Assembly: GCA_020635395.1 (NCBI GenBank) | Contig: JACJZV010000002.1 | Coordinates: 29,914 to 93,913 of the forward strand | Direction: 5' to 3' | Origin: Flavobacteriales bacterium | GTDB taxonomy: Bacteria; Bacteroidota; Bacteroidia; NS11-12g; UBA9320 | Length of the DNA: 64,000 nt | Part shown: in pieces, positions 1-64,000 of the stretch | How the letters are laid out: the number at the start of each line of letters is the position of its first letter | Position numbering within the stretch: the first letter of the stretch is position 1 | Notes under the pieces: generated by a model | What the model saw: the letters and a program-made list of their open reading frames with translations, nothing else | Told to the model about the DNA's origin: nothing | The model's database searches: none | Position numbers and translations under genes: made by a program

Positions 1-625
1 TCCGGGCAGTGCGGCCAATAGTATGCTTATAAAAAGATTGCTGATAGATTTGAACGGAAACTCAGGGATAATGCCTCTGGTGACTGAGCCAAACAGTGAT
101 TGGAAATACAAAAAAGAGGAATACATCAAAAACATTGAAAACTGGATAGACAATGGTGCTCTCGACCAAAACGGAAAACAGCCAACAACTTCCAATTTTC
201 CGGTGCAACTAAAAGGAATTGCCGCCAAAATAAATGGCAATCTTGCGGGCCGGTTGGGAACTTATGACCCCATTTCTGTGCCACCCGGAACATCACAAAT
301 TGAGTTGTGGTTTGCCTTTGAAGACGAAAGCCTCAGTGCCGACCAGCTTTCGGGTGCAAGTTTGGATTTATCCATATCCGCAAATGATTTTGATGGCAGC
401 AATAGTCAAAACCTTACATATTCTGCCACACCACTCACCGCCCCGGGTTATTTTGGCGATGACGAAAAATATTACCACAAAGCCACCATCAGTTTGAGCA
501 ACTGGAAATCGGGCGATGTGGTTTGGATAAGAACGCAAATATCGGATGGGGTAAACAACAGCGAATTGCCAAATGACAACTCCTTATTTAGAGCAAAACA
601 ATATGCAACTTTTAAACTTAAATAA
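1..625 (+). CDS. hypothetical secreted/surface protein, 5'-truncated at window edge (reading frame is open back to nt 2)
   Basis: ORF 23..625 has no in-frame stop upstream to the window start. Ser/Asn/Asp-rich, no recognisable catalytic motif. Confidence 0.35.
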   Translation, partial: PGSAANSMLIKRLLIDLNGNSGIMPLVTEPNSDWKYKKEEYIKNIENWIDNGALDQNGKQPTTSNFPVQLKGIAAKINGNLAGRLGTYDPISVPPGTSQIELWFAFEDESLSADQLSGASLDLSISANDFDGSNSQNLTYSATPLTAPGYFGDDEKYYHKATISLSNWKSGDVVWIRTQISDGVNNSELPNDNSLFRAKQYATFKLK

Positions 626-1061
626 ACTTGTATTTGCCCTGTTTATGGGTTTGGTAATAAACGGTTGCACTGAATATACTTTGGTCGATTCGCAACCTGG
701 GCCACCATTTATTGAGTATGTTGACATACAACCACGTGAGGTAAAAGAATTTTCTGATTCTATTTTAATCACATTCAAATATAGCGACCCCGATGGCGAT
801 TTAGGAACAGAAAGTCCTGACCAAAAAACACTTTCTATACACGATTTACGATTGCAAAATGCCGACAAACAGCATGTTTCGCTGCTCGCTCCGATTGATT
901 CTAAAATAGACATTTCAGGAATTTTAACTGTCAAACTAAAAAACACCTTTTTGTTGGGCTCGAATGACGAAGAAAAAACCACCTATGAACTTATTCTGAC
1001 TGACCGTGCCGGAAATGCAAGCAACCCTATTGTTACAGATGAAATTACAATAAAGCGATAA
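603..1061 (+). CDS. hypothetical lipoprotein
   Basis: Internal Met gives a signal peptide MQLLNLNKLVFALFMGLVINGC with a lipobox-like LVINGC. The annotated ORF starts at 573. Confidence 0.45.
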   Translation: MQLLNLNKLVFALFMGLVINGCTEYTLVDSQPGPPFIEYVDIQPREVKEFSDSILITFKYSDPDGDLGTESPDQKTLSIHDLRLQNADKQHVSLLAPIDSKIDISGILTVKLKNTFLLGSNDEEKTTYELILTDRAGNASNPIVTDEITIKR

Positions 1062-4000
1062 TTGAGAAATCTATGGTTCATAGTATTGATGGCTTGCAGT
1101 CAAATGATTTTGGCTCAAAACGATTATTACATGACCAATGGAAAAGTCTCTGACTGCAAAGGCAATTTTTTTGACAGCGAAAAAGGAACCATTTCCGGAA
1201 ATTATGATCACAACGAAAACTACATTTTCACTATATGTGTGCCGGGTGCACAGAGCATAACACTCACTTTTTCGGCATTTTGCACCGAAGATTACGAAGA
1301 TTACATGATTATTTTTGACGGTAAAGATACCTTTGCCTCAAAACTGAGTGGCAAAATTAGTGGCAGCAACAACCCAGGTAGTTTTACCAGCAGTGATTCT
1401 TGCTTAACCATTTATTTTCATAGTGATGTGAGTGTGCCGTGCAGCGGTTGGGAGGCCAGTTGGTCAACCAAAGTTATACCCATTTTACCACCCAAATTCA
1501 TTGCCCTATCACCGGTTTCTTGCGATGATAACGTATTAAGAATCAAACTTGACCAAAAATGGAATTGTGATTCGCTTTCGGCAGGCAACTTCACAATTAC
1601 CGGAATTTTGAATCCAAGTATTACCAATTTAACCCCAATAAATTGCGATGCCAACAACGAAACTGATAGTTTTTTACTTTCGTTAAATCCTAAACTTGAC
1701 CGAAGCGGAAGCTACCAAATTGATTTTGATGCAGTAAAATATGACCGATGCGATTCGGCATGGCAACTACATTCCGATACAACTTTCAACATTACCAACT
1801 GCCCCATTTATGTAAATCTAATAGCCGACCCCGATACGGTTTGTCAAGGCACTTGCACCGCAATAACTGCCGAAGTAACCGGGGGTGATTCCACAAAATA
1901 CAATTTTGCATGGTCAACCGGTATAAACGGAACTTTTGGTCCGCACACCTATTGCCCCAGCACAAGCGGTTGGGTATATCTCACGGTTTCCGATGGCAGC
2001 TCCGTGCCAGGTACCGATTCCATTTGGATAGAAGTGGTTAGCCCACCCGTAGCACAGGCCGACACCACTGTTTGCGAATCGGCCTCAGCTTTTTTATTGA
2101 CCGCAAGCCCTGTTGCTGGAAATTGGCTTGGAAAAGGTATTACAAACACCAATTCGGGACGATATGACCCCCAAAAAGCGGGAGCCGGAATAGATACCTG
2201 TGTGTATCAATTTGCGGGCTGCACCGATACCGTTTTGGTAAATATCACGGCATTTGATGCCGGATTTGCCAATGCTTCATGCCCGGGTGCAAGCCCATTT
2301 ATGGTAACAGGCTTCAGTCCGGCGGGAGGTACGTGGAGTGGCCCGAACATTACGTCAAACGGTATTTTTGACCCCGTTGACACGGGAACCTACACCGTAA
2401 CCTATACTTGGAATGGATGTACTGATACTAAAACGATTAATGTTTATCCTGTAAATGTGCAGACGTATGACACTGTTTGTCAATCGCAAGATTCGTTAAA
2501 ATTAAATTTCTCTCCAGTGGGAGGATATTGGAACGGCTTGGGTTTCCTCGATTTTCAGTCGGGATGGTTTTTGCCGCCACGAGCCGGAGGAGGCAATAAA
2601 CGATTGATTTATGATGCCAATGGTTGCAAAGACACCGCTTATGTTTACGTAAAACCCATTAACGCCCGAGGCAATCAAATAGCCTGCCCCGATGCTCCAC
2701 CATTTAATATTACACAAGGCTTGCCCACCGGAGGCTATTGGACAGGCGTTGGTTTGACCGACACCATAAAAGGCACTTATGATGCCTCGTTTATTTACGG
2801 ACTTAATAAAACCTTTTTTAACGATACGCTTTACTACCACATCAATGGTTGCGTGGCTCGAAAAATTGTTTATGTCAGACAAACCGTTGTGCCTTTCGAC
2901 ACACTAAAATTTTGCATAGAGGCTCCAAATCTTTTTCTCGACTTCAACTCCACCAAACGTAGCCCGGGCGGCGGTGTTTGGAGTGGGAATGGTGTTTTTG
3001 GCACGTATTTTTTTGGCCCCGACACAGCCGGAAGGGGGGGTAGCAAAATATATTACGATGCCAACGGATGCCGAGATAGCCTCATCATGTTCGTACACCC
3101 TCAGTCAATAATTCAAAACGACACTTCTATATGCGAAACCGACAATTCGATAACACTATATGCCAAAGAAAAAGGGGGAAGTTGGGCTGGAAAAGGTACA
3201 ACAAAAGCCGGAGTTTTCGACCCTAAAATTGCCAAAACTGGGGTTCATACCATTCGTTATACATCAAAAAATGGCTGTTTAGATTCTAGTAAAATAACCG
3301 TTTTGCCCCGACCTACAGTAAAAATCACAGGATTCAACCCTATTTACTGTTTTAAAGATTCAAACTTTATCATAAAAACCAATGCTGTGGGAGGAGTTTT
3401 TAGTGGCACCACCTTTGGCGATAGCCTGTTTAACCCTCACTTTTCAGGAACCGGAAATCATAAAATTAAATATCAATTTGGCACTGCCACGTGCTATTCG
3501 GCAGATAGTGTGGTAGTAAGGGTATTGGATACATTAAAACACAGTTTCACTTTTGATGACGATTCGCTTTGTTTTGGCGAGATAGCCACTTTAACCGCCG
3601 GAGGTTCAAGAGGTTCTGGCAAACCAATCAACTATACGTGGTCGAATTCTTCATCGACAGACAGAACATTATTTACACGACCAACATCATCTGGTTGGGT
3701 TTCCGTAACCATTTCTGACGGTTGCTCTGACAACGTGCGAGACAGTGTTTTCATTTACGTTTTCCCGAAAATTGAAGTAACTGCCGCCACAAGTGACACC
3801 CAGTGTTTCGGCACCGTTGGTTGGGTAGAAGTAAATCCTATTTTAAGCGATCCCTACAAACTAACTTGGCACACCGCCCCGCCACAAAATACCAATAGAA
3901 TTAACGCTGCCGTGGCTCTAAACTACGCATTTACAGTGCAAAATCTTTATACAAACTGTCGGTTAGACAGCAGCATTTACATCCCCTCCTATCCTCGCAT

Positions 4001-4538
4001 AAAAGCCCATTTCATAACCAGTCCCGCGGCGGGATACTGTCTCAACCCGTTTGACCCCGACTTGCAAATAATCAACTATTCGGTGGGTGCCACCAGTGGC
4101 ATTTGGCATTTTGGCGACAGCACCTCGGCGGCATACAGCACCACCAGCAATTTGAGCCACGTCTATCAGGTTGACACCAACCGATACACCATTTGGCTAT
4201 ACGTGCAAAACAATGGCGGTTGCCGCGATTCGTTTAGTGTCGAAATTTGCGTTGACGACTCTGTGTATTTGGTTATTCCTAACTCCTTTTCGCCCATCAG
4301 TTCTGCCGGAATAAATGATTATTTCAGCGTTAAAACGGCTGGTGTGGTGGAGTTTCAGGTGTCCATTTTTAACCGTTGGGGCGAAAAAATTTATCATTCA
4401 ACCGACCCAAATTTCAGTTGGGATGGCACCTACAAAGGAAAACCCGTGAGCAGCGGTGTGTATGTTTATGAAATAAATTACAAAGGCAAAAAAACCTTTC
4501 ATAAATCGGTGAGTGGTACAATCAATGTGATTCGTTGA
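1062..4538 (+). CDS. large secreted protein with N-terminal CUB-like domain and C-terminal gliding-motility-associated / T9SS type-B sorting domain
   Basis: TTG start overlaps the upstream stop. Signal peptide MRNLWFIVLMACSQMILAQ. C-terminus ...IPNSFSPISSAGINDYF...IFNRWGEKIY...GVYVYEINYKGK is typical of the T9SS type-B CTD. Cys-spaced repeat modules fill the middle. Confidence 0.65.
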   Translation: MRNLWFIVLMACSQMILAQNDYYMTNGKVSDCKGNFFDSEKGTISGNYDHNENYIFTICVPGAQSITLTFSAFCTEDYEDYMIIFDGKDTFASKLSGKISGSNNPGSFTSSDSCLTIYFHSDVSVPCSGWEASWSTKVIPILPPKFIALSPVSCDDNVLRIKLDQKWNCDSLSAGNFTITGILNPSITNLTPINCDANNETDSFLLSLNPKLDRSGSYQIDFDAVKYDRCDSAWQLHSDTTFNITNCPIYVNLIADPDTVCQGTCTAITAEVTGGDSTKYNFAWSTGINGTFGPHTYCPSTSGWVYLTVSDGSSVPGTDSIWIEVVSPPVAQADTTVCESASAFLLTASPVAGNWLGKGITNTNSGRYDPQKAGAGIDTCVYQFAGCTDTVLVNITAFDAGFANASCPGASPFMVTGFSPAGGTWSGPNITSNGIFDPVDTGTYTVTYTWNGCTDTKTINVYPVNVQTYDTVCQSQDSLKLNFSPVGGYWNGLGFLDFQSGWFLPPRAGGGNKRLIYDANGCKDTAYVYVKPINARGNQIACPDAPPFNITQGLPTGGYWTGVGLTDTIKGTYDASFIYGLNKTFFNDTLYYHINGCVARKIVYVRQTVVPFDTLKFCIEAPNLFLDFNSTKRSPGGGVWSGNGVFGTYFFGPDTAGRGGSKIYYDANGCRDSLIMFVHPQSIIQNDTSICETDNSITLYAKEKGGSWAGKGTTKAGVFDPKIAKTGVHTIRYTSKNGCLDSSKITVLPRPTVKITGFNPIYCFKDSNFIIKTNAVGGVFSGTTFGDSLFNPHFSGTGNHKIKYQFGTATCYSADSVVVRVLDTLKHSFTFDDDSLCFGEIATLTAGGSRGSGKPINYTWSNSSSTDRTLFTRPTSSGWVSVTISDGCSDNVRDSVFIYVFPKIEVTAATSDTQCFGTVGWVEVNPILSDPYKLTWHTAPPQNTNRINAAVALNYAFTVQNLYTNCRLDSSIYIPSYPRIKAHFITSPAAGYCLNPFDPDLQIINYSVGATSGIWHFGDSTSAAYSTTSNLSHVYQVDTNRYTIWLYVQNNGGCRDSFSVEICVDDSVYLVIPNSFSPISSAGINDYFSVKTAGVVEFQVSIFNRWGEKIYHSTDPNFSWDGTYKGKPVSSGVYVYEINYKGKKTFHKSVSGTINVIR

Positions 4539-4545
4539 ACAATGC

Positions 4546-5100
4546 ATTTTACCAATGCACCAATCCAGTTGGCCAGAGGTTATTTTTTCTTAATGTGTAG
4601 TCCGTATTTTTGAAAAACAATCGTTGCACAAAATGATATTCAGCCCAAGAAAAAAAGAAATAAGCATCAGCCTGCCAAGTCCTTGCCACGAAAAATGGGA
4701 GGACATGACAAAAACGGAGCATGGTAGATATTGTGGACAATGCACCAAAGAAGTGATTGATTTTACCCGATTTACCGATGATGAAATGGTGAGTTTCTTT
4801 TTCCGAAATAGGGAAAATGTGTGCGGGCAATTTAGAGCAACACAGCTTAATAGACCTATTATTAAAGAAACGACCTACAGAATGCCTTACCTCAACAAAA
4901 CACTTGCTTTTTTAGGAATTTTAGGAGCCGGAATAAAAGCCCAGGGACAGGATTCTAACACAAAATTTGAATCGAAACAGGAAGTGGTTCAGCCTTCGGC
5001 AGTTGATAAAAACATAGAACCCGACAGCCTTCCTAAAACCGAGAAAACTATAACAATAAGAGGTACGGTGGTGGATTCTACAACCCATGAGCCATTGGAT
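4546..5100 (+). repeat. about 555 bp direct repeat, copy 1 (promoter plus 5' half of the Cys/His-motif gene), about 98% identical to 6402..6956
   Basis: Nucleotide identity is visible by eye. The encoded N-terminal 150 aa differ at only a few positions. Confidence 0.85.
4605..4612 (+). promoter_or_regulatory. Bacteroidetes sigma-A -7 box TATTTTTG (TAnnTTTG) upstream of paralog 1
   Basis: Exact TAnnTTTG match 21 nt upstream of the ATG at 4633. An identical copy lies at 6461..6468. Confidence 0.4.
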
Positions 5101-5373
5101 TACGCGATTATCTCCGTTAAAGAAACTTCTTATGAACTTTTTACGGATGAATATGGTAATTTTATTTTCAAAATTCCGGACTCATTAGCCAATTCGCACA
5201 TTACTATTTTTGTCCAATACTTCAATTATACACAATCATTTATAATAAGGCCAGAAGATTTTGCAAAGCCAATTCTTGCAATTACAAATTTTATAAATAC
5301 CGAAAGCCAATTAAATGGAGCCCCAATTGTTGCCAAACGCAAATGGTGGAAATTCTGGAAACCGAAATACTAA
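4633..5373 (+). CDS. membrane protein with N-terminal Cys/His motif (CHEKW...CGQC, putative zinc-binding), one TM segment and a CarboxypepD_reg-like C-terminal domain; paralog 1
   Basis: ATG at 4633 (the ORF track used TTG at 4624). Motif PCHEKWEDMTKTEHGRYCGQCTKEVIDFT. Hydrophobic LAFLGILGAGI. ITIRGTVVDSTTHEPL beta-sandwich-like segment. Conserved tail KRKWWKFWK. Confidence 0.5.
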   Translation: MIFSPRKKEISISLPSPCHEKWEDMTKTEHGRYCGQCTKEVIDFTRFTDDEMVSFFFRNRENVCGQFRATQLNRPIIKETTYRMPYLNKTLAFLGILGAGIKAQGQDSNTKFESKQEVVQPSAVDKNIEPDSLPKTEKTITIRGTVVDSTTHEPLDYAIISVKETSYELFTDEYGNFIFKIPDSLANSHITIFVQYFNYTQSFIIRPEDFAKPILAITNFINTESQLNGAPIVAKRKWWKFWKPKY

Positions 5374-5378
5374 AAACT

Positions 5379-5876
5379 TCACTGTAATTCATTCTCTTGT
5401 TTTAGAATATGGTTTATCAACTTTTCACTGAGCCAAATGTTTTTCTCTTTCAGTTCATGAAACAATGGCTTCAACTCCTTTATTATTCCTTGTCGTTTCG
5501 CCTTTACCAATACGCCAAGAGTACCTGTAACGGTTAGACTTGCGTGTTTGGCATGAAATCTACCCAATACTTCGTCTATTATTACCAAATCAGCGTTTAA
5601 CTCAGTTGCCAAAATTATTGCTTCTGCTTCGCCCAAATCTAAATCTAAAAAATACTTAACAGCATCTTTGTTCTCAATTTCAACAATATTAATCCATTCA
5701 ATTTTTGATAAGTCTTGATAATATGCTTTGTGTTTTCCAGCTTCAATTTCTTGATATACAGCATTTGGAATAAATATCTCTGAATACAATGATTTTAAAA
5801 TATCAAGTTTCGAAAGTTTGAGCAGGGATAAAATGGGAGTTGTGTTTGAAACGATTTTAGGCATTGGCAATATCAC
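5379..5876 (-). CDS. DUF3368 family PIN-domain protein (putative toxin)
   Basis: N-terminus KIVSNTTPILSLLKLSKLDILKSLYSEIFIPNAVYQEIE matches the DUF3368/PIN consensus. 165 aa. Overlaps the upstream partner by 20 nt. Confidence 0.65.
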   Translation of the reverse strand: MILPMPKIVSNTTPILSLLKLSKLDILKSLYSEIFIPNAVYQEIEAGKHKAYYQDLSKIEWINIVEIENKDAVKYFLDLDLGEAEAIILATELNADLVIIDEVLGRFHAKHASLTVTGTLGVLVKAKRQGIIKELKPLFHELKEKNIWLSEKLINHILKQENELQ

Positions 5877-6114
5877 TATTTATATCTTCAAAGGTCGATT
5901 GCCCAAATGCAGAAACTTTGTATTTGACCAAAAGTTCTATAAAATCTACCCGTGATAGACCCAAAACTTTAGCAGCCATACCCGAAGATATTTTGCCTAA
6001 TTCAAACAATTTTACCAATGCACTTGTCTTCATCTCATTGGTAAAATCTTTTGTGTTTAATTTGAGTGAATTGGCTAAAAATTCGGGATACTCTATGTTT
6101 ATTATACCGTTCAT
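5857..6114 (-). CDS. UPF0175 family antitoxin-like HTH protein
   Basis: 85 aa. ...TSALVKLFELGKISSGMAAKVLGLSRVDFIELL matches UPF0175. It is the usual partner of DUF3368. Confidence 0.65.
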   Translation of the reverse strand: MNGIINIEYPEFLANSLKLNTKDFTNEMKTSALVKLFELGKISSGMAAKVLGLSRVDFIELLVKYKVSAFGQSTFEDINSDIANA

Positions 6115-6401
6115 ATTACTTCACGTTTCCGCATTTGCTTACAAATTACAACAAAATTGCTGGTTTTCTGATTCAAAATTCTCGACTAATTAAGGTTATA
6201 AAATTATTTTTACCAAAATCATATACAAACTTGTGAGATCGTCGAGCGAATAATCTGTAATACATTTGAGTGCCAATGGTTAGAAACTATTTTTATTTGA
6301 TAAATGCATCCAATTTTTATACGCTCCAACCAATTGTTTGCCTTCGGCAAATTTGGTTTTGATAAATGCCCCGCGGCAAGATGCCTTAGTGACTTTCAAT
6401 A

Positions 6402-6956
6402 TTTTTACCAATGCACCAATCCAGTTGGCCAGAGGTTATTTTTTCTTAATGTGTAGTCCGTATTTTTGAAAAACAATCGTTGCACAAAATGATATTCAGC
6501 CCAAGAAAAAAAGAAATAAGCATCAGCCTGCCAAGTCCTTGCCACGAAAAATGGGAGGACATGACAAAAACGGAGCATGGTAGATATTGTGGACAATGCA
6601 CCAAAGAAGTGATTGATTTTACCCGATTTACCGATGATGAAATGGTGAGTTTCTTTTTCCGAAATAGGAAAAATGTGTGCGGGCAATTTAGAGCAACACA
6701 GCTTAATAGACCTATTATTAAAGAAACGAACTACAGAATGCCTTACCTCAACAAAACACTTGCTTTTTTAGGAATTTTAGGAGCCGGAATAAAAGCCCAG
6801 GGAAAGGATTCTAACACAAAATTTGAATTGAGACAGGAAGTGGTTCAGCCTTCGGCAGTTGATAAAAATATAGAACCTGACAGCCTTCCTAAAACCGAGA
6901 AAACTATAACAATAAGAGGTACGGTGGTGGATTCTACAACCCATGAGTCATTGGCC
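6402..6956 (+). repeat. about 555 bp direct repeat, copy 2
   Basis: See copy 1 at 4546..5100. Confidence 0.85.
6461..6468 (+). promoter_or_regulatory. -7 box TATTTTTG upstream of paralog 2
   Basis: Duplicate of 4605..4612. Confidence 0.4.
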
Positions 6957-7289
6957 AACGCATATATAGAAATTCAAGAGATTTCTTGGGAATTATTTAC
7001 CCAAAAAGACGGTTCATTTAGTTTTGACCTTCCCGACTCTCTTGCTAATTCAGCCATTCATATTTTAGTCGACTACCCCCCTTATGAACAGTCATTTGTA
7101 ATCATTCCAGAGGATTTTGAAAAGCACATTTTACTAACTGTCAATCAAAAATTAAATACCAAATTGGCGACATTTCGAGGAGAAACAGAAACTATTGTAA
7201 TACTTGGTGGGGCAGTTCAATCAAGTTATAATGAACAAATACCTACCAAACGCAAATGGTGGAAATTCTGGAAACGGAGACATCACTAA
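6489..7289 (+). CDS. Cys/His-motif membrane protein, paralog 2
   Basis: N-terminal 150 aa near-identical to paralog 1. C-terminal domain diverged but homologous, ending KRKWWKFWKRRHH. Confidence 0.5.
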   Translation: MIFSPRKKEISISLPSPCHEKWEDMTKTEHGRYCGQCTKEVIDFTRFTDDEMVSFFFRNRKNVCGQFRATQLNRPIIKETNYRMPYLNKTLAFLGILGAGIKAQGKDSNTKFELRQEVVQPSAVDKNIEPDSLPKTEKTITIRGTVVDSTTHESLANAYIEIQEISWELFTQKDGSFSFDLPDSLANSAIHILVDYPPYEQSFVIIPEDFEKHILLTVNQKLNTKLATFRGETETIVILGGAVQSSYNEQIPTKRKWWKFWKRRHH

Positions 7290-7298
7290 AACAAGAAT

Positions 7299-7982
7299 TT
7301 GCTTTCTAACCCATACCTTTGGCACTGTCTGAAAAAACACATTTACATACTCAGCGGTTTGGGAGCCGACCATCGAGCCTTTCAACGTATTGACTTTAAA
7401 GAATTTAATCATACGTTCATTCAATGGGTTGCTCCAAATAGAGATGAAACTTTATCCCAATATGCCCAACGCATCGCCAAACAACTAACCGAAGAAAATC
7501 CAATAATTATCGGACTTTCTTTTGGTGGAATGGTGGCTGTTGAAATAGCCAAACCTATCCCCACAGCTCAACTGATATTGATTTCGTCGGCCAAAACCAA
7601 GCATGAAATTCCGAAGTTCTATCGGCTTTTGGGTAAACTAAAATTGCATAAACTTTTACCTGTAACACTTCTTAAGAAATCAAACCCAATGACCAATTGG
7701 TTTTTTGGGGTAAAAACCATACACGACAAACAAATTTTGGCAGACATTCTGTACGACACCAACCCCATCTTTCTAAAATGGGCGATGAATGCCGTGATGA
7801 TTTGGCAAAACGAAATCATTCCACCCAACGTTGTTCATATTCATGGCTCGCACGACAAAATTTTGCCTATTCGTTGCGTAAATGCCACCGAAATTATTCC
7901 TGGAGGAGGTCATTTGATGGTATTGAGTAATCATAAAAATTTAAACAAAGTCAATACTTCCATGCTAAATTTGTTTTCATGA
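7299..7982 (+). CDS. alpha/beta hydrolase fold protein
   Basis: Nucleophile elbow GLSFGG. HG...GGGH-type motifs. TTG start is uncertain. Confidence 0.5.
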   Translation: MLSNPYLWHCLKKHIYILSGLGADHRAFQRIDFKEFNHTFIQWVAPNRDETLSQYAQRIAKQLTEENPIIIGLSFGGMVAVEIAKPIPTAQLILISSAKTKHEIPKFYRLLGKLKLHKLLPVTLLKKSNPMTNWFFGVKTIHDKQILADILYDTNPIFLKWAMNAVMIWQNEIIPPNVVHIHGSHDKILPIRCVNATEIIPGGGHLMVLSNHKNLNKVNTSMLNLFS

Positions 7983-8767
7983 ATGAAGAGCTGATTTTAA
8001 AATGTATTGAAACCGAAAAGTTGCAATATGAAAAAAAAAGGGCTCGAAATATTTTTTTTAACCTCTCTTACTATAGCATTGTTAACCTCGTAATAGCCAT
8101 TTATTGTTGCACCCCACCCTTACGATATTCTTTTTTCATTGGTGTAATTGTTCTGGTTAATTACGTGCTCTTTATGAAAAATTATGTCAAGAACAGAAGA
8201 TTTGTCATCTATCCTTACTCAATAAACAATGCCCAATTAGAGAGGGTAATTATTTGTTTTTCAGAATTAGTTGGAAGCCAATTGACCGTAAAATACCAAG
8301 AAAATTACCATTCCACCATTTTTTCGGATGGAATAATTTTATACAAATGCGTGGCAATCAATCATCAAAATCAAACCATGATTAATATAAACTATGCCAT
8401 TGAATATGAGTTCGGCCTTTCTTTCGGAAAGTTAAAAAAATACCACTCCACGTTAAACGACCTTCTAATTGCCGTATGGAAAGGAGAAAATATTGAAGAA
8501 AAGACTAACGAAATTCTTGCAACAAGAGCAAATAATTTTTGGGCGAAATCCGAATTTTCTGGATTCCGTCTTTTACAAAAGTTGGTTTTTTATCCGCTCC
8601 TTTGCATCTTTATTATCGGGCCAATTGTAATGGCCGTAGTATATCAAAAACTTATTTTCCTGCTCATTTCATTGTTTTTCATCTTTATGTTTTGGCCGTA
8701 TATAAAAACAGAAATTTACGTAATAAGAAAGAAATGGAAAATGAATCGCGAAAAAAGATTGAAGTAA
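7979..8767 (+). CDS. hypothetical multi-pass membrane protein
   Basis: Several hydrophobic helices. No recognisable motif. Confidence 0.3.
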   Translation: MNEELILKCIETEKLQYEKKRARNIFFNLSYYSIVNLVIAIYCCTPPLRYSFFIGVIVLVNYVLFMKNYVKNRRFVIYPYSINNAQLERVIICFSELVGSQLTVKYQENYHSTIFSDGIILYKCVAINHQNQTMININYAIEYEFGLSFGKLKKYHSTLNDLLIAVWKGENIEEKTNEILATRANNFWAKSEFSGFRLLQKLVFYPLLCIFIIGPIVMAVVYQKLIFLLISLFFIFMFWPYIKTEIYVIRKKWKMNREKRLK

Positions 8768-8813
8768 AAATTTCCAAATCCAATTACATTTGAGGCAAAT
8801 ATTATTTTATAGA

Positions 8814-9254
8814 ATGAAAAAACTAATAATACTCCTAACTGCTTTATTTGTAGGGTTTGTGGCCAATGCCCAAAAAGTAAAAATCAAAAACGAAATTGCC
8901 ACGGTTGACGGCGTGGAATACGTAAAAGTAAAAAAAGACCCTGTAACAGCCTCTGTAAAAAACGTAGCAACATTGAGCGATTCTACCCTAATCTACCTCA
9001 AAACCCAAAGCTATAAAGACCCCAACAGAGTTGATGCAAAAGGAGTTCCTATGTCGGTATATTATTTAGAAGTTATCAATGCCAACACAGGAGAAATTTA
9101 TTTTGAAAGTGGTGTAGGAATTAAAAATACCATCAAAGCTTTTTACCTCGAAAATGTCATTACCGCCAATGGTATTAATGAGGCGAACATGCAAAAGTTG
9201 GCCATTAAATACGGCTTTGATTATTCGCGTAGGAGAGACGAACTAAGCAGATAA
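8814..9254 (+). CDS. hypothetical secreted protein
   Basis: Signal peptide MKKLIILLTALFVGFVANAQ at an internal Met. The ORF track starts at 8790. Confidence 0.4.
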   Translation: MKKLIILLTALFVGFVANAQKVKIKNEIATVDGVEYVKVKKDPVTASVKNVATLSDSTLIYLKTQSYKDPNRVDAKGVPMSVYYLEVINANTGEIYFESGVGIKNTIKAFYLENVITANGINEANMQKLAIKYGFDYSRRRDELSR

Positions 9255-9261
9255 TACTCTA

Positions 9262-10983
9262 TCAATGAATGGTTAGATTCAATTTTTCTTTGAGCAATTT
9301 TAACGAAGGATTTTTCTTGGCCATTTCTTCAAACTTTTCTTGAGCAGTGTAAGCTTTGGTGCCTTCTGCTTTTTTCTTTACCTCCTCAATTTCCAATTGT
9401 AGGTTGTCGTTCTGTAATTCTCGTTTTAGAAATTGAACAAAATCGGTTCGCACCTCTTCCAACTGCACTCTGTGTTGTTTTATTAGTTTTATTTCAATCG
9501 TATTCCCAACAATAGTTGGTTTTACCAACTTAAACATGGACTGAATGATACCGCTTTCTGAAGCCTCAGCAAATTTGGTTATACAATCATCCAAAGCATC
9601 CTGACTAACGGTATTGTTTTGCTGATAAACACCCGATTCTTCAGCAACAACCTCCTTTTTGGGTTCGCTCACCACTTCGATATTGCTGCTCAGCAAATCA
9701 TCCAAACTGCCTATTTTGGCAACCTTTTCAGAATCTTGCTGCACTTTTTTTATAGCCTCCGCTTTTTTTTCAAATTCGTTGCCGGAGGGTTTTTCAACAT
9801 TCTGAGTTGATGCTGAAGTTGGAACAACAACCTTACCTGCAACGGAAGAAACAGCCGATGCCACAGGTTTTTCGGTATTATTTTGCTCGAAGTTTAAATC
9901 ATTTTTTTTTTCGCCCAGTTTTTCAAGACTCGGCAAATAGCACATTTTGATGAGGGCAAGTTCGATATGCAGCCGCTGGTTTCGACTCTGTTTGTAGTTT
10001 AAATCAAATTGATTGGCAATGTTTATGGCATTTACCAAAAAACCCTGACTCATATTTTTTGCCGAATCAATATATTTTTGGTGCACATGTGGCGGAACAT
10101 CGAGCAAAACGAGTGTTTCGCTGGTTCTACCCACCATCAAATCTCTGAAATGATTTGCCAGCCCATTTAGAAATATTTGGCCATCAAAACCATGATTTAA
10201 AATTTCGTCGAAGGCCAATAAGGCAGTAGAAATATCTTGATTTTGAAAGGCATCGGTTATTTTAAAATAATAGTCGTAGTCCAACACGTTTAAGTGCTTC
10301 ACCACATCGGCATATCGCAGCTTTTTATCACCCGATATGCTAATCATTTGGTCGAAGATAGAAAGAGCATCCCGCAAGGCACCGTCGGCCTTTTGACCAA
10401 TAATGTGCAATGCCTCTTCTTCCATTTCAATGCCCTCGGCCTGACCAATTTTTTTCAAGTGGTTTACAATATCGCCCACGGTTATGCGGCTGAACGTAAA
10501 AACCTGACAACGAGACAAAATGGTTGGCAAAATTTTGTGCCGCTCGGTGGTGGCCAAAATAAAAATGGCATAGTGCGGAGGTTCTTCCAGCGTTTTTAGA
10601 AACGCATTGAAAGCGGCTGCCGAAAGCATGTGTACCTCGTCTATGATATACACTTTGTACTTTCCAATCTGGGGCGGAATTCGCACCTGCTCGTTCAACA
10701 TTCTGATGTCTTCCACGCTGTTGTTCGAAGCAGCATCCAGTTCAAAAATGTTGTACGAAAAATCATAAGATTCGTCGGTTATGCTTTCTTTGTTTATTTC
10801 TTTGGCCAAAATACGGGCACAAGTGGTTTTGCCTACCCCGCGAGGACCGTTGAATAAAAAAGCCTGAGCCAGTTGGTTATTTTTAATTTCGTTTATCAGC
10901 GTTTTGGTAACGTGCTCCTGCCCCACCACCGTATCAAAGGTGGTTGGCCGATATTTACGTGCCGATACAACAAAATTTTCCAT
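9262..10983 (-). CDS. dnaX: DNA polymerase III subunits gamma/tau
   Basis: YRPTTFDTVVGQEHV...NGPRGVGKTTCARILAKEIN (Walker A). VYIIDEVHML. SRCQ sensor motif. Confidence 0.9.
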   Translation of the reverse strand: MENFVVSARKYRPTTFDTVVGQEHVTKTLINEIKNNQLAQAFLFNGPRGVGKTTCARILAKEINKESITDESYDFSYNIFELDAASNNSVEDIRMLNEQVRIPPQIGKYKVYIIDEVHMLSAAAFNAFLKTLEEPPHYAIFILATTERHKILPTILSRCQVFTFSRITVGDIVNHLKKIGQAEGIEMEEEALHIIGQKADGALRDALSIFDQMISISGDKKLRYADVVKHLNVLDYDYYFKITDAFQNQDISTALLAFDEILNHGFDGQIFLNGLANHFRDLMVGRTSETLVLLDVPPHVHQKYIDSAKNMSQGFLVNAINIANQFDLNYKQSRNQRLHIELALIKMCYLPSLEKLGEKKNDLNFEQNNTEKPVASAVSSVAGKVVVPTSASTQNVEKPSGNEFEKKAEAIKKVQQDSEKVAKIGSLDDLLSSNIEVVSEPKKEVVAEESGVYQQNNTVSQDALDDCITKFAEASESGIIQSMFKLVKPTIVGNTIEIKLIKQHRVQLEEVRTDFVQFLKRELQNDNLQLEIEEVKKKAEGTKAYTAQEKFEEMAKKNPSLKLLKEKLNLTIH

Positions 10984-11101
10984 TGCTACAAATCAACTAA
11001 ATTTTGATGGGAATCAATGGTTTTGTGGAAATATAAAATGGTATTTTGCGGTCGTTAAACACCGGCAAGACGCTTCTTTTAAATTTGGCTTAAAAAAACC
11101 T

Positions 11102-11803
11102 CTACCCCAAAACTCCTGTTTGCCAAAGCACCAAGCCAACGAGCAAACCTACGTTTAAGAGCAGCACCCACCACACAAAATTAGTATTGGTATTTGATTT
11201 AAAGTATTGTGTAAAATGGCCGTCAACTTTGGCATACAAATTATCCCGAGCCGAATACACATCGCCCACATCGAGGTCTTTAACACTATCGGCCACCACG
11301 CCCACCACCGGAATTCTGTCGATAACCATTTCAACCAATTTCTTAACAATGCCTGGCAAATTCTCAAATCGCTCTTTTATCAATGCCAAAAAATCAAATG
11401 CATCATTATCCACCTCTGGATCGCTTACTTTTTTAATAACCGCCTCACAAGCGGTTTCGAGTTCCCCCCGAAAACTACCGTACACATTACTTAGGGCATT
11501 GTTAATGGCAAATTTATACGCTCTGTATCCCGCATAAATGGTCAACCCTATGCCAACTAACGCCATTGCCCACAGCCACACTCCTGCCATAGAGCCACCA
11601 ATCACTTTTACTACTCCCCAAATAAAAAGGCCAATGTTTAGAACACTAAAAAGCAATACTACCTTTATGATTTTACCAATTCCCTTTAATCCTGCCTCGC
11701 GAATGAATTGCCATGCATTTGCGTATTTTTTTTGAAGGTATGATTCTTCCATTTTTTTAATTTGTTCAATATTAGAAAAATATAATTTATATCCACGAAC
11801 CAA
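11102..11803 (-). CDS. hypothetical membrane protein
   Basis: Multiple TM helices. No catalytic motif. Confidence 0.35.
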   Translation of the reverse strand: MVRGYKLYFSNIEQIKKMEESYLQKKYANAWQFIREAGLKGIGKIIKVVLLFSVLNIGLFIWGVVKVIGGSMAGVWLWAMALVGIGLTIYAGYRAYKFAINNALSNVYGSFRGELETACEAVIKKVSDPEVDNDAFDFLALIKERFENLPGIVKKLVEMVIDRIPVVGVVADSVKDLDVGDVYSARDNLYAKVDGHFTQYFKSNTNTNFVWWVLLLNVGLLVGLVLWQTGVLG

Positions 11804-11824
11804 ATCTAACTTACACCTTCTCCA

Positions 11825-14800
11825 TCAAAACAAATATCTAGCCTGCACCCTGCCAATATGAATTATAGGATTGTTGAGACTTCTACGGCCATCGTAGTTA
11901 ATTAAAATTTGAATGCTGTTCGAAAAACGGCGTTCTATCTGCAAGCCCCATTTTAGGTTTTTTCCATTTTTTAATCCGGCCAAAAGTTCGTACGCCACGG
12001 GTGAATTGTCATTGCCCAAATAATTGATGTTGACCAAACCAAAACTGGTCCGCACAATTCCCTGGTTTACCAAATTATACCTTAGTTCGGTAGTGAAGTC
12101 ATGATTATAAGTGGCCTCTCCACCATAACGCCTTTTGTTGTGAGCTTCGAAATATTGATAGTAAATCTCTGCTCTTAGTTTGGCTTGCAGCTGATACCCC
12201 AACTTGGGTTTGAACGCCTGCAAGGTATAATCGAACGCTCGATTGGCTAAAAACTGAGATGTATAGCTTTTAAGCCCTGTTGTGGCCTCCAACGACAGTT
12301 CGTAATTTCTTTTTATGTTGTATCGAATTTTGAGTTTGTTTTCAATCGAATTTCGGCTGTCAACTCCGTTTATCAAAAGAGTTTTGTTTTGGGTGTTAAA
12401 CCATTGATAATCCATACCAAATACCGGGCTGGACTGATTAAATGAAAACACGGAACGAATGGATGAATTGGATGTCAGAAGAGATGTGTCGGCCACATTT
12501 TGCACCAATGGATTAAAAAAATCGCTTCCATTGTTGTCGGTTACTTTTTTCTGCACCTTCAGCGAACTTGTATTGCTGAATCTATTAACCATTTTTAGCC
12601 ATTTTTTATCGGTTTTTCGATAAACTAAAATTGGAGAAACCCGTACGTTTTGATTGAACTCACTACTGTATGATTTTATAAAACCCTGAACAGGCAAAAA
12701 CTGCCGAATAAAATTTGCTCGTCCTGCATCATAGCCCGAGGCCAATTCAAACTCAGTCAAACTTTGCACCCCATTGCTGTCGTAGTCATTCCAAATATAA
12801 TTTCCGTTTCCGTCGCCCACTTCCAAATAGCTATACTCCCGTCGTTGCTCCTGCCCGGTTCCCAACTGATAGTATGCATTTGTAGTAATCAACTTTTTCA
12901 ATAGATTGAACCTTCCCTCCAACCGACCTTGCAGCGTATTTTCCGGTTTTAAATTGCCGGTATCATTCAAAAAGAACAATTGCCGATAGGTGGTATTCAA
13001 ATCAAACTGGGCGTTGTTTCCGGCATTATACCCCAATCCGAAATTCACATCTCTACCTTCCGTATTTTCTTTAAAAGCTCCATCATTTCCAACAAAATCA
13101 ACCCTTCTACCCACATTCAAGTTGTACACCATTTTGCCCGAATCGCCATTAAACAGGCTCATTTTGCTGTGCTCAAACCTAAAACTGGAAGCCAAAATAG
13201 AGTCTGCGTTTAGGGCAAATTTGCTGCTTTCTATCTGATGGCTAAGTTTGGTAGAAACCCATTTACCCCGTTTCAAAACCTCCGCTTGATAGCGTTCAAA
13301 ATCATTTTTTAGTTTAGAACTACCCGAAGGTAAATTGCTTTTTACATTTTCCACAACACCACTAAGCTCAAATTTTGGATATCTGATTAAAGAAGAATAT
13401 TGCTGCGAAAAACCTCCAAATTGATTGCCTCTGTTGTACCAAATTTGGTTTATGTTTAGAAATACTTTTTGGCCTTTACTAATTCCAAAAGAAGCCAAGC
13501 CTATTTTTTCTCCATAAAACTGCTGACCCTCAGTTGGGTTTGTTAGTGTTTTGTTCCACGTTCGGTCAAATTCTACATTTCGGTATCGCTCAATGTATCT
13601 AAAATTTTTGTCGGTTTGCTCAAAAGATACGGTGCTATTAAGTTTCCATGGGATTGCACTGTCTTTTGTAAGCAATTGCTCGCTTTTCCAAAATGTTTTC
13701 AATGCATAACCCAAGTCATTTTCGTGGTCGAGCCGACTAAACGTATTTATTTGATTATTGCTTTGAGCCAACTCCACGCCCAGTTTTGATTTAGAATTCA
13801 GTTGATAATCTGCACCAACCGTGAGCATTTGCAGCCGCTTTGGCGGAATCAAAATTTGAACCGGATCATAGTCTCCAATTGCATTACCAACCCACTCAAA
13901 TACTTTTCCATTGGTGGTAGATATTTTTTGCCGATAGCTACCATTGCCGTTCCCAACATAACTAAAAGTAACACGATACAGGATACCGGTGTCTGCGGGG
14001 TTTGCATAAACGAAAATAGAATCACCCAAACTGTCTTTTCGGATATAAAGTATTTGGTTAAAATTTCGCTCCAATGTCTCTTCAAACCGAGGAATATAAA
14101 CATATTGAGCATCGCCGGCATCGGCAATAAGTTGCCGAACAGATGAGCCATTAATTTCGTAATCCAAATCTTGCTGAAACGGCTGATTTTTGTTGTCTTG
14201 CTCACTAAAATAATTGGTTCTTAGTGAAATTTTGCCCTGCGAATAGTTGCCTCCCAACCTAAAAACAGAGCGGCCATAGTTTCTATCGGAATATTGAAAT
14301 TCGACAATAATCCGACTGTATTGAGTTATTAATTTTCGAGGCATAAAGGTCAACTCGCCTGTGTTGTAATTAACGGTATAATCATTTTGCTCTCCACGTG
14401 TCAATAGTTCGCCATCCAAATACACTTGCTCTGTGCCGCTGATAATGATGATAAATGTTTCGCCGTTAGCACCTTTGAGTCTATAAGGCCCTTGGTTTCC
14501 TTCAATTCCGGCAAAAATATTTCTCGAAAACCGACCACGACTTACAGCTCCTTCTCCGCTTATTTCGTATTGCCCCTTTTTGGTTGTGTCAAAATAATTG
14601 AATTGCAGGCCTCTCGATTTTTTGTTGTATTTCATAAAATACGATGATTTGGGCGTAACCATCGGAAAATCACCGGCAACCAAACCAACACTGTCTTCCA
14701 AAAATTGAAATTGAATAAAAACCCTGTCAAAATCCTGAATTTGTTGGGTGTTTCCTTCGGGCTGTATGGGATTATTATCGTCAGAAATGGCGGCCAATAC

Positions 14801-15307
14801 ATTCACTTTATTTTGCAACTGCCCATTTAGCCGTAGGTTGAGGTTGCTGTTTACCACCACATCCTGCCTATTTCCGAAACCAATGCCACGCGAAATATTG
14901 CCGATGGTTTGAATTTTATCGGTGTTTTGCTCTAAATACTTTTCGTTTTGCGGAACATAGCCAAAGGGGTCATCTTCAAACCAATAACTGATGATATTTG
15001 GATTCTTTTTTTGATAAACTTGATTGAAATTGAATTGCAAAACGCGGTAGCTTATACTCACGGAGTCTTTCGGAAAAGTATCCGACCGCCAAATCAAGGC
15101 AGATTGTAGAGGCAGCACTTCATACCTTTTTTTTTCGACTCCCTCAATCTCAAACGACTCTAAATCAATAGATAACGTGTCAAAAAAAACAGTATCATGG
15201 TTAATAAAAATACGTTTTTGGCGAAGCGATGAATTTTCTTGAGACCAAACACACACTGTTTGGAAAACAAAAATAACCACAAATAGAAACCGCTTAAACG
15301 ACACCAT
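11825..15307 (-). CDS. large (1160 aa) putative outer-membrane protein of unknown function
   Basis: Signal peptide. Beta-strand-rich Asn/Tyr/Gly composition. C-terminal ...ARYLF with a terminal aromatic residue typical of OM beta-barrels. No TonB box. Confidence 0.45.
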   Translation of the reverse strand: MVSFKRFLFVVIFVFQTVCVWSQENSSLRQKRIFINHDTVFFDTLSIDLESFEIEGVEKKRYEVLPLQSALIWRSDTFPKDSVSISYRVLQFNFNQVYQKKNPNIISYWFEDDPFGYVPQNEKYLEQNTDKIQTIGNISRGIGFGNRQDVVVNSNLNLRLNGQLQNKVNVLAAISDDNNPIQPEGNTQQIQDFDRVFIQFQFLEDSVGLVAGDFPMVTPKSSYFMKYNKKSRGLQFNYFDTTKKGQYEISGEGAVSRGRFSRNIFAGIEGNQGPYRLKGANGETFIIIISGTEQVYLDGELLTRGEQNDYTVNYNTGELTFMPRKLITQYSRIIVEFQYSDRNYGRSVFRLGGNYSQGKISLRTNYFSEQDNKNQPFQQDLDYEINGSSVRQLIADAGDAQYVYIPRFEETLERNFNQILYIRKDSLGDSIFVYANPADTGILYRVTFSYVGNGNGSYRQKISTTNGKVFEWVGNAIGDYDPVQILIPPKRLQMLTVGADYQLNSKSKLGVELAQSNNQINTFSRLDHENDLGYALKTFWKSEQLLTKDSAIPWKLNSTVSFEQTDKNFRYIERYRNVEFDRTWNKTLTNPTEGQQFYGEKIGLASFGISKGQKVFLNINQIWYNRGNQFGGFSQQYSSLIRYPKFELSGVVENVKSNLPSGSSKLKNDFERYQAEVLKRGKWVSTKLSHQIESSKFALNADSILASSFRFEHSKMSLFNGDSGKMVYNLNVGRRVDFVGNDGAFKENTEGRDVNFGLGYNAGNNAQFDLNTTYRQLFFLNDTGNLKPENTLQGRLEGRFNLLKKLITTNAYYQLGTGQEQRREYSYLEVGDGNGNYIWNDYDSNGVQSLTEFELASGYDAGRANFIRQFLPVQGFIKSYSSEFNQNVRVSPILVYRKTDKKWLKMVNRFSNTSSLKVQKKVTDNNGSDFFNPLVQNVADTSLLTSNSSIRSVFSFNQSSPVFGMDYQWFNTQNKTLLINGVDSRNSIENKLKIRYNIKRNYELSLEATTGLKSYTSQFLANRAFDYTLQAFKPKLGYQLQAKLRAEIYYQYFEAHNKRRYGGEATYNHDFTTELRYNLVNQGIVRTSFGLVNINYLGNDNSPVAYELLAGLKNGKNLKWGLQIERRFSNSIQILINYDGRRSLNNPIIHIGRVQARYLF

Positions 15308-15334
15308 TTACAAACGACCAAAGGTAAAAAAATG

Positions 15335-15342
15335 TACTTTTG
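15335..15342 (+). promoter_or_regulatory. candidate -7 box TACTTTTG for the TonB-dependent receptor gene
   Basis: Exact TAnnTTTG in the divergent intergenic region. No clear -33 TTG. Confidence 0.25.
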
Positions 15343-15462
15343 GGTTGAAAACCATTTATACTTATTGCAGAATACTGACCACTTTTTCAGTATGGTGTAC
15401 AGAATATAACATTGAAAAGACAAGAAAAATTGGGGTATCAATTACCTTTGCTTTCGAAAGAA

Positions 15463-17448
15463 ATGGTGTCGAAAATCGGTTTATTGTTATTGCTCTGTGG
15501 GCTTTCCATTGTCAAATCGATGGGACAAATTAGGCCAACATTGCCGAGCAAAACCCTTATATCTACCGGACAAACTGCCGAAGTTTTATCCGGCACATCG
15601 TTTAACAATATAACCATAATCGACCACAGCCAGATACAACTATTTAATTTTCAAACTCTTAACGACCTTTTGCAATATACCCTCAACAATTTTTCGGTGT
15701 ATTTGGGCAAGGATGGATATGCCTTAAACTATGCTGGAACAGGCCAAAAAAATGTCAAAATTTTATTGGATGGGTTACCCATCTTCCAAACTTCTATTGA
15801 CCGATATGACTTATCAAAAATTGCACTGCTTGATGTGGAAAGAGTAGAAATATTGACCGGTTCCAACAGTGTTTACAATGGCTCAAATGCGGCTTTGGCC
15901 ACAATCAACATTATCACAAAAATCAGAAGAAATAGTTTTTGGGATTCCAAAATTTCTGTAAACACAAGCAGTTTGGGCAACTTAAACGGACTTGGCAAAA
16001 TTGCTCACAACACCGCCCGAACAAATACCAGCTTGGCTTTTGGTCAATACTTTTTTTCAGGTGTTGGTGGCTACGACAGCAATCGGGTTTTTCAATGGAA
16101 ACCACAACTTAAAACCACGGTTCAGTTCAGCCACATCTACAAAATAACCAACAACCTGTCTGCCTTTGCAAAGATTGAACATAATGACTCGCGGGTTCAG
16201 GACAGAGGCTATCCCATTGCCAATACTCTGCGGGTGTATGACACCGACCAAAAAGTGCGACAACAAATATTTCATGGAGGCATCAAAGGCAAACTGAGTA
16301 AATATCATACCATCGATTTCAGCCATTCATATACCAATTTTAAATCGACCAATAAGAATACTATCAAAATTTTGAGTACGCTACAGAGTGCCGAAAATTC
16401 GGAGAAAAATGCTTTCGATATTTTGCATTACGATGAATTTTTCAGCCAGATGAAAATTTCAAAAAACAATCTGAAAAATCGGTTTAACTATGAAACCGGC
16501 ATAGAATTTAGCCACCAACGCGACTTAGAACGCAGCGTATTACATATTATCAAAACCAACATAACCCAACTTGCTTTTTTAGGAAATACAACCCTAGCTA
16601 TAGACACCAATCTATTTCTAAAAACTGGATTTAGACTGAACACCAGCAGCAAATTTGGAACAAAACCCATTGGCGAAATCGGCCTAAAATACCTGATGAG
16701 TGAGCAAGCCATTTTACTTGTCAATATGGCTCAAGGATACAGAACTCCAACCTTCAACGAAATGTTTTACACATACCTAAACCCAACGTTGAACATACTG
16801 GGAAACCTAGAATTGAAATCAGAAATTTTTAACCAAATTAACAGCACCTTGAGAATAAACTCAAATGAAAAACTTTCGTTTTTAACCAATTTTTACTGGT
16901 TGACGAGCCGCAACGGAATACAGCTTGCGAGCGTAAATCCTGAATTACAGCTATACCAATTTGTCAACTCAAAGCACTCCAAACTTATAGGACAGAGTTT
17001 TCAGTTTCAATACCACGATGTTAATTGGTTTGTTGAATTTGCTGCTTCCAACAACGGCATAAATCAATATCCAAAAGAATTGGGCAATTATTATTTCAAC
17101 CGAGAATTTTTGGCAAAATCAAGCTATCTTATCGAATCATTGAACTTTACTTTTTCGGCAGCAACTAAATATTCAAGCCCCCGAAGTGAAACCCGAGAAA
17201 ATGCCTTAGGTGAGCTTGAAGACTTCAATCAAGCCGGATTTTGGTTGGTAGATATTTCCATCAGACAAAAACTATTTGGTAAAAATATTTTTGGATTATT
17301 TGGCGTGAAAAATTTGGGAAACACGCTCAATGTGGCCGGATCCTATTTAAACCTCGACCGGATAAGCGACAGTGAAATTAACAGAAAAGTACCCCTATCC
17401 ATTGACTATGGCCGCAGATTTTGGTTTTCTTTAGTGTCGGAATTTTGA
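15463..17448 (+). CDS. TonB-dependent outer-membrane receptor (HmuR-like)
   Basis: Plug-domain signature ...VKILLDGLPIFQ...DVERVEILTGSNSVYNGSNAALATINIITK. C-terminal terminal Phe. Signal peptide from the internal Met. The ORF track starts at 15412. Confidence 0.7.
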   Translation: MVSKIGLLLLLCGLSIVKSMGQIRPTLPSKTLISTGQTAEVLSGTSFNNITIIDHSQIQLFNFQTLNDLLQYTLNNFSVYLGKDGYALNYAGTGQKNVKILLDGLPIFQTSIDRYDLSKIALLDVERVEILTGSNSVYNGSNAALATINIITKIRRNSFWDSKISVNTSSLGNLNGLGKIAHNTARTNTSLAFGQYFFSGVGGYDSNRVFQWKPQLKTTVQFSHIYKITNNLSAFAKIEHNDSRVQDRGYPIANTLRVYDTDQKVRQQIFHGGIKGKLSKYHTIDFSHSYTNFKSTNKNTIKILSTLQSAENSEKNAFDILHYDEFFSQMKISKNNLKNRFNYETGIEFSHQRDLERSVLHIIKTNITQLAFLGNTTLAIDTNLFLKTGFRLNTSSKFGTKPIGEIGLKYLMSEQAILLVNMAQGYRTPTFNEMFYTYLNPTLNILGNLELKSEIFNQINSTLRINSNEKLSFLTNFYWLTSRNGIQLASVNPELQLYQFVNSKHSKLIGQSFQFQYHDVNWFVEFAASNNGINQYPKELGNYYFNREFLAKSSYLIESLNFTFSAATKYSSPRSETRENALGELEDFNQAGFWLVDISIRQKLFGKNIFGLFGVKNLGNTLNVAGSYLNLDRISDSEINRKVPLSIDYGRRFWFSLVSEF

Positions 17449-18464
17449 TTGTATTCAAAAAAAATATCGTTTGGGTCATCGTAATGATTTTTGTAAGTTC
17501 TTGCTTTACAGAAGAAGAACGCATACAACCACTTCCTGATTCTGAACAGAGCCTTAGCCTTTACAGACCCTTTAATGGTCAGATTTATTATAGTTTGCAA
17601 CACAGAAAAGTGGTTAAGCAAAACCCTACTCTCGACTGGGATTTGGCGTTTAGCTGTCATCCCGACAAATACACCATATTGCTTAATTATACAAAAGGTA
17701 TGGCCGCTTTCAACACCCAATCTTCCGACTTTTACAAAATATATAACGAACCCGAATACCCGTGGGTTTTTGAACAATTTTCAACGGAAGAAGCTCAAAC
17801 TAGCATTGGCGTTTGGGGAGATTTTAGTTTTGAAAACCCGCAAAGCTTTGGACAGGTCTATATAATAAATATGGGTTACGGTTTAAATGGAGAATGGCTT
17901 GGTATGAAGAAAATAAAAGTCAAAACTTTTTCCGAAAAAGGATATACCATCAGTTTTGCTGACATGGATAATAGCAACGAGAAAAGCATAGAAGTAGCAA
18001 AAAATGATAGTTTCAATTTCGTTTATGTTTCTTTTTTTTACCCCAAAACCATTTTACATTTGGAACCCTCAAAAGACGAATGGGATTTGCTTTTTACCAC
18101 CTATTGTGATTCGATAAAACCACAAAAAACACACCCGCTTTATTTGCAACATCTCGACAAATCGTTTGAATTGGCCGAGGGTGTGCTATTAAACCCGCAT
18201 CAACGAAAAATTATACAAGACAGCTTAATTACCTTCAACCAAATCGATTTTTTTAAAATAGAACCCCTCATTTTCGATTATCAGCCGAATTATATCGGGC
18301 GAACTTGGTATGTTTGGGATTCGAGAACGCTAAAATACCGTATAGACCCAAATTGTTTTATCATTAAAGACGAAGAGAAAAACTACTATGCGGTGGAATT
18401 TACAAATTTTGGCAAAACGGATTTCAACCGATTTTCATTCAATTTCAGGTTTAAAAACCTTTAG
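17445..18464 (+). CDS. HmuY-like lipoprotein
   Basis: TTG start overlaps the receptor TGA (TTGA). Signal-lipobox ...IVMIFVSSC. The segment YYSLQHRKVVKQNPTLDWDLAFSCH resembles the HmuY-family DWDLAF core. Position directly downstream of a TonB receptor fits HmuY. Confidence 0.4.
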   Translation: MIVFKKNIVWVIVMIFVSSCFTEEERIQPLPDSEQSLSLYRPFNGQIYYSLQHRKVVKQNPTLDWDLAFSCHPDKYTILLNYTKGMAAFNTQSSDFYKIYNEPEYPWVFEQFSTEEAQTSIGVWGDFSFENPQSFGQVYIINMGYGLNGEWLGMKKIKVKTFSEKGYTISFADMDNSNEKSIEVAKNDSFNFVYVSFFYPKTILHLEPSKDEWDLLFTTYCDSIKPQKTHPLYLQHLDKSFELAEGVLLNPHQRKIIQDSLITFNQIDFFKIEPLIFDYQPNYIGRTWYVWDSRTLKYRIDPNCFIIKDEEKNYYAVEFTNFGKTDFNRFSFNFRFKNL

Positions 18465-18495
18465 TTTAATAGTACTTTTGCCGCAAATTTTAGAA

Positions 18496-19596
18496 ATGAA
18501 ATACCTCATTATAGTACTTTTGGCTGTTTTGGCAGCTTGCTCCATTATAAAAGGTTCGAAGAACCAAACCACAGAAAGCAATACAAATATTGGCAAACCA
18601 GATTTGGCCGATAGTGCGGAAAAACATATTAAAAACCTTCATCAGTTAACCTATGGAGGCAACAATGCCGAAGCCTATTTTAGCTTTAATAGTCGGAAAG
18701 TGGTGTTTCAAAGCGATTATTCAAAATGGAATGTTCACTGCGACCAAATATTTATGTTTGATATTGCCCAGGCAGAAAAAGACACCACCAACCCACCCAT
18801 GGTAAGCACCGGCCGAGGTCGTACCACATGCAGCTTTTTTATGCCCGATGGTGGTCATTTTTTGTATGCCAGCACACACTTGGGAGATAGTGCTTGCCCG
18901 CCTCCGGCTCCACACATTCCTGGCAAATATTTGTGGCCAATATATCCAGACTTCGACATATTTGTGGCCGACTTAAAAGGAAATATCACGCAACAATTAA
19001 CCAATGAAAAAGGCTACGATGCCGAAGCCACCGTTAGTCCCAAAGGCGACAAAATTGTATTTACCAGCACCCGCTCAGGCGATTTGGAACTATACACCAT
19101 GAATATTGACGGCAGCAATGTAAAACAAATTACCCATGAACTTGGCTATGATGGTGGAGCGTTTTTCTCGCCTGATGGAAGCAAATTAGTTTTCAGAGCC
19201 TCTCGGCCAAAAACCGCAGAAGAAATAAAAGAATATAAAGATTTTTTGGCTCAAGGCTTGGTGGCTCCTACCAACATGGAAATATATGTATGCAATGTTG
19301 ATGGCAGCGACCTACGGCAAGTTACTCATTTGGGCAAAGCCAATTGGGCTCCCTACTTTCATCCAAATGGCAAAAAAATCATTTTCAGCAGCAATCATTT
19401 TTCTGAAAGAGGCTATGAGTTTCAGTTGTTTATGATAAACGAAGACGGAACCGGACTTGAACAAATAACCACTCAAAGCGAGTTTAACGCCTTCCCAATG
19501 TTTTCTTATGATGGACGACGCATCATGTTTTCATCAAACAGAAACAATGGCGGCACGCATGATACCAACGTATTTATTGGCGATTGGGTGGATTGA
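18496..19596 (+). CDS. TolB-like WD40/PD40 beta-propeller lipoprotein
   Basis: Lipoprotein signal MKYLIIVLLAVLAACS. Repeated PD40 motifs (SPKGDKIVFTSTRSGDLELYTMNIDGSN..., FSPDGSKLVF..., HPNGKKIIFSS...). Confidence 0.65.
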   Translation: MKYLIIVLLAVLAACSIIKGSKNQTTESNTNIGKPDLADSAEKHIKNLHQLTYGGNNAEAYFSFNSRKVVFQSDYSKWNVHCDQIFMFDIAQAEKDTTNPPMVSTGRGRTTCSFFMPDGGHFLYASTHLGDSACPPPAPHIPGKYLWPIYPDFDIFVADLKGNITQQLTNEKGYDAEATVSPKGDKIVFTSTRSGDLELYTMNIDGSNVKQITHELGYDGGAFFSPDGSKLVFRASRPKTAEEIKEYKDFLAQGLVAPTNMEIYVCNVDGSDLRQVTHLGKANWAPYFHPNGKKIIFSSNHFSERGYEFQLFMINEDGTGLEQITTQSEFNAFPMFSYDGRRIMFSSNRNNGGTHDTNVFIGDWVD

Positions 19597-19608
19597 TTTG
19601 GGGTAGTC

Positions 19609-20013
19609 TTATTCAAATTCAATCTCTTGAATTAGATAATTTTCTCCGTTCTTCTTAATGTAAACCGTCACACGGTAGGTTTTGTTGGTTTTAGTTTTAA
19701 AATCGCCCACTGCATATCGGCTGCCAGTGGCAGAGTTTCCTTGGTGTACAATTTTGAATGATGCCGGAGCATTTTTTTCAAAAAAACGTTTCAAAATCAT
19801 CTGAGCTTGTTGTTTGGAATACATGCCTTCGCTCTCGCCCGGCAATTCTAACTCCACACTGCTGCCCAAATATTGAGACAAAGTAGTGGCGTTTCCGCTG
19901 GCTATGGCCGATTCTATAACATTAAATACTTCTTGGTTGGGCATAGCCGAAGTCATTATAAACATCACCACCGTGAACAATATTGCCTTAATCGCTTTCA
20001 TTTTGTAGGTCAA
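19609..20013 (-). CDS. small secreted protein of unknown function
   Basis: Signal peptide. 134 aa. Confidence 0.35.
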   Translation of the reverse strand: MTYKMKAIKAILFTVVMFIMTSAMPNQEVFNVIESAIASGNATTLSQYLGSSVELELPGESEGMYSKQQAQMILKRFFEKNAPASFKIVHQGNSATGSRYAVGDFKTKTNKTYRVTVYIKKNGENYLIQEIEFE

Positions 20014-20105
20014 AATTAATTGTTATTTACCTTTCTTGTTTAAAGAGTATAACGTTTTCTTAAATCTGTATAACTTGCAGGCAGAAATCGTACCAAAAAC
20101 ACAAT

Positions 20106-20762
20106 ATGTTTATAGTTCAAAATCTGTCGGAGAGCAATTCTATTGTAAATCAAATACTTAAAGAGTTAAGAGATGTTTCTATTCAGCAAGATAGATACCG
20201 CTTTAGAAAAAACATTGAGCGTCTGGGTTTTATTGCGGCCTACGAAATTTCAAAAAAATTAGACTATCAAAACACCAAAACCAAAACCCCGTTGGCTTTG
20301 GCAAACACAAAAGAACTTATTAAGCAGCCCGTGGTAGCCACCATTCTTAGAGCCGGAATTCCACTACAAACAGGTGTAAATCAATTATTTAATCAGGCAG
20401 ATTTGGCCTACATTTCGGCCTATAGGCACCACACAGATGAGAAAAACTTTGAGATAAAAGTAGAATATTTGGCCTGTCCAGATATAGAAAACCGTACCCT
20501 CATATTAACCGACCCCATGCTTGCCACGGGTCAATCGCTTGTGTTGTGTTATGAACAATTTATAAAACACGGCACTCCAAAAGAAGTACATTTGGTATCG
20601 GTTATTGGTAGCACTCAGGGTGTTGAGTATGTTTCTAAACACATACCCAACAGCACGTTGTGGATAGGTTGCATTGATGATGATTTAAACGAACAAGGCT
20701 ATATTGTGCCTGGTTTGGGCGATGCCGGAGACCTTAGTTTTGGCGTAAAAATTCAAAAATAG
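20106..20762 (+). CDS. upp: uracil phosphoribosyltransferase
   Basis: ILRAGIPLQTG and the PRPP-binding DPMLATGQS motif. 218 aa. Confidence 0.85.
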   Translation: MFIVQNLSESNSIVNQILKELRDVSIQQDRYRFRKNIERLGFIAAYEISKKLDYQNTKTKTPLALANTKELIKQPVVATILRAGIPLQTGVNQLFNQADLAYISAYRHHTDEKNFEIKVEYLACPDIENRTLILTDPMLATGQSLVLCYEQFIKHGTPKEVHLVSVIGSTQGVEYVSKHIPNSTLWIGCIDDDLNEQGYIVPGLGDAGDLSFGVKIQK

Positions 20763-20764
20763 TT

Positions 20765-22123
20765 TTGGGTTTATTTTCTAAAATACTTTTTTCAATAACA
20801 CTTATTGTGGGCATTGGTGGCCGATTTTATGGCGGCTACGTCAATTATAAATCGAATGACGACCATGTGGAAGTTGTGCAACGCATTATTAACGGAGAAT
20901 CTATCAACCGCTACGATTGCTGGGAGTGTTTTCAACCCGGTTTGATGTATAATATACATGCTGGTATAGCAAAATTGTTTGGCCACAGCAATCGAGGTTG
21001 GATAAATGCTCAATTGCAGTGGCAAAATGTTTTCTTCTCTTTGCTCGGACTTTTTATTTTGTTTGTGTGGCTGAAAAACAAAAATATCTCGCCACACTTC
21101 TCGCTACTTATCATGTCCTTTTGGCTGGTCAATCCTGCATTTTTTGGCATCAGTTTTCAAGCTACCAATGATTTGCTCATTATCGTCATTGGCATGGCCA
21201 TCGTCTTTTTTGTTGAACAATATTATCATCAAAAAAAAATATTCTCGGCACTTTGTGCCTTATTGCTGGCCGTGCTTGCGGCCTATATTAAAGGGTTGGG
21301 CATTGCTCTTCTACTTTTAACCTTTGCTGTGGTTTTATTTTTAATTTTTCAATCAAGAATAAGAAGCCATTTTGGCCTTCTTGTTCCAATGATTCTGGGC
21401 GTTTACCTATTGAGCTTTCATTCAAAGTATCACGAACACTATCGGGTTTATGGCAATCCATTCGTTACCAATATAGAAAAACCAAATCCTCCACCGTTTC
21501 GAGAACCTGATTATAAAGACACCCACCGACCAGGCATAAACTCAATAGAAACGGGGTTTTTACGACTTCCACTAAAAAACTTTCTCGAAAAACCTTATAA
21601 CATTAATTCACCAAAGGATTATCCCATTCATCGTACCTCGTTTTGGTTGCAGATGTATGGTTCGTTTTACCACTCCATGTTTTCTATGCATCCTGGCACT
21701 TGGCAAAGCAAACAACCAGATATGCTCCATTTAGTAAGGGCAACCTTTGTGTTGGGCATTGTTCCGCTTTTACTATTTGTTTGGGGCTTGCTTCTATCAA
21801 TCAAAAAAGTGTTTAAGCAGTTTTTTACTACTACTGAAAATAGGTTTGCTTGGGGGGAAATTATTCATGCAGTATTTTGTCTTGGTATGTTAGTATTTAG
21901 CATTCAATATGCCATTACCTATCGAGATTATGGCTGCATCAAAGCCATTTTCTTACTTCCCGCATTGCTGTCGTTTACATGGTTTTTTATGGTCGGTTTG
22001 CAACAAATAACTCGTCCAAAATGGCAAAAAACTTTGTTTTATACGCTTTCAGCCATAGTCTTGTTGTGCTGCATTAACATTGTCTTTTTATTAAAAACAC
22101 TTTCAAAATTTTATTTTGCCTGA
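20765..22123 (+). CDS. polytopic membrane protein, possibly GT39/ArnT-like glycosyltransferase
   Basis: 10 or more TM helices. TTG start. Assignment is weak. Confidence 0.3.
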   Translation: MGLFSKILFSITLIVGIGGRFYGGYVNYKSNDDHVEVVQRIINGESINRYDCWECFQPGLMYNIHAGIAKLFGHSNRGWINAQLQWQNVFFSLLGLFILFVWLKNKNISPHFSLLIMSFWLVNPAFFGISFQATNDLLIIVIGMAIVFFVEQYYHQKKIFSALCALLLAVLAAYIKGLGIALLLLTFAVVLFLIFQSRIRSHFGLLVPMILGVYLLSFHSKYHEHYRVYGNPFVTNIEKPNPPPFREPDYKDTHRPGINSIETGFLRLPLKNFLEKPYNINSPKDYPIHRTSFWLQMYGSFYHSMFSMHPGTWQSKQPDMLHLVRATFVLGIVPLLLFVWGLLLSIKKVFKQFFTTTENRFAWGEIIHAVFCLGMLVFSIQYAITYRDYGCIKAIFLLPALLSFTWFFMVGLQQITRPKWQKTLFYTLSAIVLLCCINIVFLLKTLSKFYFA

Positions 22124-22821
22124 TGACGAATAAATACAAACATATTTTTTTCGACCTCGACCACACACTCTGGGATTTTGAAACCAATAGTCGAATAACG
22201 CTCGAAAAATTATTTGACGAACATCGTCTCAATAACTTTGGCGTTCCTGATTTTCAAACCTTTATTGAACACTATGAAAAAACAAATGAGCAACTTTGGG
22301 AACAGTATCGAAAAGGTGAGATTGACAAAACCACGATACGAAATGAACGATTTCCAACTGTTTTAAGAGAGTGGAACATTGACAGCAGACCATTGTGCAA
22401 TCTATTAAGCGAACAATATTTAGATCAAAGTCCCAAACAAGGAAACCTTATGCCTAACGCCTTGACCGCATTGAACTATCTATCGGAAAAATATACCATC
22501 CACCTCATTACCAATGGTTTTAAAGAAGTGCAACACACCAAATTACTGCACTCTGGACTTCACAACCGATTTGACACAATTACCACCTCCGAAGAAGTGG
22601 GATTTTTAAAACCAGACAAACGAGTATTTCATCATGCCCTACGATTGGCCAATGCCCACCAAAACAATAGCATTTATGTTGGCGACCATATTGAAACTGA
22701 TGTGCTCGGTGGCAAAAACGCCGGAATGGACACCGTATTTTTTAACCCCCAAAATGCCGCCCATCCAAAAATTGCCACATTTGAAATTCTTGATTTGGCA
22801 GAGTTGATGGAGGTTTTGTAG
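22123..22821 (+). CDS. HAD-superfamily hydrolase (YjjG-like nucleotidase family)
   Basis: Motif I FFDLDHTLWDF. Motif-IV GD..ETD at the C-terminus. Confidence 0.7.
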   Translation: MTNKYKHIFFDLDHTLWDFETNSRITLEKLFDEHRLNNFGVPDFQTFIEHYEKTNEQLWEQYRKGEIDKTTIRNERFPTVLREWNIDSRPLCNLLSEQYLDQSPKQGNLMPNALTALNYLSEKYTIHLITNGFKEVQHTKLLHSGLHNRFDTITTSEEVGFLKPDKRVFHHALRLANAHQNNSIYVGDHIETDVLGGKNAGMDTVFFNPQNAAHPKIATFEILDLAELMEVL

Positions 22822-22857
22822 GGTGGTACTTTTTATTTTTGTGCTGCAAGGATATAT

Positions 22858-23460
22858 TTGTTAAAAATGCTAATTGTTAAGAAAATGACATTATTTGATA
22901 GATTTAGAATTAAAAAACAAATAGGAAGTAACAAAAAGACACGATCTATTTTTTACCATGAAGACGATTTCAGACAAGTTGAAGTGATTCCAATCGAAAA
23001 TCTATCACTTCTTGAAGCTGAATCTATTGAAGATAACAACCTGATCAATAAGGAATTAAACCGTTCGTACGGGAATGCATCTTATGTATTAAACAAAATA
23101 GGATTGAATCATAGGAAAATAAAACCTAATGACATTGAAAATATGCTTAGTGTACTTGAATTGGAAAAAATTTCTAAAGTTTATACAGGTTATGGACAGA
23201 CCTACCGTGTAATGCGTGAGAATTGTGTTGCATTCGGCAAAGGTTATAGTGCCGTATTTTATGATTTTACGGACAATGTAGTTGAACACATTTGGTTCAC
23301 AAATCACTGGAGTATTAACAAAGAATTACTCACTAAAACACTTTATAAAATAGGCACAAAATGGGATTTATTGCTTCAAGATTGGCAATTAACAATTACT
23401 GTTGATCTACGAGACAAAAACGCTTTGGAGAAGTACTTGAAAACTTATGATGAATCATAA
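22858..23460 (+). CDS. hypothetical cytoplasmic protein (AT-rich orphan)
   Basis: No motif. Lower apparent GC than the flanking genes. Confidence 0.3.
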   Translation: MLKMLIVKKMTLFDRFRIKKQIGSNKKTRSIFYHEDDFRQVEVIPIENLSLLEAESIEDNNLINKELNRSYGNASYVLNKIGLNHRKIKPNDIENMLSVLELEKISKVYTGYGQTYRVMRENCVAFGKGYSAVFYDFTDNVVEHIWFTNHWSINKELLTKTLYKIGTKWDLLLQDWQLTITVDLRDKNALEKYLKTYDES

Positions 23461-23549
23461 ATTCAGCAAATCACTATCGGTAGAATTCCCATCAAAAAAA
23501 AAGCCGAGAACATTCATTCCCGGCTGTATAAAAGGGTGTTTTTAAAAAA

Positions 23550-25457
23550 TTACTTTACCTCTTCGAAGTCAACGTCTTCAACGTTTTCGGTTGAGCCATC
23601 GTTGGTGGCATTTTCCGCTCCACCGTTTGCGGCATCGCCGCCGGTTTGTTGCTGTGCGTTATACAAATCTTGTGAAGCTGCCTCCCAGGCTTTATTTAAT
23701 GTTTCCATCAATCCGTCCAAGCTGTCACCGTCTTTTGCTTCCACGGCCTTTTTCAATGCGTCTTTTGCATCTTCAATAGCCTTGCGTTTGTCTTCCGGAA
23801 TTTTATCTCCGTATTCTTTGATTTGCTTTTCGGTGGTAAACACTAACGTATCGGCCTGATTGATTTTCTCAATCGATTCTTTCGCCTTTTTATCAGCTTC
23901 GGCATTGGCTTCCGCCTCTTTTTTCATTCTTTCGATTTCGGCATCGCTCAAACCGCTTGAGGCCTCAATTCGTATTTTTTGTTCTTTGCCTGTTCCTTGG
24001 TCTTTTGCACTTACGTTTAAAATACCGTTGGCATCAATGTCAAAAGTAACCTCAATTTTAGGCACTCCTCTTGGAGCCGGAGGCAAATCGCTCAAATGAA
24101 AACGACCAATGGTTTTATTGTCTTTAGCCATAGATCGCTCGCCTTGCAACACATGTATTTCTACCGAAGGTTGATTGTCGGAAGCGGTAGAAAACACTTC
24201 CGATTTTTTTGTAGGAATGGTCGTGTTGGACTCAATTAGGCGAGTAAAAACGCCTCCCATAGTCTCAATACCTAATGAAAGTGGTGTTACATCTAATAAC
24301 AATACATCTTTTACCTCACCTGTCAAAACTCCGCCTTGAATGGCTGCTCCAATGGCCACCACCTCATCCGGATTAACTCCTTTTGAAGGTTTTTTGCCAA
24401 AGAATTTTTCTACTTCATCTTGTATGCGAGGAATACGCGTTGAACCTCCTACCAAAATCACTTCATCAATGTCGCTGTTGCTCAATCCGGCATCTTTCAT
24501 AGCTTGTCGGCAGGGCTCCAAACTTCTTTTTATCAAATCATCGGCAAGTTGTTCAAACTTTGCTCTCGACAATTTGCGAACCAAGTGTTTTGGCACACCA
24601 TCCACCGGCATAATGTATGGGAGATTAATCTCTGTTTCGGTGCTGCTCGAAAGTTCAATTTTTGCTTTTTCGGCAGCTTCTTTCAACCGTTGCAATGCCA
24701 TTGGGTCTTTTCTAAGGTCGATATTTTCATCGCTCAAAAACTCTGCTGCCAACCAGTCGATAATAACTTGGTCGAAATCATCTCCACCCAAATGAGTATC
24801 GCCGTTGGTTGATTTTACTTCAAACACGCCATCGCCAAGTTCAAGAATAGAAATATCGAATGTGCCACCGCCCAAGTCAAAAACGGCAATGGTCATGTCT
24901 TTATCTCTTTTATCAAGCCCGTAGGCCAATGCAGCCGCTGTAGGCTCGTTTACGATTCTTTCAACTTTCAATCCAGCAATTTCGCCAGCTTCTTTTGTAG
25001 CTTGTCGTTGTGCATCGTTAAAATATGCCGGAACGGTAATAACCGCACGACTAACCTCTGTACCCAAATAATCCTCCGCCGTTTTTTTCATTTTTTGTAA
25101 AACGATGGCCGAAATTTCTTGAGGTGTGTATTTCCTATCTCCAATTTCTACTCGAGGAGTGTCATTGTCGCCTTTCACCACTTTATAAGAAACATGCGAT
25201 GCTTCGGTAGTTACTTCGCTGTATCGCATACCCATAAACCGTTTGATAGACATAACGGTGTTTTGCGGATTAGTGATGGCTTGTCTTTTTGCGGGGTCTC
25301 CCACTTTGCGTTCGCCATTGCCATTATCCAAAAAACCAACGATAGAAGGAGTTGTTCTGCGTCCTTCGCTGTTTGGAATAACAACCGGCTCGTTGCCTTC
25401 CATAACGGCAACACATGAATTTGTTGTTCCTAAATCTATACCAATTACTTTGCTCAT
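23550..25457 (-). CDS. dnaK: molecular chaperone DnaK (Hsp70)
   Basis: [33 protein letters not shown] and the C-terminal EEVK tail. Confidence 0.95.
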
Positions 25458-25582
25458 AATATAGCCTCTTTTTTTTAATTGGGGCTAAGGCAATTGAAGT
25501 GCCAAGCATTATTTTTTTTTTGAAATGACCAAAATTGACCGATTTAGAAGTTCAAATTTGGCAAAAAGGTGACAAATAGTCA

Positions 25583-26629
25583 CTAAGGGGTGACAAAGTT
25601 AAGCTTTTCGGTACGCGGAGAGTTGGCCAAAGAAGAATGTGTTGCCCCAGTCAGTTCGATATGGTCGTATGCTTTTATGTGAACTGAAGAGAAAACACCC
25701 AATCCATTGGAAATATTGGTAAACTCCGGTTTCTTCTGCACAATACCTATGCTGGGTTTATTTACTTGAACATACGTATAAATGTCTTCGCCGGAGGCAT
25801 AAAAATACATTCCCACATCTATTGCCTGACGCTCGTAGCCTGGTTTTTCGGGCAAAACCGTTGCCAAGAAATCGTAAAACACATAGCTCTTTTGCGGGTA
25901 GATTTGCTGTTCGTATCCACGAAGTCGAATGGTTTCTTTTCCTTTAAAAATAGTCCAACTCACGCTGTCCACCACAGCTTTATTGGGTTCACCAGCGGGG
26001 TATTCTTTATACCTAAATCGAAGTTCGCAATCATACATTTTAGCTTGCGATGCCTCCCGATAGTTGATAAACAAAAAGCGAGAAGTATCATCTTCAATGC
26101 TCAGTTTTGTGGTTCTATCGCTAACCGGAGAGAAAACTTCAGTAAGTCCAACTGTATTTGCCTTTGACTCGTAGGTTTTACCGCTTTTATTATTGGTAAT
26201 GACAAGTTTATAGTTGTATAATGCCGCAAAACTGGATGCTTTTATCGGAAAATTGGTTCGGTAAAGTACATTGGGCGAGTTGGCAAAAAGACCGGAATCT
26301 TTTGGAAGGCCAATTGTATCACCAATCACCTTTTCGAGGGTTATAACATTCGTTTCCGCTCCATCTTTAAACTCCACCATTTTTACCGTTAAATCTTCAA
26401 ACTGGAGGCTATCAGAAACACCGGCATAGCTCAAAGCATTGCCTTGTTCGTTGAGGTAAACCTTATTAATTCGTATGTAATTGTATGTTGCTGATGGATT
26501 AAGCAGCCCATACACCACCGGAATTTCTTTCCAATCGGCCGTTACATCCAATGTATTGTTGCATCCACCGAAAAAAGCCGCCAACAATAAGGCTACCCAA
26601 CCAATCCTATTATTTATTTGTATGTGCAT
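25583..26629 (-). CDS. hypothetical lipoprotein (DUF4249-like)
   Basis: Signal and lipobox ...AAFFGGCNN. Beta-rich. The family call is tentative. Confidence 0.35.
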   Translation of the reverse strand: MHIQINNRIGWVALLLAAFFGGCNNTLDVTADWKEIPVVYGLLNPSATYNYIRINKVYLNEQGNALSYAGVSDSLQFEDLTVKMVEFKDGAETNVITLEKVIGDTIGLPKDSGLFANSPNVLYRTNFPIKASSFAALYNYKLVITNNKSGKTYESKANTVGLTEVFSPVSDRTTKLSIEDDTSRFLFINYREASQAKMYDCELRFRYKEYPAGEPNKAVVDSVSWTIFKGKETIRLRGYEQQIYPQKSYVFYDFLATVLPEKPGYERQAIDVGMYFYASGEDIYTYVQVNKPSIGIVQKKPEFTNISNGLGVFSSVHIKAYDHIELTGATHSSLANSPRTEKLNFVTP

Positions 26630-26672
26630 TAAATCAATTACTTTAGCTTTGCACCCAAAGCATTCGACAAAA

Positions 26673-27752
26673 ATGAAATATTTAAAACTGATATTGCTGT
26701 TATTGTTGTCAAATTTTACGAACGGTCAAAACAAAGAACGCGTTTTAGCCGATTTCTCTACGGTAGTAGTGTTTGACAACTTTTCTACCGGTGCCAACCG
26801 ATGGGAACAAAAAAATACCGAAAGCGAACAATTCATTATTTCCGAAAATAAATACAGCATTTCTCGACTTAAACCGGATTACTTTTCGGTGGCTTTGGCC
26901 AAAGATATTGGAGAATATTCTGACTTTGAATTGGTAACAAAAATTGAGGCCGAAAAGGTAAAATCAAACAAAAACGCTGGGGGTGGCGTAATTATTAAAG
27001 CTCAAAAAGATGGCAGCGGTGCGTTGATTATTGAAATAAACGCAAAAAAACAGTATCGAATCAAATTGCTAAAAAACGGTGTCTTCACTCCCCTATTTCA
27101 TACAAAAAATGGTGGCTGGGAAAAATCTAAACACCTAAAAAAAGGTGAAAATGAGTTGAAAATAAGAACAAAAGGCAATGAGTTTGATATTTATTTTAAC
27201 GGGAAATTTGAACGCTCATTTATCGAAACATCTTTTGCAAAAGGTAGGCAAGGATTTTATGTAAACGGAAACAGTCGTATTAAAGCAGGATTGTTTTTGC
27301 TGAAGGCCAACGAAATTTCAGAATTAAAACAAAATCCGATAGACTCAAAAACAACTGGAAATGACCAAACTTATACTGAATTGGTTAAGGTTTTTAAAGA
27401 CAAAATTGACAAACAAAACCAAGAAATAGAACGTCTGACCGAAGAATTAAATATTTGCAAAACCAACTTGACTATAGACACAACCTCGGCCAGCAAAGTG
27501 AAGGAACTAAACAAAGACAATGTTGAGTTGAAAAGCAAAGTGGCTCAACTGGAAACCGAATTGCAACAAGCCCAAAAGCGTTTGACCTATTTGGAATCAA
27601 TGAAAGAAGATATTGAAAAGCAAACAGATGGCGATTTGGTGCTGAGTTTGACCGAATTACTTTCGAAGGAAAAAGAAAAAAATAAAGCACTCAAGGCCGA
27701 AAATGATGCTCTAAAAAAAGAGGTTGGCGAACTGCGTCGACGCGGAAATTAA
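26673..27752 (+). CDS. secreted protein with C-terminal coiled-coil
   Basis: Signal peptide MKYLKLILLLLLSNFTNGQ. C-terminal 120 aa is heptad-rich with charged residues (ELKSKVAQLETELQQAQKRLTYLE...). Confidence 0.4.
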   Translation: MKYLKLILLLLLSNFTNGQNKERVLADFSTVVVFDNFSTGANRWEQKNTESEQFIISENKYSISRLKPDYFSVALAKDIGEYSDFELVTKIEAEKVKSNKNAGGGVIIKAQKDGSGALIIEINAKKQYRIKLLKNGVFTPLFHTKNGGWEKSKHLKKGENELKIRTKGNEFDIYFNGKFERSFIETSFAKGRQGFYVNGNSRIKAGLFLLKANEISELKQNPIDSKTTGNDQTYTELVKVFKDKIDKQNQEIERLTEELNICKTNLTIDTTSASKVKELNKDNVELKSKVAQLETELQQAQKRLTYLESMKEDIEKQTDGDLVLSLTELLSKEKEKNKALKAENDALKKEVGELRRRGN

Positions 27753-27762
27753 CAATACATAA

Positions 27763-28575
27763 ATGTCAAAATCGGAATACAAAAAAGTTACTACCCTCGC
27801 TTTGCTCGACATGAAAATGCAAGGCGAAAAAATAAGTATGCTGACAGCCTACGACTACTCATTTGCCAAAATTATTGATGATGCAGGCATTGACGTTATT
27901 TTGGTAGGCGACTCAGCCAGCAACGTGATGGCTGGCCATATATCTACCTTGCCCATCACTTTGGATCAAATGATATACCATGCTCAATCGGTTATTCGGG
28001 CGGTGGACCGAGCGTTGGTAGTTGTCGATTTGCCGTTTGGTTCTTATCAAGGCGATAGCAAAGAGGCTCTAAAAAGTGCCATTAGAATAATGAAAGAGGC
28101 AGGTGCCCATGCCATAAAATTAGAGGGTGGAGTGGAAGTTATCGAATCTGTAAAACGGATTTTGTCTGCCGGAATTCCCGTAATGGGTCATTTGGGATTA
28201 ACCCCTCAAAGCATCTTTAAATTTGGCACATACTCCGTGCGAGCCAAAGAAGAAGCAGAGGCAAAAAAATTAATGGAAGATGCCCTATTGCTGGAAGATG
28301 CGGGTTGTTTTGGGATTGTGTTAGAAAAAATTCCGGCCAAGTTGGCAACAGAGGTTACCAAAAATATCAACATTCCAATAATTGGTATTGGTGCAGGTGG
28401 CGGAGTTGATGGACAGGTGTTGGTTTTGCATGACTTATTGGGAATAACGCACGAATTTCATCCTCGCTTTTTGAGAAGATATTTAGAACTGTATGACACG
28501 GTAAAAGATGCCGTTGGCCACTACATTTCGGATGTTAAAAGCAAAGATTTCCCGAACGAAGAAGAGCAGTATTGA
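27763..28575 (+). CDS. panB: 3-methyl-2-oxobutanoate hydroxymethyltransferase
   Basis: [37 protein letters not shown] is a canonical PanB N-terminus. Confidence 0.9.
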
Positions 28576-28710
28576 CGCTTACCCATTGCGGCTGAGAAAA
28601 ATCTCTTTCCATTTCAAACCGCTATTTTTTTCAGATTTGAATATCTGACGATTAAATGTCGGACTCCTATTAAGAATGATATTCTCAACGGTTTTGGACT
28701 TTGCGTTCGG

Positions 28711-28736
28711 GTCATCCCGATAGCTATTGGGATCGG
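28711..28736. repeat. imperfect palindromic element GTCATCCCGATAGCTATTGGGATCGG (copy 1)
   Basis: Core ATCCCGATAG/CTATTGGGAT is self-complementary with one G-T (wobble) position. Confidence 0.7.
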
Positions 28737-28781
28737 AACACAAAGTTACAATATATTATTAAAGTTTAATAGAAGCACAAA

Positions 28782-28811
28782 ACGTCATCCCGATAGCTAT
28801 CGGGATGACGT
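28782..28811. repeat. perfect 30-bp palindrome ACGTCATCCCGATAGCTATCGGGATGACGT (copy 2), possible bidirectional terminator hairpin
   Basis: Perfect inverted repeat (13-bp stem around AGCT). Lies between convergent panB (+) and 28846..29295 (-). Followed by a T-rich stretch. Confidence 0.7.
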
Positions 28812-28845
28812 AATTTATTGCTTTTATGTTTTGTATTCTCATGTT

Positions 28846-29295
28846 CTACCCCATGTTAATTGCCGCGTAGAAATTATTTGCCTTGGAGAGCTTATATATA
28901 CCAATAAGCAACATCGAAATAAAAAGAAGATGCCAAAAAATAAAATATACAACACCCCAAAATTTCGAATGAATTGATTTATAAGTAACAACCTTTCTTA
29001 AATTTTGATAGTTTTTCTTTGGGGGTTTGCCATAACCCAATGATATGAATAAAGGAAGCAAAAGAAATAAAACACCCTTCACAATTGGTGCTAAAGAGAC
29101 ATCATGATGGTCGTAATAATTTTTTAAGTCTTGTGGTCTTAAAGCAAGCATAATAAAGAACATAAAGACTATTACACCACACATGGATTTATAATTGGAA
29201 AGTACCTCCAACCTCTTCTGTGACCTTTTTTTGTTTAAAAAAGCCCTTAACAAGCTGTAGTGAAGAATAGGTATTAATTTTATATTCTTAAACAT
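28846..29295 (-). CDS. hypothetical 3-4 TM membrane protein (cassette gene 3)
   Basis: Hydrophobic helices. No motif. AT-rich. Confidence 0.35.
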   Translation of the reverse strand: MFKNIKLIPILHYSLLRAFLNKKRSQKRLEVLSNYKSMCGVIVFMFFIMLALRPQDLKNYYDHHDVSLAPIVKGVLFLLLPLFISLGYGKPPKKNYQNLRKVVTYKSIHSKFWGVVYFIFWHLLFISMLLIGIYKLSKANNFYAAINMG

Positions 29296-29301
29296 ATTTA
29301 T

Positions 29302-29547
29302 CTATCTTATAGGATATTGTAGTAGGTTGACCCGAGGCACATACTCTGTGTTATCTCTTTGCCTAGTCATAATTCGATCAATTACCTCCTGATCTTCAGC
29401 ACTAGGTGACTTATACTCAATATCATTTGTTGCCATATAAATATCTCCCGCTATCTCTGCGATTGTCACAACCGTAAGTACTGTCAAACCAACCGGATTA
29501 CTCACAACTACCAAATAGGTACCAACAACATATCCCGCGGTTTTCAT
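29302..29547 (-). CDS. small (81 aa) single-TM protein (cassette gene 2), start at the internal ATG
   Basis: MKTAGYVVGTYLVVVSNPVGLTVLTVVTIAEIAG. The ORF-track N-terminal extension to 29658 is GC-rich and coincides with a hairpin, so the shorter form is preferred. Confidence 0.3.
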   Translation of the reverse strand: MKTAGYVVGTYLVVVSNPVGLTVLTVVTIAEIAGDIYMATNDIEYKSPSAEDQEVIDRIMTRQRDNTEYVPRVNLLQYPIR

Positions 29548-29580
29548 TACCTCCCATGTTCCCTTTTCCACTTTCCTTGG

Positions 29581-29630
29581 CTGGTGTGAGCTTCCTGCAC
29601 ATGTCCGCCCACGGAGGAAGCTCGCACCAG
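29581..29630. other. GC-rich 16-bp-stem hairpin in the intergenic region of the AT-rich cassette
   Basis: CTGGTG-T-GAGCTTCCT [18-nt loop] AGGAAGCTC-G-CACCAG, including one G-U wobble. No flanking U-run on either strand. Confidence 0.55.
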
Positions 29631-29686
29631 AGTGGGATTTAACCAATGAAGCCGCCATTTTGCCAAACTGCTGTTGGGTGCAGTTT

Positions 29687-31138
29687 TTAATTCAAGGCTT
29701 CTTTGCATTGTTCTATTTCAATTATTTTCAAATGGTCAGAGTATTTTGTTAATGTTGCTCTGTCTGCAAGTCCAAGTTCATTAGTTATTAATTCTTCTAA
29801 ACGATACAAAACGCTTTTTCCATACCTATATTTCATTGGGTCGCTGTCGTAAAGTTTATTGATTTCATTAGCCCTTTCTTGTGGGTCATTAATCTTTCCA
29901 TACTTTCCGTATTCAGAATATGCTATTCTTAGTTTTGATTTTGAAATTTCACTTGTTTCTATTGTAGCTTGCTCAATTAATTCTTTTGCTTTGTCAATTG
30001 AAATTTGGTTATACAAACAGTTAATATGTCTCTCGTTTAAAAAATAGCTTTCAATGTCATAGTGCTTCGTAATCAGAACAGTTGTAATTCCGTCAATCTG
30101 ATAGTTTCTAAGTTGTTTTTCAATTATTTGCTTTAATTGCTGTGGATTGTCATTGTCTCTGTCACGATGTATTAAGATATGCTTCAAATTAGCTGACTTT
30201 GATGTAAGCTTTTTAGCAAAGAAGATAGCAGAAGCTAGGTTGTCTTTACCATCGTATGATTCAACTTTTGCTTTTGAAATATCAATGCCGTGAATTTCAA
30301 GAAGATTCTCAATCATTTTTGTATTCCCATCTTCTGTTAACACTAAAAATGTTTTATTGAAATCTAGGTCTTCTAATTCCTTTGCTATTGATAAATATTG
30401 ATTTAATTTTTCAATTATCAGAGACCCAAAAAAATCGATTAGGGGCTCTATGTTACTGCTATCAGCCAAAACAAGACTTTCATAGTATTGCTTTCTTTTC
30501 TCGTTAGGGATTGAAATGGGGAAAAGTCCGTGTTTTAATAGGATTAGATTGAGAATAAGTCTTGATATCCTACCATTTCCATCTAAAAATGGGTGTATAG
30601 AAACAACTTTATAATGAAAAAGTATGGCGGTTACAACTGGTGAAATTTCTGAATCAATTAATGTTGAGTAATACCAATCAAATGTTTCTTCTAATTGCCC
30701 AAGAATGTTTTTGAAATCATAAACAATTTTCTTACCGTCTGGATGAACTATAAAGACATCGACTTTTCTAAATTCACCATCATTCATTAGAATTTCTTGA
30801 AGAAGAATTAAATCTAATAATGAAAAGTGTTCATCTACCAAATCAAACAGGAAACTTATCGAGGCATAGCTTTTTCCTAGACTTAAATATTTGTTTTTCT
30901 TTTCAGTGTAGTCAGTTGATAGTTTTGGGTCTCTCTGCGTTAAATATGCGAGTTCTAATCCTAGTTGTTCACGAATTTCGGGGTTCAACGAATTTAAGTG
31001 AGAGTCACTTCCAAGAATAAAAGACTCTTGAGCTATTTTCAAAAGTGTTGACTTTTCTTGTCCAAGTGCATTGACTTTGTTTCTTAGATTTTCAATATCT
31101 TGAACAATACTTTTTTTACTTAGTTCTTTTTCAGTCAT
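29687..31138 (-). CDS. Fic-domain protein fused to a C-terminal TOPRIM/DUF4435-like domain (cassette gene 1)
   Basis: Canonical Fic motif HPFLDGNGRISR (nt about 30569..30595). C-terminal 230 aa has hhhhTEDG (LVLTEDGNT) then ILIHRDRDND, resembling TOPRIM/DUF4435/RloB-like acidic motifs. Region is AT-rich. Confidence 0.55.
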   Translation of the reverse strand: MTEKELSKKSIVQDIENLRNKVNALGQEKSTLLKIAQESFILGSDSHLNSLNPEIREQLGLELAYLTQRDPKLSTDYTEKKNKYLSLGKSYASISFLFDLVDEHFSLLDLILLQEILMNDGEFRKVDVFIVHPDGKKIVYDFKNILGQLEETFDWYYSTLIDSEISPVVTAILFHYKVVSIHPFLDGNGRISRLILNLILLKHGLFPISIPNEKRKQYYESLVLADSSNIEPLIDFFGSLIIEKLNQYLSIAKELEDLDFNKTFLVLTEDGNTKMIENLLEIHGIDISKAKVESYDGKDNLASAIFFAKKLTSKSANLKHILIHRDRDNDNPQQLKQIIEKQLRNYQIDGITTVLITKHYDIESYFLNERHINCLYNQISIDKAKELIEQATIETSEISKSKLRIAYSEYGKYGKINDPQERANEINKLYDSDPMKYRYGKSVLYRLEELITNELGLADRATLTKYSDHLKIIEIEQCKEALN

Positions 31139-31273
31139 TGTCGTCTTTTAAAATTGCAGCCAACGTTAGTATATGCGAACCTCTATTACGCATATTTTCC
31201 ATATCATAGAAACAAAGTACTTGTCGTTATCGATTCATTTTCCATTTCGTTTACCAAAAATAGGGTAAATTTT

Positions 31274-34200
31274 TTAATCTTGCTTATCTTCTCCCAACGG
31301 CCACTCCAAACAAAAGGTTGTGCCTTTGTCCACCTCGGTTTCAAACCATATTCGGCCATTGGCGGCTTCAATCATTTTACGGGTAATGGCCAAGCCTAAG
31401 CCCATACCGCTGTTTTTGGTACTAAAATTAGGTACAAATATTTTGGCTCGGTTTTCGGGCGAAATGCCTTTTCCGTTGTCTTTTATCGAAACCAAAACCT
31501 TTCCGCCCTTTAGCTCTAAGTTGATGGATATTAAACCTTTGCGGTCTTCAGGAATGGCTTGCGTGGCATTTTTAATCACATTGTTAAAAGCCCTCCCAAT
31601 TTGCTCTTTATCGGCAAATACAATGGCTTCGGGCATATCGGTTTTGTATCGGAATTCGATGTTTTCGCTTCGCTCAAAAAGCACAATGGTGTTAAGCAGG
31701 GTTTGAGTAAGGTTGCAATTTTCAAAATTGTTTACAGGCATTTGGGCAAACGACGAAAACTCGGTGGCCAATGTAGAAAGGCTGTCTATTTGTTCTATCA
31801 ACACATTGGTTACCCGCTTAAACGTGTCTTCCAACCGTTCGTTTTTGTCGGCCCAGGCTCGTTGCAAATGCTGTATGTTTAGTTTCATGGGGGTCAACGG
31901 GTTTTTTATTTCGTGAGCCACTTGCCGTGCCATCTCTTTCCAAGCTCCTTCTCGCTCGCTTTCGCTTAGTTTTTGGGCACTATCGCCCAGTTGCAACACC
32001 ATTTTGTTGTATTGTTTTACCAATCGGCCAATTTCATCATTTTGTTTCCACTCAATCAATTCGTTGGTTTCGAGGTCGGTTTTTGACATTTTTTCGCGAA
32101 TAATTTGCAACGGTTTGCTAATGCGTTGCGACACAAAATAGGCCATGGCCACCGCTAACAACATCAACAGCAGATAAAGGTTTACAAGCGTGAGGGTATA
32201 GTTGGATATTTCGCTGCTATACTCTTCGTTTTGAGCATAATACGGCAGATTCAAATAGGCTATTACCTTTCTGCTCGAATTGACCAACGGCAGATAGGCC
32301 GACGTGATTACTTGATTTCGAATTCGTTCTTCATGAATGAGTTGGGAGTTTTTTTCTTGTCTCAAAACGCGGTTTGCCTCGGGGTGCATAAGTGGTGCAA
32401 CCACACCGGAATTGTAGATTTCGTCGATGCTTGAAGCCAATAGCTTTCCGGAGCTGTCAAACAACGAAACATCTACTTTGTAAACATCAGCGGCCTCGTT
32501 TACCAAAAATTGCCTTGACTCGGCATTTTCCAATTTTTTTGAGAAACTTACCTCGTTTTGAAGTTTGTTGGCAACCTCCCTAATTTTTATGAGCAGCTCA
32601 CTTTTCGATTTGTTTTGGTTGTTGAATTTTACAAACTGAACGGTTGCATACACAGAAAATAAAATACCAACAAATACCAAAATAACCATAGAGAGCCTTA
32701 TTCGGGTACTCAAATAAACTTGTTCCAATCCAAAATATTCGAGCATTTGCTTTCTGCTTTCCGAGATATTTTTTTTCAGTCCGGGTCTAAATCCGGATAT
32801 TAAATCAATTAAAAACCAACCGCCAAACCACACTATTCCAAACACGGTAAGTGTGGCCAAAAAGAAAGAAAACGAAAAACTAAAGGTGCTGATATACGAT
32901 TTGAGGTCGTAATTGGGGTGGCTCAAAACCACCACCGAATTTTCTTGTTTGATAACGTTGTGATGAAAGCCGGATTTATCAAAAATAGTTTTTGGACTTG
33001 CAAAATTGGAGCTATCAAAATACAACTGATAAGGGTATGAACCATGTTGATTGAGCAATCGGTTGTTTACAAAAAGGGCATACGAATAGTGGTCGAGGCT
33101 AAAAACTCTTCTTTCCTTTTTTTGATGCATCAAGTCGGGATATTGATAGAAGCCCTGAAAGAATTTAGGCTCCAATAAAATAAAAATGTTTCCATGATGG
33201 CCGGTAATGTCACACAATTCAAATTTGGCCAAATAACCATTAAAAATGCGGTCGCTTCGCACTTGATAAAAATGATGGCTGAGTGTTGGAAACGAGCCTT
33301 CATTGTATATTTGATCGAGGTACTCTTGGGTATAGAGGGTGGTAGAATTAATATTATTTCCCACCGAGTCGAAACTCAAAATGTGCATGTTGTACCTATC
33401 CAAATATCCGGAGAAATACAGCTTTCTGAGCTTTTTCTCAAACTCCTCTTTGTTGCTGTTAAAATCACTAAAATCAGCCGGCTCTAAAAATCGAAGTGCC
33501 AAACTGGTCTCCATTTTTTTGAATAAATACTCGGCTTCTAAATCTTTGTTTGACGTGAGTTTGCTGGCAAAGAGTTGTATGCCTTCAAGCTCTCTTTTTT
33601 CAACATTCGTTAAAAGGGTAATGCAGAAAAAAATGCTGAACAATAGGGTGTAAATAAAATATTTGTAGATGGGTAAAAGAGCCTTTTTTAGTGTGCCAAG
33701 CCAATAAAAAACAAGCAGCACTATTAAAACAAAAATGGAGGAAACCAAAAGGCTATCAATATCACGTTTGCCATCAATTATTTGAAACGATAAGAATAAG
33801 ATTAGGGCAGCAAGAATAGACTGAACCAATTTTTTCCGAGCTACGGATTGTTGTGTTTTTTGATTAAAAACCAAAGACAGAAGGCCAAATAAAAGCCAAA
33901 ACATTGCCGCCACCATCGAAACGACCAAAACCGAAAAAATATCGATAGTTCTTAAATTGGTTATATCAAATGAAATGCTTGAATTTTTGATTAAACTGGC
34001 TACCAGAGATTCAATTAAATCCGCTCCGAAAAAAGAAACCAAAAAGGCAAAAACGAGCGATACGAATTTCCATTTGGTGGCAATCTGCCATTTGGGGCGG
34101 AGATGAAAGATGGCCAATAGCACAATAAATGCCACCACAATGTGCAACAATAAATCACCTAAAGAAGGCATTAGGTCGGAGCTGGCAAATATGGACGGCG

Positions 34201-34891
34201 AAAAAAGTGGGATATTGCCTAACCCCAACTCAAAAGCATTTTTTAGTACAAAAATGCGGAGTAGTATCGCCGAAACGACCGTTGCAATAGAACCCCACGC
34301 CCATTTTCTGAAAGCCAATAAAGAGGCAATGGTTAACAAACCAAATGCTATTAAAATGAAATATCCCTTTCGGGTTTCGTGTAGTGTGGAATCGTAAAAA
34401 TGCAAAAATGCCTGCCCTTTCAAAAGTGCAAATTCTGAGGTGTCGGTTTTTATTTCAAACTCCTGATTTTGAAGTGGGGTTATTCTGTTTTGTGCCTCAA
34501 ATTGCCCCAGTTCGATTCGGGTAAGTTTGCGGGTGCAGAGGGTGTTTTCAGTAACGGGTATTACCAAATCCCAACCGCCGTTGTGCTGATAAAGCGTGGG
34601 TTTTGATAGATGAAAAAGGGATGAGTCTGGAAGCCAATCATTTGAAGTCCAGTTGGTTAGCAGTCCATTCTGTTGTTCAAACACTCGCCAGTGCCACGGC
34701 AGATCAGATTTCTTTTTAACGATTTCGGGTGCTTCTTTTATTACTTCCAGCAAAAACTCGTTTGTCTTTTCGGTAAGACTTAACTGTTTTTTATGCAATT
34801 GGTCATGATCAACCACCGACCGACCTTTTGGCCATAATATCAGCAGTACCGATATAAGAATGCAAAGCGATATGCCAACTTTTCGAGCCAA
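31274..34891 (-). CDS. large sensor histidine kinase (no receiver domain)
   Basis: H-box VAHEIKNPLTPM. HATPase_c N/G boxes (NAIKNATQ..., DNGKGISPE..., GMGLGLAITRKM). Long N-terminal sensor with multiple TM segments. Confidence 0.8.
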   Translation of the reverse strand: MARKVGISLCILISVLLILWPKGRSVVDHDQLHKKQLSLTEKTNEFLLEVIKEAPEIVKKKSDLPWHWRVFEQQNGLLTNWTSNDWLPDSSLFHLSKPTLYQHNGGWDLVIPVTENTLCTRKLTRIELGQFEAQNRITPLQNQEFEIKTDTSEFALLKGQAFLHFYDSTLHETRKGYFILIAFGLLTIASLLAFRKWAWGSIATVVSAILLRIFVLKNAFELGLGNIPLFSPSIFASSDLMPSLGDLLLHIVVAFIVLLAIFHLRPKWQIATKWKFVSLVFAFLVSFFGADLIESLVASLIKNSSISFDITNLRTIDIFSVLVVSMVAAMFWLLFGLLSLVFNQKTQQSVARKKLVQSILAALILFLSFQIIDGKRDIDSLLVSSIFVLIVLLVFYWLGTLKKALLPIYKYFIYTLLFSIFFCITLLTNVEKRELEGIQLFASKLTSNKDLEAEYLFKKMETSLALRFLEPADFSDFNSNKEEFEKKLRKLYFSGYLDRYNMHILSFDSVGNNINSTTLYTQEYLDQIYNEGSFPTLSHHFYQVRSDRIFNGYLAKFELCDITGHHGNIFILLEPKFFQGFYQYPDLMHQKKERRVFSLDHYSYALFVNNRLLNQHGSYPYQLYFDSSNFASPKTIFDKSGFHHNVIKQENSVVVLSHPNYDLKSYISTFSFSFSFFLATLTVFGIVWFGGWFLIDLISGFRPGLKKNISESRKQMLEYFGLEQVYLSTRIRLSMVILVFVGILFSVYATVQFVKFNNQNKSKSELLIKIREVANKLQNEVSFSKKLENAESRQFLVNEAADVYKVDVSLFDSSGKLLASSIDEIYNSGVVAPLMHPEANRVLRQEKNSQLIHEERIRNQVITSAYLPLVNSSRKVIAYLNLPYYAQNEEYSSEISNYTLTLVNLYLLLMLLAVAMAYFVSQRISKPLQIIREKMSKTDLETNELIEWKQNDEIGRLVKQYNKMVLQLGDSAQKLSESEREGAWKEMARQVAHEIKNPLTPMKLNIQHLQRAWADKNERLEDTFKRVTNVLIEQIDSLSTLATEFSSFAQMPVNNFENCNLTQTLLNTIVLFERSENIEFRYKTDMPEAIVFADKEQIGRAFNNVIKNATQAIPEDRKGLISINLELKGGKVLVSIKDNGKGISPENRAKIFVPNFSTKNSGMGLGLAITRKMIEAANGRIWFETEVDKGTTFCLEWPLGEDKQD

Positions 34892-34892
34892 T

Positions 34893-35861
34893 TTAAAAGT
34901 GTTTTTGGGCGGTTAAATAGTGTTTAACATAATCTGAAACGGCCTCTTCGAGCGTAAAAAAACCACCGTCATATCCTGCACTCAGCGTTCTTTTCATTTC
35001 CGCTTTGGTGTAGTATTGGTATTTGTCTCGAATATCTTCTGGCGTTGGCACATATTCTATATTTAGTTGCAAACCGAGAGCCACAAAAACAGATTTTGCC
35101 AAATCGTTAAACGTGCGAGGTGTGCCAGTGCCAAGGTTGTAAATGCCATTGTTTTGTTGGTGTTTTAGCCAAAATTCAATAACTTTTATAACATCTTTTA
35201 CATAAATAAAATCGCGGGTTTGGCCACCGTCTTCAAAATCTGGGTTGTGCGATTGGAACAATTTCATTTTTCCGGTTTGTTTTATTTGGTTGAAGGTATG
35301 AAAAACTACCGATGCCATGCGGCTTTTGTGATATTCGTTTGGCCCAAAAACGTTAAAAAATTTTAGCCCAACCCAAAACGGCGGGGTTTCTTCTTGCTTT
35401 AATGCCCATACGTCAAAATCTTGTTTGCTTTGTCCGTATGGGTTTAGTGGTTTTAGTTGTTCAATTTTGTCGTTGTCATCGTCAAAACCATCAAGGCCAT
35501 CGCCATAGGTGGCGGCGGATGAGGCATAAATTAAAGGTACTTTTTTTTGTGTACAATAGTTCCAAATCACCTTTGAGTAGTTTAGGTTTAACTCATCAAA
35601 AATGCGATGGTCAAACTCCGTTGTATCGGTTCTTGCTCCTAAATGAATAATGGCCATAAAGGTATGATTACCAATAATTTGTAAAAAATCATTTCGATCA
35701 ATTTTTGTGCAGTTTTCAAGCCCTTCAAGGTTTTTTAGCTTGTCTTCCCGCACAAATTCATCCACCAAAACAAGATTGGTTTGTCCTTTTCTATAAAGTT
35801 CTTGAGCAACGCAACTGCCTATAAAACCAGCCGCCCCAGTAATTACAATACAATTGTCCAT
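34893..35861 (-). CDS. hldD: ADP-L-glycero-D-manno-heptose 6-epimerase-like NAD-dependent epimerase
   Basis: ITGAAGFIGS Rossmann, YGQSK (YxxxK), and NVFGPNEYHKSRMASVVFH typical of HldD/RfaD. Confidence 0.65.
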   Translation of the reverse strand: MDNCIVITGAAGFIGSCVAQELYRKGQTNLVLVDEFVREDKLKNLEGLENCTKIDRNDFLQIIGNHTFMAIIHLGARTDTTEFDHRIFDELNLNYSKVIWNYCTQKKVPLIYASSAATYGDGLDGFDDDNDKIEQLKPLNPYGQSKQDFDVWALKQEETPPFWVGLKFFNVFGPNEYHKSRMASVVFHTFNQIKQTGKMKLFQSHNPDFEDGGQTRDFIYVKDVIKVIEFWLKHQQNNGIYNLGTGTPRTFNDLAKSVFVALGLQLNIEYVPTPEDIRDKYQYYTKAEMKRTLSAGYDGGFFTLEEAVSDYVKHYLTAQKHF

Positions 35862-36290
35862 TTAATGCAAAGTTAATTGTTGCTTTTTATAATCTATTTT
35901 GGCATTGCTCATTTGCAAGACATCTCCTCCCAAAATCGCATCAAAAGGTTCAACGCCTACACTTTCATAAAGCGGTTTTACATGGCTCAAATCCATAATG
36001 CCGACTATCAACTTTTTGATTGTCCATTTTTTAAGTTTTAATTTCTTGATTTTGGCAAAATCGGCCTGCACGGGTTCGGCACCCACACCGGCAGTTTTAT
36101 TTTCGTCTATTTCTATGTGTTTTAAATTGGTTAAACCATCGGCAAACTCTTTGCTCATAACGGTTTTGCTGGCTCCCGTGTCAATAAGTACGCGGGCATA
36201 CATGCCATTTATTTTCGCCTTGCAAAATATGTGGCAACCTTCGTCGCCCATGGCGGCTATTTGCAGCTTTATTTGTTGTTTTTTCTTCAT
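35862..36290 (-). CDS. retropepsin-like (clan AA) aspartyl protease
   Basis: VLIDTGASKTVM active-site motif. 142 aa. Confidence 0.55.
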   Translation of the reverse strand: MKKKQQIKLQIAAMGDEGCHIFCKAKINGMYARVLIDTGASKTVMSKEFADGLTNLKHIEIDENKTAGVGAEPVQADFAKIKKLKLKKWTIKKLIVGIMDLSHVKPLYESVGVEPFDAILGGDVLQMSNAKIDYKKQQLTLH

Positions 36291-37810
36291 TAAAAAATGC
36301 AGTTTCCGGTCATTTCATCAGGTTGTTGTAAACCCATCATTTTTAGCAAAGTGGGTGCCACATCGGCCAAAATGCCCTCTTTGAGCGAAATATTTTTTTC
36401 ACCTAACACAATGCAAGGCACCAGGTTTAAACTATGAGCTGTGTTGGGTGTGCCGTCATCATTAATGGCAAAATCAGCATTTCCGTGGTCGGCAATTATC
36501 ATTAGCCTATAGTCGTTTTTTTGTGCAGTTTCTACCAATTCCTTCACACAGCCATCCACGGTTTCGCAGGCTTTTTTTATGGCTTCAAAAACCCCCGTAT
36601 GTCCAACCATGTCTGGGTTTGCGAAGTTTACGCAGAAAAAATCATGTTGGTTGGTTTCTATGGCTGCTTTCACTTTTTCTTTAAGTTCAATGGCACTCAT
36701 TTCCGGTTGCAAATCGTAGGTAGCCACTTTGGGGGAATTTACCAAAATGCGTTGTTCTCCTTCAAATTCTAACTCCCGACCACCACTAAAAAAGAACGTA
36801 ACGTGCGGATATTTTTCGGTTTCGGCTGCTCGAATTTGCTTTAACCCCAAATTGCTCAAATGCTCGCCCAATGTAAGTTTTAAGTCTTGTTTGTCAAATA
36901 TAACTTCCACATTTTTAAATGTTTTGTCGTATTCGGTCATGGTAAAATAATGCAGATTAAGCGGAGCCATGTTTTGCTCATGAAACGACTGTTGGGTGAG
37001 AGCCATCGATATTTCACGACCTCGGTCGGTTCTAAAATTAAAACACAACACGATGTCGCCATCCTTTATGGTGGCTATTGGTTGGTTATTTTCAGTATTG
37101 ATTATTGGCAACATAAATTCATCCGAAACGCCGTTTTGATAGGATTCGGCAATGGCCGATAACACATCGTTGGTGGGTTTTCCGATGCCATGCACCATAG
37201 CGTCGTAGGCCCGTTTTACCCGCTCCCAGCGTTTATCTCTATCCATCGCATAATAGCGACCAATTATACTTGCCAGTTTGGCATTTCCCAATCTTGGGTC
37301 GTTTAATACTTCTTTTATAAAACCTTTCCCGCTATGTGGGTCGCAATCTCGTCCATCCAAAAAAGCATGTATAAAGGTTTGATTATCAAGATTGTTGTCT
37401 TTTAAAATGCCGCATAGTTCTTTTAAATGTTCATCGCTGCTATGCACTCCGCCGTTGCTGACAAGGCCTATTAAATGAATGTTTTTGTTCTCACTTTTGG
37501 CTAAATCAATGAGTTTTTTAAATGCCGAAATGTTTAAAATACTTTTATCGGCAAATGATTTGTTGATGAGTACCAGCATTTGATACACAATTCTACCCGC
37601 ACCGATGTTGAGGTGCCCTACTTCGCTATTGCCCATTTGTCCGTTAGGCAACCCCACGTTTTGCCCAAATGTTTTGAGTGTTGTGTTGGGTTGAGTTGCC
37701 AATAAATTGTCAATAAAAGGGGTGTTGGCGGCAAAAATGGCATCTGAATAATCCTTTCTACCGATGCCCCAACCATCCAAAATCAGCAAAATTGCTTTGT
37801 GGTAATTCAT
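36290..37810 (-). CDS. gpmI: 2,3-bisphosphoglycerate-independent phosphoglycerate mutase
   Basis: ILLILDGWGIG, SEVGHLNIGAGR, ADHGNAD motifs. Confidence 0.9.
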   Translation of the reverse strand: MNYHKAILLILDGWGIGRKDYSDAIFAANTPFIDNLLATQPNTTLKTFGQNVGLPNGQMGNSEVGHLNIGAGRIVYQMLVLINKSFADKSILNISAFKKLIDLAKSENKNIHLIGLVSNGGVHSSDEHLKELCGILKDNNLDNQTFIHAFLDGRDCDPHSGKGFIKEVLNDPRLGNAKLASIIGRYYAMDRDKRWERVKRAYDAMVHGIGKPTNDVLSAIAESYQNGVSDEFMLPIINTENNQPIATIKDGDIVLCFNFRTDRGREISMALTQQSFHEQNMAPLNLHYFTMTEYDKTFKNVEVIFDKQDLKLTLGEHLSNLGLKQIRAAETEKYPHVTFFFSGGRELEFEGEQRILVNSPKVATYDLQPEMSAIELKEKVKAAIETNQHDFFCVNFANPDMVGHTGVFEAIKKACETVDGCVKELVETAQKNDYRLMIIADHGNADFAINDDGTPNTAHSLNLVPCIVLGEKNISLKEGILADVAPTLLKMMGLQQPDEMTGNCIF

Positions 37811-37836
37811 GCGGCAAATTTAGTTTTTTAGTTTCC

Positions 37837-37863
37837 TTGTTGATTTGTTGACTTGTTGATTTG
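37837..37863. repeat. direct repeat TTGTTGATTTG-TTGAC-TTGTTGATTTG in a divergent intergenic region
   Basis: Two exact 11-mers 5 nt apart, between the gpmI start and the 38053 gene. Confidence 0.6.
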
Positions 37864-38052
37864 AGCAAAAAGAAGTAGGCATAATCCTATAGGCCAATTT
37901 TCCCGTTTCCTTTTTCTAAAAAAAGCAGGAATTGGTTTTAGGGGGGCTTTGTTTAGAAGATTACTATGCGGGTCTTTTGAATGTTTTCAATTTTACCATT
38001 TTCAAATTCTACTCTTTTTCGATTAAATCGAATAAATTTGACAAATAAATTT

Positions 38053-39564
38053 ATGAAAAAAATAGTTCTATATCTTACCTTTTTAATTCCTCTTCATATA
38101 GTCTTTGCATACGCAGTAGCTCAAACTAACAACATTTATATTCCCTATCGGGTGGGCGACAAATGGGGAGTGAGCGATACAAATGGGGTGTTGATTGTAG
38201 AGCCTCAATATGACGAAGTTAGTATGAATCCTTCCAATAGGGCTACCGATTTTGATTTGATGGATTTCAATCGTTTTAATGACAGATTATCGAACCGACA
38301 GGATTTGTATTTTATGAATGACTTAGTTTATTGCAGGGTGGGAAAGATGTGGGGGGCCTTATACCAAAATATGGAAATTATAGCACCTACTTTTAAATCG
38401 ATAACTCTTATAAAACCATTCTTTTTTTGTGCCACAGATACCAATGGTTTTGAACTTTTTAACTTGAATGGCAAAAAAGTATTTGATGAAAAGATAAATT
38501 GGTACTATTTTCCAGAACTTGTTCAAGGTTACTCTATATCCAAAAAGGTATATGTTATGAGAACTCTGACAGGTAATTATCATGTTTTTCAATATGATGC
38601 CTCGGAAGGTAGGATTGTTACGATGATAGGTGTATGGAATGAAAATCCAACATTTGAACAGGTAAATATTAACAGTTGGTATGTAAGCAACCGTAAAAAC
38701 GAAAAGGGAGTTTTGTTAACATGGAGTGCCAATAGTTTTGAAGCGAAAGATACTGTTTTTAATCCAATAAAATATTCAATCTCAAAGGGTGATATTCATT
38801 CAGCTAAATCGGCCCTTGAAGCGTGGAGAAAGCAAAAGCAAAATCATAGAATTGTTCACCACTATTCAGTTATGAAATCTGAAAAAGATGTACATGGTAG
38901 AATTGAAAAGTGGAATGAAATGTTGGATGCCTACGATACCGTAAGGTTGGAGAATTATGTCGAAATTGGATTTCAAAACACTGGAAATGATTTAGATACA
39001 GTCGATTCTTATAGTGATTATTTTTTAACTTTCGACAAAAAAGGTAGATGTGGAATTGAAACCCATCACTCCGTAATACCTCCTCAATTTTCAACTATTA
39101 AAGGCTATCGTTTTCAAAACAATTATCTTTTTTTGGTTTCGAAAAAAACAAATTCGGAGCAACTAAAATATGGAATACTGGATGAGTTTGGGAAGATAAT
39201 AGTACCTTTTAAGTACTATGAAATTTTAGAATTGGAGGGATATAGTGGTAATTTTTTTTGGTTCAAAAATGAGAAAAAAGGAACAATCAGAATTTTCAAA
39301 CCTGCTCCAAAACCTACTTTCGAGATTTATTTTGATGAGCAATACGACTCAATTGACTCAACGTTTTGGGGACATTACTTATACATTGGTAATCAAAAAC
39401 GACTTTTCTTGTCATATGGTCATGATTTATCTCCTTTGTTTCCGAGTAAATATGAAATTGAACCAGCACACTATCAAAATTTTCCATTGTGGTTCTTGAC
39501 AGACGAAAACTTTAACCCTATCGGCTACGCCAATTCCAGAGGCATCCTCTATTTCAAAGACTAA
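38053..39564 (+). CDS. WG-repeat-containing secreted protein
   Basis: Signal peptide MKKIVLYLTFLIPLHIVFAYA. Repeated KWG/YG...P.YDEI units (GDKWGVSDTNGVLIVEPQYDEV, LKYGILDEFGKIIVPFKYYEI). Confidence 0.5.
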   Translation: MKKIVLYLTFLIPLHIVFAYAVAQTNNIYIPYRVGDKWGVSDTNGVLIVEPQYDEVSMNPSNRATDFDLMDFNRFNDRLSNRQDLYFMNDLVYCRVGKMWGALYQNMEIIAPTFKSITLIKPFFFCATDTNGFELFNLNGKKVFDEKINWYYFPELVQGYSISKKVYVMRTLTGNYHVFQYDASEGRIVTMIGVWNENPTFEQVNINSWYVSNRKNEKGVLLTWSANSFEAKDTVFNPIKYSISKGDIHSAKSALEAWRKQKQNHRIVHHYSVMKSEKDVHGRIEKWNEMLDAYDTVRLENYVEIGFQNTGNDLDTVDSYSDYFLTFDKKGRCGIETHHSVIPPQFSTIKGYRFQNNYLFLVSKKTNSEQLKYGILDEFGKIIVPFKYYEILELEGYSGNFFWFKNEKKGTIRIFKPAPKPTFEIYFDEQYDSIDSTFWGHYLYIGNQKRLFLSYGHDLSPLFPSKYEIEPAHYQNFPLWFLTDENFNPIGYANSRGILYFKD

Positions 39565-39586
39565 AACCTAAGCAACAAAGCCACGA

Positions 39587-39610
39587 AGCATCTAAGCATC
39601 TAAGCATCTA
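39587..39610. repeat. 3 x 8-bp tandem repeat (AGCATCTA) at the pth stop codon
   Basis: Seen directly in the sequence. Confidence 0.7.
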
Positions 39611-40175
39611 ACAACTTGCTATTCACGCTATTCATGGCCATGCCAATGCCTCTAAATACCATTTCTTCGAGGCCTTTCTGCATTTTGTCAAACAATAACG
39701 GAAGTTGTTCTTTTTCTTCGGCTGTCCATTCGCCCAACACATAATCAATTTGTTTTCCGGCATCAAAGTTGGCACTGATGCCTACCCGGATTCGGGGATA
39801 TTGGTCGGTTCCAAGTGTAAATTGTATGTGTTTCAACCCGTTATGGCCGCCATCGCTGCCTTTGCCACGCATTCTTAAAGTGCCAAAAGGCAAGTTCAAA
39901 TCATCGGTAATGATTAAAATTTGATGCTTTTCGATGTTCAATTTTTTCATCCAAAACTGTAAAGCATTACCGCTCAAATTCATATAAGTGTCGGGTTTTA
40001 AAAAATGCAAGTTTCTGCCCCTAAACTTATAATTGGCATATTGTCCAAAGCGTTCGTTTTGGAATGTCATGCTATATTTTTCGGCTAAAGAATCTAAAAA
40101 CAAAAAGCCAATGTTGTGGCGGGTGTTGGCATATTTGTCGCCAATGTTTCCAAGTCCTACAATCAAATATTTCAT
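39600..40175 (-). CDS. pth: peptidyl-tRNA hydrolase
   Basis: MKYLIVGLGNIGDKYANTRHNIGF canonical N-terminus. 191 aa. Confidence 0.9.
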   Translation of the reverse strand: MKYLIVGLGNIGDKYANTRHNIGFLFLDSLAEKYSMTFQNERFGQYANYKFRGRNLHFLKPDTYMNLSGNALQFWMKKLNIEKHQILIITDDLNLPFGTLRMRGKGSDGGHNGLKHIQFTLGTDQYPRIRVGISANFDAGKQIDYVLGEWTAEEKEQLPLLFDKMQKGLEEMVFRGIGMAMNSVNSKLLDA

Positions 40176-40186
40176 GCGATGTTTAT

Positions 40187-41395
40187 TTAATCGTTAATAA
40201 ATTCTGCGGCTTTTTTTGCCGGATAAAGGGACGCTATTAATCCTAAAAGGAAGATAATTCCGGAAACCACGAGGAGGTCGGCAAAAAGCAATTTTACCGG
40301 AAAAAATTCGACAAAACTTCCATCTAACCGAATAATACCGCGGGTATCTTGCAGATACACAAAGCCAATGCCGATGGCCAGTCCCATGATGATGCCGAGT
40401 GTGGTTATAAGCAAACCTTCTTTTAAAAAAATATTACGAATCAGCATTTTGTTGGCTCCCATGCTTCCAATTATTTTGATGTCTTTCTTTTTCTCTAAAA
40501 CCAACATGGTTAAGGCTCCGATGGTATTGAAAGCAGCTATAAAAACCACCAAACTCAATATGGCAAACGTGGCCCATTTTTCTGTTTTAAATACTTTATA
40601 GGCTGCTTCGTTTTGCTCCATTCTGTTTTTTACTTCAAAGTTTTTGCCTAAAGTTTCTTCTATTTTAAGTTCTGTTTTTCGGGCGGTTTCGGCGGATATT
40701 TTTAACTCTAAAGAGGTAATGTTTTTTTCTAAATCAAATAATTTTCGTGTAAAATTTAATGAGGAAACAACCAAATCATTAGTGCCGCCTTCATTGTTCA
40801 GCAAGATAACCCCTGCCGGAATCGCAAATTCGATATTGAGTGATCCTTCGGGGTTTAGGTTGTTAAATTCTACCCCTTTTTTTGGTACAAAAAATTCGGC
40901 TGCGGTTTGCATGCCAGACAAATTGATGTTTAGGCTATGAGCTATTTCGCTGCCAAAAACAGCAAAAAAATGACTGTCTTTTTCGGTTTCAAAACTTCCA
41001 TAAGTCAAAATGGAATCAACAGAAACAACCTCTGTAAAGGCCGAATCAACACCCTTAATGGTGGCAATTTCTTGTGCATCGGCATAGCGAACCACCACAT
41101 TGTCTTCAATAATTTTTGAAACGGAAATGATGCCCTCAACTGGAGTCAAAAGGTTGACAACACTATCTGGATTGAAGGATTTTGCATATTTTGAAGTAAT
41201 TTTCAGGTCAGGGTCAAACTGGTCGTTCATGTTTTTGACCAAACCTTCCAATCCATTGAGCAAAGACAAGATAATAATCATTACCGCCGTGCCGATGGTA
41301 AAAATCAAAACGGAAATACCTGAAATCAGGTTGATTGCATTGGTATTTTTTTTAGAAAAAAGGTATCGCTTTGCTATGAAATTGGAGAGGTTCAT
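40187..41395 (-). CDS. FtsX-like ABC transporter permease (LolC/E family)
   Basis: N-terminal FIAKRYLFSKK...ISGISV LolE-like signature. 4 TM plus large periplasmic loop. Confidence 0.7.
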   Translation of the reverse strand: MNLSNFIAKRYLFSKKNTNAINLISGISVLIFTIGTAVMIIILSLLNGLEGLVKNMNDQFDPDLKITSKYAKSFNPDSVVNLLTPVEGIISVSKIIEDNVVVRYADAQEIATIKGVDSAFTEVVSVDSILTYGSFETEKDSHFFAVFGSEIAHSLNINLSGMQTAAEFFVPKKGVEFNNLNPEGSLNIEFAIPAGVILLNNEGGTNDLVVSSLNFTRKLFDLEKNITSLELKISAETARKTELKIEETLGKNFEVKNRMEQNEAAYKVFKTEKWATFAILSLVVFIAAFNTIGALTMLVLEKKKDIKIIGSMGANKMLIRNIFLKEGLLITTLGIIMGLAIGIGFVYLQDTRGIIRLDGSFVEFFPVKLLFADLLVVSGIIFLLGLIASLYPAKKAAEFIND

Positions 41396-41402
41396 GGCAG
41401 CA

Positions 41403-41756
41403 CTATTCGGCAGAATCGTTTTTGAGGTTTTGCAGCAATTGTTCTAATCGTTCTGCCTTGTCAATTGTTTCGTCAATATAAAATTTAAGTTCGGGTGTTT
41501 TTCGGGCATGGTCTTTTAGCTGTTGAGCCAAATAATGTCTTATAGTTGGGGCGTTTTCTTCCAAAATTTTTAAATCGGCTTTTTTGTCTTTAGAATTCAG
41601 AAAACTTAAATACACTTTAGCCAAACCCAAGTCGGGTGTAACCTCCACATCTAAAACCGTAACCATTACATTTTGCAATAATTGTTTGGAGGCAGCGTCA
41701 ATAATAGCACCCAAATCTTTTTGCAACTGTTTGCCAAGCTTGTCTTTTCTACTCAT
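41403..41756 (-). CDS. rbfA: ribosome-binding factor A
   Basis: 117 aa. ...VTVLDVEVTPDLGLAKVYLS... matches the RbfA KH-like core. Confidence 0.8.
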   Translation of the reverse strand: MSRKDKLGKQLQKDLGAIIDAASKQLLQNVMVTVLDVEVTPDLGLAKVYLSFLNSKDKKADLKILEENAPTIRHYLAQQLKDHARKTPELKFYIDETIDKAERLEQLLQNLKNDSAE

Positions 41757-41880
41757 TTTTCCATTGCAAAGCTACAAAAGTTAGATTTTAAAAACGACTG
41801 AATAATGGTGTTGTCAATCTTTGAAACAAGAATTGATAAATAATGACAGTTTTAGTTGCTTGTAAATTCAGGTTTTAATC

Positions 41881-41888
41881 TACATTTG
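41881..41888 (+). promoter_or_regulatory. -7 box TACATTTG, with TTG about 22 nt upstream, for CTD-protein gene A
   Basis: TAnnTTTG match about 59 nt upstream of the ATG at 41947. Embedded in an imperfect inverted repeat CTACATTTGAT...ATCAAAATGTAG. Confidence 0.35.
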
Positions 41889-41946
41889 ATAAATTTCTTG
41901 ACCTAAGCATCAAAATGTAGTTGTGGTGTGTCTTGTGTTTGATAAT

Positions 41947-44900
41947 ATGAATTCTAAAGTGTCATTTCTTTTTAAAAAAATTGGGATATGGATTTTGGTA
42001 GCGATACCATTTTTAGTATGCACACGTGCGGATGCCGACCACATCATTGGGTCTGATTTTACATACAAATGCTCATCAACCAACGATAGTATTTTTGAAG
42101 TTACCTACAATTTCTACCGAGATTGTAACGGTTGCTATGTGTTGGGGCAATCTCCCAAATGTGGCACGTCAGAAAACTGTGCTTCGAGCCAAACAGCCCC
42201 CACCTCACTATCGGTAAAATGTATTTCGGGAGGTTCGTTTTCGGGAACGCTTAACTTGAGCCGAACGGCCATAGTGGATATCACAAAAACGTGCAAAGCA
42301 GTAAAGAGCAGGTGTGCTCAACCATGCAACGGGTCTTTTCCGTATGGTATTGAAAAACATGTTTTTGAAGGAACTTTAGATTTAAGACAGGCCATGAAAG
42401 GTGGTTGCTGCAACTTCGAAATATCGGCATTGCTTTACGTGCGAAGTGCATTGATAACCACCGGGCAGCAACAACAAACATTTTATACAAGTTGCGAGAT
42501 AAATACGTGTAAAGCAAAATGCAACACATCGCCATTACTTACCAATGACCCCGTAGCTATTTTGTGCTGCAATCAACCTTATGTTTTCAATAATGGTGCG
42601 GTTGATAATGCTGACTACGATTCCATTAGCTACAGTTTTGCTCCCGCCTTTAGAGGTCAAAATCAGCAATGTTCTTATGGAGGTAATTTTACCTACGATA
42701 ACCCAATTACAGTATATTATCCTTCAGGCTTAAAATTTCCTTACTCAAACCCTAACTCAAACCCACCAATTGGCATTCGGTTAGATCCATTAACGGGTGA
42801 CTTAATTTTTACCCCAACAAATTGCGGTGAAATAGCCGTGGTGGTTATAGCCATGACAGAATGGAGGAAAGACACAGCCGGTGTATATCAAAAAATTGGT
42901 GTCACGCGGCGTGACATGCAATTTATTGTAATGAGTTGCCCGGACAATAATCCACCAACCATTACGAATACCAAATTTTCGTATCATACCTGCGAAGGTG
43001 AGCAGATTTGTTTTAACGTAACTACAGACGATAAGGTGAAAGTGCCTCCGCCACCTGCCACGCCGCCCGATCCGGATACTGTGCAGTTGACTTGGAATAG
43101 AGGTATTCCGGGTGCTACGTTTACCATAGCAGACCCAAATGCGAGGCTAAAAACGGGTCAATTTTGTTGGACACCACCCATTGGAACCGCCAGCACATTG
43201 CCCTATTCCTTTACCGCAACGGTTAGCGATGACGCATGCCCACTGGCCGCCAGTGCCACCAGAGCTTTTCAGGTTTACGTAGATCCGATTGCCGAAGCCG
43301 AGCGAGATATTGATACGTTTGATTGTGGAAAATATTCTGTTTCGAGCACTCCCTTTGCAAATTTTTTAACTCCTGCCAAGTATGAATGGCAGCTTTTAGA
43401 TTCTACAGGTGTTGTTCTGTTTGATAAAGGGAGAGGTTATTTTAAAAGCTCGAACAACTTTTTGAGTAGCAAACAAAATGATACCATTCAATTTAGAAAA
43501 GGAGGAAAATACATAATAAAACATACCATTCGCAACAAACCCGATTGTCCGAATTTTTATTACGATACGCTTGTAGTCCCACCACTTTTAGAAGTAGATT
43601 TGGCTTTTGGGTCGGACACTTTTGTGTGTGCAGGCACCACTTTACGTATCGAACCAAAGGTTTCAAATGCAAATCCTCCGGTAACTTTTCTTTGGCGTGA
43701 TGGAGCCACCACAAGCTATAAAAATATTAAGTTAGGTAATAATGTAACCGATACAAGTTTTTATGTTGAAATAAAGGATAATTCCGGTTGTACGGCATGG
43801 GACACAACCATAGTTTATTTGCGACCTAACCCAACGGTTTCTTTAGGCGTTGATCGCAGAATTTGCACCTACGACACGATACATCTTGTTCCGCAATTGG
43901 GTTTGGCCTACTGGGATGACCCAAGAGATACATCACAAACTACCATTCAGCAGGGAGACACACTCTACAAAACTTGGTTTTTGGATGGGTTAAAAATTAG
44001 TACAGATAGCCAATTCGTTGCCAACATTGCCGGTAAATATGTCATTCAAATAACGGACAGCCTCGGTTGTATGGGGCAAGACACGATGATACTGCACGTA
44101 AACGACACAGTGAAAGCCGATGCAGGTCAAGATCAGGTATTGTGTTGGAACGATGTCGTCGTAATAGCGGCGGGAGGCTTAGACACGGCGGGCAATGCCA
44201 AAAGTGGTTGGTATGTGTGGAATGATATTACGAATCCGGCCAATGTAAAAGAATTTAGCCGGGACGACACCTTAAAATACAACATCAAAACAACGACCGA
44301 TTACCAGTTGCAGTTGTATGTAATAGAAGATACCACGAGGTGTTATGACGATGATACGGTAAAAATAACGGTCAACCCGCTGCCAACGGTAAAAATGCCA
44401 AACGATATGGCCGTGTGCCGCGATGCGGGGGTAATTACGTTAAACATCTTAGAGGATGCCGCCACTAAAGGTGGAGCATGGTCTGTACCTGCAAAACCCG
44501 GATTGGTTATTAAATCAGGTACTCAATATCAATTTGATACTTGGAATGCCGGAGCCATAAAAGACACCACCAAACGATACAAGGTGTATTATCGCTACAT
44601 TCACCCATCAACCGGGTGTGTACGCACGGACTCATTTGAGATAAAAGTATTCCCCTTGCCTGAGGTAAGCATTCGTGACGGATATTTCTGTCAAGACAAA
44701 GGTTTTGTAAACTTTAGAGACGATGGCACGATAAAATTGCCGTCAAAACTGAAGTTGGATTTGGGTACACAGCAATGGAATTGTTTGGAGTGCGGAGCGT
44801 ATGATTGGTCAAAAATGTTGTACAATGCAGAAACCCGCTTTGGTTTTCCGGCCAATTATGAGATAGACATCAGCGAGAACACCATAGACTTGGGAAGCCG

Positions 44901-46692
44901 TCCGTCGGATTCCATCAAAATAGAATTTGTGTTTAGAAGCATCGATGGATGTTATGGTAGAGACACCGGCAAGATAAAAATAGTAAAAGTACCGAAGATA
45001 GACTTTAGTCCATTCCCTGATTTGTGCTGGGATTTGGGCAAGGTTGACTTAAAAGAACTGAGCAAGGTAGTACCCAATGATGGCACATGGTATGCTATCA
45101 ATGCAACAGGCTTTAAAGATTCGGCGAGCTTCAATCAGGGGTTAAACGGTGGCTTCTTTCAAGGCGATACACTGAACACCTTGCAAACGGCAAAACCGGC
45201 CAAAGATGGCAACTTTAAATATAAGCTACGGTACTTCCACAACCTATCGGGTTGTCCCACATTTAGAGATACCAACATAACGATACAAGGATTGCCTGTA
45301 CCGAAAATAAACACCACACCACTTACAGGCTATGTAAACAATGCACCTTTTGTACAATGCGAGTTGGACGACGACATTGCCTTAACGTCGAACTATCCGG
45401 GTAGTGGTGGCAAATGGAGCAGCAAACAATCGGGAGCAGTATCGGGCAGCACCTTTACGGTGGGAAGTGTAACAACACACAACAAACCGTTTTACATCAA
45501 CTTTGACTATACGAACAGCTTTGGCTGCAAGGGCAAAGACTCGGTGTTGGTAGAGGTGCATGGCAAACAAGAAATCAACCTAAATCCGGACATCGAACTG
45601 TGCAGAACAGGAGATGCCATGACGGTTGATATTGCAGCAAGCACCGTAAACGCATCTGATTTTACGTGGTTTTACTATCAACCTAATGGCAAATTTGCGG
45701 ACGATAAAAATACCACCACCACCTTTACGTTTAGCACCTCGGCAGACTCTACGGAAAAGTTATTGATTATAGCCAACACGGTTGTTCAAAACGGCACAAG
45801 TGCAAATGTTTGTCCCACTGTGGAGGAATATCTAAATATCACCATCCACCCAAAACCGAAGGCGGAAATAGTGGCAGATACATTAAACGGCTGTAATCCG
45901 GTGGATGTAAACTTTGGGGTGAATATGCTGAACAAAGTAGATGCAACGACAAGCAGCTATGCATGGACTTATGCCGATGGCGGCTTGGACAACATCCAGT
46001 CACCCAGCCGTCAGTTTACGGATGATGGAGACAATCAAGTAAGTTTAACCATTACCTCGGAGCATAACTGCGATACTACGTTGACGGTGAACGTGGAAGT
46101 TTACCCCATACCGGTGGCCTTGTTTGTGCCCGACCCGAACAACAGCACCACGGCAGCATTGCCCAAGTTCCAGTTCAACAACCAATCGTCGGTAGCCAAT
46201 GTGTTGAACAGTACAATTACCGAAAACATTTGGGATTTTGGAGACTTATCAAGCATTGATGACACTTCCACCCAAAAAAGTCCCTTGTTTTTCTACCCAG
46301 CCGATACAGGTTCGTATGACGTAACCCTAAAGGTTCGCACCCAATATGGCTGTGAAGATCAGATTACGCTTCCGGTAATTATTGGGCCTGATATTTTGGT
46401 ATTCATACCCAATGCCTTCTCGCCCGATGGTGGTGGGCCAGGTGTCAATGAGTTTTTTAAACCGGTTGTAAATGATGCGATTGATAAATATCATCTGGTT
46501 ATATTTAATAGATGGGGTGAGGCAATATGGGAGACTACCGACAAAACAGAAGGTTGGGACGGTAAATATGGAAGAAAAAAATACTCAAACAGAGAGCCAG
46601 TGAAGGCCGATGTTTACGGATATTATTTGGAGGTAACCAGTTGGAATGGTAACAATTATAAATATACTGGTACAGTGACGTTGTTAAGGTAA
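41947..46692 (+). CDS. giant Cys-rich secreted protein with T9SS type-B (gliding-motility-associated) C-terminal sorting domain, paralog A
   Basis: Signal peptide from the MNSK start. Repeated Cys-containing Ig-like modules. C-terminus IPNAFSPDGGGPGVNEFF...IFNRWGEAIW...TGTVTLLR. Confidence 0.65.
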   Translation: MNSKVSFLFKKIGIWILVAIPFLVCTRADADHIIGSDFTYKCSSTNDSIFEVTYNFYRDCNGCYVLGQSPKCGTSENCASSQTAPTSLSVKCISGGSFSGTLNLSRTAIVDITKTCKAVKSRCAQPCNGSFPYGIEKHVFEGTLDLRQAMKGGCCNFEISALLYVRSALITTGQQQQTFYTSCEINTCKAKCNTSPLLTNDPVAILCCNQPYVFNNGAVDNADYDSISYSFAPAFRGQNQQCSYGGNFTYDNPITVYYPSGLKFPYSNPNSNPPIGIRLDPLTGDLIFTPTNCGEIAVVVIAMTEWRKDTAGVYQKIGVTRRDMQFIVMSCPDNNPPTITNTKFSYHTCEGEQICFNVTTDDKVKVPPPPATPPDPDTVQLTWNRGIPGATFTIADPNARLKTGQFCWTPPIGTASTLPYSFTATVSDDACPLAASATRAFQVYVDPIAEAERDIDTFDCGKYSVSSTPFANFLTPAKYEWQLLDSTGVVLFDKGRGYFKSSNNFLSSKQNDTIQFRKGGKYIIKHTIRNKPDCPNFYYDTLVVPPLLEVDLAFGSDTFVCAGTTLRIEPKVSNANPPVTFLWRDGATTSYKNIKLGNNVTDTSFYVEIKDNSGCTAWDTTIVYLRPNPTVSLGVDRRICTYDTIHLVPQLGLAYWDDPRDTSQTTIQQGDTLYKTWFLDGLKISTDSQFVANIAGKYVIQITDSLGCMGQDTMILHVNDTVKADAGQDQVLCWNDVVVIAAGGLDTAGNAKSGWYVWNDITNPANVKEFSRDDTLKYNIKTTTDYQLQLYVIEDTTRCYDDDTVKITVNPLPTVKMPNDMAVCRDAGVITLNILEDAATKGGAWSVPAKPGLVIKSGTQYQFDTWNAGAIKDTTKRYKVYYRYIHPSTGCVRTDSFEIKVFPLPEVSIRDGYFCQDKGFVNFRDDGTIKLPSKLKLDLGTQQWNCLECGAYDWSKMLYNAETRFGFPANYEIDISENTIDLGSRPSDSIKIEFVFRSIDGCYGRDTGKIKIVKVPKIDFSPFPDLCWDLGKVDLKELSKVVPNDGTWYAINATGFKDSASFNQGLNGGFFQGDTLNTLQTAKPAKDGNFKYKLRYFHNLSGCPTFRDTNITIQGLPVPKINTTPLTGYVNNAPFVQCELDDDIALTSNYPGSGGKWSSKQSGAVSGSTFTVGSVTTHNKPFYINFDYTNSFGCKGKDSVLVEVHGKQEINLNPDIELCRTGDAMTVDIAASTVNASDFTWFYYQPNGKFADDKNTTTTFTFSTSADSTEKLLIIANTVVQNGTSANVCPTVEEYLNITIHPKPKAEIVADTLNGCNPVDVNFGVNMLNKVDATTSSYAWTYADGGLDNIQSPSRQFTDDGDNQVSLTITSEHNCDTTLTVNVEVYPIPVALFVPDPNNSTTAALPKFQFNNQSSVANVLNSTITENIWDFGDLSSIDDTSTQKSPLFFYPADTGSYDVTLKVRTQYGCEDQITLPVIIGPDILVFIPNAFSPDGGGPGVNEFFKPVVNDAIDKYHLVIFNRWGEAIWETTDKTEGWDGKYGRKKYSNREPVKADVYGYYLEVTSWNGNNYKYTGTVTLLR

Positions 46693-46711
46693 CAATATCT
46701 ATCGTTTCTTA

Positions 46712-46750
46712 AAGCCCGATGAAAAATCATCGGGCTTTTTTGTTTTTTTT
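46712..46750 (+). terminator. rho-independent terminator after paralog A
   Basis: AGCCCGATGA-aaaa-TCATCGGGCT followed by T11. Confidence 0.7.
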
Positions 46751-46809
46751 ATTTTGTCGTGCAGCGAATTGAGGTGCTAAAGAGTTTGTATAGAACAAAT
46801 GACAACAGT

Positions 46810-49800
46810 ATGAAACAATTTTACCAATTCGCAAAAAACAATTTAAAAAGACTTGGCCTTTGGCTTATCGCTGTCATGATGATAAGTATGGTTTCAAATG
46901 CATCTCACATGATGGGTGCTGATATTACCTACAAATGCATTGACACACTAAAGTTTGAAATTTTTGTAAAATACTATCGTCAATGTGCGGGAATATCTCT
47001 TTCTAACCCAAGCAGTGAAACAAAGGTAATATGCACCACAACTGGTTCTGCTCAAGGTGTTTCATTGTCATTGGTCGGTATTCGGGATGTTACCCCTGTT
47101 TGTGCCAAGGCTGGTAATCCGTGTAAACCAACAAACACAAAGGCGAGCGATGGAATAGAGGAACACTTTTACAAGGCTACCATTGATTTCAATCAAGCCC
47201 CTTACAGTAATTTAATAAAAAACGGTTGTTGCATTATCCGATTTGAAACTGGCCAGTCGGCGAGAAATGGTGATATCACAACTGGAGCAGCAGGATACTA
47301 TTTTTACACCTATGCAACTGTAAATTTGTGCAAAGCCCCATGCAACAGTTCCCCCGCCCTTACTACGGAGCCAGTTGCTTATTTATGTTGCAATCAGCCA
47401 TTTTTCTACAACAACGGAGCATCAGATACAGCCAACTTTGATTCCATTTCATACTCATTTGGTCATCCTTTAAAGGGGTACAATCAAATAATTTCTTACA
47501 GCGGAAATTATTCCAACACTAAACCTTTTGACGTGTATTTGCCTGGAGGGTTACCTTCAACATATTGTAATTGTAATGCAAATCCTCCAATTGGACTTTG
47601 TCTTGACCCTCTGACGGGTGACATTTGCTGTACTCCTACCAATTGTAACGATCGAACTGTGGTTGTGTTGGAGATGACGGAATGGAAGAAAAATCCATCA
47701 ACAGGAAAGATGGAAGTAATTGGGGTCACTCGGCGTGACATGCAATTTATTATTAAACAATGCCCTGATAATAACCCTCCCGTCATAAAGGGAGATTTTA
47801 AAAGAGAGATCTGTGAGGGTGAACAAATTTGTTATACCATTACCACAGAAGATGCAGTAAAGAAGCCACCACCACCAGCCACACCGCCCGATCCGGATAC
47901 GGTAACGATAAGTTGGAACCGAGGTATTCCAGGGGCGAGTTTTACGGTAATCAACCCAACGGCTATCAACCAATCGGGTAGATTTTGTTGGACTCCACCT
48001 ATTGGCTCGGCCAGTACCATACCTTATACTTATACGGTTACGGCTCGTGACAATGCTTGCCCGTTGAATGCCGTAACGGTAAGGGCGTTTCAAATCATTG
48101 TTCATCCCATAGCCGAAGCCGACCGAATAATAACGAAATTGGATTGTGGAAGGTACGCCATTGAAAGCGAACCTTTCCCGAACTTTAGAAATCCTGCCAA
48201 ATATACCTGGCAGCTAAAGGATACGAATGGTGTGGTGTTGTTTGACCGAAAATATGGATACTTTGAGAGCAGCAAAAACTTTTTGAGCAGTAAACAAAAG
48301 GATACGATTTTGTTCAGAAAAGGTGGAACGTATATTTTGCAACATACCATAAACAATCTGCCCGACTGTCCGAATGATTATTATGATACGATAGTTGTTC
48401 CGCCATTGTTGGAGGTTGATATAGCATTAGGACCTGACACTTTTGTGTGTGCAGGCACCACCTTGAGGCTTCAACCTCAAACCGCCAACGGATATCCACC
48501 GATTACATATAAATGGGGAACGGGCGACACGACCGATTACATTGATGTAGAAGTTCCGAATTGGACGAGCGACACCTCTTTTTACGTACAAATAAAAGAT
48601 GGCAACAACTGTACAGCATGGGATAGCACCATTGTTTATTTACGCGAAAACCCATTGGTATTTATCGGGCCTGATAGACGAATATGTACGTACGATACCA
48701 TCCACTTGGTGCCAAATGATAGTTTGGCCTATTGGGATGACCCGAGGGATACCTCAGAGATACGCATCCGACAAGGCGACACACTTTATAAAGAATGGTA
48801 TCTGGATGGAGTGAAGATAAGCACCGACAGTATGCTGGTGGCCAATGTAAAAGGAGAGTATGTTATTCGGGTGGTAGATAGTTTGGGCTGTTTTTGGCAA
48901 GACACCATGATACTGCATGTAAACGACACAGTAAAAGCCGATGCAGGTCAAAATCAGGTATTGTGCTGGAATGATGTCGTCGTAATAGCGGCGGGAGGCT
49001 TAGACACGGCGGGCAATGCCAAGAGTGGTTGGTATGTGTGGAATGACATTACAAATCCGGCCAATGTAAAAGAGTTTAGCAGAGACGACACCTTAAAATA
49101 CAACATCAAAACTACCACTGACTACCAGTTGCAGTTGTATGTAATAGAAGATACCACGAGGTGTTATGATGATGATACGGTAAAAATAACGGTCAACCCA
49201 CTGCCGACAGTAAAAATGCCAAACGATATGGCCGTGTGCCGCGATGCAGGGGTAATAAACATGATTGGCGACCCAACGGGAGGAGCGTGGTCAGTTCCTT
49301 CAAAACCAAGTTTAATGAAAGTTTCCAACGGTGTTTATACGTTTGACCCATGGAACGGAGGAGCCATAAAAGATACCACCAAGCGATATGAGGTGTATTA
49401 TCGTTATGTACATCCTTCCACCGGATGTGTACGCACCGACTCGTTTGAGATAAAAGTATTCCCATTGCCGGAAGTAAGCATTCGTGACGGATATTTCTGT
49501 CAAGACAAAGGTTTTGTAAACTTTAGAGACGATGGCACGATAAAATTACCATCAAAACTGAAGTTGGATTTGGGTACACAACAATGGAATTGTTTGGAGT
49601 GCGGAGCGTATGATTGGTCAAAAATGTTGTACAATGCAGAAACCCGCTTTGGTTTCCCGGCCAATTATGAGATAGACATTAGCGAGAACACCATAGACTT
49701 GGGAAGCCGTCCGTCGGATTCCATCAAAATAGAATTTGTGTTTAGAAGCATTGATGGATGCTATGGCAGAGACACCGGCAAGATAAAAATAGTAAAAGTA

Positions 49801-51516
49801 CCGAAGATAGACTTTAGTCCATTCCCTGATTTGTGCTGGGATTTGGGCAAGGTTGACTTAAAAGAACTGAGCAAGGTAGTACCCAATGATGGCACATGGT
49901 ATGCTATCAATGCAACGGGCTTTAAAGATTCGGCGAGCTTCAATCAAGGGTTAAACGGTGGTTTCTTTCAAGGCGATACACTGAACACCCTGCAAACGGC
50001 AAAACCGGCCAAAGATGGTAACTTTAAATATAAGCTACGGTACTTCCACAACCTATCGGGTTGTCCCACATTTAGAGATACCAACATAACGATACAAGGA
50101 TTGCCTGTACCGAAAATAAACACCACACCACTTACAGGCTATGTAAACAATGCACCTTTTGTACAATGCGAGTTGGATGCAGACATTGCCTTAACGTCGA
50201 ACTATCCAGGTAGTGGTGGCAAATGGAGCAGCAAACAATCGGGAGCAGTATCGGGCAGCACCTTTACGGTGGGAAGTGTAACAACACACAACAAACCGTT
50301 TTACATCAACTTTGACTATACGAACAGCTTTGGCTGCAAGGGCAAAGACTCGGTGTTGGTAGAGGTGCATGGCAAACAAGAAATCAACCTAAATCCGGAC
50401 ATCGAACTGTGCAGAACAGGAGATGCCATGATGGTTGATGTAGCAGCAAGTGTGGTAAATGCGTCTGATTTTACATGGTGGGATTACGGAAAGAAAGGCA
50501 CATTTGCGGATGCAAAAGACACCACTACCACCTTTACGTTTAGTACCTCGGCGGACTCTACGGAGCGAATATTGATAGTGGCAAGTACAGAAGTTATAGT
50601 TGGAACAAGCAATAATGTATGTCCGTATAAAGAAGAAACATTCTTTATCACCATCCACCCAAAACCGAAGGCGGAAATAGTGGCAGATACATTAAACGGC
50701 TGTAATCCGGTGGATGTAAACTTTGGGGTGAATATGCTGAACAAAGTAGATGCAACGACAAGCAGCTATGCATGGACTTATGCCGATGGCGGCTTGGACA
50801 ACATCCAGTCACCCAGCCATCAGTTTACGGATGATGGAGACAATCAAGTAAGTTTAACCATTACCTCGGAGCATAACTGCGATACTACGTTGACGGTGAA
50901 CGTGGAAGTTTACCCCATACCGGTGGCCTTGTTTGTTCCCGACCCCAACAACAGCACCACGGCAGCATTGCCCAAGTTCCAGTTCAACAACCAATCGTCG
51001 GTAGCCAATGTGTTGAACAGTACAATTACCGAAAACATTTGGGATTTTGGAGACTTATCAAGCATTGATGACACTTCCACCCAAAAAAGTCCCTTGTTTT
51101 TCTACCCAGCCGATACAGGTTCGTATGACGTAACCCTAACGGTTCGCACCCAATATGGCTGCGAAGATCAGATAACACTTCCGGTAATTATTGGGCCTGA
51201 TATTTTGGTGTATATACCCAATGCCTTCTCGCCCGATGGTGGTGGGCCATTGCGAAACGATGGATTTAGGGCTCATGTAAACGATGGAGCAAAGCTTTAT
51301 CACTTGATAATATTTAATCGCTGGGGCGAAAAAATATGGGAGACCACCGATAAAACCCTCGATTGGGATGGCACCTACGGCCTGCCACCAAAAGAGGGCG
51401 GCAAAGATGGCTTGCACCAACCCGTTCCGATGGGAGTATATAGCTACCAGCTCGACATTGTAAGTTGGAGCGGCGAAAAGTTCCGATACACAGGAACCGT
51501 TACGCTGATTAGGTAA
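46810..51516 (+). CDS. giant T9SS type-B CTD protein, paralog B
   Basis: Start at MKQFYQF (the ORF track used 46759). N-terminal 700 aa about 45-50% identical to A. Residues 720-1480 or so are near-identical to A at nucleotide level. Distinct CTD variant ...NDGFRAHVNDGAKLYHLIIFNRWGEKIW...TGTVTLIR. Confidence 0.65.
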   Translation: MKQFYQFAKNNLKRLGLWLIAVMMISMVSNASHMMGADITYKCIDTLKFEIFVKYYRQCAGISLSNPSSETKVICTTTGSAQGVSLSLVGIRDVTPVCAKAGNPCKPTNTKASDGIEEHFYKATIDFNQAPYSNLIKNGCCIIRFETGQSARNGDITTGAAGYYFYTYATVNLCKAPCNSSPALTTEPVAYLCCNQPFFYNNGASDTANFDSISYSFGHPLKGYNQIISYSGNYSNTKPFDVYLPGGLPSTYCNCNANPPIGLCLDPLTGDICCTPTNCNDRTVVVLEMTEWKKNPSTGKMEVIGVTRRDMQFIIKQCPDNNPPVIKGDFKREICEGEQICYTITTEDAVKKPPPPATPPDPDTVTISWNRGIPGASFTVINPTAINQSGRFCWTPPIGSASTIPYTYTVTARDNACPLNAVTVRAFQIIVHPIAEADRIITKLDCGRYAIESEPFPNFRNPAKYTWQLKDTNGVVLFDRKYGYFESSKNFLSSKQKDTILFRKGGTYILQHTINNLPDCPNDYYDTIVVPPLLEVDIALGPDTFVCAGTTLRLQPQTANGYPPITYKWGTGDTTDYIDVEVPNWTSDTSFYVQIKDGNNCTAWDSTIVYLRENPLVFIGPDRRICTYDTIHLVPNDSLAYWDDPRDTSEIRIRQGDTLYKEWYLDGVKISTDSMLVANVKGEYVIRVVDSLGCFWQDTMILHVNDTVKADAGQNQVLCWNDVVVIAAGGLDTAGNAKSGWYVWNDITNPANVKEFSRDDTLKYNIKTTTDYQLQLYVIEDTTRCYDDDTVKITVNPLPTVKMPNDMAVCRDAGVINMIGDPTGGAWSVPSKPSLMKVSNGVYTFDPWNGGAIKDTTKRYEVYYRYVHPSTGCVRTDSFEIKVFPLPEVSIRDGYFCQDKGFVNFRDDGTIKLPSKLKLDLGTQQWNCLECGAYDWSKMLYNAETRFGFPANYEIDISENTIDLGSRPSDSIKIEFVFRSIDGCYGRDTGKIKIVKVPKIDFSPFPDLCWDLGKVDLKELSKVVPNDGTWYAINATGFKDSASFNQGLNGGFFQGDTLNTLQTAKPAKDGNFKYKLRYFHNLSGCPTFRDTNITIQGLPVPKINTTPLTGYVNNAPFVQCELDADIALTSNYPGSGGKWSSKQSGAVSGSTFTVGSVTTHNKPFYINFDYTNSFGCKGKDSVLVEVHGKQEINLNPDIELCRTGDAMMVDVAASVVNASDFTWWDYGKKGTFADAKDTTTTFTFSTSADSTERILIVASTEVIVGTSNNVCPYKEETFFITIHPKPKAEIVADTLNGCNPVDVNFGVNMLNKVDATTSSYAWTYADGGLDNIQSPSHQFTDDGDNQVSLTITSEHNCDTTLTVNVEVYPIPVALFVPDPNNSTTAALPKFQFNNQSSVANVLNSTITENIWDFGDLSSIDDTSTQKSPLFFYPADTGSYDVTLTVRTQYGCEDQITLPVIIGPDILVYIPNAFSPDGGGPLRNDGFRAHVNDGAKLYHLIIFNRWGEKIWETTDKTLDWDGTYGLPPKEGGKDGLHQPVPMGVYSYQLDIVSWSGEKFRYTGTVTLIR

Positions 51517-51543
51517 GGAGAATTACAAAAATACTAGCCGTTA

Positions 51544-51590
51544 AAACGAGGAGACCCGCCAATTGGCGGGTCTCCTCGTTTATTTTAATA
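51544..51590. terminator. bidirectional hairpin terminator between paralog B and pyrH
   Basis: AAACGAGGAGACCCGCC-aatt-GGCGGGTCTCCTCGTTT, a 17-bp perfect stem flanked by A/T runs on both sides. Confidence 0.75.
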
Positions 51591-51595
51591 AGATT

Positions 51596-52309
51596 TTAGC
51601 TTACTAACGTACCCACCATATTGCCCTCAACAATATTGAGTAGGTTGTTCTCTTTGTTCATGTCGAAAACAACGATAGGTAATTTGTTTTCTTGACAAAG
51701 CGTAAAAGCCGTCATGTCCATTACCTTTAGTTGGCGTTGAATGACTTCTGTAAAACTAATATTGTCGAACCTAACGGCAGTGGTGTCCTTTTCAGGGTCG
51801 GCGGTATAGATGCCATCCACACGGGTACCTTTTAAAAGCACATCGGCTTCAATTTCTACCGAACGCAACGATGCAGCTGTATCTGTGGTGAAATATGGGT
51901 TTCCGGTTCCGGCTCCAAAAATTACGACCCGTCCTTTTTCAAGATGCCGAATGGCTCTTCGACGAATAAACGGCTCGGCTACTTGTTCCATTTTAATGGC
52001 ACTTAACAATCGGGTATAAATACCTATTTTTTCTAATGCACCCTGCAATGCCATGGCGTTAATTACAGTGGCCAGCATGCCCATGTAGTCGGCTTGAGCA
52101 CGGTCTTCCATACCGCCCTCTACACCCTGAACACCTCGAAAAATATTGCCACCACCAATTACAATAGCCACTTCCACCCCTTTGTCAACCACTTTTTTTA
52201 TTTCTGCGGCATATTGCCCCAAAACGTTTGGATCGATACCATACTCATGAGAACCCAACAAGGCTTCTCCGCTCAACTTAAGAAGTATTCGTTTATATTT
52301 CATTATCAA
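51596..52309 (-). CDS. pyrH: UMP kinase
   Basis: [33 protein letters not shown] motifs. Confidence 0.9.
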
Positions 52310-52379
52310 AGTTTTTCAAAAAAAAGCAAAAAAAAGGGAGAAACTATGTTTCTCCCTATATTAAAATATTTCTAATTTC

Positions 52380-53210
52380 TTATCCAAGAGCTATTCTTGA
52401 AAAGGAAACTACTTTTAAACCGGATTTTACATTGTCGAGCATTTGCTCAACGGAAATGGAATTGTCCTTTACAAAAGATTGTTTGGTAAGCGTATTCTCT
52501 TTGTAAAACTTATTCAATTTACCTTCCGCAATTTTATCAAGCATTGCCTCAGGTTTTCCTTCTTCACGAGCTTGTTCACGACCAATTTCTAATTCGCGGG
52601 CTTTTACATCGGCAGGAACGTCGCTTTCGTCAACCGAAACAGGGTTCATCGCTGCAATTTGCATAGCCACATCTTTTCCGGCTTCAACAATAGCATTGTC
52701 AGCCGATTGGTTCAAACCAACCAAAACGCCGATTCTGTTACCCGCATGAATATAGCTGATAACCGCTGCTGAATTGATTTTTGAATATTTAGTGATGTCA
52801 ATTTTTTCACCAATTTTACCCATTTCAGAAGTAAGTCTTTCTGCAACACTCATTCCGTCAATGGTCAAATTTTTGATTGAATCAATATCTTCGCAATTGT
52901 TGGTCAATGCCATTTCGGCTAATTGTTCTGCTAATGCTACAAAGTCTGCATTTTTAGCCACAAAATCAGTCTCACAGCTCAATCGCAAAACGACACCTGT
53001 TTTGTTGTCGGCAGAAGCTTTTGCAATAACTGCACCTTCTGTAGCGTCTCTGTCGGCTCTATTAGCTGAAATTTTTTGTCCTTTTTTTCTAAGCAGGTCA
53101 ATAGCAGCTTCAAAATCGCCATTGGCTTCTGTAAGGGCTTTTTTGCAATCCATCATGCCGGCCCCGGTCATTTGTCTTAACTCGTTTACTGCTGATGCGG
53201 TAATTGTCAT
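52380..53210 (-). CDS. tsf: elongation factor Ts
   Basis: ITASAVNELRQMTGAGMMDCKKAL canonical UBA-like N-terminus. Confidence 0.9.
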   Translation of the reverse strand: MTITASAVNELRQMTGAGMMDCKKALTEANGDFEAAIDLLRKKGQKISANRADRDATEGAVIAKASADNKTGVVLRLSCETDFVAKNADFVALAEQLAEMALTNNCEDIDSIKNLTIDGMSVAERLTSEMGKIGEKIDITKYSKINSAAVISYIHAGNRIGVLVGLNQSADNAIVEAGKDVAMQIAAMNPVSVDESDVPADVKARELEIGREQAREEGKPEAMLDKIAEGKLNKFYKENTLTKQSFVKDNSISVEQMLDNVKSGLKVVSFSRIALG

Positions 53211-53243
53211 AAGATTTTATCTATTAAAATGATTTTGTTAAAA

Positions 53244-53981
53244 TTAATTTGCAGCAACTTCTTCTTGCTGATCTTTTACACTTTCTTTAGCCTCTTTTCT
53301 TTCGCTTAATCCTTCAGCAATAGCGTTAGAAAATTCTCTTGTCAAAAGTTCGATAGATGCAGAAGCGTCGTCGTTTCCTGGAATTGGATGATCAGCCAAG
53401 TTTGGATTTGAGTTGGTGTCAACAATCGCAAAAATGGGGATATTCAATTTTTGAGCTTCAGCAACGGCAATATGTTCACGCTTAACGTCGATGATAAAAA
53501 GAGCCGCAGGCAGTCTGTTTAATTGCTCAATACCACCAAGCAAACGTTGCAATTTTGCCTTTTCCCGATCTTTCATCAAACGCTCTTTTTTGTTTAAGTG
53601 CTGATACGTTCCATCGGTTGACATTTTATCTATCGTTTGCATTTTTTTGATAGATTTTCTAACCGTAGCAAAGTTGGTAAGCATACCACCCAACCAACGC
53701 TCTGTTACGAAAGGCATGTTTACTCTACCAGCTTCGTTTTGAACGATTTCTTTTGCTTGTTTTTTTGTTGCAACAAACAAAATTTTTCGGCCTGATTTTG
53801 CAATACCCTTAACCGCAGATTTTGCATCGTTAAGTTTTGAAAGCGTTTTATTTAGGTCTATAATATGAATTCCGTTTTGCTCCATGAAAATGAAAGGAGC
53901 CATTTTTGGATTCCATTTACTTGTAAGGTGTCCGTAATGTACACCGGCATCAAGAAGCGTTTTTGTCGTGATTTCTGACAT
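53244..53981 (-). CDS. rpsB: 30S ribosomal protein S2
   Basis: LLDAGVHYGH..., MAPFIF..., DVIFVVD-like core. Confidence 0.95.
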   Translation of the reverse strand: MSEITTKTLLDAGVHYGHLTSKWNPKMAPFIFMEQNGIHIIDLNKTLSKLNDAKSAVKGIAKSGRKILFVATKKQAKEIVQNEAGRVNMPFVTERWLGGMLTNFATVRKSIKKMQTIDKMSTDGTYQHLNKKERLMKDREKAKLQRLLGGIEQLNRLPAALFIIDVKREHIAVAEAQKLNIPIFAIVDTNSNPNLADHPIPGNDDASASIELLTREFSNAIAEGLSERKEAKESVKDQQEEVAAN

Positions 53982-53990
53982 ATACGAGTA

Positions 53991-54377
53991 TTATCGTTTA
54001 CTGAATTGGAATTTCTTACGTGCTTTTTTCTGACCAGGTTTTTTACGCTCAACCATTCGGTTGTCGCGGGTCATAAAACCTGCTTTACGCAACGCCGATT
54101 TGTGTTCGGCATCTATTTCAACTATTGCCTTGGCAATGGCCAATCGAAGAGCCTCTGCTTGTCCGGTTGTGCCTCCGCCACTCAATACAGCTTTTACATC
54201 GTAGTTGCCGTTTAGACCGCATAGTTCTAAAGGCTGATGTACTTTAAATTGCTGTGTAGCTGTGGGAAAATAGTCGTTTAATTCTCTTTTGTTTACGGTA
54301 ATAGAACCATTGCCAGGAGTTAAATAAACTCTGGCAACTGCGTTTTTTCTTCTACCTGATGTGTTGGTAATTTCCAT
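53991..54377 (-). CDS. rpsI: 30S ribosomal protein S9
   Basis: C-terminal ...PGQKKARKKFQFSKR. Confidence 0.95.
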   Translation of the reverse strand: MEITNTSGRRKNAVARVYLTPGNGSITVNKRELNDYFPTATQQFKVHQPLELCGLNGNYDVKAVLSGGGTTGQAEALRLAIAKAIVEIDAEHKSALRKAGFMTRDNRMVERKKPGQKKARKKFQFSKR

Positions 54378-54380
54378 ATA

Positions 54381-54824
54381 TTACAACGCTAAATTTTCGG
54401 GTTTTTGAGCTTCATGTGGATGTTCGGTTCCGGCATACACAAATAAGTTGTGAAACAATCTGTTGCTCAATTTATTTTTTGGCAACATACCTTTCACTGC
54501 TTTTTCAATTACTCTTTCTGGGTGCTTTGCCAACATATCCTTAACGGCCGTTTCTCTTTGACCACCTGGGTAGGTTGTGTGTCGGATATACACTTTATTG
54601 TCCATTTTGGCACCAGTAAGGTTGATTTTTTCGGCGTTGATAACAATCACATTATCACCACAATCAACATGAGGAGTGAAATCAGGTTTGTTTTTTCCTC
54701 GAATCACTTTGGCTACCTCAGATGCAAATCTTCCCAAGGTTTTTCCTTCTGCATCGGCTACATACCATCTTTTGTTGGCTGTTGCCTTGTTTACCGAAAT
54801 TGTTTTATACGAAAGAGTATCCAC
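54381..54824 (-). CDS. rplM: 50S ribosomal protein L13
   Basis: [27 protein letters not shown]. Confidence 0.95.
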
Positions 54825-54863
54825 TTATCTGTACTTTTTATTGTTTCCCTTAAAAAAGGGCTG

Positions 54864-54894
54864 CAAAAGTAGTTTTACTTTTTTAATTTTTCAA
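54864..54894 (-). promoter_or_regulatory. Bacteroidetes-type promoter for the rplM-rpsI-rpsB-tsf-pyrH operon (TTG-N20-TACTTTTG)
   Basis: On the minus strand, TTG (54894..54892), a 20-nt spacer, then TACTTTTG (54871..54864). About 40 nt upstream of the rplM ATG. Confidence 0.5.
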
Positions 54895-55000
54895 CCGAAT
54901 GTCTTAAAAAATGTAATGTTTTTTGGTTTCGGTGCATGAGTTAGTCTTCTTAGCATCAAAACAATTTGATTATTAAGCAAATACTAGCCTTAGATTTGGG

Positions 55001-55537
55001 TCAATTAAAATAGTCTATCGGGTTAAGGTAGAACATCTTTTTCCATCCTTGAACGCTGTTGTCCTTTCGCCATATATACGGAATTGGTGTACTTATGGTA
55101 TAATGAAGATGTGGCGATTTTGAGACGGCATTGCCCGAATTGCCCACTGTGCCAATTACCGACTGCTGGTTTACATATCGAAATGACGTTGTTTTTATTT
55201 CATTTAAATGAGCATAATAGTGCACCCGCCATTTAGGTCCTAATATCAAAACCATATTGCCGCCCAAGCCTACTTGGCCACAATACACCACAAAGCCTTT
55301 TGTGGCCGAATGAACGTTGGTGCCCTTTTTAGCAAAAATATCTACCCCTTTGTGTGTAACGGATTTTCCCCATGGGTAATACCAAAAAGACTGTGAATGA
55401 TAATCTTTGGCAGTAGCACCTTCAACAGGCATTTTTAATTTTTGTGGAATTAAAAAGCCTAAAAGCAACATGCTACCAACCAGCAGTAACATTCTCTTTA
55501 GAAATTTTTTAATACGTTTTTGAGGTTTTGAGACCAT
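55001..55537 (-). CDS. M23 family metallopeptidase
   Basis: HKGVDIF...G, GNSGN..SKSPHLHYTI (HxH). N-terminal TM anchor. Confidence 0.7.
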   Translation of the reverse strand: MVSKPQKRIKKFLKRMLLLVGSMLLLGFLIPQKLKMPVEGATAKDYHSQSFWYYPWGKSVTHKGVDIFAKKGTNVHSATKGFVVYCGQVGLGGNMVLILGPKWRVHYYAHLNEIKTTSFRYVNQQSVIGTVGNSGNAVSKSPHLHYTISTPIPYIWRKDNSVQGWKKMFYLNPIDYFN

Positions 55538-55651
55538 TGCTACTAATAAAGATGCAATTAAAAAATTATTGATAATGATTTCAATTTTAAGACTATTTCA
55601 ATTCTTCTATTTTTGCCAAAATAAAAAATAAGCAAATCCGTATAGTTTAAA

Positions 55652-57718
55652 ATGAATTTTGTTTATCCGAATTTCTTGTGGGCGTTATTGTTGCTGGCCA
55701 TTCCGGTAATCATTCATTTATTTCATTTCCGACGATACAAAAAAGTGCTTTTCCCGAATGTCCGGTTTTTGCAAAGTGTTCAAAAGGAGACCCAAAACGT
55801 CAAGAAACTACGAAATTTATTGGTGCTAATCAGCCGCCTGCTGGCGGTGGCATTCTTAGTTTTTGCGTTTGCTCAGCCGTATATTCCATTAAACAATAAA
55901 AAGATTCATTCTACCGATCAATTGGTTGGAATTTACATAGACAACTCGTTTAGTATGGAAAACGAAGGGAGCAACGGCCCCCTTATAGAAGAGGCAAAGG
56001 AGAAAGCTCGGCAGGTGGTTAGAGCCTATCAGGCCTCGGATAGATTTTTAATTTCGTCGAACACCAGAATGGCTCAACGACCTGTAAATCAAGATGATGC
56101 TATTGCCGCCATTGATGCAATTCAAATAAGTAAAATCAGCAAATCATTGAATGAGGTTGTGGGAAGCATAGAAAATAGTTTGACGAAAAATGGAGTAGCA
56201 GACCGCAAAATTTTTGTGTTTAGCGATTTGCAAAAACACCAATCAAGTTTGCCAACCACTTCCAACTTTGATAGCAGCTTGCAAGCCATTATTATTCCGG
56301 TAGAATCTAATGCGGCCAACAATGTAAGCATTGATACGGCTTGGTTTGAAAGCCCCGTTTTGCATCTCAACGAACCCATTGTGATGTTTGTAAAAATTAG
56401 CAACCATGGCTCTAATTCTGTTAGCAATGCCAGCCTATATCTGGATATAAATAATGAGCGAAAAGCAGTCTCCGGTTTTGATTTGACTGAAAATGGAAGT
56501 GCCACCGTTCAGCTGGGATTTAGCCTAAATCTGGGTGGGTGGCAAAATGCCAAACTTTCAATTGAGGATGCACCCATAACCTTTGATGATAATTATTTCT
56601 TGAGTTTTAATCTAAAATCAAACATTAACATTTTGGTGGCCAATGGTGCCGAACAAAGTGTTTTTTTGAATAAAGCATTTGGCAGAGATGGATATTATAA
56701 GGTGGCAAATGTGCAATCCGGCAATATTGATTTATCAACACTAAAAACCACCGATTTGTTGGTTTTAAATGAAGTACCTCAACTGAGTTCAGGTTTGGTT
56801 TCTGCCATTTCTGATTATGTCAGCGATGGCGGAAGTTTGTTGATTGTGCCATCAAAAGCGGCGGCTAATGGCTATTTGCAAAATCTTTCTCAGGCAATGC
56901 AACTGCCTACTTATGGCCAAATACAAACGCAAAAAAAGGCAATAGGGAAAATAGATTTGAGCAACCCATTGTTTGAAAAAGTTTTTGAAAAAATGCCCGA
57001 CAATGTGGATATGCCAAAGGTGCTAAAGTATTATCAAATGGAAACCGCTGGCAAAACGGCATCTATTTTGTTAAAAATGGCCAACGAAAGTGCTTTTCTG
57101 ACCAGCTCCAAGCATGGCTCGGGAAATGTTTATCAACTGTCAGTTCCGCTAAACGATGATTGGAGCAATTTTCAAAAACATGGCTTTTTCCCTCCTCTTA
57201 TGCTTAAAATGAGCATGAATCGGTCGGTTGACTATTCGTTGAGCTACACCATTGATAATCACAATTTATTTAAAGCTGTACCGGAAATAAAGAACAGACA
57301 GGGCGAAGTAAAATTGGTTGGAGAAAAGGCTGAGTGGGTGCCGGTTTTAAATGGTCAAAGCAGCAGCCAATTTGTTGATGCAGGTTTTGACGATTTGAGT
57401 GCCGAAACATTGAAACTTATGGCCGGCGATAGCCTATTTCAGCTGGTTTCGTTCAATTATAGTCGGGAAGAATCAGGAAATGAATTTTACGAAGCTGATG
57501 AATTGCAAGAATTATTGCCCGGGGCAAAAATTACAAAGGTTGAGAATGCCGCATCATTTGTGAACCAAACTATTGGCGAAATGCAATTTGGCAAACAATT
57601 TTGGAAACTGTGCATTATTCTGGCCTTGATATTTTTGGCAATTGAAATACTTTTGCTGCGGTTTTGGCCAACCGAGTCAAAAACAGCAATATTGGAGAAA
57701 AATATAGGCGTTGTCTGA
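55652..57718 (+). CDS. BatA-like membrane protein with N-terminal double-transmembrane domain
   Basis: YPNFLWALLLLAIPVIIHLFHFRRYKKVLFPNVRFL matches the N-terminal double-TM (TIGR02226-type) signature. Long extracytoplasmic region and C-terminal TM. Confidence 0.5.
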   Translation: MNFVYPNFLWALLLLAIPVIIHLFHFRRYKKVLFPNVRFLQSVQKETQNVKKLRNLLVLISRLLAVAFLVFAFAQPYIPLNNKKIHSTDQLVGIYIDNSFSMENEGSNGPLIEEAKEKARQVVRAYQASDRFLISSNTRMAQRPVNQDDAIAAIDAIQISKISKSLNEVVGSIENSLTKNGVADRKIFVFSDLQKHQSSLPTTSNFDSSLQAIIIPVESNAANNVSIDTAWFESPVLHLNEPIVMFVKISNHGSNSVSNASLYLDINNERKAVSGFDLTENGSATVQLGFSLNLGGWQNAKLSIEDAPITFDDNYFLSFNLKSNINILVANGAEQSVFLNKAFGRDGYYKVANVQSGNIDLSTLKTTDLLVLNEVPQLSSGLVSAISDYVSDGGSLLIVPSKAAANGYLQNLSQAMQLPTYGQIQTQKKAIGKIDLSNPLFEKVFEKMPDNVDMPKVLKYYQMETAGKTASILLKMANESAFLTSSKHGSGNVYQLSVPLNDDWSNFQKHGFFPPLMLKMSMNRSVDYSLSYTIDNHNLFKAVPEIKNRQGEVKLVGEKAEWVPVLNGQSSSQFVDAGFDDLSAETLKLMAGDSLFQLVSFNYSREESGNEFYEADELQELLPGAKITKVENAASFVNQTIGEMQFGKQFWKLCIILALIFLAIEILLLRFWPTESKTAILEKNIGVV

Positions 57719-58988
57719 TCGTTCAATACTCATAAAAAGGGGTACAGTCATAGACCCTGCAAGCGAGTTTAATCGCAAAGAAGTCGATATTTTAATTAAA
57801 AATGGAGTTATCGATGATATATCTACCAAAAATATTTCGGCAAAGGCCATAGAGGTTGTTGATGCCCATGGCTTAATAATCATGCCGGGCATGGCTGATA
57901 TGCGTTGCCAACTGAAAGAACCCGGATACGAACACCAAGAAACCATTAAAAATGGTTGCGAAGCGGCCACTTTTAGTGGATTTACCGCCTTGGCTGTTCA
58001 GCCTACCACATTGCCCCTAACACAAACCAAGGCTCAAATTGAGTTTTTAAAGAAACACGAAAACTATGTTTTACCTGATTTACTGCCCATTGGTTGTGCC
58101 TCGCACGATTTAGAGTCGGGCGATATTACCGAAATGTTTGACATGACATCGGCAGGGGCCGTAGGATTTAGTAATGGAGATAAATCCTATAAAAATGGAG
58201 GAGTGCTGTTGAGAGCTTTGCTTTATTCCAAACAGTTTGGAGGATTGATAATGAGCCATGCCCTTGACGAAACATTGGTGGCTAATGCACAGGTAAATGA
58301 AAGTGCAACCACAGTTCACACCGGGTTGAAACAGCAACCGGATATTGTGGAAAGCACACAATTATTAAAGGAAATTGAGATTGCCGATTATGCTGAGGCT
58401 CATATTCATTTTTCGCATATTTCTTCGGCCAAAAGCGTGGAAATAATTAGAAAAGCTAAACGCCAGGGAAAAAAAATTAGTTGCGATGTGAGTATCTGGC
58501 ATTTGGTTTTTAATGATACTTCGGTGGTTGATTATAACACCAACTATAAAGTATCTCCCCCTTTTAGAACAGAAAAAGACAGAAAGGCTTTGATTAAAGC
58601 CGTAAACGACGGCACGATTGATGCCATTGTGAGCGACCATAATCCTCAAAACATTGAAAACAAGCTGGTGGAATTTGATTATGCCAGAAACGGAATTAAT
58701 GGCTTTCAAACTTTTCTTTCTGTATATTCCCAATATCTTTCAAAAGAAATATCGCTTGAAACATGGGTTAAAAAAACCTCCATCAATCCCAGAAAATTAC
58801 TCAATCAACCCAAAATAGAAATAAATAAAAAGCAAGTTGCCAACCTTTTTGTGGCCGATTTGCATAAAAAATGGCTTTACGATAAAAAATCAAACCTCTC
58901 GGTTTCTACCAATAATCCATTGTTCGGCGGCGAATTGACAGGAAAGTGTATTGCGGTTGTGAATGGGGTTAAATACAATGTGTTTTAA
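57711..58988 (+). CDS. dihydroorotase-like cyclic amidohydrolase
   Basis: Amidohydrolase fold features (IIMPGMAD, HIHFSHISS, VSDHNPQ). 425 aa. Overlaps the upstream gene by 8 nt. Confidence 0.55.
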   Translation: MSDRSILIKRGTVIDPASEFNRKEVDILIKNGVIDDISTKNISAKAIEVVDAHGLIIMPGMADMRCQLKEPGYEHQETIKNGCEAATFSGFTALAVQPTTLPLTQTKAQIEFLKKHENYVLPDLLPIGCASHDLESGDITEMFDMTSAGAVGFSNGDKSYKNGGVLLRALLYSKQFGGLIMSHALDETLVANAQVNESATTVHTGLKQQPDIVESTQLLKEIEIADYAEAHIHFSHISSAKSVEIIRKAKRQGKKISCDVSIWHLVFNDTSVVDYNTNYKVSPPFRTEKDRKALIKAVNDGTIDAIVSDHNPQNIENKLVEFDYARNGINGFQTFLSVYSQYLSKEISLETWVKKTSINPRKLLNQPKIEINKKQVANLFVADLHKKWLYDKKSNLSVSTNNPLFGGELTGKCIAVVNGVKYNVF

Positions 58989-59008
58989 ATTTTAACTTCG
59001 CAACCTCT

Positions 59009-59965
59009 ATGAACAACATCTCTATAGTTATCCCACTTTTTAACGAAGATGAATCGTTAGCCGAGTTGGCGACGTGGATTGACAAAGTAATGAATGCTCA
59101 TCACTTTTCGTATGAAGTGTTGTTTATTGACGATGGTAGTACTGACAATTCATGGAAAGTAGTAGAGGAATTGAAGGCACAGAACAGTTGCATTAAGGGC
59201 ATCCGATTTAGAAGAAATTATGGCAAATCAGCGGCTTTAAACGAAGGTTTTAAATATGCCAATGGGCAAGTTGTCATAACAATGGACGCAGATTTGCAAG
59301 ACTCTCCCGACGAAATTCCGGAACTCTATAAAATGATAACTGAGCAGAGTTTTGACTTGGTTTCCGGATGGAAAAAGAAGCGATACGACCCCATAAGCAA
59401 AACCATCCCGACAAAGTTGTATAATGCAGTTACCAGCCGCATGAGTGGTGTAAAATTGCACGACATGAACTGCGGCCTAAAAGCCTACAACGTGGAGGTG
59501 GTTAAAAATATTGAAGTGTATGGTGAAATGCACCGCTACATACCCGTTATTGCAAAATGGGCCGGATTTAACAAAATTGGAGAAAAGGTTGTTCAACATC
59601 AAGCCCGAAAATATGGCACAACCAAATTCGGTTTAAGCCGCTTTGTATATGGGCCGCTAGATTTGCTCAGCATTATGTTTGTGGGCAAATTCGGAAAACG
59701 CCCCATGCATTTGTTTGGTTCTCTCGGAGCGTTATTTTTTGCCGGAGGCTTTGTGATAGCCCTATATTTATCAGTGGCAAAATGGATTTGGCATGAATAT
59801 GAAATGACCCAACGACCGCTATTTTATCTTGGCATTTTGGCCATGATTATTGGTGTTCAATTGTTTGTTGCCGGATTTTTAGGCGAATTAATCAGCCGAA
59901 CTGCCCGAGAAAGAAACCGCTACCAAATAAGAGAGTGGCTTGGCATTGAGGTACAGGAATCGTAG
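59009..59965 (+). CDS. family 2 glycosyltransferase (polyprenol-phosphate sugar transferase-like)
   Basis: ISIVIPLFNE, IDDGSTD, DAD motifs. C-terminal TM helices as in DPM1/ArnC-like GT2. Confidence 0.8.
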   Translation: MNNISIVIPLFNEDESLAELATWIDKVMNAHHFSYEVLFIDDGSTDNSWKVVEELKAQNSCIKGIRFRRNYGKSAALNEGFKYANGQVVITMDADLQDSPDEIPELYKMITEQSFDLVSGWKKKRYDPISKTIPTKLYNAVTSRMSGVKLHDMNCGLKAYNVEVVKNIEVYGEMHRYIPVIAKWAGFNKIGEKVVQHQARKYGTTKFGLSRFVYGPLDLLSIMFVGKFGKRPMHLFGSLGALFFAGGFVIALYLSVAKWIWHEYEMTQRPLFYLGILAMIIGVQLFVAGFLGELISRTARERNRYQIREWLGIEVQES

Positions 59966-60027
59966 AAAATCTACCCTCAACAATCCATTTTAGTTTGATA
60001 TAGTTGCTATAAAGCAATATAATCGCA

Positions 60028-61260
60028 ATGTTTATGGAAGTAATAATAGCAATTTGCGTTCTCCTTTTACTGGCTTACTTTTTCGATTTAACGGCGGCTT
60101 TTACCAAAATTCCGACAGTTATTTTATTGCTGCTTTTGGGTTGGGTTGTCCGTCAGGCGGTACATTTTTTTGGTTTCGATTTTCCCGATTTAGAGCCACT
60201 TCTCCCAGTTTTTGGAACCGTTGGATTGATTTTGATTGTATTGGAAGGCACCATTGATTTAGAACTGAATATTTCAAAAATTGGCATAATCAACAAATCC
60301 TTTGTGGGTACCATAGTGCCCATGTTGGCCATGACTTTTCTAATTGGATATGGCTTTGTAGAATTTTCTGGGTGTACATTTCGGCAAGGTATCGTAAATG
60401 CCATCCCGTTTGGAGTTATCAGCAGTGCAATTGCCATACCCAGTGTTCGGCATTTGCATCGAAAAAATCGGGAGTTTATTACATACGAAAGCAGCCTTTC
60501 TGATGTAATTGGAGTGTTGTTTTTTAACTTTATATCCTTTCATCAAATTATCAATGGAAAAACCTTTGCCGTATTTGGCGGGCAACTGATTATTATGATT
60601 ATTATATCCATGGCAGCCACGCTGCTCATGTCGTATCTGCTCAACAAAATAGAGCATCATATCAAATTTGTACCCATTATCATTTTAATTATTCTGATTT
60701 ATGAATTGGCAAAAATCAGCCATCTTCCTGCGTTGATTTTTGTAATGATTTTGGGTCTATTTCTCGGCAATTTAGATCAGTTGAAAAATGTAAAATGGAT
60801 GAAATTTTTCAACCCCGAGGGGTTGGATAAAGAGGTTCACAAATTGGAGGAACTTACCATTGAGGCCGCATTTTTGATACGTTCGTTATTCTTCCTGTTG
60901 TTCGGTTTTTTGATGGAAACAAAAGAAATTTTGAACCCCGAAACATTTGTTTGGGCTCTTTCAATCATTGCAATTATTTATGCTTTCCGCTTTATTCAAC
61001 TAACAATTACCAATCTGCCCATCGCCCCACTGCTTTTTGTGGCACCTCGCGGATTAATAACCATACTTCTTTTTATATCCGTAAAAGAAAACGACAAAAT
61101 TATGTTAGTCAGCAGGTCACTTGTCATTCAGGTAATTTTGTTGTCCATTTTGGTAATGATGATAGGATTGATGTGGCACAAACCGCAAAAAGACGATGCC
61201 AAAATTTCTGAGCCCCACCAAAATGCCATCGGCCCCACCGAAGAAACAAGTGTGGGATAA
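60028..61260 (+). CDS. polytopic membrane protein, cation/proton antiporter-like
   Basis: 10-12 TM helices. Weak resemblance to the CPA family. Assignment is tentative. Confidence 0.35.
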   Translation: MFMEVIIAICVLLLLAYFFDLTAAFTKIPTVILLLLLGWVVRQAVHFFGFDFPDLEPLLPVFGTVGLILIVLEGTIDLELNISKIGIINKSFVGTIVPMLAMTFLIGYGFVEFSGCTFRQGIVNAIPFGVISSAIAIPSVRHLHRKNREFITYESSLSDVIGVLFFNFISFHQIINGKTFAVFGGQLIIMIIISMAATLLMSYLLNKIEHHIKFVPIIILIILIYELAKISHLPALIFVMILGLFLGNLDQLKNVKWMKFFNPEGLDKEVHKLEELTIEAAFLIRSLFFLLFGFLMETKEILNPETFVWALSIIAIIYAFRFIQLTITNLPIAPLLFVAPRGLITILLFISVKENDKIMLVSRSLVIQVILLSILVMMIGLMWHKPQKDDAKISEPHQNAIGPTEETSVG

Positions 61261-61354
61261 ATAAATAAGGGTAGTTTATCGTTTACTTATGCTTTTTAAT
61301 CGGCAAGGAGTAACATTTTAATTCTACATTTGTATCACTAAAAACGAAAACGAT

Positions 61355-61948
61355 ATGACAAATACAACAAAAATTTTATTGGCAGTTTTGGCATTTGTAC
61401 TGCTTCTTGGAGGTTGCGGATATAACGGCATGCTCACGCAAAGCAAAAAAGTAGATGAGAAATGGGCAATGGTAGAATCAGCCTATCAAGCCAGAGCGGA
61501 CAAGGTAAAAGGATTAGCTGCTATTGTTAAGAATGCTGCTGATTATGAGCGACAAACACTTACTGACGTTATCGAAGCACGTTCAAAAGCAACGAGCGTT
61601 AATATTTCAGCCGATAACTTAACCCCTGAGACGCTTGCTCAATTTGAGGCCGCCCAAAGCCAATTTACAGGAGCATTGGGGAAACTGTTGGCAGTAATCG
61701 AGCAATATCCCGATTTAAAGGCTGTTCAGTTGTATCGTGATTTTGAATATTCGTATGACGAGCTCGAAAATCAAATCAAATTTGCTAGAAACGAATACTC
61801 AACAGCTGCCACAGATTTTAATATTAAAATAAAGCGTATTCCAAATGTGTTTTATGCCAGTATATTAGGTTTTTATGAAAAGCCCTTGTTCAAAAGTAAT
61901 CCAGGAACTGAAAATGCTCCCAATGTAAATGATGCTTTAAAGCAATAG
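61355..61948 (+). CDS. LemA family protein
   Basis: N-terminal TM/lipobox LLGGCGYNG. ...QYPDLKAVQLYRDFEYSYDELENQIKFARNEYSTAATDFNIKIKRIPN matches the LemA consensus. Confidence 0.8.
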   Translation: MTNTTKILLAVLAFVLLLGGCGYNGMLTQSKKVDEKWAMVESAYQARADKVKGLAAIVKNAADYERQTLTDVIEARSKATSVNISADNLTPETLAQFEAAQSQFTGALGKLLAVIEQYPDLKAVQLYRDFEYSYDELENQIKFARNEYSTAATDFNIKIKRIPNVFYASILGFYEKPLFKSNPGTENAPNVNDALKQ

Positions 61949-61973
61949 GGCTTCAATTTTTAGAATCTTTTAA

Positions 61974-62408
61974 ATGTCTTGGAAACCATTTTCAACCGAG
62001 GTTGAAAAGAAAATAACGGATGCCATTACTAAGGCAGAGTCTGAATGCTCGGGCGAAATCAGGGTTCATGTGGATGAATACTGCAAAAGCGACCCCGTTT
62101 TTAAAGCAAAGAATGTTTTTACTCATTTAAAAATGGAAGAAACCGAGTTGCGAAACGGAGTGTTGATTTATGTGGCTATGTTCGACCGCAAGTTTGCCAT
62201 AATTGGCGACAAAGGAATACACGAAAAAGTAGGCGATGATTTTTGGGATAAAACCAAAGAAATTATGCTTGCAGAATTTATAAAAGGGGATATTCCTGCC
62301 GGTATTATTGACGGAATAAATATAGCAGCCGAGCAACTCAAAAAGTATTTTTCTGCCGATGATACGTTGGGCAACGAACTTTCTAACGATATTAGCTATG
62401 GGTCGTAG
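61974..62408 (+). CDS. TPM-domain protein
   Basis: Follows LemA as in conserved LemA-TPM operons. 144 aa. Confidence 0.5.
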   Translation: MSWKPFSTEVEKKITDAITKAESECSGEIRVHVDEYCKSDPVFKAKNVFTHLKMEETELRNGVLIYVAMFDRKFAIIGDKGIHEKVGDDFWDKTKEIMLAEFIKGDIPAGIIDGINIAAEQLKKYFSADDTLGNELSNDISYGS

Positions 62409-63141
62409 AATAGGTTTTATTGTTGTCTTAATTTCTTGGGTGTTTTCTGCTTATGCTAAAGAAGTACCTACTCATAACATGGGCGATGCAGCCTTTGTAA
62501 ATGATTTTGCAGATGTATTATCTCCCGATGAAGAGACTCGACTTGTAAAAAAACTCAAAGAATTTTACGATTCAACGAGCAATGAAGTAGTGTTACTCTT
62601 GGAGAAATCGTTAGAAACAGAGCCAGTTTTTGATTACTCAGTGAAAGTGGCTAATGAGTGGGGTATTGGCGACAAAAACAACAAAAATGGTGTACTGATT
62701 TTTGTTGCCACGGAAGATCGAAAAGTGTTTATACAGGTTGGCCGAGGGCTTGAAGGTTCTCTAACGGCTGCACGTGCAGGCCGGATTGTAGACTATGTAT
62801 TGTTGCCAAATTTTAAAAAACGCGGCTATTATGTTGGACTCAACGAGGCTGTGGATGAGGTAATCTCAATTACCGGTGGAGAGTATAAAAACACTAACCA
62901 ATATAAAGGACTTCCCATTTGGGTCATTGTACTTGTCATCATCATCATAATTATTATTTTCTCCTCTTTTGGAGAAAACAGCGGACGCACCTATCAAGGC
63001 CGAAGAGGTGGATGGTATATTGGCCCAGGTCCGGGTGGAAATTGGGGAGGTGGTGGCTCTTCTGGTGGTGGCGGATTTGGAGGCTTCGGTGGTTTTGGAG
63101 GAGGTAGTTTTGGCGGCGGCGGAGCAGGTGGAAGCTGGTAA
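62398..63141 (+). CDS. TPM-domain membrane protein with Gly-rich C-terminal tail
   Basis: Signal peptide. TPM-like core (FVNDFADVLSPDE...). TM (IWVIVLVIIIIIIF). Tail GGWYIGPGPGGNWGGGGSSGGGGFGGFGG. Confidence 0.5.
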   Translation: MGRRIGFIVVLISWVFSAYAKEVPTHNMGDAAFVNDFADVLSPDEETRLVKKLKEFYDSTSNEVVLLLEKSLETEPVFDYSVKVANEWGIGDKNNKNGVLIFVATEDRKVFIQVGRGLEGSLTAARAGRIVDYVLLPNFKKRGYYVGLNEAVDEVISITGGEYKNTNQYKGLPIWVIVLVIIIIIIIFSSFGENSGRTYQGRRGGWYIGPGPGGNWGGGGSSGGGGFGGFGGFGGGSFGGGGAGGSW

Positions 63142-63200
63142 AACAAGGCTATGATTCATTCCCAATCAACTATCAAGTAACTCTACCCCCCAATCCATAA

Positions 63201-63236
63201 AAAAGCCGAAGCATATCATTGCTTCGGCTTTTTTAT
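63201..63236. terminator. bidirectional hairpin terminator
   Basis: AAAAGCCGAAGCA-tatcat-TGCTTCGGCTTTT between convergent genes. Confidence 0.7.
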
Positions 63237-63255
63237 TACAATTTTTTGCAGATAA

Positions 63256-64000
63256 CTACGAACGCTCAAGTACCCATTCGGCTACTTTTGGAGCTAATTC
63301 TTTTTGAGATTTTGCACCCACAAATACACCAATGTGTCCACCTGGGAATGCGTATTCTTGCTTGTCTTTTGTCCCCAATTTGTCCATTATTCCTAATGAA
63401 GATTCGTTTGGAATAATGTTGTCTTCTGTAGCATACACGTTCAAAAATGGAACAGTCATGTTTTTCAAATCGACTTTATATTCACCCAATTCAAATTCAT
63501 TTTTGATGAGTTTATTGTCTCTAAATAGGTCTTTGATGTATTTTCGGTACATTTCGCCAGACAAATCAGGACAATCGTTTTTCCATTTTTCCATTCGCAA
63601 AAAGTTCATCAATTTATCCTCATCGTGCATCATGTCTAACACGCCAAAGTATTTGGCCACATCCATGCTTGGTTTTAGCATACTAAATGCACTGTTCATC
63701 ACGTCAGCACTAATAGTTCCCATGCTTTCTACCATAGTGTCAACGTCCACATATTTAGTCCATTTATACAACATGTTACAGTTGGTATTGGTAAAATCGT
63801 AAGGAGCTACATAAGTGGTGAGCGTTTGCAATTTTTCGGGGAAAATAGCTGCGTAAATCATGCTAAATAACCCACCTTGACAGATGCCCATTTTGTGAAT
63901 TTTTTCTACATTGTGGGTTTTTCTTACAAAGTCCACCGCATCGTTCATATATCCTAAGATATAATCTTCCATAGATAAGTAGCGGTCGGCTCGGGTGGGA
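63256..64000 (-). CDS. PHA-synthase (PhaC)-like alpha/beta hydrolase, N-terminally truncated by the window end
   Basis: Lipase-box GICQGG (G-x-C-x-G-G) characteristic of PhaC. ORF is open beyond nt 64000. Confidence 0.45.
   Translation of the reverse strand, partial: PTRADRYLSMEDYILGYMNDAVDFVRKTHNVEKIHKMGICQGGLFSMIYAAIFPEKLQTLTTYVAPYDFTNTNCNMLYKWTKYVDVDTMVESMGTISADVMNSAFSMLKPSMDVAKYFGVLDMMHDEDKLMNFLRMEKWKNDCPDLSGEMYRKYIKDLFRDNKLIKNEFELGEYKVDLKNMTVPFLNVYATEDNIIPNESSLGIMDKLGTKDKQEYAFPGGHIGVFVGAKSQKELAPKVAEWVLERS

Follow-up and report, generated by a model that had tools for sequence, protein, structure and literature searches.

The 573-aa open reading frame at 9262..10983 on the minus strand of the window (the whole 64,000-nucleotide stretch of DNA that was analysed) is dnaX, read in its full-length tau frame and identified by HMM and Pfam matches. 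Its product scores above the cut-offs of both TIGR02397 (dnaX_nterm, 378.8 bits against 250, residues 6–348) and PRK05563 (409.9 bits against 400), and matches at 100% identity a protein from an NCBI MAG of Flavobacteriales bacterium annotated as "DNA polymerase III subunit gamma/tau". Clamp-loader domains I–III, common to tau and the predicted gamma, occupy residues 1–355 (9919..10983, minus strand), where the Pfam families DNA_pol3_delta2 (residues 21–167), an ATPase lid (172–218) and DNA_pol3_gamma3 (225–355) are matched, PF13177, PF22608 and PF12169 together spanning residues 21–355. Residues 4–272 align with residues 3–282 of E. coli gamma/tau in crystallised chains of 368–376 residues (for example 1jr3, 373 residues). 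The tau-specific C-terminal region, a linker followed by the C-terminal domain, is the zero-frame continuation of 213 codons at 9265..9898 on the same strand, and is absent from the predicted gamma.

Between these two parts lies a homopolymer of exactly ten A (9902..9911, minus strand; T10 on the template strand), which forms codons 358–361, GAA AAA AAA AAT (E K K N), in the minus-strand context CTG GGC GAA AAA AAA AAT GAT TTA AAC. Both shifted frames close almost at once. Directly after the run, with a tail of 0 codons, comes a UGA that is read in the −1 frame after one extra A (9899..9901, minus strand) and leads to a 361-aa product with the C-terminus EKKK. A UAA in the +1 frame, entered after one fewer or two extra A, follows a tail of 2 codons (9894..9896, minus strand; this frame reads ATG ATT TAA), and the loss of one A leads to 362 aa with EKKMI at the C-terminus. 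The run also contains two in-phase, zero-frame heptamers, A_AAA_AAA and A_AAA_AAT. An initial annotation had described ten A directly followed by a −1 UGA in dnaX, and this is borne out to the nucleotide (run 9911..9902, TGA 9901..9899). It had set the site at about codon 357 of 573 and predicted a product of roughly 358 aa ending in EKKK; the 573-aa protein length and the EKKK ending are correct, whereas the run occupies codons 358–361 and the product has 361 aa. The early +1-frame stop is not mentioned in it. Its placement of the site at the boundary after domains I–III agrees with the Pfam boundaries, since the run starts 3 codons past the end of domain III, but the equivalence it drew with the E. 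coli and Thermus sites holds only roughly, the present site lying immediately after domain III. Judged by these boundaries, the predicted gamma would be a minimal protein of domains I–III, without the tau C-terminal region.

Within this DNA the run is of little statistical weight. Lysine is spelt AAA in 84% of cases in the window, so that an EKKN peptide will often be spelt as A10, and the window holds fewer such runs than its composition predicts, with 2 A10/T10 runs observed against 9.15 expected from dinucleotide shuffles of the 64 kb. The dnaX run is the only homopolymer of at least 10 inside a coding region, the other being intergenic, upstream of dnaK. An argument from the window alone was accordingly rejected on both counts, the codon bias and the deficit of runs relative to the shuffles, and the evidence that places the run beyond chance is that of its conservation, not of the run by itself.

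Conservation of the run and of both gene layouts

The main comparison set comprised 111 non-redundant Bacteroidota dnaX loci carrying A9 or longer at the homologous site, two others (L121 and L161) being left out because their apparently odd layouts reflect truncation by contig ends. Run length is exactly A10 in 95 of the 111 loci; 92 share the window's arrangement with tau in frame, and 19 have gamma in frame, counts that are to be read with the loci not being phylogenetically independent and the clustering correction crude. Of 77 mapped genome loci, 57 have A10 at the homologous site, as do 40 of another 56 unique loci from metagenomes. The six nearest genome relatives (L001–L006, 66–68% identity) all have exactly A10 with stops close in both shifted frames, and most Bacteroidota dnaX genes likewise combine exactly A10 with nearby shifted-frame stops; the A-run and the −1 stop, whose conservation in relatives was put forward as the check on the original proposal, are thus retained in 6/6 nearest relatives and widely beyond them. 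Longer runs that still keep tau in frame occur as A13 in one locus and A11 in three. The run is absent from many Bacteroidales, and on this distribution the production of two DnaX forms by A-run slippage is not universal in the phylum.

What is retained at this site is a string of nucleotides. The run is found in all three codon phases with varying flanking residues (EKKN, TKKKS, LKKKP, AKKKV), and in these alignments conservation acts on the nucleotide level and not on the peptide level. The AAA share of lysine codons in the homologous genes ranges from 38 to 96%, the G+C content of loci with the run from 34 to 47%, and codon usage predicts three consecutive AAA codons in some 25 of the 68 loci rather than in every one. 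Downstream of the run, one frame is long (about 190–290 codons) and two are short, stopping within a few codons, an arrangement found exactly so at the loci. The nearer alternative-frame stop lies at most 1 codon away in 85% of loci, compared with 28% at control positions, the farther stop at most 5 codons away in 66% against 11%, and both non-tau frames are closed within 17 codons in 100% of the 68 genome-set loci against 58% of control positions. Among the 92 single-ORF homologues, the frame entered after one extra A stops within 5 codons in 88, and the stop in this frame is TGA in 65.

The 19 loci with gamma in frame, which represent few lineages, show the inverted arrangement. All are A10, and each has two ORFs, gamma being read directly and tau only through one extra A. 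A C-terminal HMM, built from the last 130 aa of the single-ORF homologues, that of the window among them, finds a match in all loci whose run is at least A9, so that the tau C-terminal region is conserved in all homologues, and in the two-ORF loci it always places this domain in the frame of one extra A (E values 1e-12 to 1e-29). The HMM recovered the domain where a tblastn search of the two-ORF loci with the C-terminal 117 aa of the window had missed it. The two layouts differ in their flanking sequence and not in run length, as the two-ORF loci have A10 and not A11 or A9. One two-ORF relative, 70% identical and belonging to the window's own clade, is found in identical form on 13 contigs from several samples. 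Because tau is essential, the two-ORF organisms must recode efficiently at A10; as these reach tau only by a slip, slippage at A10 is therefore obligatory there, and, by this reading of their genes, organisms related to the present one must slip at the same A10. The original suggestion of probable tau/gamma production by slippage is in this way supported by the comparison, through the run, the stops and the two-ORF relatives.

A hairpin abutting the run

Immediately upstream of the run the transcript is predicted by folding to form a hairpin (9913..9934, minus strand), in which 6 bp are interrupted by a 1x1 internal loop and capped by an 8-nt loop, and which is separated from the first A by a single nucleotide. 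The segment 9912–9941 of the minus strand folds at −8.6 kcal/mol (z = −2.36), a stability that 4 of 200 dinucleotide shuffles attain, and lies at percentile 0.013 among 30-nt windows of dnaX. An attempt to detect covariation in a single fixed hairpin alignment was rejected, as both sequence and register of the stem vary even within one order, and the test instead relied on same-gene percentiles with positional controls. By this measure, 43% of 42 sequence clusters have the 30 nt upstream of the run among the top tenth of segments from their own gene (binomial p = 3e-8), and the mean folding energy across loci peaks exactly at the segment abutting the run. The metagenome set replicates the signal, with a median percentile of 0.075 for single-ORF A10 loci (n = 28). 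The stems stop 0–5 nt short of the run, and their sequences vary from lineage to lineage.

In most two-ORF and A9 loci the hairpin is weak or absent (median percentile about 0.4), from which it follows that it is not strictly required for slippage, and its role in the process is uncertain. A strict association of the hairpin with the single-ORF layout was considered and reduced to a tendency, since the two-ORF loci L099, L145 and L149 possess good hairpins. The predicted geometry nonetheless fits hairpin-assisted slippage of RNA polymerase. The papers searched contain no description of a hairpin next to a long homopolymer such as the single-ORF A10, nor of its apparent association with tau in frame.

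Proposed mode of slippage and its alternatives

Taken together, the comparison suggests that this organism very probably makes both tau, the long form, and gamma, the short form, from its one dnaX, and that the A10 is probably a programmed slippage site yielding the two proteins mainly through slippage of RNA polymerase. In such a mechanism the polymerase would slip appreciably often on the T10 template, generating mRNAs with extra or fewer A's. Faithful A10 transcripts, or those changed by multiples of three, would encode the 573-aa tau, whereas an A11 mRNA under ordinary translation would end at the abutting UGA (361 aa) and an A9 or A12 mRNA two codons later at the UAA (362 aa), both short products being gamma-like with clamp-loader domains I–III only. 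Stops in both shifted frames would be called for because an mRNA population with a variable number of A's requires both, an argument previously made for Thermus (PMC1088944; PMC5009743). The nascent-RNA hairpin would form at the RNA exit channel while the 9–10 bp RNA:DNA hybrid consists only of rA:dT, and could thereby tune slippage as in Roseiflexus IS630. For this organism, then, we infer slippage itself, its mainly transcriptional mode, the tau:gamma ratio and the part played by the hairpin. A more elaborate version, which we hold only tentatively, has hairpin, exact A10 and two-frame stops acting as a three-part module, in which the hairpin tunes both the rate and the direction of slipping and an efficiency of about 50% has permitted repeated tau/gamma swaps that keep the A10.

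The transcriptional mode is favoured because neither an E. coli-type downstream stem-loop nor an Rfam frameshift element is present. The competing proposal, that gamma arises mainly by −1 ribosomal frameshifting on A_AAA_AAA, does account for several features of these genes: an in-phase X_XXY_YYZ heptamer lies within the run, the window and most single-ORF loci have the stop nearest to the run in the −1 frame, 19/19 two-ORF loci carry tau in that frame, and species are known to differ in which of the two mechanisms their dnaX employs (PMC3711429). Against it stands the lack of recognisable stimulatory elements. The 50 nt after the run fold at only −3.2 kcal/mol (z = +1.12) in the window and with a mean z of −0.2 in 68 loci, and an E. 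coli-like cassette was rejected for want of any folding enrichment there. A cmscan of 9600–10200 with E values up to 10 found no Rfam DnaX frameshift element, its only two hits, to a plant miRNA and to a Pseudomonas sRNA, being due to chance, and inspection by eye of the sequence upstream of the run, TTGAAAAACTGGGCG, revealed no AGGAGG- or GGGAG-like Shine–Dalgarno (SD) element at the right spacing (~10 nt). In addition, a heptamer would suffice for ribosomal shifting, yet exactly ten A's are kept in every codon phase; the +1 frame is also soon closed, which a −1 shift alone does not require; in E. coli, A_AAA_AAG shifts far more readily than A_AAA_AAA (PMC5009743); and the adjacent upstream hairpin would be expected to hinder the ribosome, as hairpins upstream of a slip site attenuate −1 frameshifting in known cases (PMC6321510, PMC3639245). 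A search for tRNA genes, in which tRNA-Lys was sought to judge ribosomal shiftiness, found none within the window. On balance ribosomal frameshifting as the main route to gamma appears unlikely.

It is considerably less probable that the run is unprogrammed, a lysine-rich linker written in favoured AAA codons where slippage is unwanted and out-of-frame stops limit the damage. Such a view draws on the AAA preference of the window, on the commonness of out-of-frame stops in AT-rich DNA (the nearer stop at control positions has a median distance of 4 codons) and on the many Bacteroidales that do without the run. It is opposed by the depletion of long A/T runs in the window and the general selection against them in coding regions (PMC1088944), by a length fixed at 10 across differing peptides and codon phases, across 34–47% G+C and at AAA usage down to 38%, by the conserved positioning of the hairpin and by two-ORF relatives that cannot make tau without slippage. 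Least credible of all, and very improbable, is variation at the DNA level, whether a wrongly assembled run length or a phase-variable tract that switches between alleles with tau or gamma in frame. Homopolymers do indeed invite sequencing errors and mutate readily when replicated, both layouts occur among relatives, and the A13 and A11 loci keep tau in frame, but in the window A10 holds open a 213-codon tau frame with a recognisable C-terminal domain, the two-ORF loci are also A10 so that the layouts differ by their flanks, and the clade's two-ORF variant recurs unchanged on its 13 contigs from several samples.

Programmed transcriptional slippage, the preferred reading, bears on both biology and annotation. 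Why bacteria keep two DnaX forms is still unsettled (bioRxiv 10.1101/2022.11.10.516041), and the retention of A10 with two closed frames across much of a phylum, in both layouts, is strong comparative evidence that gamma is selected. It also suggests slippage efficient enough for the layouts to interchange, in line with the view that recoding near 50% lets the roles of tau and gamma swap (Atkins et al.). Single-ORF dnaX genes would hide a second product in annotation, and for two-ORF relatives gene callers give a 362–372-aa 'gamma/tau' plus an orphan ORF, missing the essential tau. Should the hairpin be confirmed, hairpin-assisted slippage of RNA polymerase would be known from a core replication gene as well as from an insertion sequence. 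Genera that can be cultivated, Dyadobacter and Pedobacter with a single-ORF dnaX and Flavobacterium with a two-ORF one, offer an experimental handle.

Relation to known recoding systems

Programmed −1 ribosomal frameshifting in E. coli dnaX employs A_AAA_AAG, flanked by an SD-like element on the upstream side and a stem-loop on the downstream side. The present gene shares with it the truncation of gamma at a −1-frame stop just past an A-run, but the window has no AAG, downstream stem-loop, visible SD-like element or Rfam match. The E. coli site also lies later, and E. coli gamma (431 aa) therefore keeps part of domain IV. A different route to a gamma without the tau C-terminus is taken by Caulobacter crescentus, where DnaX is processed by ClpXP (bioRxiv 10.1101/2022.11.10.516041), a post-translational proteolysis that involves no slippery sequence.

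Closer in layout is Thermus thermophilus, whose dnaX undergoes transcriptional slippage at A9 (Larsen et al. 2000, as reported in PMC1088944 and PMC5009743). Both genes carry tau in a single ORF with a long sense-strand A-run downstream of the clamp-loader domains and stops near in both non-zero frames, gamma in Thermus arising from ordinary translation of slipped mRNAs. The present gene differs in having A10 rather than A9, in belonging to another, AT-rich lineage of a different phylum and in the hairpin that abuts the run upstream; slippage in Thermus is proven experimentally, and that in the window is predicted from sequence comparison. The two-ORF form, to which the 19 loci with gamma in frame belong, is known in Bacteroidetes/Chlorobi from Antonov et al. 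(2013; PMC3711429, Suppl. Fig. S3), with A10 sites in Flavobacterium johnsoniae, F. psychrophilum, Cytophaga hutchinsonii, Capnocytophaga ochracea and Chlorobium spp. that align with the experimentally proven Thermus A9 site. Those genes have the same site and the same A10 length as the window, and the Bacteroidetes members share its phylum, but their gamma is zero-frame and their tau needs a slip, whereas here tau is zero-frame and gamma would need the slip. The single-ORF form is not listed there because only split genes were detected (PMC3711429).

For the hairpin the nearest counterpart is Roseiflexus IS630, in which hairpin-dependent transcriptional slippage on T5C5 yields a one-base deletion (Penno et al. 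2015, as summarised in PMC5009743). According to that summary, the slippery motif is immediately preceded by a stem-loop of the nascent RNA in a terminator-like geometry, as predicted here, but T5C5 needs the hairpin to slip whereas A10 is predicted to slip alone, and the Roseiflexus hairpin promotes deletion whereas the two-ORF dnaX layout points to insertion as the productive event. Slippage on A-runs in dnaX is thus already known, and the present locus joins to it a Thermus-like layout with a conserved upstream hairpin.

The dnaX gene and its A10 run

The dnaX gene is a 573-aa ORF on the minus strand (10983..9262), identified by profile matches to TIGR02397 (378.8 bits, cut-off 250) and PRK05563 (409.9 bits, cut-off 400) and by the Pfam AAA+ module, lid and domain III (PF12169, aa 225–355); its protein has an identical match in NCBI, a MAG protein from 'Flavobacteriales bacterium'. 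Across the site the minus strand reads ...CTG GGC GAA AAA AAA AAT GAT TTA AAC..., with exactly ten A (9911..9902) in codons 358–361, three codons beyond the end of domain III. The sequence confirms the -1-frame UGA directly abutting the run (T9901-G9900-A9899) that the initial annotation had described, and also contains a +1-frame TAA (ATG ATT TAA, 9896..9894) absent from it. Placement after domain III likewise held, while the proposed codon ~357 and ~358-aa gamma required correction: one extra A is predicted to yield a 361-aa product ending in EKKK, and one fewer A a 362-aa product ending in EKKMI. Some neighbours of dnaX have no Pfam match at E <= 1e-5, namely an ORF of 1160 aa (11825..15307, minus strand) and several of 150–350 aa, including 11102..11803 and 25583..26629 (minus) and 7979..8767 and 8790..9254 (plus).

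Taken alone, the run is not more than chance would supply. AAA makes up 84% of Lys codons in the window, so that an EKKN peptide will often be spelt with ten A. The run is nonetheless distinctive on two counts. A10/T10 runs are scarce, with two observed and 9.15 expected, 97 of 100 dinucleotide-preserving shuffles containing at least two; this scarcity fits selection against slippery runs in the genome. The dnaX A10 is also the only homopolymer of at least ten inside coding regions of the window. The second A10 (25512..25521, minus strand), found in ...ggtcatttcAAAAAAAAAAtaatgcttggc..., is intergenic and precedes the start of a dnaK/HSP70 gene (23550..25457, minus strand) by ~55 nt, possibly within its promoter or leader. 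Since the window by itself provides no significance, the case for the run rests on comparison with relatives.

Conservation of the run and its two layouts

For this comparison dnaX loci (given L numbers below) were fetched from species-representative genomes (80), from metagenomes (80) and by exact protein look-up (4). The site was mapped in 77 sequences of the genome set (76 of the 80 fetched loci and the window), with A10 in 57, A9 in 10 and A11 in one, and A8 or shorter, or no run, in the remainder, mostly Bacteroidales MAGs; exactly A10 was present in 40 of 56 unique mapped metagenome loci. The run occurs in all three codon phases and in varied codon contexts (GAA AAA AAA AAT; ACT AAA AAA AAA AGC; TTA AAA AAA AAA CCT; GCA AAA AAA AAA GTT). 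The AAA share of Lys codons ranges from 38% to 96% across the compared genes, and AAA usage predicts three AAA in a row in only ~25 of 68 loci. Judged from these sequences, conservation at the site acts on nucleotides, not on the peptide.

Rare lengths also keep tau in frame: A13 in L143 is A10 plus three, preserving the frame, and the A11 runs of L010, L138 and L139 occupy a different codon phase. At L033, L043, L054, L064, L068, L070 and L078 (mostly Bacteroidales MAGs) the site has no run of at least A9 (A8, A7 or none) and the shifted frames extend further before a stop. Much of Bacteroidales appears to have dispensed with the slippage device or not to have acquired it at all. L031 (CAVXOV010000009.1), labelled 'Candidatus Saccharibacteria', carries a Bacteroidota-like dnaX (47% identity, full length) with A8 at the site, and its contig may be mis-binned.

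Downstream of the run one frame alone stays open, for ~190–290 codons, and encodes the conserved tau C-terminal domain. The nearer shifted-frame stop falls within one codon in 85% of loci (28% of same-gene control positions), the farther within five codons in 66% (11%), and both within 17 codons in 100% (58%). The features first noted in the window are thus kept in related Bacteroidetes, with exactly A10 in 95 of the 111 pooled loci having a run of at least A9, and shifted frames closed. Tau is in frame in 92 loci, as in the window. The other 19, every one A10, have two ORFs, the zero frame closing after a median of 3 codons and the tau C-terminal domain lying in 19/19 in the frame accessible through one additional A, and never in that accessible through one A fewer (HMM E 1e-12 to 1e-29). 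One such gene, from the window's own clade and 70% identical, reads GAA AAA AAA AAG CCA TCT TAG and is found in identical copies on 13 contigs from several samples.

Tau is essential, tethering polymerase and helicase. Because two-ORF organisms can reach it only via an extra A, they must recode at A10 with high efficiency, and the window, sharing both run and site with them, should slip as well, the slipped product being gamma. Together, run, frames and layouts support the initial interpretation of dnaX slippage making tau and gamma, and very probably define a conserved programmed slippage site producing tau and a minimal gamma of domains I–III. Gene callers report a 362–372-aa 'DNA polymerase III gamma/tau' at two-ORF loci L081-L084, L009, L013, L014, L016, L030, L034, L053, L061 and L066; in L081-L084 the gene occupies 1501–2619, and a separate, unannotated 152-aa ORF (2772–3230) represents the C-terminus of tau, read in the +1A frame. 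Public annotations for these two-ORF genomes thereby lack essential tau.

The upstream hairpin and the probable route of slippage

A hairpin (9913..9934) lies within the 30 nt before the run, its stem ending 1 nt from the first A. At -8.6 kcal/mol (z -2.36) it is equalled by 4 of 200 dinucleotide shuffles and stands at percentile 0.013 among same-gene 30-nt windows. The 30 nt preceding the run rank within the top decile of such windows in 49% of 68 loci and, once loci are grouped into 42 clusters by sequence, in 43% of these (p = 3e-8, binomial). The pattern is replicated in the metagenome set, with 57% of 28 single-ORF A10 loci in the top decile (median percentile 0.075), and all these figures are to be read in light of the non-independence of the compared loci. 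Mean folding energy is strongest directly abutting the run (-5.1 kcal/mol), being -3.9 at 3 nt and ~-2.4 to -3.6 at ends at least 6 nt away. Stems end 0–5 nt before the run and are unrelated in sequence between lineages (Dyadobacter, for example, has GCCGTTgatgaAACGGC, relatives of Pedobacter GCTTCcgcaGAAGC and L117 GCTGCTTC...GAAGCAGC), and most two-ORF and A9 loci have none (median percentile ~0.4). Such a stem would sit at the RNA exit channel while the run fills the 9–10 bp RNA:DNA hybrid.

Transcriptional slippage is the somewhat favored main route, as suggested by conservation of ten A though seven suffice for the ribosome, by the run's occurrence in any codon phase and by closure of both shifted frames. 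Ribosomal -1 frameshifting may contribute but appears an unlikely main route. An E. coli-type cassette is disfavored: the 50 nt after the window's run fold at only -3.2 kcal/mol (z +1.1; mean z -0.2 over 68 loci), arguing against a downstream stem-loop, the Rfam DnaX frameshift element found no match, and no Shine-Dalgarno-like element was evident by eye upstream in the window. The sequences show the presence and position of the dnaX hairpin, and by analogy with Roseiflexus IS630 a slippage-related function may be inferred for it; a hairpin upstream of and adjoining a slip site is, however, also known to attenuate ribosomal -1 frameshifting (PMC6321510, PMC3639245). More tentatively, and with some doubt, hairpin and run could form a transcriptional recoding module that the hairpin tunes and that has repeatedly switched its output between layouts.

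Relation to known systems

The geometry of hairpin and run is that of intrinsic terminators and of the Roseiflexus IS630 element, whose hairpin-dependent slippage (Penno 2015) is described in PMC5009743. In Thermus thermophilus dnaX, transcriptional slippage occurs on A9 within a single tau ORF, both other frames having stops (PMC1088944, PMC5009743); the window shares this layout, with A10 instead of A9. The two-ORF type described by Antonov et al. 2013 (PMC3711429) belongs to the window's phylum but has the inverted layout, gamma being in frame. Its Supplementary Figure S3 aligns A10 runs of Flavobacterium johnsoniae, F. psychrophilum, Cytophaga hutchinsonii and several Chlorobi, and A9 of Capnocytophaga ochracea, with the Thermus site. 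Since that method picks up split genes only, single-ORF genes like the window's are invisible to it. dnaX has been cited as an example of near-50% efficiency letting the two roles swap (PMC5009743). The window's site is thus a member of a described class, with the Thermus layout in a phylum where the inverted one was described.

Follow-up and report, generated by a model that had tools for sequence, protein, structure and literature searches.

Gene content and composition of the locus

The stretch of DNA analysed here (the window, 64 kb) carries three co-directional minus-strand ORFs of 483, 81 and 149 aa, flanked by a gene for a 1205-aa histidine kinase and by panB. All three had been called in a first-pass annotation, and their positions and those of the associated features are collected in Table 1. 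The largest ORF encodes a protein in which a Fic domain is joined to a C-terminal TOPRIM-like domain. An identical database protein (P0001) carries the annotation 'Fic family protein [Flavobacteriales bacterium]', and the fusion has about 57 full-length homologs, with 24-97% identity.

The first-pass annotation described the region as AT-rich and as devoid of an ATPase, and both descriptions hold. The 483-aa gene is compositionally foreign: its GC content of 31.1% is the minimum among all 1452-nt segments of the window (mean 39.4%, sd 3.0%), and the three-ORF region is likewise the lowest-GC segment of its own length, 2293 nt. The GC content is nevertheless uneven across the region, with 31.1% in the 149-aa ORF, 40.2% in the 81-aa ORF and 53.2% in the spacer. 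No ATPase gene is found among the ORFs neighbouring the 483-aa gene, and profile searches detect no ATPase domain within the protein itself.

Table 1. Features of the locus, numbered from the first nucleotide of the window
Feature	Position	Strand	Description	Basis
Unit common to other genomes	29644..31195	-	gene with 30-57 nt leader and 17-43 nt trailer containing a short stem-loop	
483-aa Fic-TOPRIM-like fusion gene	29687..31138	-	stop codon included	ORF list
Fic fold	30350..30844	-	aa 99-263; Pfam core aa 106-200 = 30539-30823	
Fic catalytic motif	30560..30595	-	HPFLDGNGRISR, aa 182-193	translation
TOPRIM-like domain and helical bundle	29690..30376	-	aa 255-483	
81-aa ORF	29302..29547	-	one predicted TM segment; internal ATG of a 118-aa frame	
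149-aa ORF	28846..29295	-	three predicted TM segments; 31.1% GC; ORFan	
GC-rich hairpin	29581..29630	-	in the 139-nt, 53% GC spacer; outside the common unit	
Perfect 30-nt palindrome	28782..28811		13-bp stem, T-rich tails on both strands	terminator scan, repeat search
Second copy of the palindrome	28711..28735		degenerate	repeat search

The Fic domain

The Fic assignment is supported by several profiles. Pfam PF02661 matches aa 106-200 (E=4e-15; 56.8 bits, cut-off 24), the best PADLOC match of the protein is SoFic (1.8e-21, aa 99-263), and FICD chains are the best sequence matches in the PDB (E~6e-19). The motif HPFLDGNGRISR agrees with the HxFx(D/E)GNGRxxR consensus, and all 33 aligned family members keep H-P-F-x-D-x-N-G-R-x-x-R; the first G of the consensus shows two minor substitutions. 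The Fic active site proposed in the first-pass annotation is thus intact, and the sequence shows a real fusion to a Fic domain whose AMP-transfer motif is complete.

The family departs from better-known Fic proteins in other respects. A regular-expression search of the 33-sequence alignment found no conserved (S/T)xxxE(G/N) inhibitory column, although a degenerate element could escape a motif search of this kind. The candidate TKMIEN (aa 273-278) was rejected as an inhibitory motif, being present in only five of the 33 sequences and located inside the C-terminal domain. The NCBIfam SoFic equivalog NF046030 matches only aa 154-210, with 36 bits where its cut-off is 550. In the N-terminus Pfam detects no domain for secretion or trafficking, the sole match being a non-significant coiled-coil; this part of the protein includes an invariant serine, S50, within a conserved but disordered loop (SHLNSLNP).

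The C-terminal TOPRIM-like domain

The C-terminal half had been likened to TOPRIM, DUF4435 and RloB domains on the strength of two acidic motifs, LVLTEDG and HRDRD, and both are indeed present in the translation (E269/D270 and aa 324-328). Structure prediction gave a model of high confidence in which a helical bundle accompanies a b-a-b-a-b-a-b core, with strands at aa 264-268, 290-294, 320-325 and 352-356. In the model, E269/D270 follow strand 1, H324-x-D326-x-D328 follows strand 3 and D361-x-E363 follows strand 4. TOPRIM, as reportedly defined by Aravind et al. in 1998, has a four-stranded Rossmann-like b-a core in which strand 1 ends in a conserved Glu and strand 3 is followed by DxD, and the predicted C-terminal domain places its own Glu and DxD in the same way.

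The residues concerned are also the conserved ones. E269, D270, H324, D326, D328, T357, D361, E363, H371 and K441 are invariant or nearly so, and whether the domain is fused to Fic, an ATPase or ROCO, its three acidic motifs show full or at least 90% conservation. E269 and D326-x-D328 do not vary in the 33 Fic fusions, nor in a set of 38 domain sequences whose fusion partners differ. On the predicted model, this acidic constellation would be metal-binding and would be joined by the invariant lysine from the helical bundle.

The same domain occurs in other proteins, fused to AAA_15/AAA_21/DUF2813 ABC ATPases or to LRR-Roc-COR NTPases, and in these ABC-ATPase and ROCO fusions it sits at the effector position. 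The family comprises about 240 clusters at 50% identity. Its ties to described families are remote. The PADLOC model for AriB is reached by 8 of the 38 family members (best 1.4e-6), the 483-aa protein not among them; that protein matches PADLOC HEC-01B at 1e-4, HEC-01B models are matched by several of the 38, and AbiLii is matched by one. HEC-01, the nearest PADLOC family, reportedly failed to protect when its authors assayed it. No Pfam model is significant over the C-terminal domain in any protein tested. The Pfam comparison recovered Fic in the 483-aa protein, and on the TOPRIM/DUF4435 side it came close to yielding nothing: DUF3226 (PF11536) is reached below threshold (17.8-18.8 bits, cut-off 27; E=0.0015-0.003; 1/38 members), and DUF4435 (PF14491) has no match in the 483-aa protein and a below-threshold match in 1/38 members (3.9e-4). 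RloB (PF13707) gave no Pfam match, and hhalign of the family profile against the RloB of locus L003 returned a probability of 0.4%.

No search for a sequence-profile link to P2 Old, RloB or the solved TOPRIM nucleases was positive. The family profile retrieved no AriB, OLD or GajA from PDB sequences, and hhalign against P2 Old was non-significant (probability 0.1%). A search of a 5.8-billion-protein database with the domain-alignment profile, confined by its word index to near matches, returned close relatives only. Foldseek against PDB and BFVD gave nothing at E<=1e-3, the top BFVD structural match being a weak one to an RloB-like protein (E=6.5e-3). Of the original assignment, the TOPRIM-like part stands, as does the point that such domains are partnered with ABC ATPases elsewhere, while the DUF4435/RloB label was overstated. 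We read the C-terminal half as a divergent, nuclease-type domain of predicted TOPRIM fold and of the AriB/OLD kind, remotely linked to these proteins through fold, motif placement and defence-specific HMMs.

Could the domain instead be a Rossmann-like ligand-binding or oligomerisation regulator, which would make the protein a regulated AMPylase with a possible housekeeping or signalling role? The failure of Foldseek to return a TOPRIM protein at a significant E-value and of profile searches to reach OLD and AriB would fit such a regulator, as would the histidine kinase that adjoins the fusion in two loci and lies within 3 kb in a third, and the toxicity of SoFic is regulated by its own C-terminal domain (PMC12249575). 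However, the invariant E-D, H-x-D-x-D, D-x-E, H and K lie at strand ends in TOPRIM order, as in a typical metal-dependent catalytic site, and the effector position of the domain in ABC-ATPase and ROCO fusions also argues for a nuclease. Moreover, the weak matches to AriB, HEC-01B, AbiLii, DUF4435, DUF3226 and an RloB-like protein agree on one clan. A functional link to the adjacent kinase was considered and rejected: kinases are near 3 of the 11 loci, but they share only generic domain similarity (21-28% identity). A non-nuclease role for the domain is accordingly unlikely in our judgement.

A single mobile gene

How much of the locus travels with the fusion gene? Nucleotide homology to other genomes (blastn) covers 29670-31170 in L003 and 29644-31195 in L006 and reaches up to 31167 in L021, so that it stops 17-43 nt past the Fic stop codon and extends at most 57 nt beyond the gene at either end. 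Flank alignment places a short stem-loop right after that stop codon. Homologs with 95%, 92%, 89% and 78% identity occupy four different loci, and the contexts of all 10 other loci compared, whose homologs have 25-95% identity, differ from one another. In eight related MAGs the synteny upstream is retained and the fusion gene is missing downstream of the orthologous kinase, the variable presence that the first-pass annotation had proposed to look for.

An all-vs-all comparison of flanking ORFs at the 11 loci found no conserved partner gene, and no downstream mini-ORF is conserved in the loci compared. A hidden AS1-like antitoxin overlapping the 3' end was also considered and rejected; the 53-aa frame in question stops after 13 codons in L003, and none comparable exists in L006, L010 or L004. 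No close relatives were found on IMG/VR viral contigs. In metagenome and viral scans with full-length alignment, generic Fic proteins predominate among the matches listed, so these scans are uninformative about the fusion. The sequence comparisons indicate one horizontally acquired gene, which passes by itself from one defence island of marine Bacteroidota to another.

The first-pass annotation had instead grouped the three ORFs as a tightly spaced cassette reminiscent of toxin-immunity or abortive-infection systems; in such a cassette the membrane proteins would serve, for example, as immunity factors, effectors or anchors. The small ORFs do encode predicted membrane proteins (Kyte-Doolittle), with one TM segment in the 81-aa product and three in the 149-aa product, as had been claimed in essence. 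They lie 6 nt apart, are co-directional with the fusion gene and end at a terminator-like palindrome, and the 149-aa ORF has the same GC content as the Fic gene, 31.1%. There is even a precedent in EcSofic, whose toxicity is countered by a 47-aa protein from a downstream coding sequence (PMC12249575). The tight spacing, however, applies to the small ORFs only. Between the Fic stop codon and the 81-aa ATG lie 139 nt of 53% GC spacer with a strong hairpin, the short stem-loop sits immediately 3' of the Fic stop, and nucleotide homology to other loci ends before this spacer. Neither small ORF is present at any of the 10 other Fic-fusion loci (tblastn and all-vs-all comparison of neighbours), including those whose fusions are 95% and 89% identical, and the 149-aa ORF finds no homolog but itself in the protein database. 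We therefore abandon the three-gene grouping, which is highly improbable.

The hairpin and the two palindromes are present as first described. The arms of the hairpin (29581-29596 and 29615-29630) are 16 nt long with 15 of 16 positions paired (94% complementary), and 29540-29690, folded as RNA, gives z=-2.7. The spacer has no Rfam match to a known RNA, and blastn finds the hairpin at none of the other Fic-fusion loci. The palindrome pattern gives four matches where none is expected and occurs nowhere else in the window. By its sequence, the perfect copy resembles a bidirectional terminator between panB and the small-ORF unit, which are convergent. A dispersed REP-like family or mobile-element ends were rejected as explanations of the palindromes, given two copies in 64 kb, the terminator-like nature of one of them and the lack of terminal repeats around the gene. 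A sub-threshold match to WsnRNA46 (31 against 65 bits) also falls on the palindromes. Small ORFs, hairpin and palindromes alike are peculiar to this one locus, and neither the hairpin nor the palindromes bound a mobile unit.

Genomic contexts

By plain count, recognised defence or mobile-element genes are adjacent to the fusion in 5 of the 11 independent contexts. These comprise Thoeris genes (ThsB_TIR and SIR2-STALD; L006); MmeI, GmrSD, ArdA, HipA and IS21 (L008); pAgo (Piwi), NucS, DpnII, RelA_SpoT, a recombinase and Apyc1 (L010); RloB with AAA_15/21 (L003); and a reverse transcriptase, GIY-YIG and AAA_25 (L184). One further context has an HTH neighbour only (L004), and another has a SUKH/SMI1 immunity-type neighbour within an array of small unknown ORFs (L185). 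No recognisable defence gene was found in the remaining four (the 64-kb window, L021, L186 and L187), of which L186 and L187 have arrays similar to that of L185.

Such arrays, together with the extreme mobility of the fusion as a lone gene, raise the alternative of a selfish or addiction-type toxin, or of cargo of polymorphic-toxin/immunity islands, that spreads horizontally and has no anti-phage role. Fic toxins of this general kind exist, FicT and Doc being classical toxins of toxin-antitoxin systems. An addiction module or a polymorphic toxin is nonetheless hard to reconcile with the lack of any conserved antitoxin or immunity gene and with an N-terminus in which Pfam finds no secretion or trafficking domain, and at several loci the fusion lies in a canonical defence island (Thoeris, pAgo, GmrSD, MmeI). 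We regard a purely selfish toxin as improbable.

Relation to known systems

The two halves of the protein have separate precedents in Fic-domain defence (SoFic) and in ATPase-coupled TOPRIM nucleases (OLD, Gabija, PARIS and HEC-04). The first-pass annotation did not recognise the combination, and we likewise found no description of a Fic-TOPRIM fusion architecture in the searchable literature, nor of a covalent Fic-TOPRIM protein lacking an ATPase; databases say only 'Fic family protein'.

AriB, the effector of PARIS and of the DUF4435 type, is a two-metal TOPRIM RNase that cleaves tRNA and whose catalytic Glu, E26, comes directly after strand 1 (PMC12409363). The domain described here resembles it in having a TOPRIM core with a helical region and a Glu right after strand 1, and some family members reach the AriB HMM (see above). 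The two differ in sequence (about 13% identity) and in partner: AriB-type domains are usually partnered with an ABC ATPase, and AriB is bound by the separate AriA ATPase, whereas the fusion carries Fic in cis and has no ATPase gene nearby.

Proteins of the OLD family (P2 Old, TsOLD, GajA, HEC-04) also have the TOPRIM-like module at the C-terminus, and many paralogs of our domain sit in the OLD layout with AAA_15/AAA_21/DUF2813 ATPases. HEC-04, an ATPase-TOPRIM fusion, defends (10.1101/2024.01.29.577857), and the single-gene format of the Fic fusion is shared with class 1 OLDs, which are single genes (PMC10568477). Missing from the fusion is the ATPase that defines OLD, with Fic found instead, and no significant sequence link emerged (P2 Old by hhalign; OLD and GajA in the PDB).

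SoFic provides Fic-based defence through a single toxic protein (PMC12249575). The fusion shares with SoFic and FICD the Fic core and catalytic motif and, by analogy, may be a single gene with intrinsic toxicity potential. The match to SoFic is, however, limited to aa ~99-263 and falls far under the equivalog cut-off, the motif search finds no conserved [ST]xxxE[GN], no small AS1-like downstream antitoxin is conserved at the fusion loci, and the 230-aa TOPRIM-like domain has no counterpart in SoFic.

A proposed mechanism

The explanation that we favour, by a modest margin over even odds, is that the 483-aa protein is a stand-alone, horizontally mobile two-enzyme conflict protein, one gene and not three, which operates as follows. 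In the uninfected cell, the protein would be held inactive by intramolecular or oligomeric autoinhibition, a form of control that we propose because no conserved antitoxin gene accompanies the fusion. Upon a phage-derived cue, the TOPRIM-like domain would cut nucleic acid, which may be tRNA or DNA by analogy with AriB and P2 Old, and a protein of the host or phage may in addition be AMPylated by the Fic domain. Growth arrest would follow, and the conflict role is probably abortive infection. Fic would here stand in for the ATPase of OLD, PARIS and HEC-01/04, as a regulator or co-effector.

How might the two domains be coupled? A more specific proposal, which we offer tentatively and consider rather less probable, is that control of an AriB/OLD-like TOPRIM nuclease has passed from the ABC ATPase to Fic. 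AMPylation would then gate the nuclease, either through auto-AMPylation, for example at S50, or through a modified phage or host protein; perhaps instead both toxic activities fire together. The C-terminal domain would constitute a new TOPRIM subfamily, an effector swappable among ABC ATPases, ROCO NTPases and Fic.

If the protein is active, an AriB/OLD-type nuclease module could be driven by a wholly different regulatory enzyme, and the fusion would offer a compact single-gene model for how a nuclease and an AMPylase are silenced without an antitoxin. The C-terminal domain forms a family that, if modest, is distinct and deserves its own model for the annotation of defence systems. Should the gating proposal prove true, the fusion would represent a previously undescribed single-polypeptide immune effector.

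One fusion gene or a three-gene module

The first-pass annotation had described the 483-aa Fic fusion gene and two small ORFs on the same strand as a candidate three-gene toxin or defence cassette. The observations behind that proposal all hold (motifs, profile matches, membrane segments, palindromes, hairpin and composition), and the same gene calls are obtained on independent metagenome contigs bearing the identical locus. The 81-aa ORF has the one membrane segment ascribed to it, and the 149-aa ORF has three of the proposed three to four. The unit is AT-rich as claimed, in that the Fic gene, at 31.1% GC, is the lowest 1452-nt stretch in the 64 kb (versus 39.4 +/- 3.0%), and composition is uneven across the unit, with 31.1% GC in the 149-aa ORF, 40.2% in the 81-aa ORF and 53.2% in the spacer. 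Elsewhere in the window, three further low-GC 1-kb bins may mark other acquired segments.

Features of the window and of loci carrying fusion homologs (L-numbers)
Feature	Position	Strand	Remark
483-aa Fic fusion	29687-31138	-	
81-aa ORF	29302-29547	-	starts at an ATG inside a 118-aa frame
149-aa ORF	28846-29295	-	
1205-aa histidine kinase	31274-34891	-	flanks the three ORFs
panB	27763-28575	+	other flank, convergent with the three ORFs
Spacer	29548-29686		139 nt, 53% GC in a 39% GC genome
Hairpin	29581-29630		GC-rich, 16-nt arms
Palindromes	28711-28735, 28782-28811		CCGATAGCTATCGGGATGA-type
Low-confidence loop	30944-31012		aa 43-65
Low-GC bins	5001-6000, 8001-9000, 38001-39000		0.326-0.338
Kinases near fusions	L001 6248-9865, L006 6321-7715, L184 12533-13597		L001 is the window's own locus
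RloB + AAA pair	L003 5129-7339		Flavobacterium sp. GSN2
Truncated fusion	L021 6001-7104, L022 4547-5650		367 aa
Small-ORF array	L185 4542-12561		uncultured Aquimarina

The interpretation stands only in part: the fusion gene survives as a unit, but the three-gene module is not supported by the neighbourhoods of homologs, the uniqueness of the 149-aa ORF and the limits of nucleotide homology. About 57 full-length fusion homologs were found, all from Bacteroidota sources and labelled solely 'Fic family protein'. Neither small ORF was found by tblastn in about 10 further independent loci whose neighbourhoods were compared, and the 149-aa ORF matched only itself in a 5.8-billion-cluster database. 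When the ORFs lying up to 5 kb away at 11 loci were compared all-vs-all, no recurrent partner gene emerged; the sole similarities were among generic histidine-kinase domains, at three loci, and in a single XRE-HTH pair. Nucleotide homology with other loci is confined to window positions 29644-31195, where the gene is preceded by a leader, ~35 nt of which are conserved, and is followed after its stop codon by a short stem-loop; this homology stops short of the hairpin spacer. No terminal repeats surround the Fic gene, and its 3' end is not overlapped by any conserved mini-ORF like AS1, the small downstream antitoxin of SoFic. The object of interest is a single fusion gene together with an unannotated TOPRIM-like domain family, not a three-gene module.

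The hairpin, which pairs at 15/16 bp (fold z=-2.7), lies directly upstream of the 81-aa ORF; neither hairpin nor spacer matches Rfam or recurs in the rest of the window or at the other loci. One possibility is that the spacer serves the small-ORF unit as a leader or regulatory RNA; another is that it is left over from foreign DNA. The two palindromes are likewise present, with no further copies in the rest of the window, and the one nearer the 149-aa ORF has T-rich tails on both strands, which is consistent with bidirectional termination of the convergent transcripts of panB and the small ORFs. Over 28693-28826 the two together match the Rfam model of Wolbachia sRNA 46 below threshold (31 bits, gathering score 65, E=0.0012), a hit that is almost certainly an artefact of their palindromic sequence.

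Mobility and neighbourhoods

Eight Bacteroidia MAGs encode an ortholog of the kinase (50-74% identity), and on its upstream side they keep the gene order of the window at 34.9-37.8 kb; as relatives they are too distant for exact insertion boundaries to be drawn. Downstream of the kinase 3' end (~31295) synteny is lost in all eight, and the Fic gene, both small ORFs and panB are absent from that position in every one. Conservation of the cassette at this position in relatives, which would have counted against the proposal, is not seen, and the fusion gene clearly does not belong to the conserved gene content here. Because the gene is missing from the MAG loci, forms the GC minimum and recurs as near-identical copies scattered over unrelated loci, we conclude that it is horizontally mobile as a single gene. 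No recombinase or repeats accounting for its movement were found, nor did a search of IMG/VR restricted to close relatives of the domain reveal any.

Neighbours of fusion homologs
Locus	Identity	Neighbours
P0003 contig	95%	downstream: DUF6932 and a 305-aa gene
L021	92%, truncated	ribonucleotide reductase
L003	89%	RloB + AAA_15/21, HTH
L010	78%	NucS, pAgo, DpnII, RelA_SpoT, recombinase, Apyc1
L006	67%	directly downstream: TIR, SIR2-STALD, ThsB_TIR
L004	67%	HTH
L187	67%	small ORFs of unknown kind
L186	54%	small ORFs of unknown kind
L008	47%	MmeI, helicase, T5orf172, GmrSD, ArdA, HipA, IS21
L184	46%	reverse transcriptase, GIY-YIG, AAA_25
L185	28%	SUKH/SMI1, small ORFs of unknown kind

Defence and mobile-element genes are frequent neighbours of the fusion in the loci examined; a rival reading of so mobile a gene is that it encodes a selfish or competition toxin. 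In L003, a convergent RloB and AAA_15/AAA_21 pair lies ~600 nt from the fusion, so that a classical two-gene ATPase/TOPRIM-like system adjoins the ATPase-less Fic-TOPRIM-like gene. The divergent L185 fusion stands in a co-directional array of ~10 small ORFs, beside a SUKH/SMI1-type immunity protein, that resembles the immunity-gene arrays of polymorphic toxins. The truncated copy, in which the TOPRIM-like domain is missing its final third and which is found in two separate assemblies, may be decaying or reflect a contig-end effect. Directly upstream of the fusion, both the window and L006/L007, which are independent loci, carry a histidine kinase, and a third locus has one no more than 3 kb away; since these kinases share just 21-28% identity, over generic domains, the adjacency is probably chance in the kinase-rich Bacteroidota.

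The two domains

The predicted Fic active-site motif, HPFLDGNGRISR, is present at aa 182-193, and the protein matches the Pfam Fic profile over threshold (E=4e-15), the PADLOC SoFic model (1.8e-21) and FICD structures (~6e-19). No conserved inhibitory-glutamate motif was found in the Fic part of the fusions. In the N-terminal region, H47, L48, S50 and L51 of a SHLNSLNP segment rank among the best-conserved positions (invariant or nearly so); the segment lies in the sole low-confidence loop of the AlphaFold2 model (pLDDT 30-49) and is not a canonical (S/T)xxxE(G/N) motif. That it serves auto-modification (auto-AMPylation) or autoinhibition is pure speculation.

The C-terminal motifs LVLTEDG and HRDRD are also as described. 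An AlphaFold2 model of aa 250-483, built from a 27-sequence alignment (pLDDT 92, pTM 0.86), predicts a b-a-b-a-b-a-b core with a helical bundle after it. The residues invariant or at least 90% kept, both in 33 Fic fusions (24-89% identity) and in 38 domain sequences with differing N-terminal partners, are E269-D270 (after strand 1), H324-x-D326-x-D328 (after strand 3), T357, D361-x-E363 (after strand 4), H371 and K441. The Glu motif and the DxD motif are placed here as in TOPRIM domains and, together with the further acidic residues and the lysine, make up a set found in the two-metal OLD/AriB nucleases (PMC10568477, PMC12409363). Evidence from similarity is consistent but weak: the PADLOC AriB model matched 8/38 family members (best 1.4e-6), HEC-01B models matched several, the window protein included (1e-4), AbiLii matched one, and the top BFVD match was an RloB-like protein (E=6.5e-3). 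Foldseek against the PDB gave nothing significant for the domain, a family HMM found no AriB, OLD or GajA sequence among PDB sequences, Pfam DUF4435 and DUF3226 matched one member each under threshold, and hhalign to P2 Old and to an RloB protein was non-significant. Because similarity is so weak and several searches were negative, the earlier assignment is kept as 'divergent TOPRIM-like', remotely nearest the AriB/OLD group, but not as membership of DUF4435, DUF3226, RloB or OLD.

An exhaustive phmmer search with aa 250-483 against 1.84 billion representatives (E<=1e-3) returned 240 clusters, in which the domain is almost always C-terminal; stand-alone short forms also exist. In ten sampled proteins, none with a Pfam model over the domain region at E<=1e-3, the N-terminal partner was an AAA_15/AAA_21/DUF2813 ABC ATPase in seven, an OLD-like layout, LRR-Roc-COR in two and LRR in one. 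By BLASTP the window protein shares 27-36% identity with three such ATPases over aa ~250-460, motifs included.

Possible mechanism

A module swapped among NTPase sensor or regulator chassis is, by established comparative-genomics reasoning, an effector, and the C-terminal domain is swapped in this way. In HEC-04, an ATPase-TOPRIM fusion, defence needs both active sites (10.1101/2024.01.29.577857). A competing view is that the C-terminal domain of the Fic fusion is non-catalytic and regulatory; the catalytic constellations of both enzyme-like modules are fully conserved. Functional statements about the fusion are inferential throughout. The protein would be a stand-alone abortive-infection-type effector whose TOPRIM-like domain acts as a two-metal nuclease. 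By analogy this domain could cut tRNA, the substrate of AriB and P2 Old (PMC12409363, PMC12445682), or DNA, which TsOLD and GajA cleave (PMC10568477). Its Fic partner, which would sit where OLD, PARIS and HEC-01/04 have an ATPase, may regulate the TOPRIM-like domain or, like SoFic (PMC12249575), be toxic in its own right. The fusion draws on two known kinds of protein, Fic proteins of defence and TOPRIM nucleases coupled to ATPases, in an architecture that appears to be undescribed so far and is open to direct testing.

Follow-up and report, generated by a model that had tools for sequence, protein, structure and literature searches.

The Locus and Its Genes

The window, i.e., the whole stretch of DNA that was analyzed, comprises 64,000 nt of the Flavobacteriales bacterium MAG GCA_020635395.1 (contig JACJZV010000002.1, positions 29,914 to 93,913, forward strand). 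Two giant genes, A and B, lie in tandem within it, flanked by housekeeping genes (Table 1). Their open reading frames span 41923..46692 (A) and 46759..51516 (B), with probable ATG starts at 41947 and 46810 that precede signal-peptide-like segments; read by eye from the translations, the N-termini of A (MNSKVSFLFKKIGIWILVAIPFLVCTRADA) and B (MKQFYQFAKNNLKRLGLWLIAVMMISMVSNA) both have the features of a Sec signal peptide. Both proteins contain PKD_4 above the Pfam cut-off and a C-terminal CHU_C domain (43.9 bits in A and 40.4 bits in B, cut-off 27), while NCBIfam TIGR04131 scored 29.2 bits in A and 22.3 bits in B, below its cut-off of 35. Judged from their translations, A and B are predicted to be full-length T9SS cargo proteins with a type B CTD.

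Seven related MAGs have a single-copy ortholog of gene A at the same locus. The locus (rbfA...A...pyrH-tsf-rpsB) is conserved, and both of its flanks are syntenic with the A-type loci of other MAGs. B-type genes in other genomes occupy an ECF-sigma locus, and the synteny shows B to be an additional, derived B-type copy that was inserted immediately downstream of A. The terminator-like hairpin after A points to separate transcription of the two genes.

Table 1. Features of the A–B locus (positions in the window; identities as given for each feature).
Feature	Position	Strand	Remarks
Gene A (MCB9262028.1 / P0002)	41947..46692	+	1581 aa; A-type giant T9SS type B CTD protein
A head domain N1	42034..42978	+	aa 30-344; all-beta, Cys-rich, paralog-specific
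A N2 region	42979..44075	+	66% aa identity to B; dS saturated
Homogenised block 1	A 44076..44435, B 48897-49256	+	94% nt identity; dS 0.33, dN 0.004
Divergent patch 1	A 44436..44630, B 49257-49439	+	68% nt identity; two 6-nt indels; dS ~2.5
Homogenised block 2	A 44631..45622, B 49440-50431	+	97.9% nt identity; dS 0.10
Divergent patch 2	A 45623..45838, B 50432-50647	+	68% nt identity; no indel; dS ~1.4
Homogenised block 3	A 45839..46440, B 50648-51249	+	with two PKD domains; 98.3% nt identity; dS 0.054
Distal type B CTD, a-form in A	46441..46692	+	divergent; 52% aa identity A vs B
Intrinsic-terminator-like hairpin and T-run after A	46713..46750	+	GCCCGATG...CATCGGGC TTTTTTGTTTTTTTT; read from sequence
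Gene B (MCB9262029.1 / P0001)	46810..51516	+	1568 aa; B-type paralog between A and pyrH
B head domain N1	46903..47799	+	45% identical to A, 80% to paralog C, ~67% to B-type orthologs
B N2 counterpart	47800-48896	+	99% identical to paralog C
Distal type B CTD, b-form in B	51250-51516	+	99% identical to paralog C CTD
Terminator-like hairpin and T-run after B	51543..51585	+	CGAGGAGACCCGCC...GGCGGGTCTCCTCG TTTATTTT; read from sequence

A Mosaic of Conserved and Divergent Segments

The mosaic relationship between A and B that had been described in the initial annotation was confirmed, with sharp breakpoints and coordinates that shifted by a few bases, in a codon alignment from which mismatch fractions were computed. 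Over their 5′ 2.1 kb, the two genes share 55–65% nt identity (mismatch fraction 0.40). At A 44076 / B 48897, identity jumps sharply to 94–98%, and the block that begins there extends over 2.4 kb and stops 250 nt short of the stop codon. Its near-identity had been recognized, but the block is heterogeneous, with mismatch fractions of 0.058 (A 44076-44435), 0.021 (A 44631-45622), and 0.017 (A 45839-46440) in three sub-blocks that also differ in dS. The corresponding values are 0.317 and 0.319 in the two intervening patches (A 44436-44630 and A 45623-45838) and 0.446 in the last 250 nt. The patches, initially put at about 85% identity with an indel, are thus considerably more divergent (about 68%), and only the first contains indels.

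The longest identical run between A and B is 223 nt, compared with a maximum of 50 nt in 2000 shuffles of the mismatch positions. In the blocks, dS is 0.05–0.33 and dN/dS 0.01–0.1, whereas outside them (N1, N2, patches, and CTD) dS is saturated; both genes are under purifying selection. The segments of near-identity therefore have sharp edges and include synonymous sites, a pattern that recombination accounts for and protein-level constraint does not. In addition, A and B are 94% identical in their C-terminal halves, compared with 47–57% (<60% throughout) against homologues of either type, and it is in the affected segment only that paralogs within the genome are closer than orthologs between genomes.

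Each patch lies within a single predicted beta-sandwich stalk domain (approximately aa 814-902 for patch 1 and aa 1207-1301 for patch 2). Discrete variable patches in an otherwise near-identical scaffold could be taken to mean that, once the 3′ 2.4 kb had recently been duplicated in a single event, two domains underwent targeted hypermutation, whether DGR-like or driven by strong positive selection. The probability of such a history is negligible: the differences fall on all four bases (A/C/G/T: 20/14/11/13 in patch 1 and 23/21/7/18 in patch 2), patch 1 carries indels, dS is 1.4–2.5 with a dN/dS of 0.1–0.2, and a third paralog, C, has exactly A's patches. As no reverse transcriptase was found among the annotated neighboring genes either, a DGR, which had not been considered indicated from the outset, is contradicted by these results. 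A shufflon or other invertible element is contradicted by the lack of inverted repeats of at least 40 nt in the region 40000-53000 and of a recombinase among the annotated neighbors.

A Third Paralog and a Second Strain

Paralog C (MCB9261520.1) is a full-length gene on another contig of the same MAG; this copy, the family-wide pattern, and the derived insertion of B all lay beyond the view of the initial annotation. Three-way comparison at the protein level gave, for the pairs A-B, A-C, and B-C, identities of 45, 48, and 80% in N1, 66, 67, and 99% in N2, 66, 95, and 71% in patch 1, 68, 100, and 68% in patch 2, and 52, 53, and 99% in the CTD, with 98–100% in the homogenised blocks for all three pairs. 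C thus has a B-like front and CTD, yet A's version of both patches (62/65 residues in patch 1 and 72/72 in patch 2), such that adjacent segments are incongruent and the three sequences form a mosaic.

The strain comparison that had been proposed as a check on patch shuffling is informative in the same sense. A second MAG encodes an ortholog of C with 14 differences from C in 910 residues, 11 of which are located within aa 1271-1297, in patch 2; eight of these 11 are the B-form residue. The other three match neither the A nor the B form, which shows that the population contains further alleles. These three residues would fit the hypothesis that allelic exchange, i.e., horizontal transfer and homologous recombination, brought the patches from other strains or species into an otherwise recently duplicated stalk, and such exchange has been described for surface proteins of Porphyromonas gingivalis (PMC5266723). 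Import is nevertheless quite improbable. Each patch is present in its two forms within one genome, and the form in C is exactly that of A, so that an internal donor is sufficient; moreover, the A and B forms are far closer to each other (66–68% aa identity) than to any of about 30 close homologues (26–46%), and an outside donor was not found in any collection searched.

It was also proposed initially that the pattern might underlie a cassette-like antigenic or adhesive variation. A dedicated system of this type, in which divergent stalk domains and CTD forms would serve as variable cassettes that move frequently between the copies and so alter the cell surface, would be consistent with the different assortment of two patch forms in three paralogs, with two strains that differ almost only within patch 2, and with the fact that the patches are the least conserved stalk segments across the family. 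However, every copy seen is a full-length gene with a signal peptide, a CTD, and its own terminator, and truncated or silent cassettes are absent; this also contradicts a silent-cassette arrangement with one expression locus and truncated or promoterless donors. Furthermore, the saturated dS of the patches indicates that the A and B forms are old and not recently diversified, no recurrent divergence at the patch positions was found in other A/B pairs, the searches of the surroundings for a recombinase, a reverse transcriptase, and inverted repeats were negative, and the net effect observed is homogenisation. Dedicated cassette-type variation is, on balance, quite unlikely.

Heads and Stalks across the Family

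In a set of 118 typed homologues, the first ~330 aa fall into two types, A and B, and the remainder of the protein has lost this type signal. Whichever A-type and B-type proteins are compared, they almost always share about 40–60% identity in N1, and C-terminal identity reaches 75–100% in particular A/B-type pairs. For 30/32 A-type proteins, the nearest neighbor in N1 is also A-type; in the C-terminal half this holds for only 9/32, which is approximately the A-type share of the set. A-type heads are 80–96% identical among close genomes, and the head of A is ~82% identical to those of A-type orthologs and ~45–48% to the B head. Both head types are ancient. The AF2 model of the A head has a pLDDT of 87.8, and a structure search against the PDB gave no fold match at E<1e-3; the modeled heads may be ligand-binding adhesin modules.

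A second DNA-level mosaic was identified in the family. Two genes at different loci in another species (P0032 and P0016) share 96–100% nt identity over ~2.75 kb, with a divergent island of their own, while a pair from run ERR2094171 has no recent tract. One high-identity "A/B pair" (P0095/P0088) is the same locus in two genomes that are ~92% identical, with different heads, and replaced heads or chimeric assembly, rather than conversion of the stalk, may therefore account for part of the family signal. Co-residence of copies in one genome is proven only for the MAG of the window and is likely for the JXR19 MAG and run ERR2094171.

About half of the related A-type loci are broken by contig ends within the gene, and L029 may be a chimeric join via the shared stalk. 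Given that short-read polishing could also inflate identity within repeats, the near-identity or the tandem layout might be an artefact of repeat collapse, chimeric joining, or polishing across paralogs. This is very improbable: the differences that remain in the blocks are synonymous in almost every case (dN/dS 0.01–0.1), unlike errors or polishing noise, the A-to-B junction and the B head are unique sequence, and a change from 65 to 98% identity is beyond what polishing can do. In addition, the chimeric structure of C recurs in an independent MAG, and a similar mosaic is present in independent JGI assemblies.

Gene Conversion as the Probable Explanation

The explanation that we favor, with a probability of roughly 85%, is recurrent RecA-type gene conversion among expressed paralogs, by which the stalk is homogenised, the heads remain distinct, and single Ig-like domains are sometimes reassorted. 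The initial attribution of the pattern to recombination between surface-protein paralogs is upheld: the breakpoints are sharp, synonymous sites are homogenised, C adds a three-way reticulation, and the strain difference is localized to patch 2. A and B are members of a group of at least three paralogs, all probably expressed, that encode ~1,580-aa proteins predicted to be exported to the cell surface by the type IX system. Their predicted layout is a signal peptide, an all-beta, Cys-rich head of ~330 aa (N1), a long stalk of Ig-like/PKD beta-sandwich domains, and the type B CTD. Ordinary homologous recombination between the copies (non-reciprocal gene conversion, presumably RecA-dependent) would repeatedly overwrite segments of the stalk, such that the stalks of one genome evolve in concert and the heads remain distinct. 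The three blocks, with dS of 0.33, 0.10, and 0.05, imply at least two or three events of different ages. Two of the stalk domains and the distal part of the CTD, where conversion tracts would have stopped, remain as old, diverged islands, and the different assortment of the two island forms among A, B, and C and between strains suggests that this process now and then also exchanges a single domain between copies. Its main effect is homogenisation, i.e., concerted evolution, and not diversification.

A more speculative extension, which we regard as unlikely, is that the stalk is a combinatorial surface-variation module, in which the Ig-like domains D2 and D6 and the CTD forms are alternative alleles reassorted among at least three expressed paralogs, with heads occasionally swapped between loci. 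If so, a free-living Flavobacteriales population would continuously show differing surface combinations, for example to escape phages or grazers, and the conserved heads would retain ligand specificity.

More generally, the locus shows modular, head-plus-stalk evolution in the giant type B CTD surface proteins of environmental Bacteroidota, with an ancient, paralog-specific, strongly conserved head and a stalk that changes fast between species, although recombination keeps the stalks of one genome similar. In short-read assemblies, such genes cause breaks or mis-joins, and whole-gene orthology calls and trees are unreliable for these proteins, whose paralog identity resides only in the first ~330 aa. 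Direct repeats of 2.4 kb at a spacing of 4.8 kb also lead to the prediction that variants with deletions or fusions are frequent in populations. Two questions become tractable at this locus: why stalks are homogenised yet heads and CTD tips are protected, and whether domain reassortment alters adhesion or phage susceptibility.

Comparison with Known Systems

The giant SprB-type adhesins of Flavobacterium johnsoniae have a type B CTD and cognate PorP/SprF shuttles (PMC12618676, PMC9143113). Like A and B, they are very large, repeat-rich proteins of the cell surface and have a CHU_C/type B CTD. In the SprB system the CTD holds secretion and targeting information, which provides a rationale for the retention of two CTD forms here; the distinct forms would fit different PorP/SprF-like shuttle or anchor proteins. 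To our knowledge, gene conversion between paralogs is undescribed for SprB-type proteins. A and B differ from them in that no SprB-repeat Pfam match was found in either protein and PorP_SprF had no match among the 20 window ORFs tested. A cognate shuttle gene frequently adjoins type B CTD cargo, but this is not obligatory, and orphans exist (PMC12618676).

The rgpA, kgp, and hagA genes of P. gingivalis exhibit modularity of their adhesin domains (PMC5266723). These, too, encode T9SS-secreted surface proteins of Bacteroidota, with C-terminal adhesin domains that are identical or near-identical between paralogs and reassorted between genes and strains, and their repeats break short-read assemblies. 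However, they have type A CTDs and protease heads, and the units exchanged are cleaved-adhesin/DUF2436 domains, whereas the proteins described here have a type B CTD and non-enzymatic-looking beta-fold heads and exchange Ig-like/PKD stalk domains. The two families have no sequence relationship.

In the Neisseria pilE/pilS, Borrelia vlsE, and Anaplasma msp2 systems, one expression site is associated with many promoterless partial cassettes, and switching occurs at high frequency. As in the A/B family, segmental non-reciprocal gene conversion carries variable segments with conserved flanks into a surface-protein gene; here, in contrast, all copies are complete genes, with only two or three forms of each segment.

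A further close parallel is provided by the bab genes of Helicobacter pylori, for which concerted evolution of the 3′ segments was reportedly described by Pride and Blaser in 2002. The outer-membrane adhesin paralogs babA, babB, and babC undergo gene conversion and form chimeras (PMC4552749). In both families, paralogs occupy separate loci and have distinct, function-defining N-terminal parts, intragenomic recombination homogenises the C-terminal parts, and chimeric genes vary between strains. The Bab proteins are ~700-aa autotransporter-like outer-membrane proteins of a host-restricted pathogen, with additional phase variation via CT repeats; no slipped-strand repeats were seen in the genes described here, two of which are in tandem. 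The ~1,580-aa products of these genes, which come from environmental Flavobacteriales MAGs, are T9SS cargo with a type B CTD and a stalk of several domains. This mode of evolution, well known for adhesin gene families, is found here in little-studied environmental bacteria.

The A/B Mosaic and Its Mechanism

In both A (MCB9262028.1) and B (MCB9262029.1), the tandem giant genes for surface proteins with a T9SS type B C-terminal sorting domain (CTD), a signal-peptide-like hydrophobic segment follows the likely ATG. Each protein carries two PKD-type domains (aa ~1300–1470) and a C-terminal CHU_C (T9SS type B) match above the Pfam cut-off; with the type B model of NCBIfam, both fall short of the cut-off. 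Each gene is followed by a hairpin and a T-run; A and B are two complete genes, each terminated separately, rather than an expression site with its cassettes.

The initial annotation had described the pair as a mosaic, and this is borne out by a codon alignment, which puts the boundaries almost exactly at the places claimed. The two patches, the divergent islands between three near-identical blocks, had been put at about 85% identity; the measured value is about 68%. The longest identical run between A and B is 223 nt; when the mismatch positions were shuffled 2000 times, no run exceeded 50. At synonymous sites, A and B have diverged little in the three blocks (dN/dS 0.01–0.1), and divergence is saturated in the head (N1, the first ~330 aa), in the region between the head and block 1 (N2), in both patches, and in the CTD tip. 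Both genes are still under purifying selection. Since constraint at the protein level is unable to remove synonymous differences, the blocks have been copied between A and B, and this took no fewer than two or three events of differing age.

Other sources of variation were considered. Substitutions in the patches affect all four bases and the flanking genes include no reverse transcriptase; this unbiased spectrum and the lack of the enzyme rule out a DGR, in agreement with the first reading of the locus. Shufflons and invertible segments are likewise ruled out, as inverted repeats of at least 40 nt are absent within 40–53 kb. More generally, the genes flanking the A–B pair include neither a reverse transcriptase nor a recombinase nor a PorP/SprF gene. 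For each of the silent-cassette, DGR, and shufflon classes, defining features were tested and are lacking, which places the locus outside all three.

Features of the A/B region and of the window (ORF calls for A and B; mismatch fraction and dS by segment from the A/B codon alignment, in A coordinates)
Feature	Position	Strand	Mismatch	dS	Remarks
ORF A	41923..46692	+			likely ATG 41947
ORF B	46759..51516	+			likely ATG 46810
5' 2.1 kb			0.40	saturated	
Block 1	44076-44435		0.058	0.33	
Patch 1	44436-44630		0.317	2.5	two 6-nt indels
Block 2	44631-45622		0.021	0.10	
Patch 2	45623-45838		0.319	1.4	no indel
Block 3	45839-46440		0.017	0.054	
Last 250 nt			0.446	saturated	
Hairpin + T-run 3' of A	46713-46750				
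Hairpin + T-run 3' of B	51543-51585				
B head	46903..47799				changed cysteine pattern
Other type B CTD protein	1062..4538	+			CUB + CHU_C, 1158 aa
1160-aa ORF	11825..15307	-			

Paralog C and Its Ortholog in a Second MAG

The 90% cluster of B includes C (MCB9261520.1), a full-length paralog on a different contig of the same MAG, as well as fragments from a second MAG. At the level of the protein sequence, C has a B-type front and a B-type CTD, yet carries both patches in the A version, a segment pattern that a single duplication followed by divergence would be unable to yield.

Percent amino-acid identity among A, B, and C by segment (three-way evidence, at the protein level only)
Segment	A-B	A-C	B-C
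N1	45	48	80
N2	66	67	99
Blocks	98-100	99-100	99-100
Patch 1	66	95	71
Patch 2	68	100	68
CTD	52	53	99

Of 910 aligned residues, 14 differ between C and its ortholog in the second MAG. Patch 2 contains eleven of these differences, all within aa 1271–1297, and eight of the eleven are the B-form residue; the remaining three are artefactual and stem from the start and from a frameshifted tail. At the protein level, this is direct evidence for the transfer of a short tract from one paralog to another since the divergence of the two strains. Look-ups of the exact A, B, and C proteins gave no match. Metagenome scans with exact anchors flanking patch 2, or with a degenerate back-translation of the peptide immediately after it, were also negative, and a scan of genome contigs returned no same-species genome (best match 62–68% identical).

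Exchange Across the Family

The gene conversion among surface-protein paralogs that had been proposed for A and B is well supported, and it reaches C and the whole family. In an alignment of 120 homologues, identity in the head (aa 30–352) between any A-type and any B-type protein is almost always ~40–60%; for particular A/B pairs, identity in the C-terminal part (aa 710–1498) is as high as 73–100%. The nearest neighbor is of A-type for 30 of the 32 A-type proteins in the head and for only 9 of the 32 in the C-terminal half, which is about the A-type share of the set. In the closest clades, identities within a type and across types are nearly equal from block 1 onwards (e.g., 68, 67, and 64% in block 2). 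The 5' limit of homogenization depends on the pair (aa ~330 to ~720), and the head is never entered. The positions of the window's patches are not recurrently divergent in other A/B pairs, and the idea that the patches are conserved paralog-specific domains is ruled out by the homogenization of other pairs over these positions.

In another species, P0032 (A locus, beside pyrH) and P0016 (ECF-sigma locus), whose contigs derive from separate samples within a single project, are 96–100% identical over ~2.75 kb of nucleotide sequence. A separate near-identical island lies further upstream, aa 508–627 form a divergent island, and the C-terminal tip has diverged; at the DNA level, this pair shows the same kind of mosaic as A/B. 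No recent tract was found in the pair from run ERR2094171.

P0095 (A head, L029:1758-6545) and P0088 (B head, L030:68-4537), from two metagenomes, are collinear at 92.3% nucleotide identity; the match starts shortly past the head (~aa 315) and extends across a ~1250-aa CHU_C gene and RelA. The P0095 contig joins the upstream flank of an A locus (TilS) to the downstream flank of a B locus. The head may have been replaced, sequence between tandem copies may have been deleted, or the contig may be chimeric; each of these explanations implies recombination by way of the shared stalk. This case of one locus with different heads weakens the view that every high-identity A/B pair consists of paralogs within a single genome, and partner pairs are thus not all to be taken as such.

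Nine of 19 A-type loci on genome contigs (L008, L011, and L013–L019) end inside the gene at a contig end, at aa 424–1134. Such breaks would be expected if near-identical paralog segments disrupt short-read assembly there too.

Head, Stalk, and Sorting Domain

The AlphaFold2 model of the A head is confident (pLDDT 87.8, pTM 0.82) and all-beta. When the N1 head was searched against the PDB with Foldseek, nothing matched at E<1e-3, and only generic Ig/cadherin-like partial matches were returned (E >= 7e-3, TM <= 0.22). The fold thus supports no functional assignment, and the head is putatively of adhesin type. The cysteine pattern of the B head is changed, with GQCCRN replaced by GQSARN and new cysteines in STYCNCN and ICCTP.

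The model of aa 700–1581 of A (pLDDT 86, with the low pTM expected of beads on a string) is a series of beta-sandwich domains, the limits of which were drawn from secondary structure and recurring V-x-P-x-P linkers. Patch 1 falls within one predicted domain (~aa 814–902) and patch 2 within another (~aa 1207–1301); the identity break at 46440 is ~15 residues into the CTD. On this model, the unconverted islands are thus the cores of single domains, edged by conserved edge strands and linkers. It is plausible that fast-evolving cores grew too diverged for heteroduplex extension, and that their flanks kept being homogenized. Alternatively, the copies may have been kept different by selection, a cause that is inseparable here from the excessive divergence of the cores.

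In F. johnsoniae, type B CTDs carry a targeting signal and are recognized by cognate PorP/SprF shuttles (PMC12618676), and cognate-shuttle recognition or targeting is a possible reason why the CTD tip is kept in two forms. Two family members, P0041 and P0110, have a precomputed Por_Secre_tail (type A CTD) match and no recorded CHU_C match, which suggests that the sorting domain itself may be exchangeable within the family.

Origin of the Tandem Arrangement

Upstream of the A–B pair are the housekeeping genes rbfA, an FtsX-family permease, and pth; downstream are pyrH, tsf, and genes that match the ribosomal-protein genes of related loci. On both sides, these flanks match those around a lone A-type gene in other MAGs of Bacteroidota (pth, FtsX-family, and rbfA upstream; pyrH-tsf-rpsB-rpsI-rplM downstream), and a second giant ORF is absent in seven such loci, for which 7–10 kb of downstream sequence was examined. 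Elsewhere, the B-type context is, in order, Ldh_2, an ECF sigma factor, two ~500-aa proteins, the B-type gene, a 1250–1290-aa CHU_C protein, and RelA/SpoT. Because A-type flanks elsewhere enclose one gene and B-type genes occupy a different conserved context, the tandem is derived, with B inserted into the interval from A to pyrH. Identity to B-type orthologs, taken across the first 380 aa, is 60–67% for the B head and 64–75% for the C head; the B head is the more diverged, which, together with its changed cysteine pattern, suggests that its evolution accelerated after B moved beside A.

B-type genes are regularly followed by the ~1250–1290-aa type B CTD protein (L021:14701-18510, L026:14816-18691, L029:6634-10383, L030:4615-8379). 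In L021, L023, and L026 they are preceded by the ECF sigma factor and two uncharacterized ~500-aa proteins, and in L023 one such upstream protein matches Por_Secre_tail. The sigma factor, the ~500-aa proteins, and the second CTD protein may constitute a regulatory or secretion module for the adhesin locus. The window also contains another type B CTD protein and a 1160-aa ORF with no Pfam match. ORFs of the same size adjoin the ribosomal-protein cluster in L024 (CUB + CHU_C) and L001, and the locus is therefore rearranged in the window.

Comparison with Known Systems

This locus is chiefly of value as a clear instance of a conserved head borne on a stalk that evolves in concert; it also calls for caution in assembling giant T9SS cargo genes and in assigning their orthology. 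In H. pylori, duplicated elements are reported to evolve in concert (Pride & Blaser 2002, cited in PMC4552749). In the bab family of this bacterium, chimeras are formed by gene conversion (PMC4552749), and the pattern at A, B, and C works in the same way. The same is true of the rgpA/kgp/hagA adhesin modules of P. gingivalis, T9SS cargo whose domains are nearly identical from one paralog to another and disrupt assemblies (PMC5266723).
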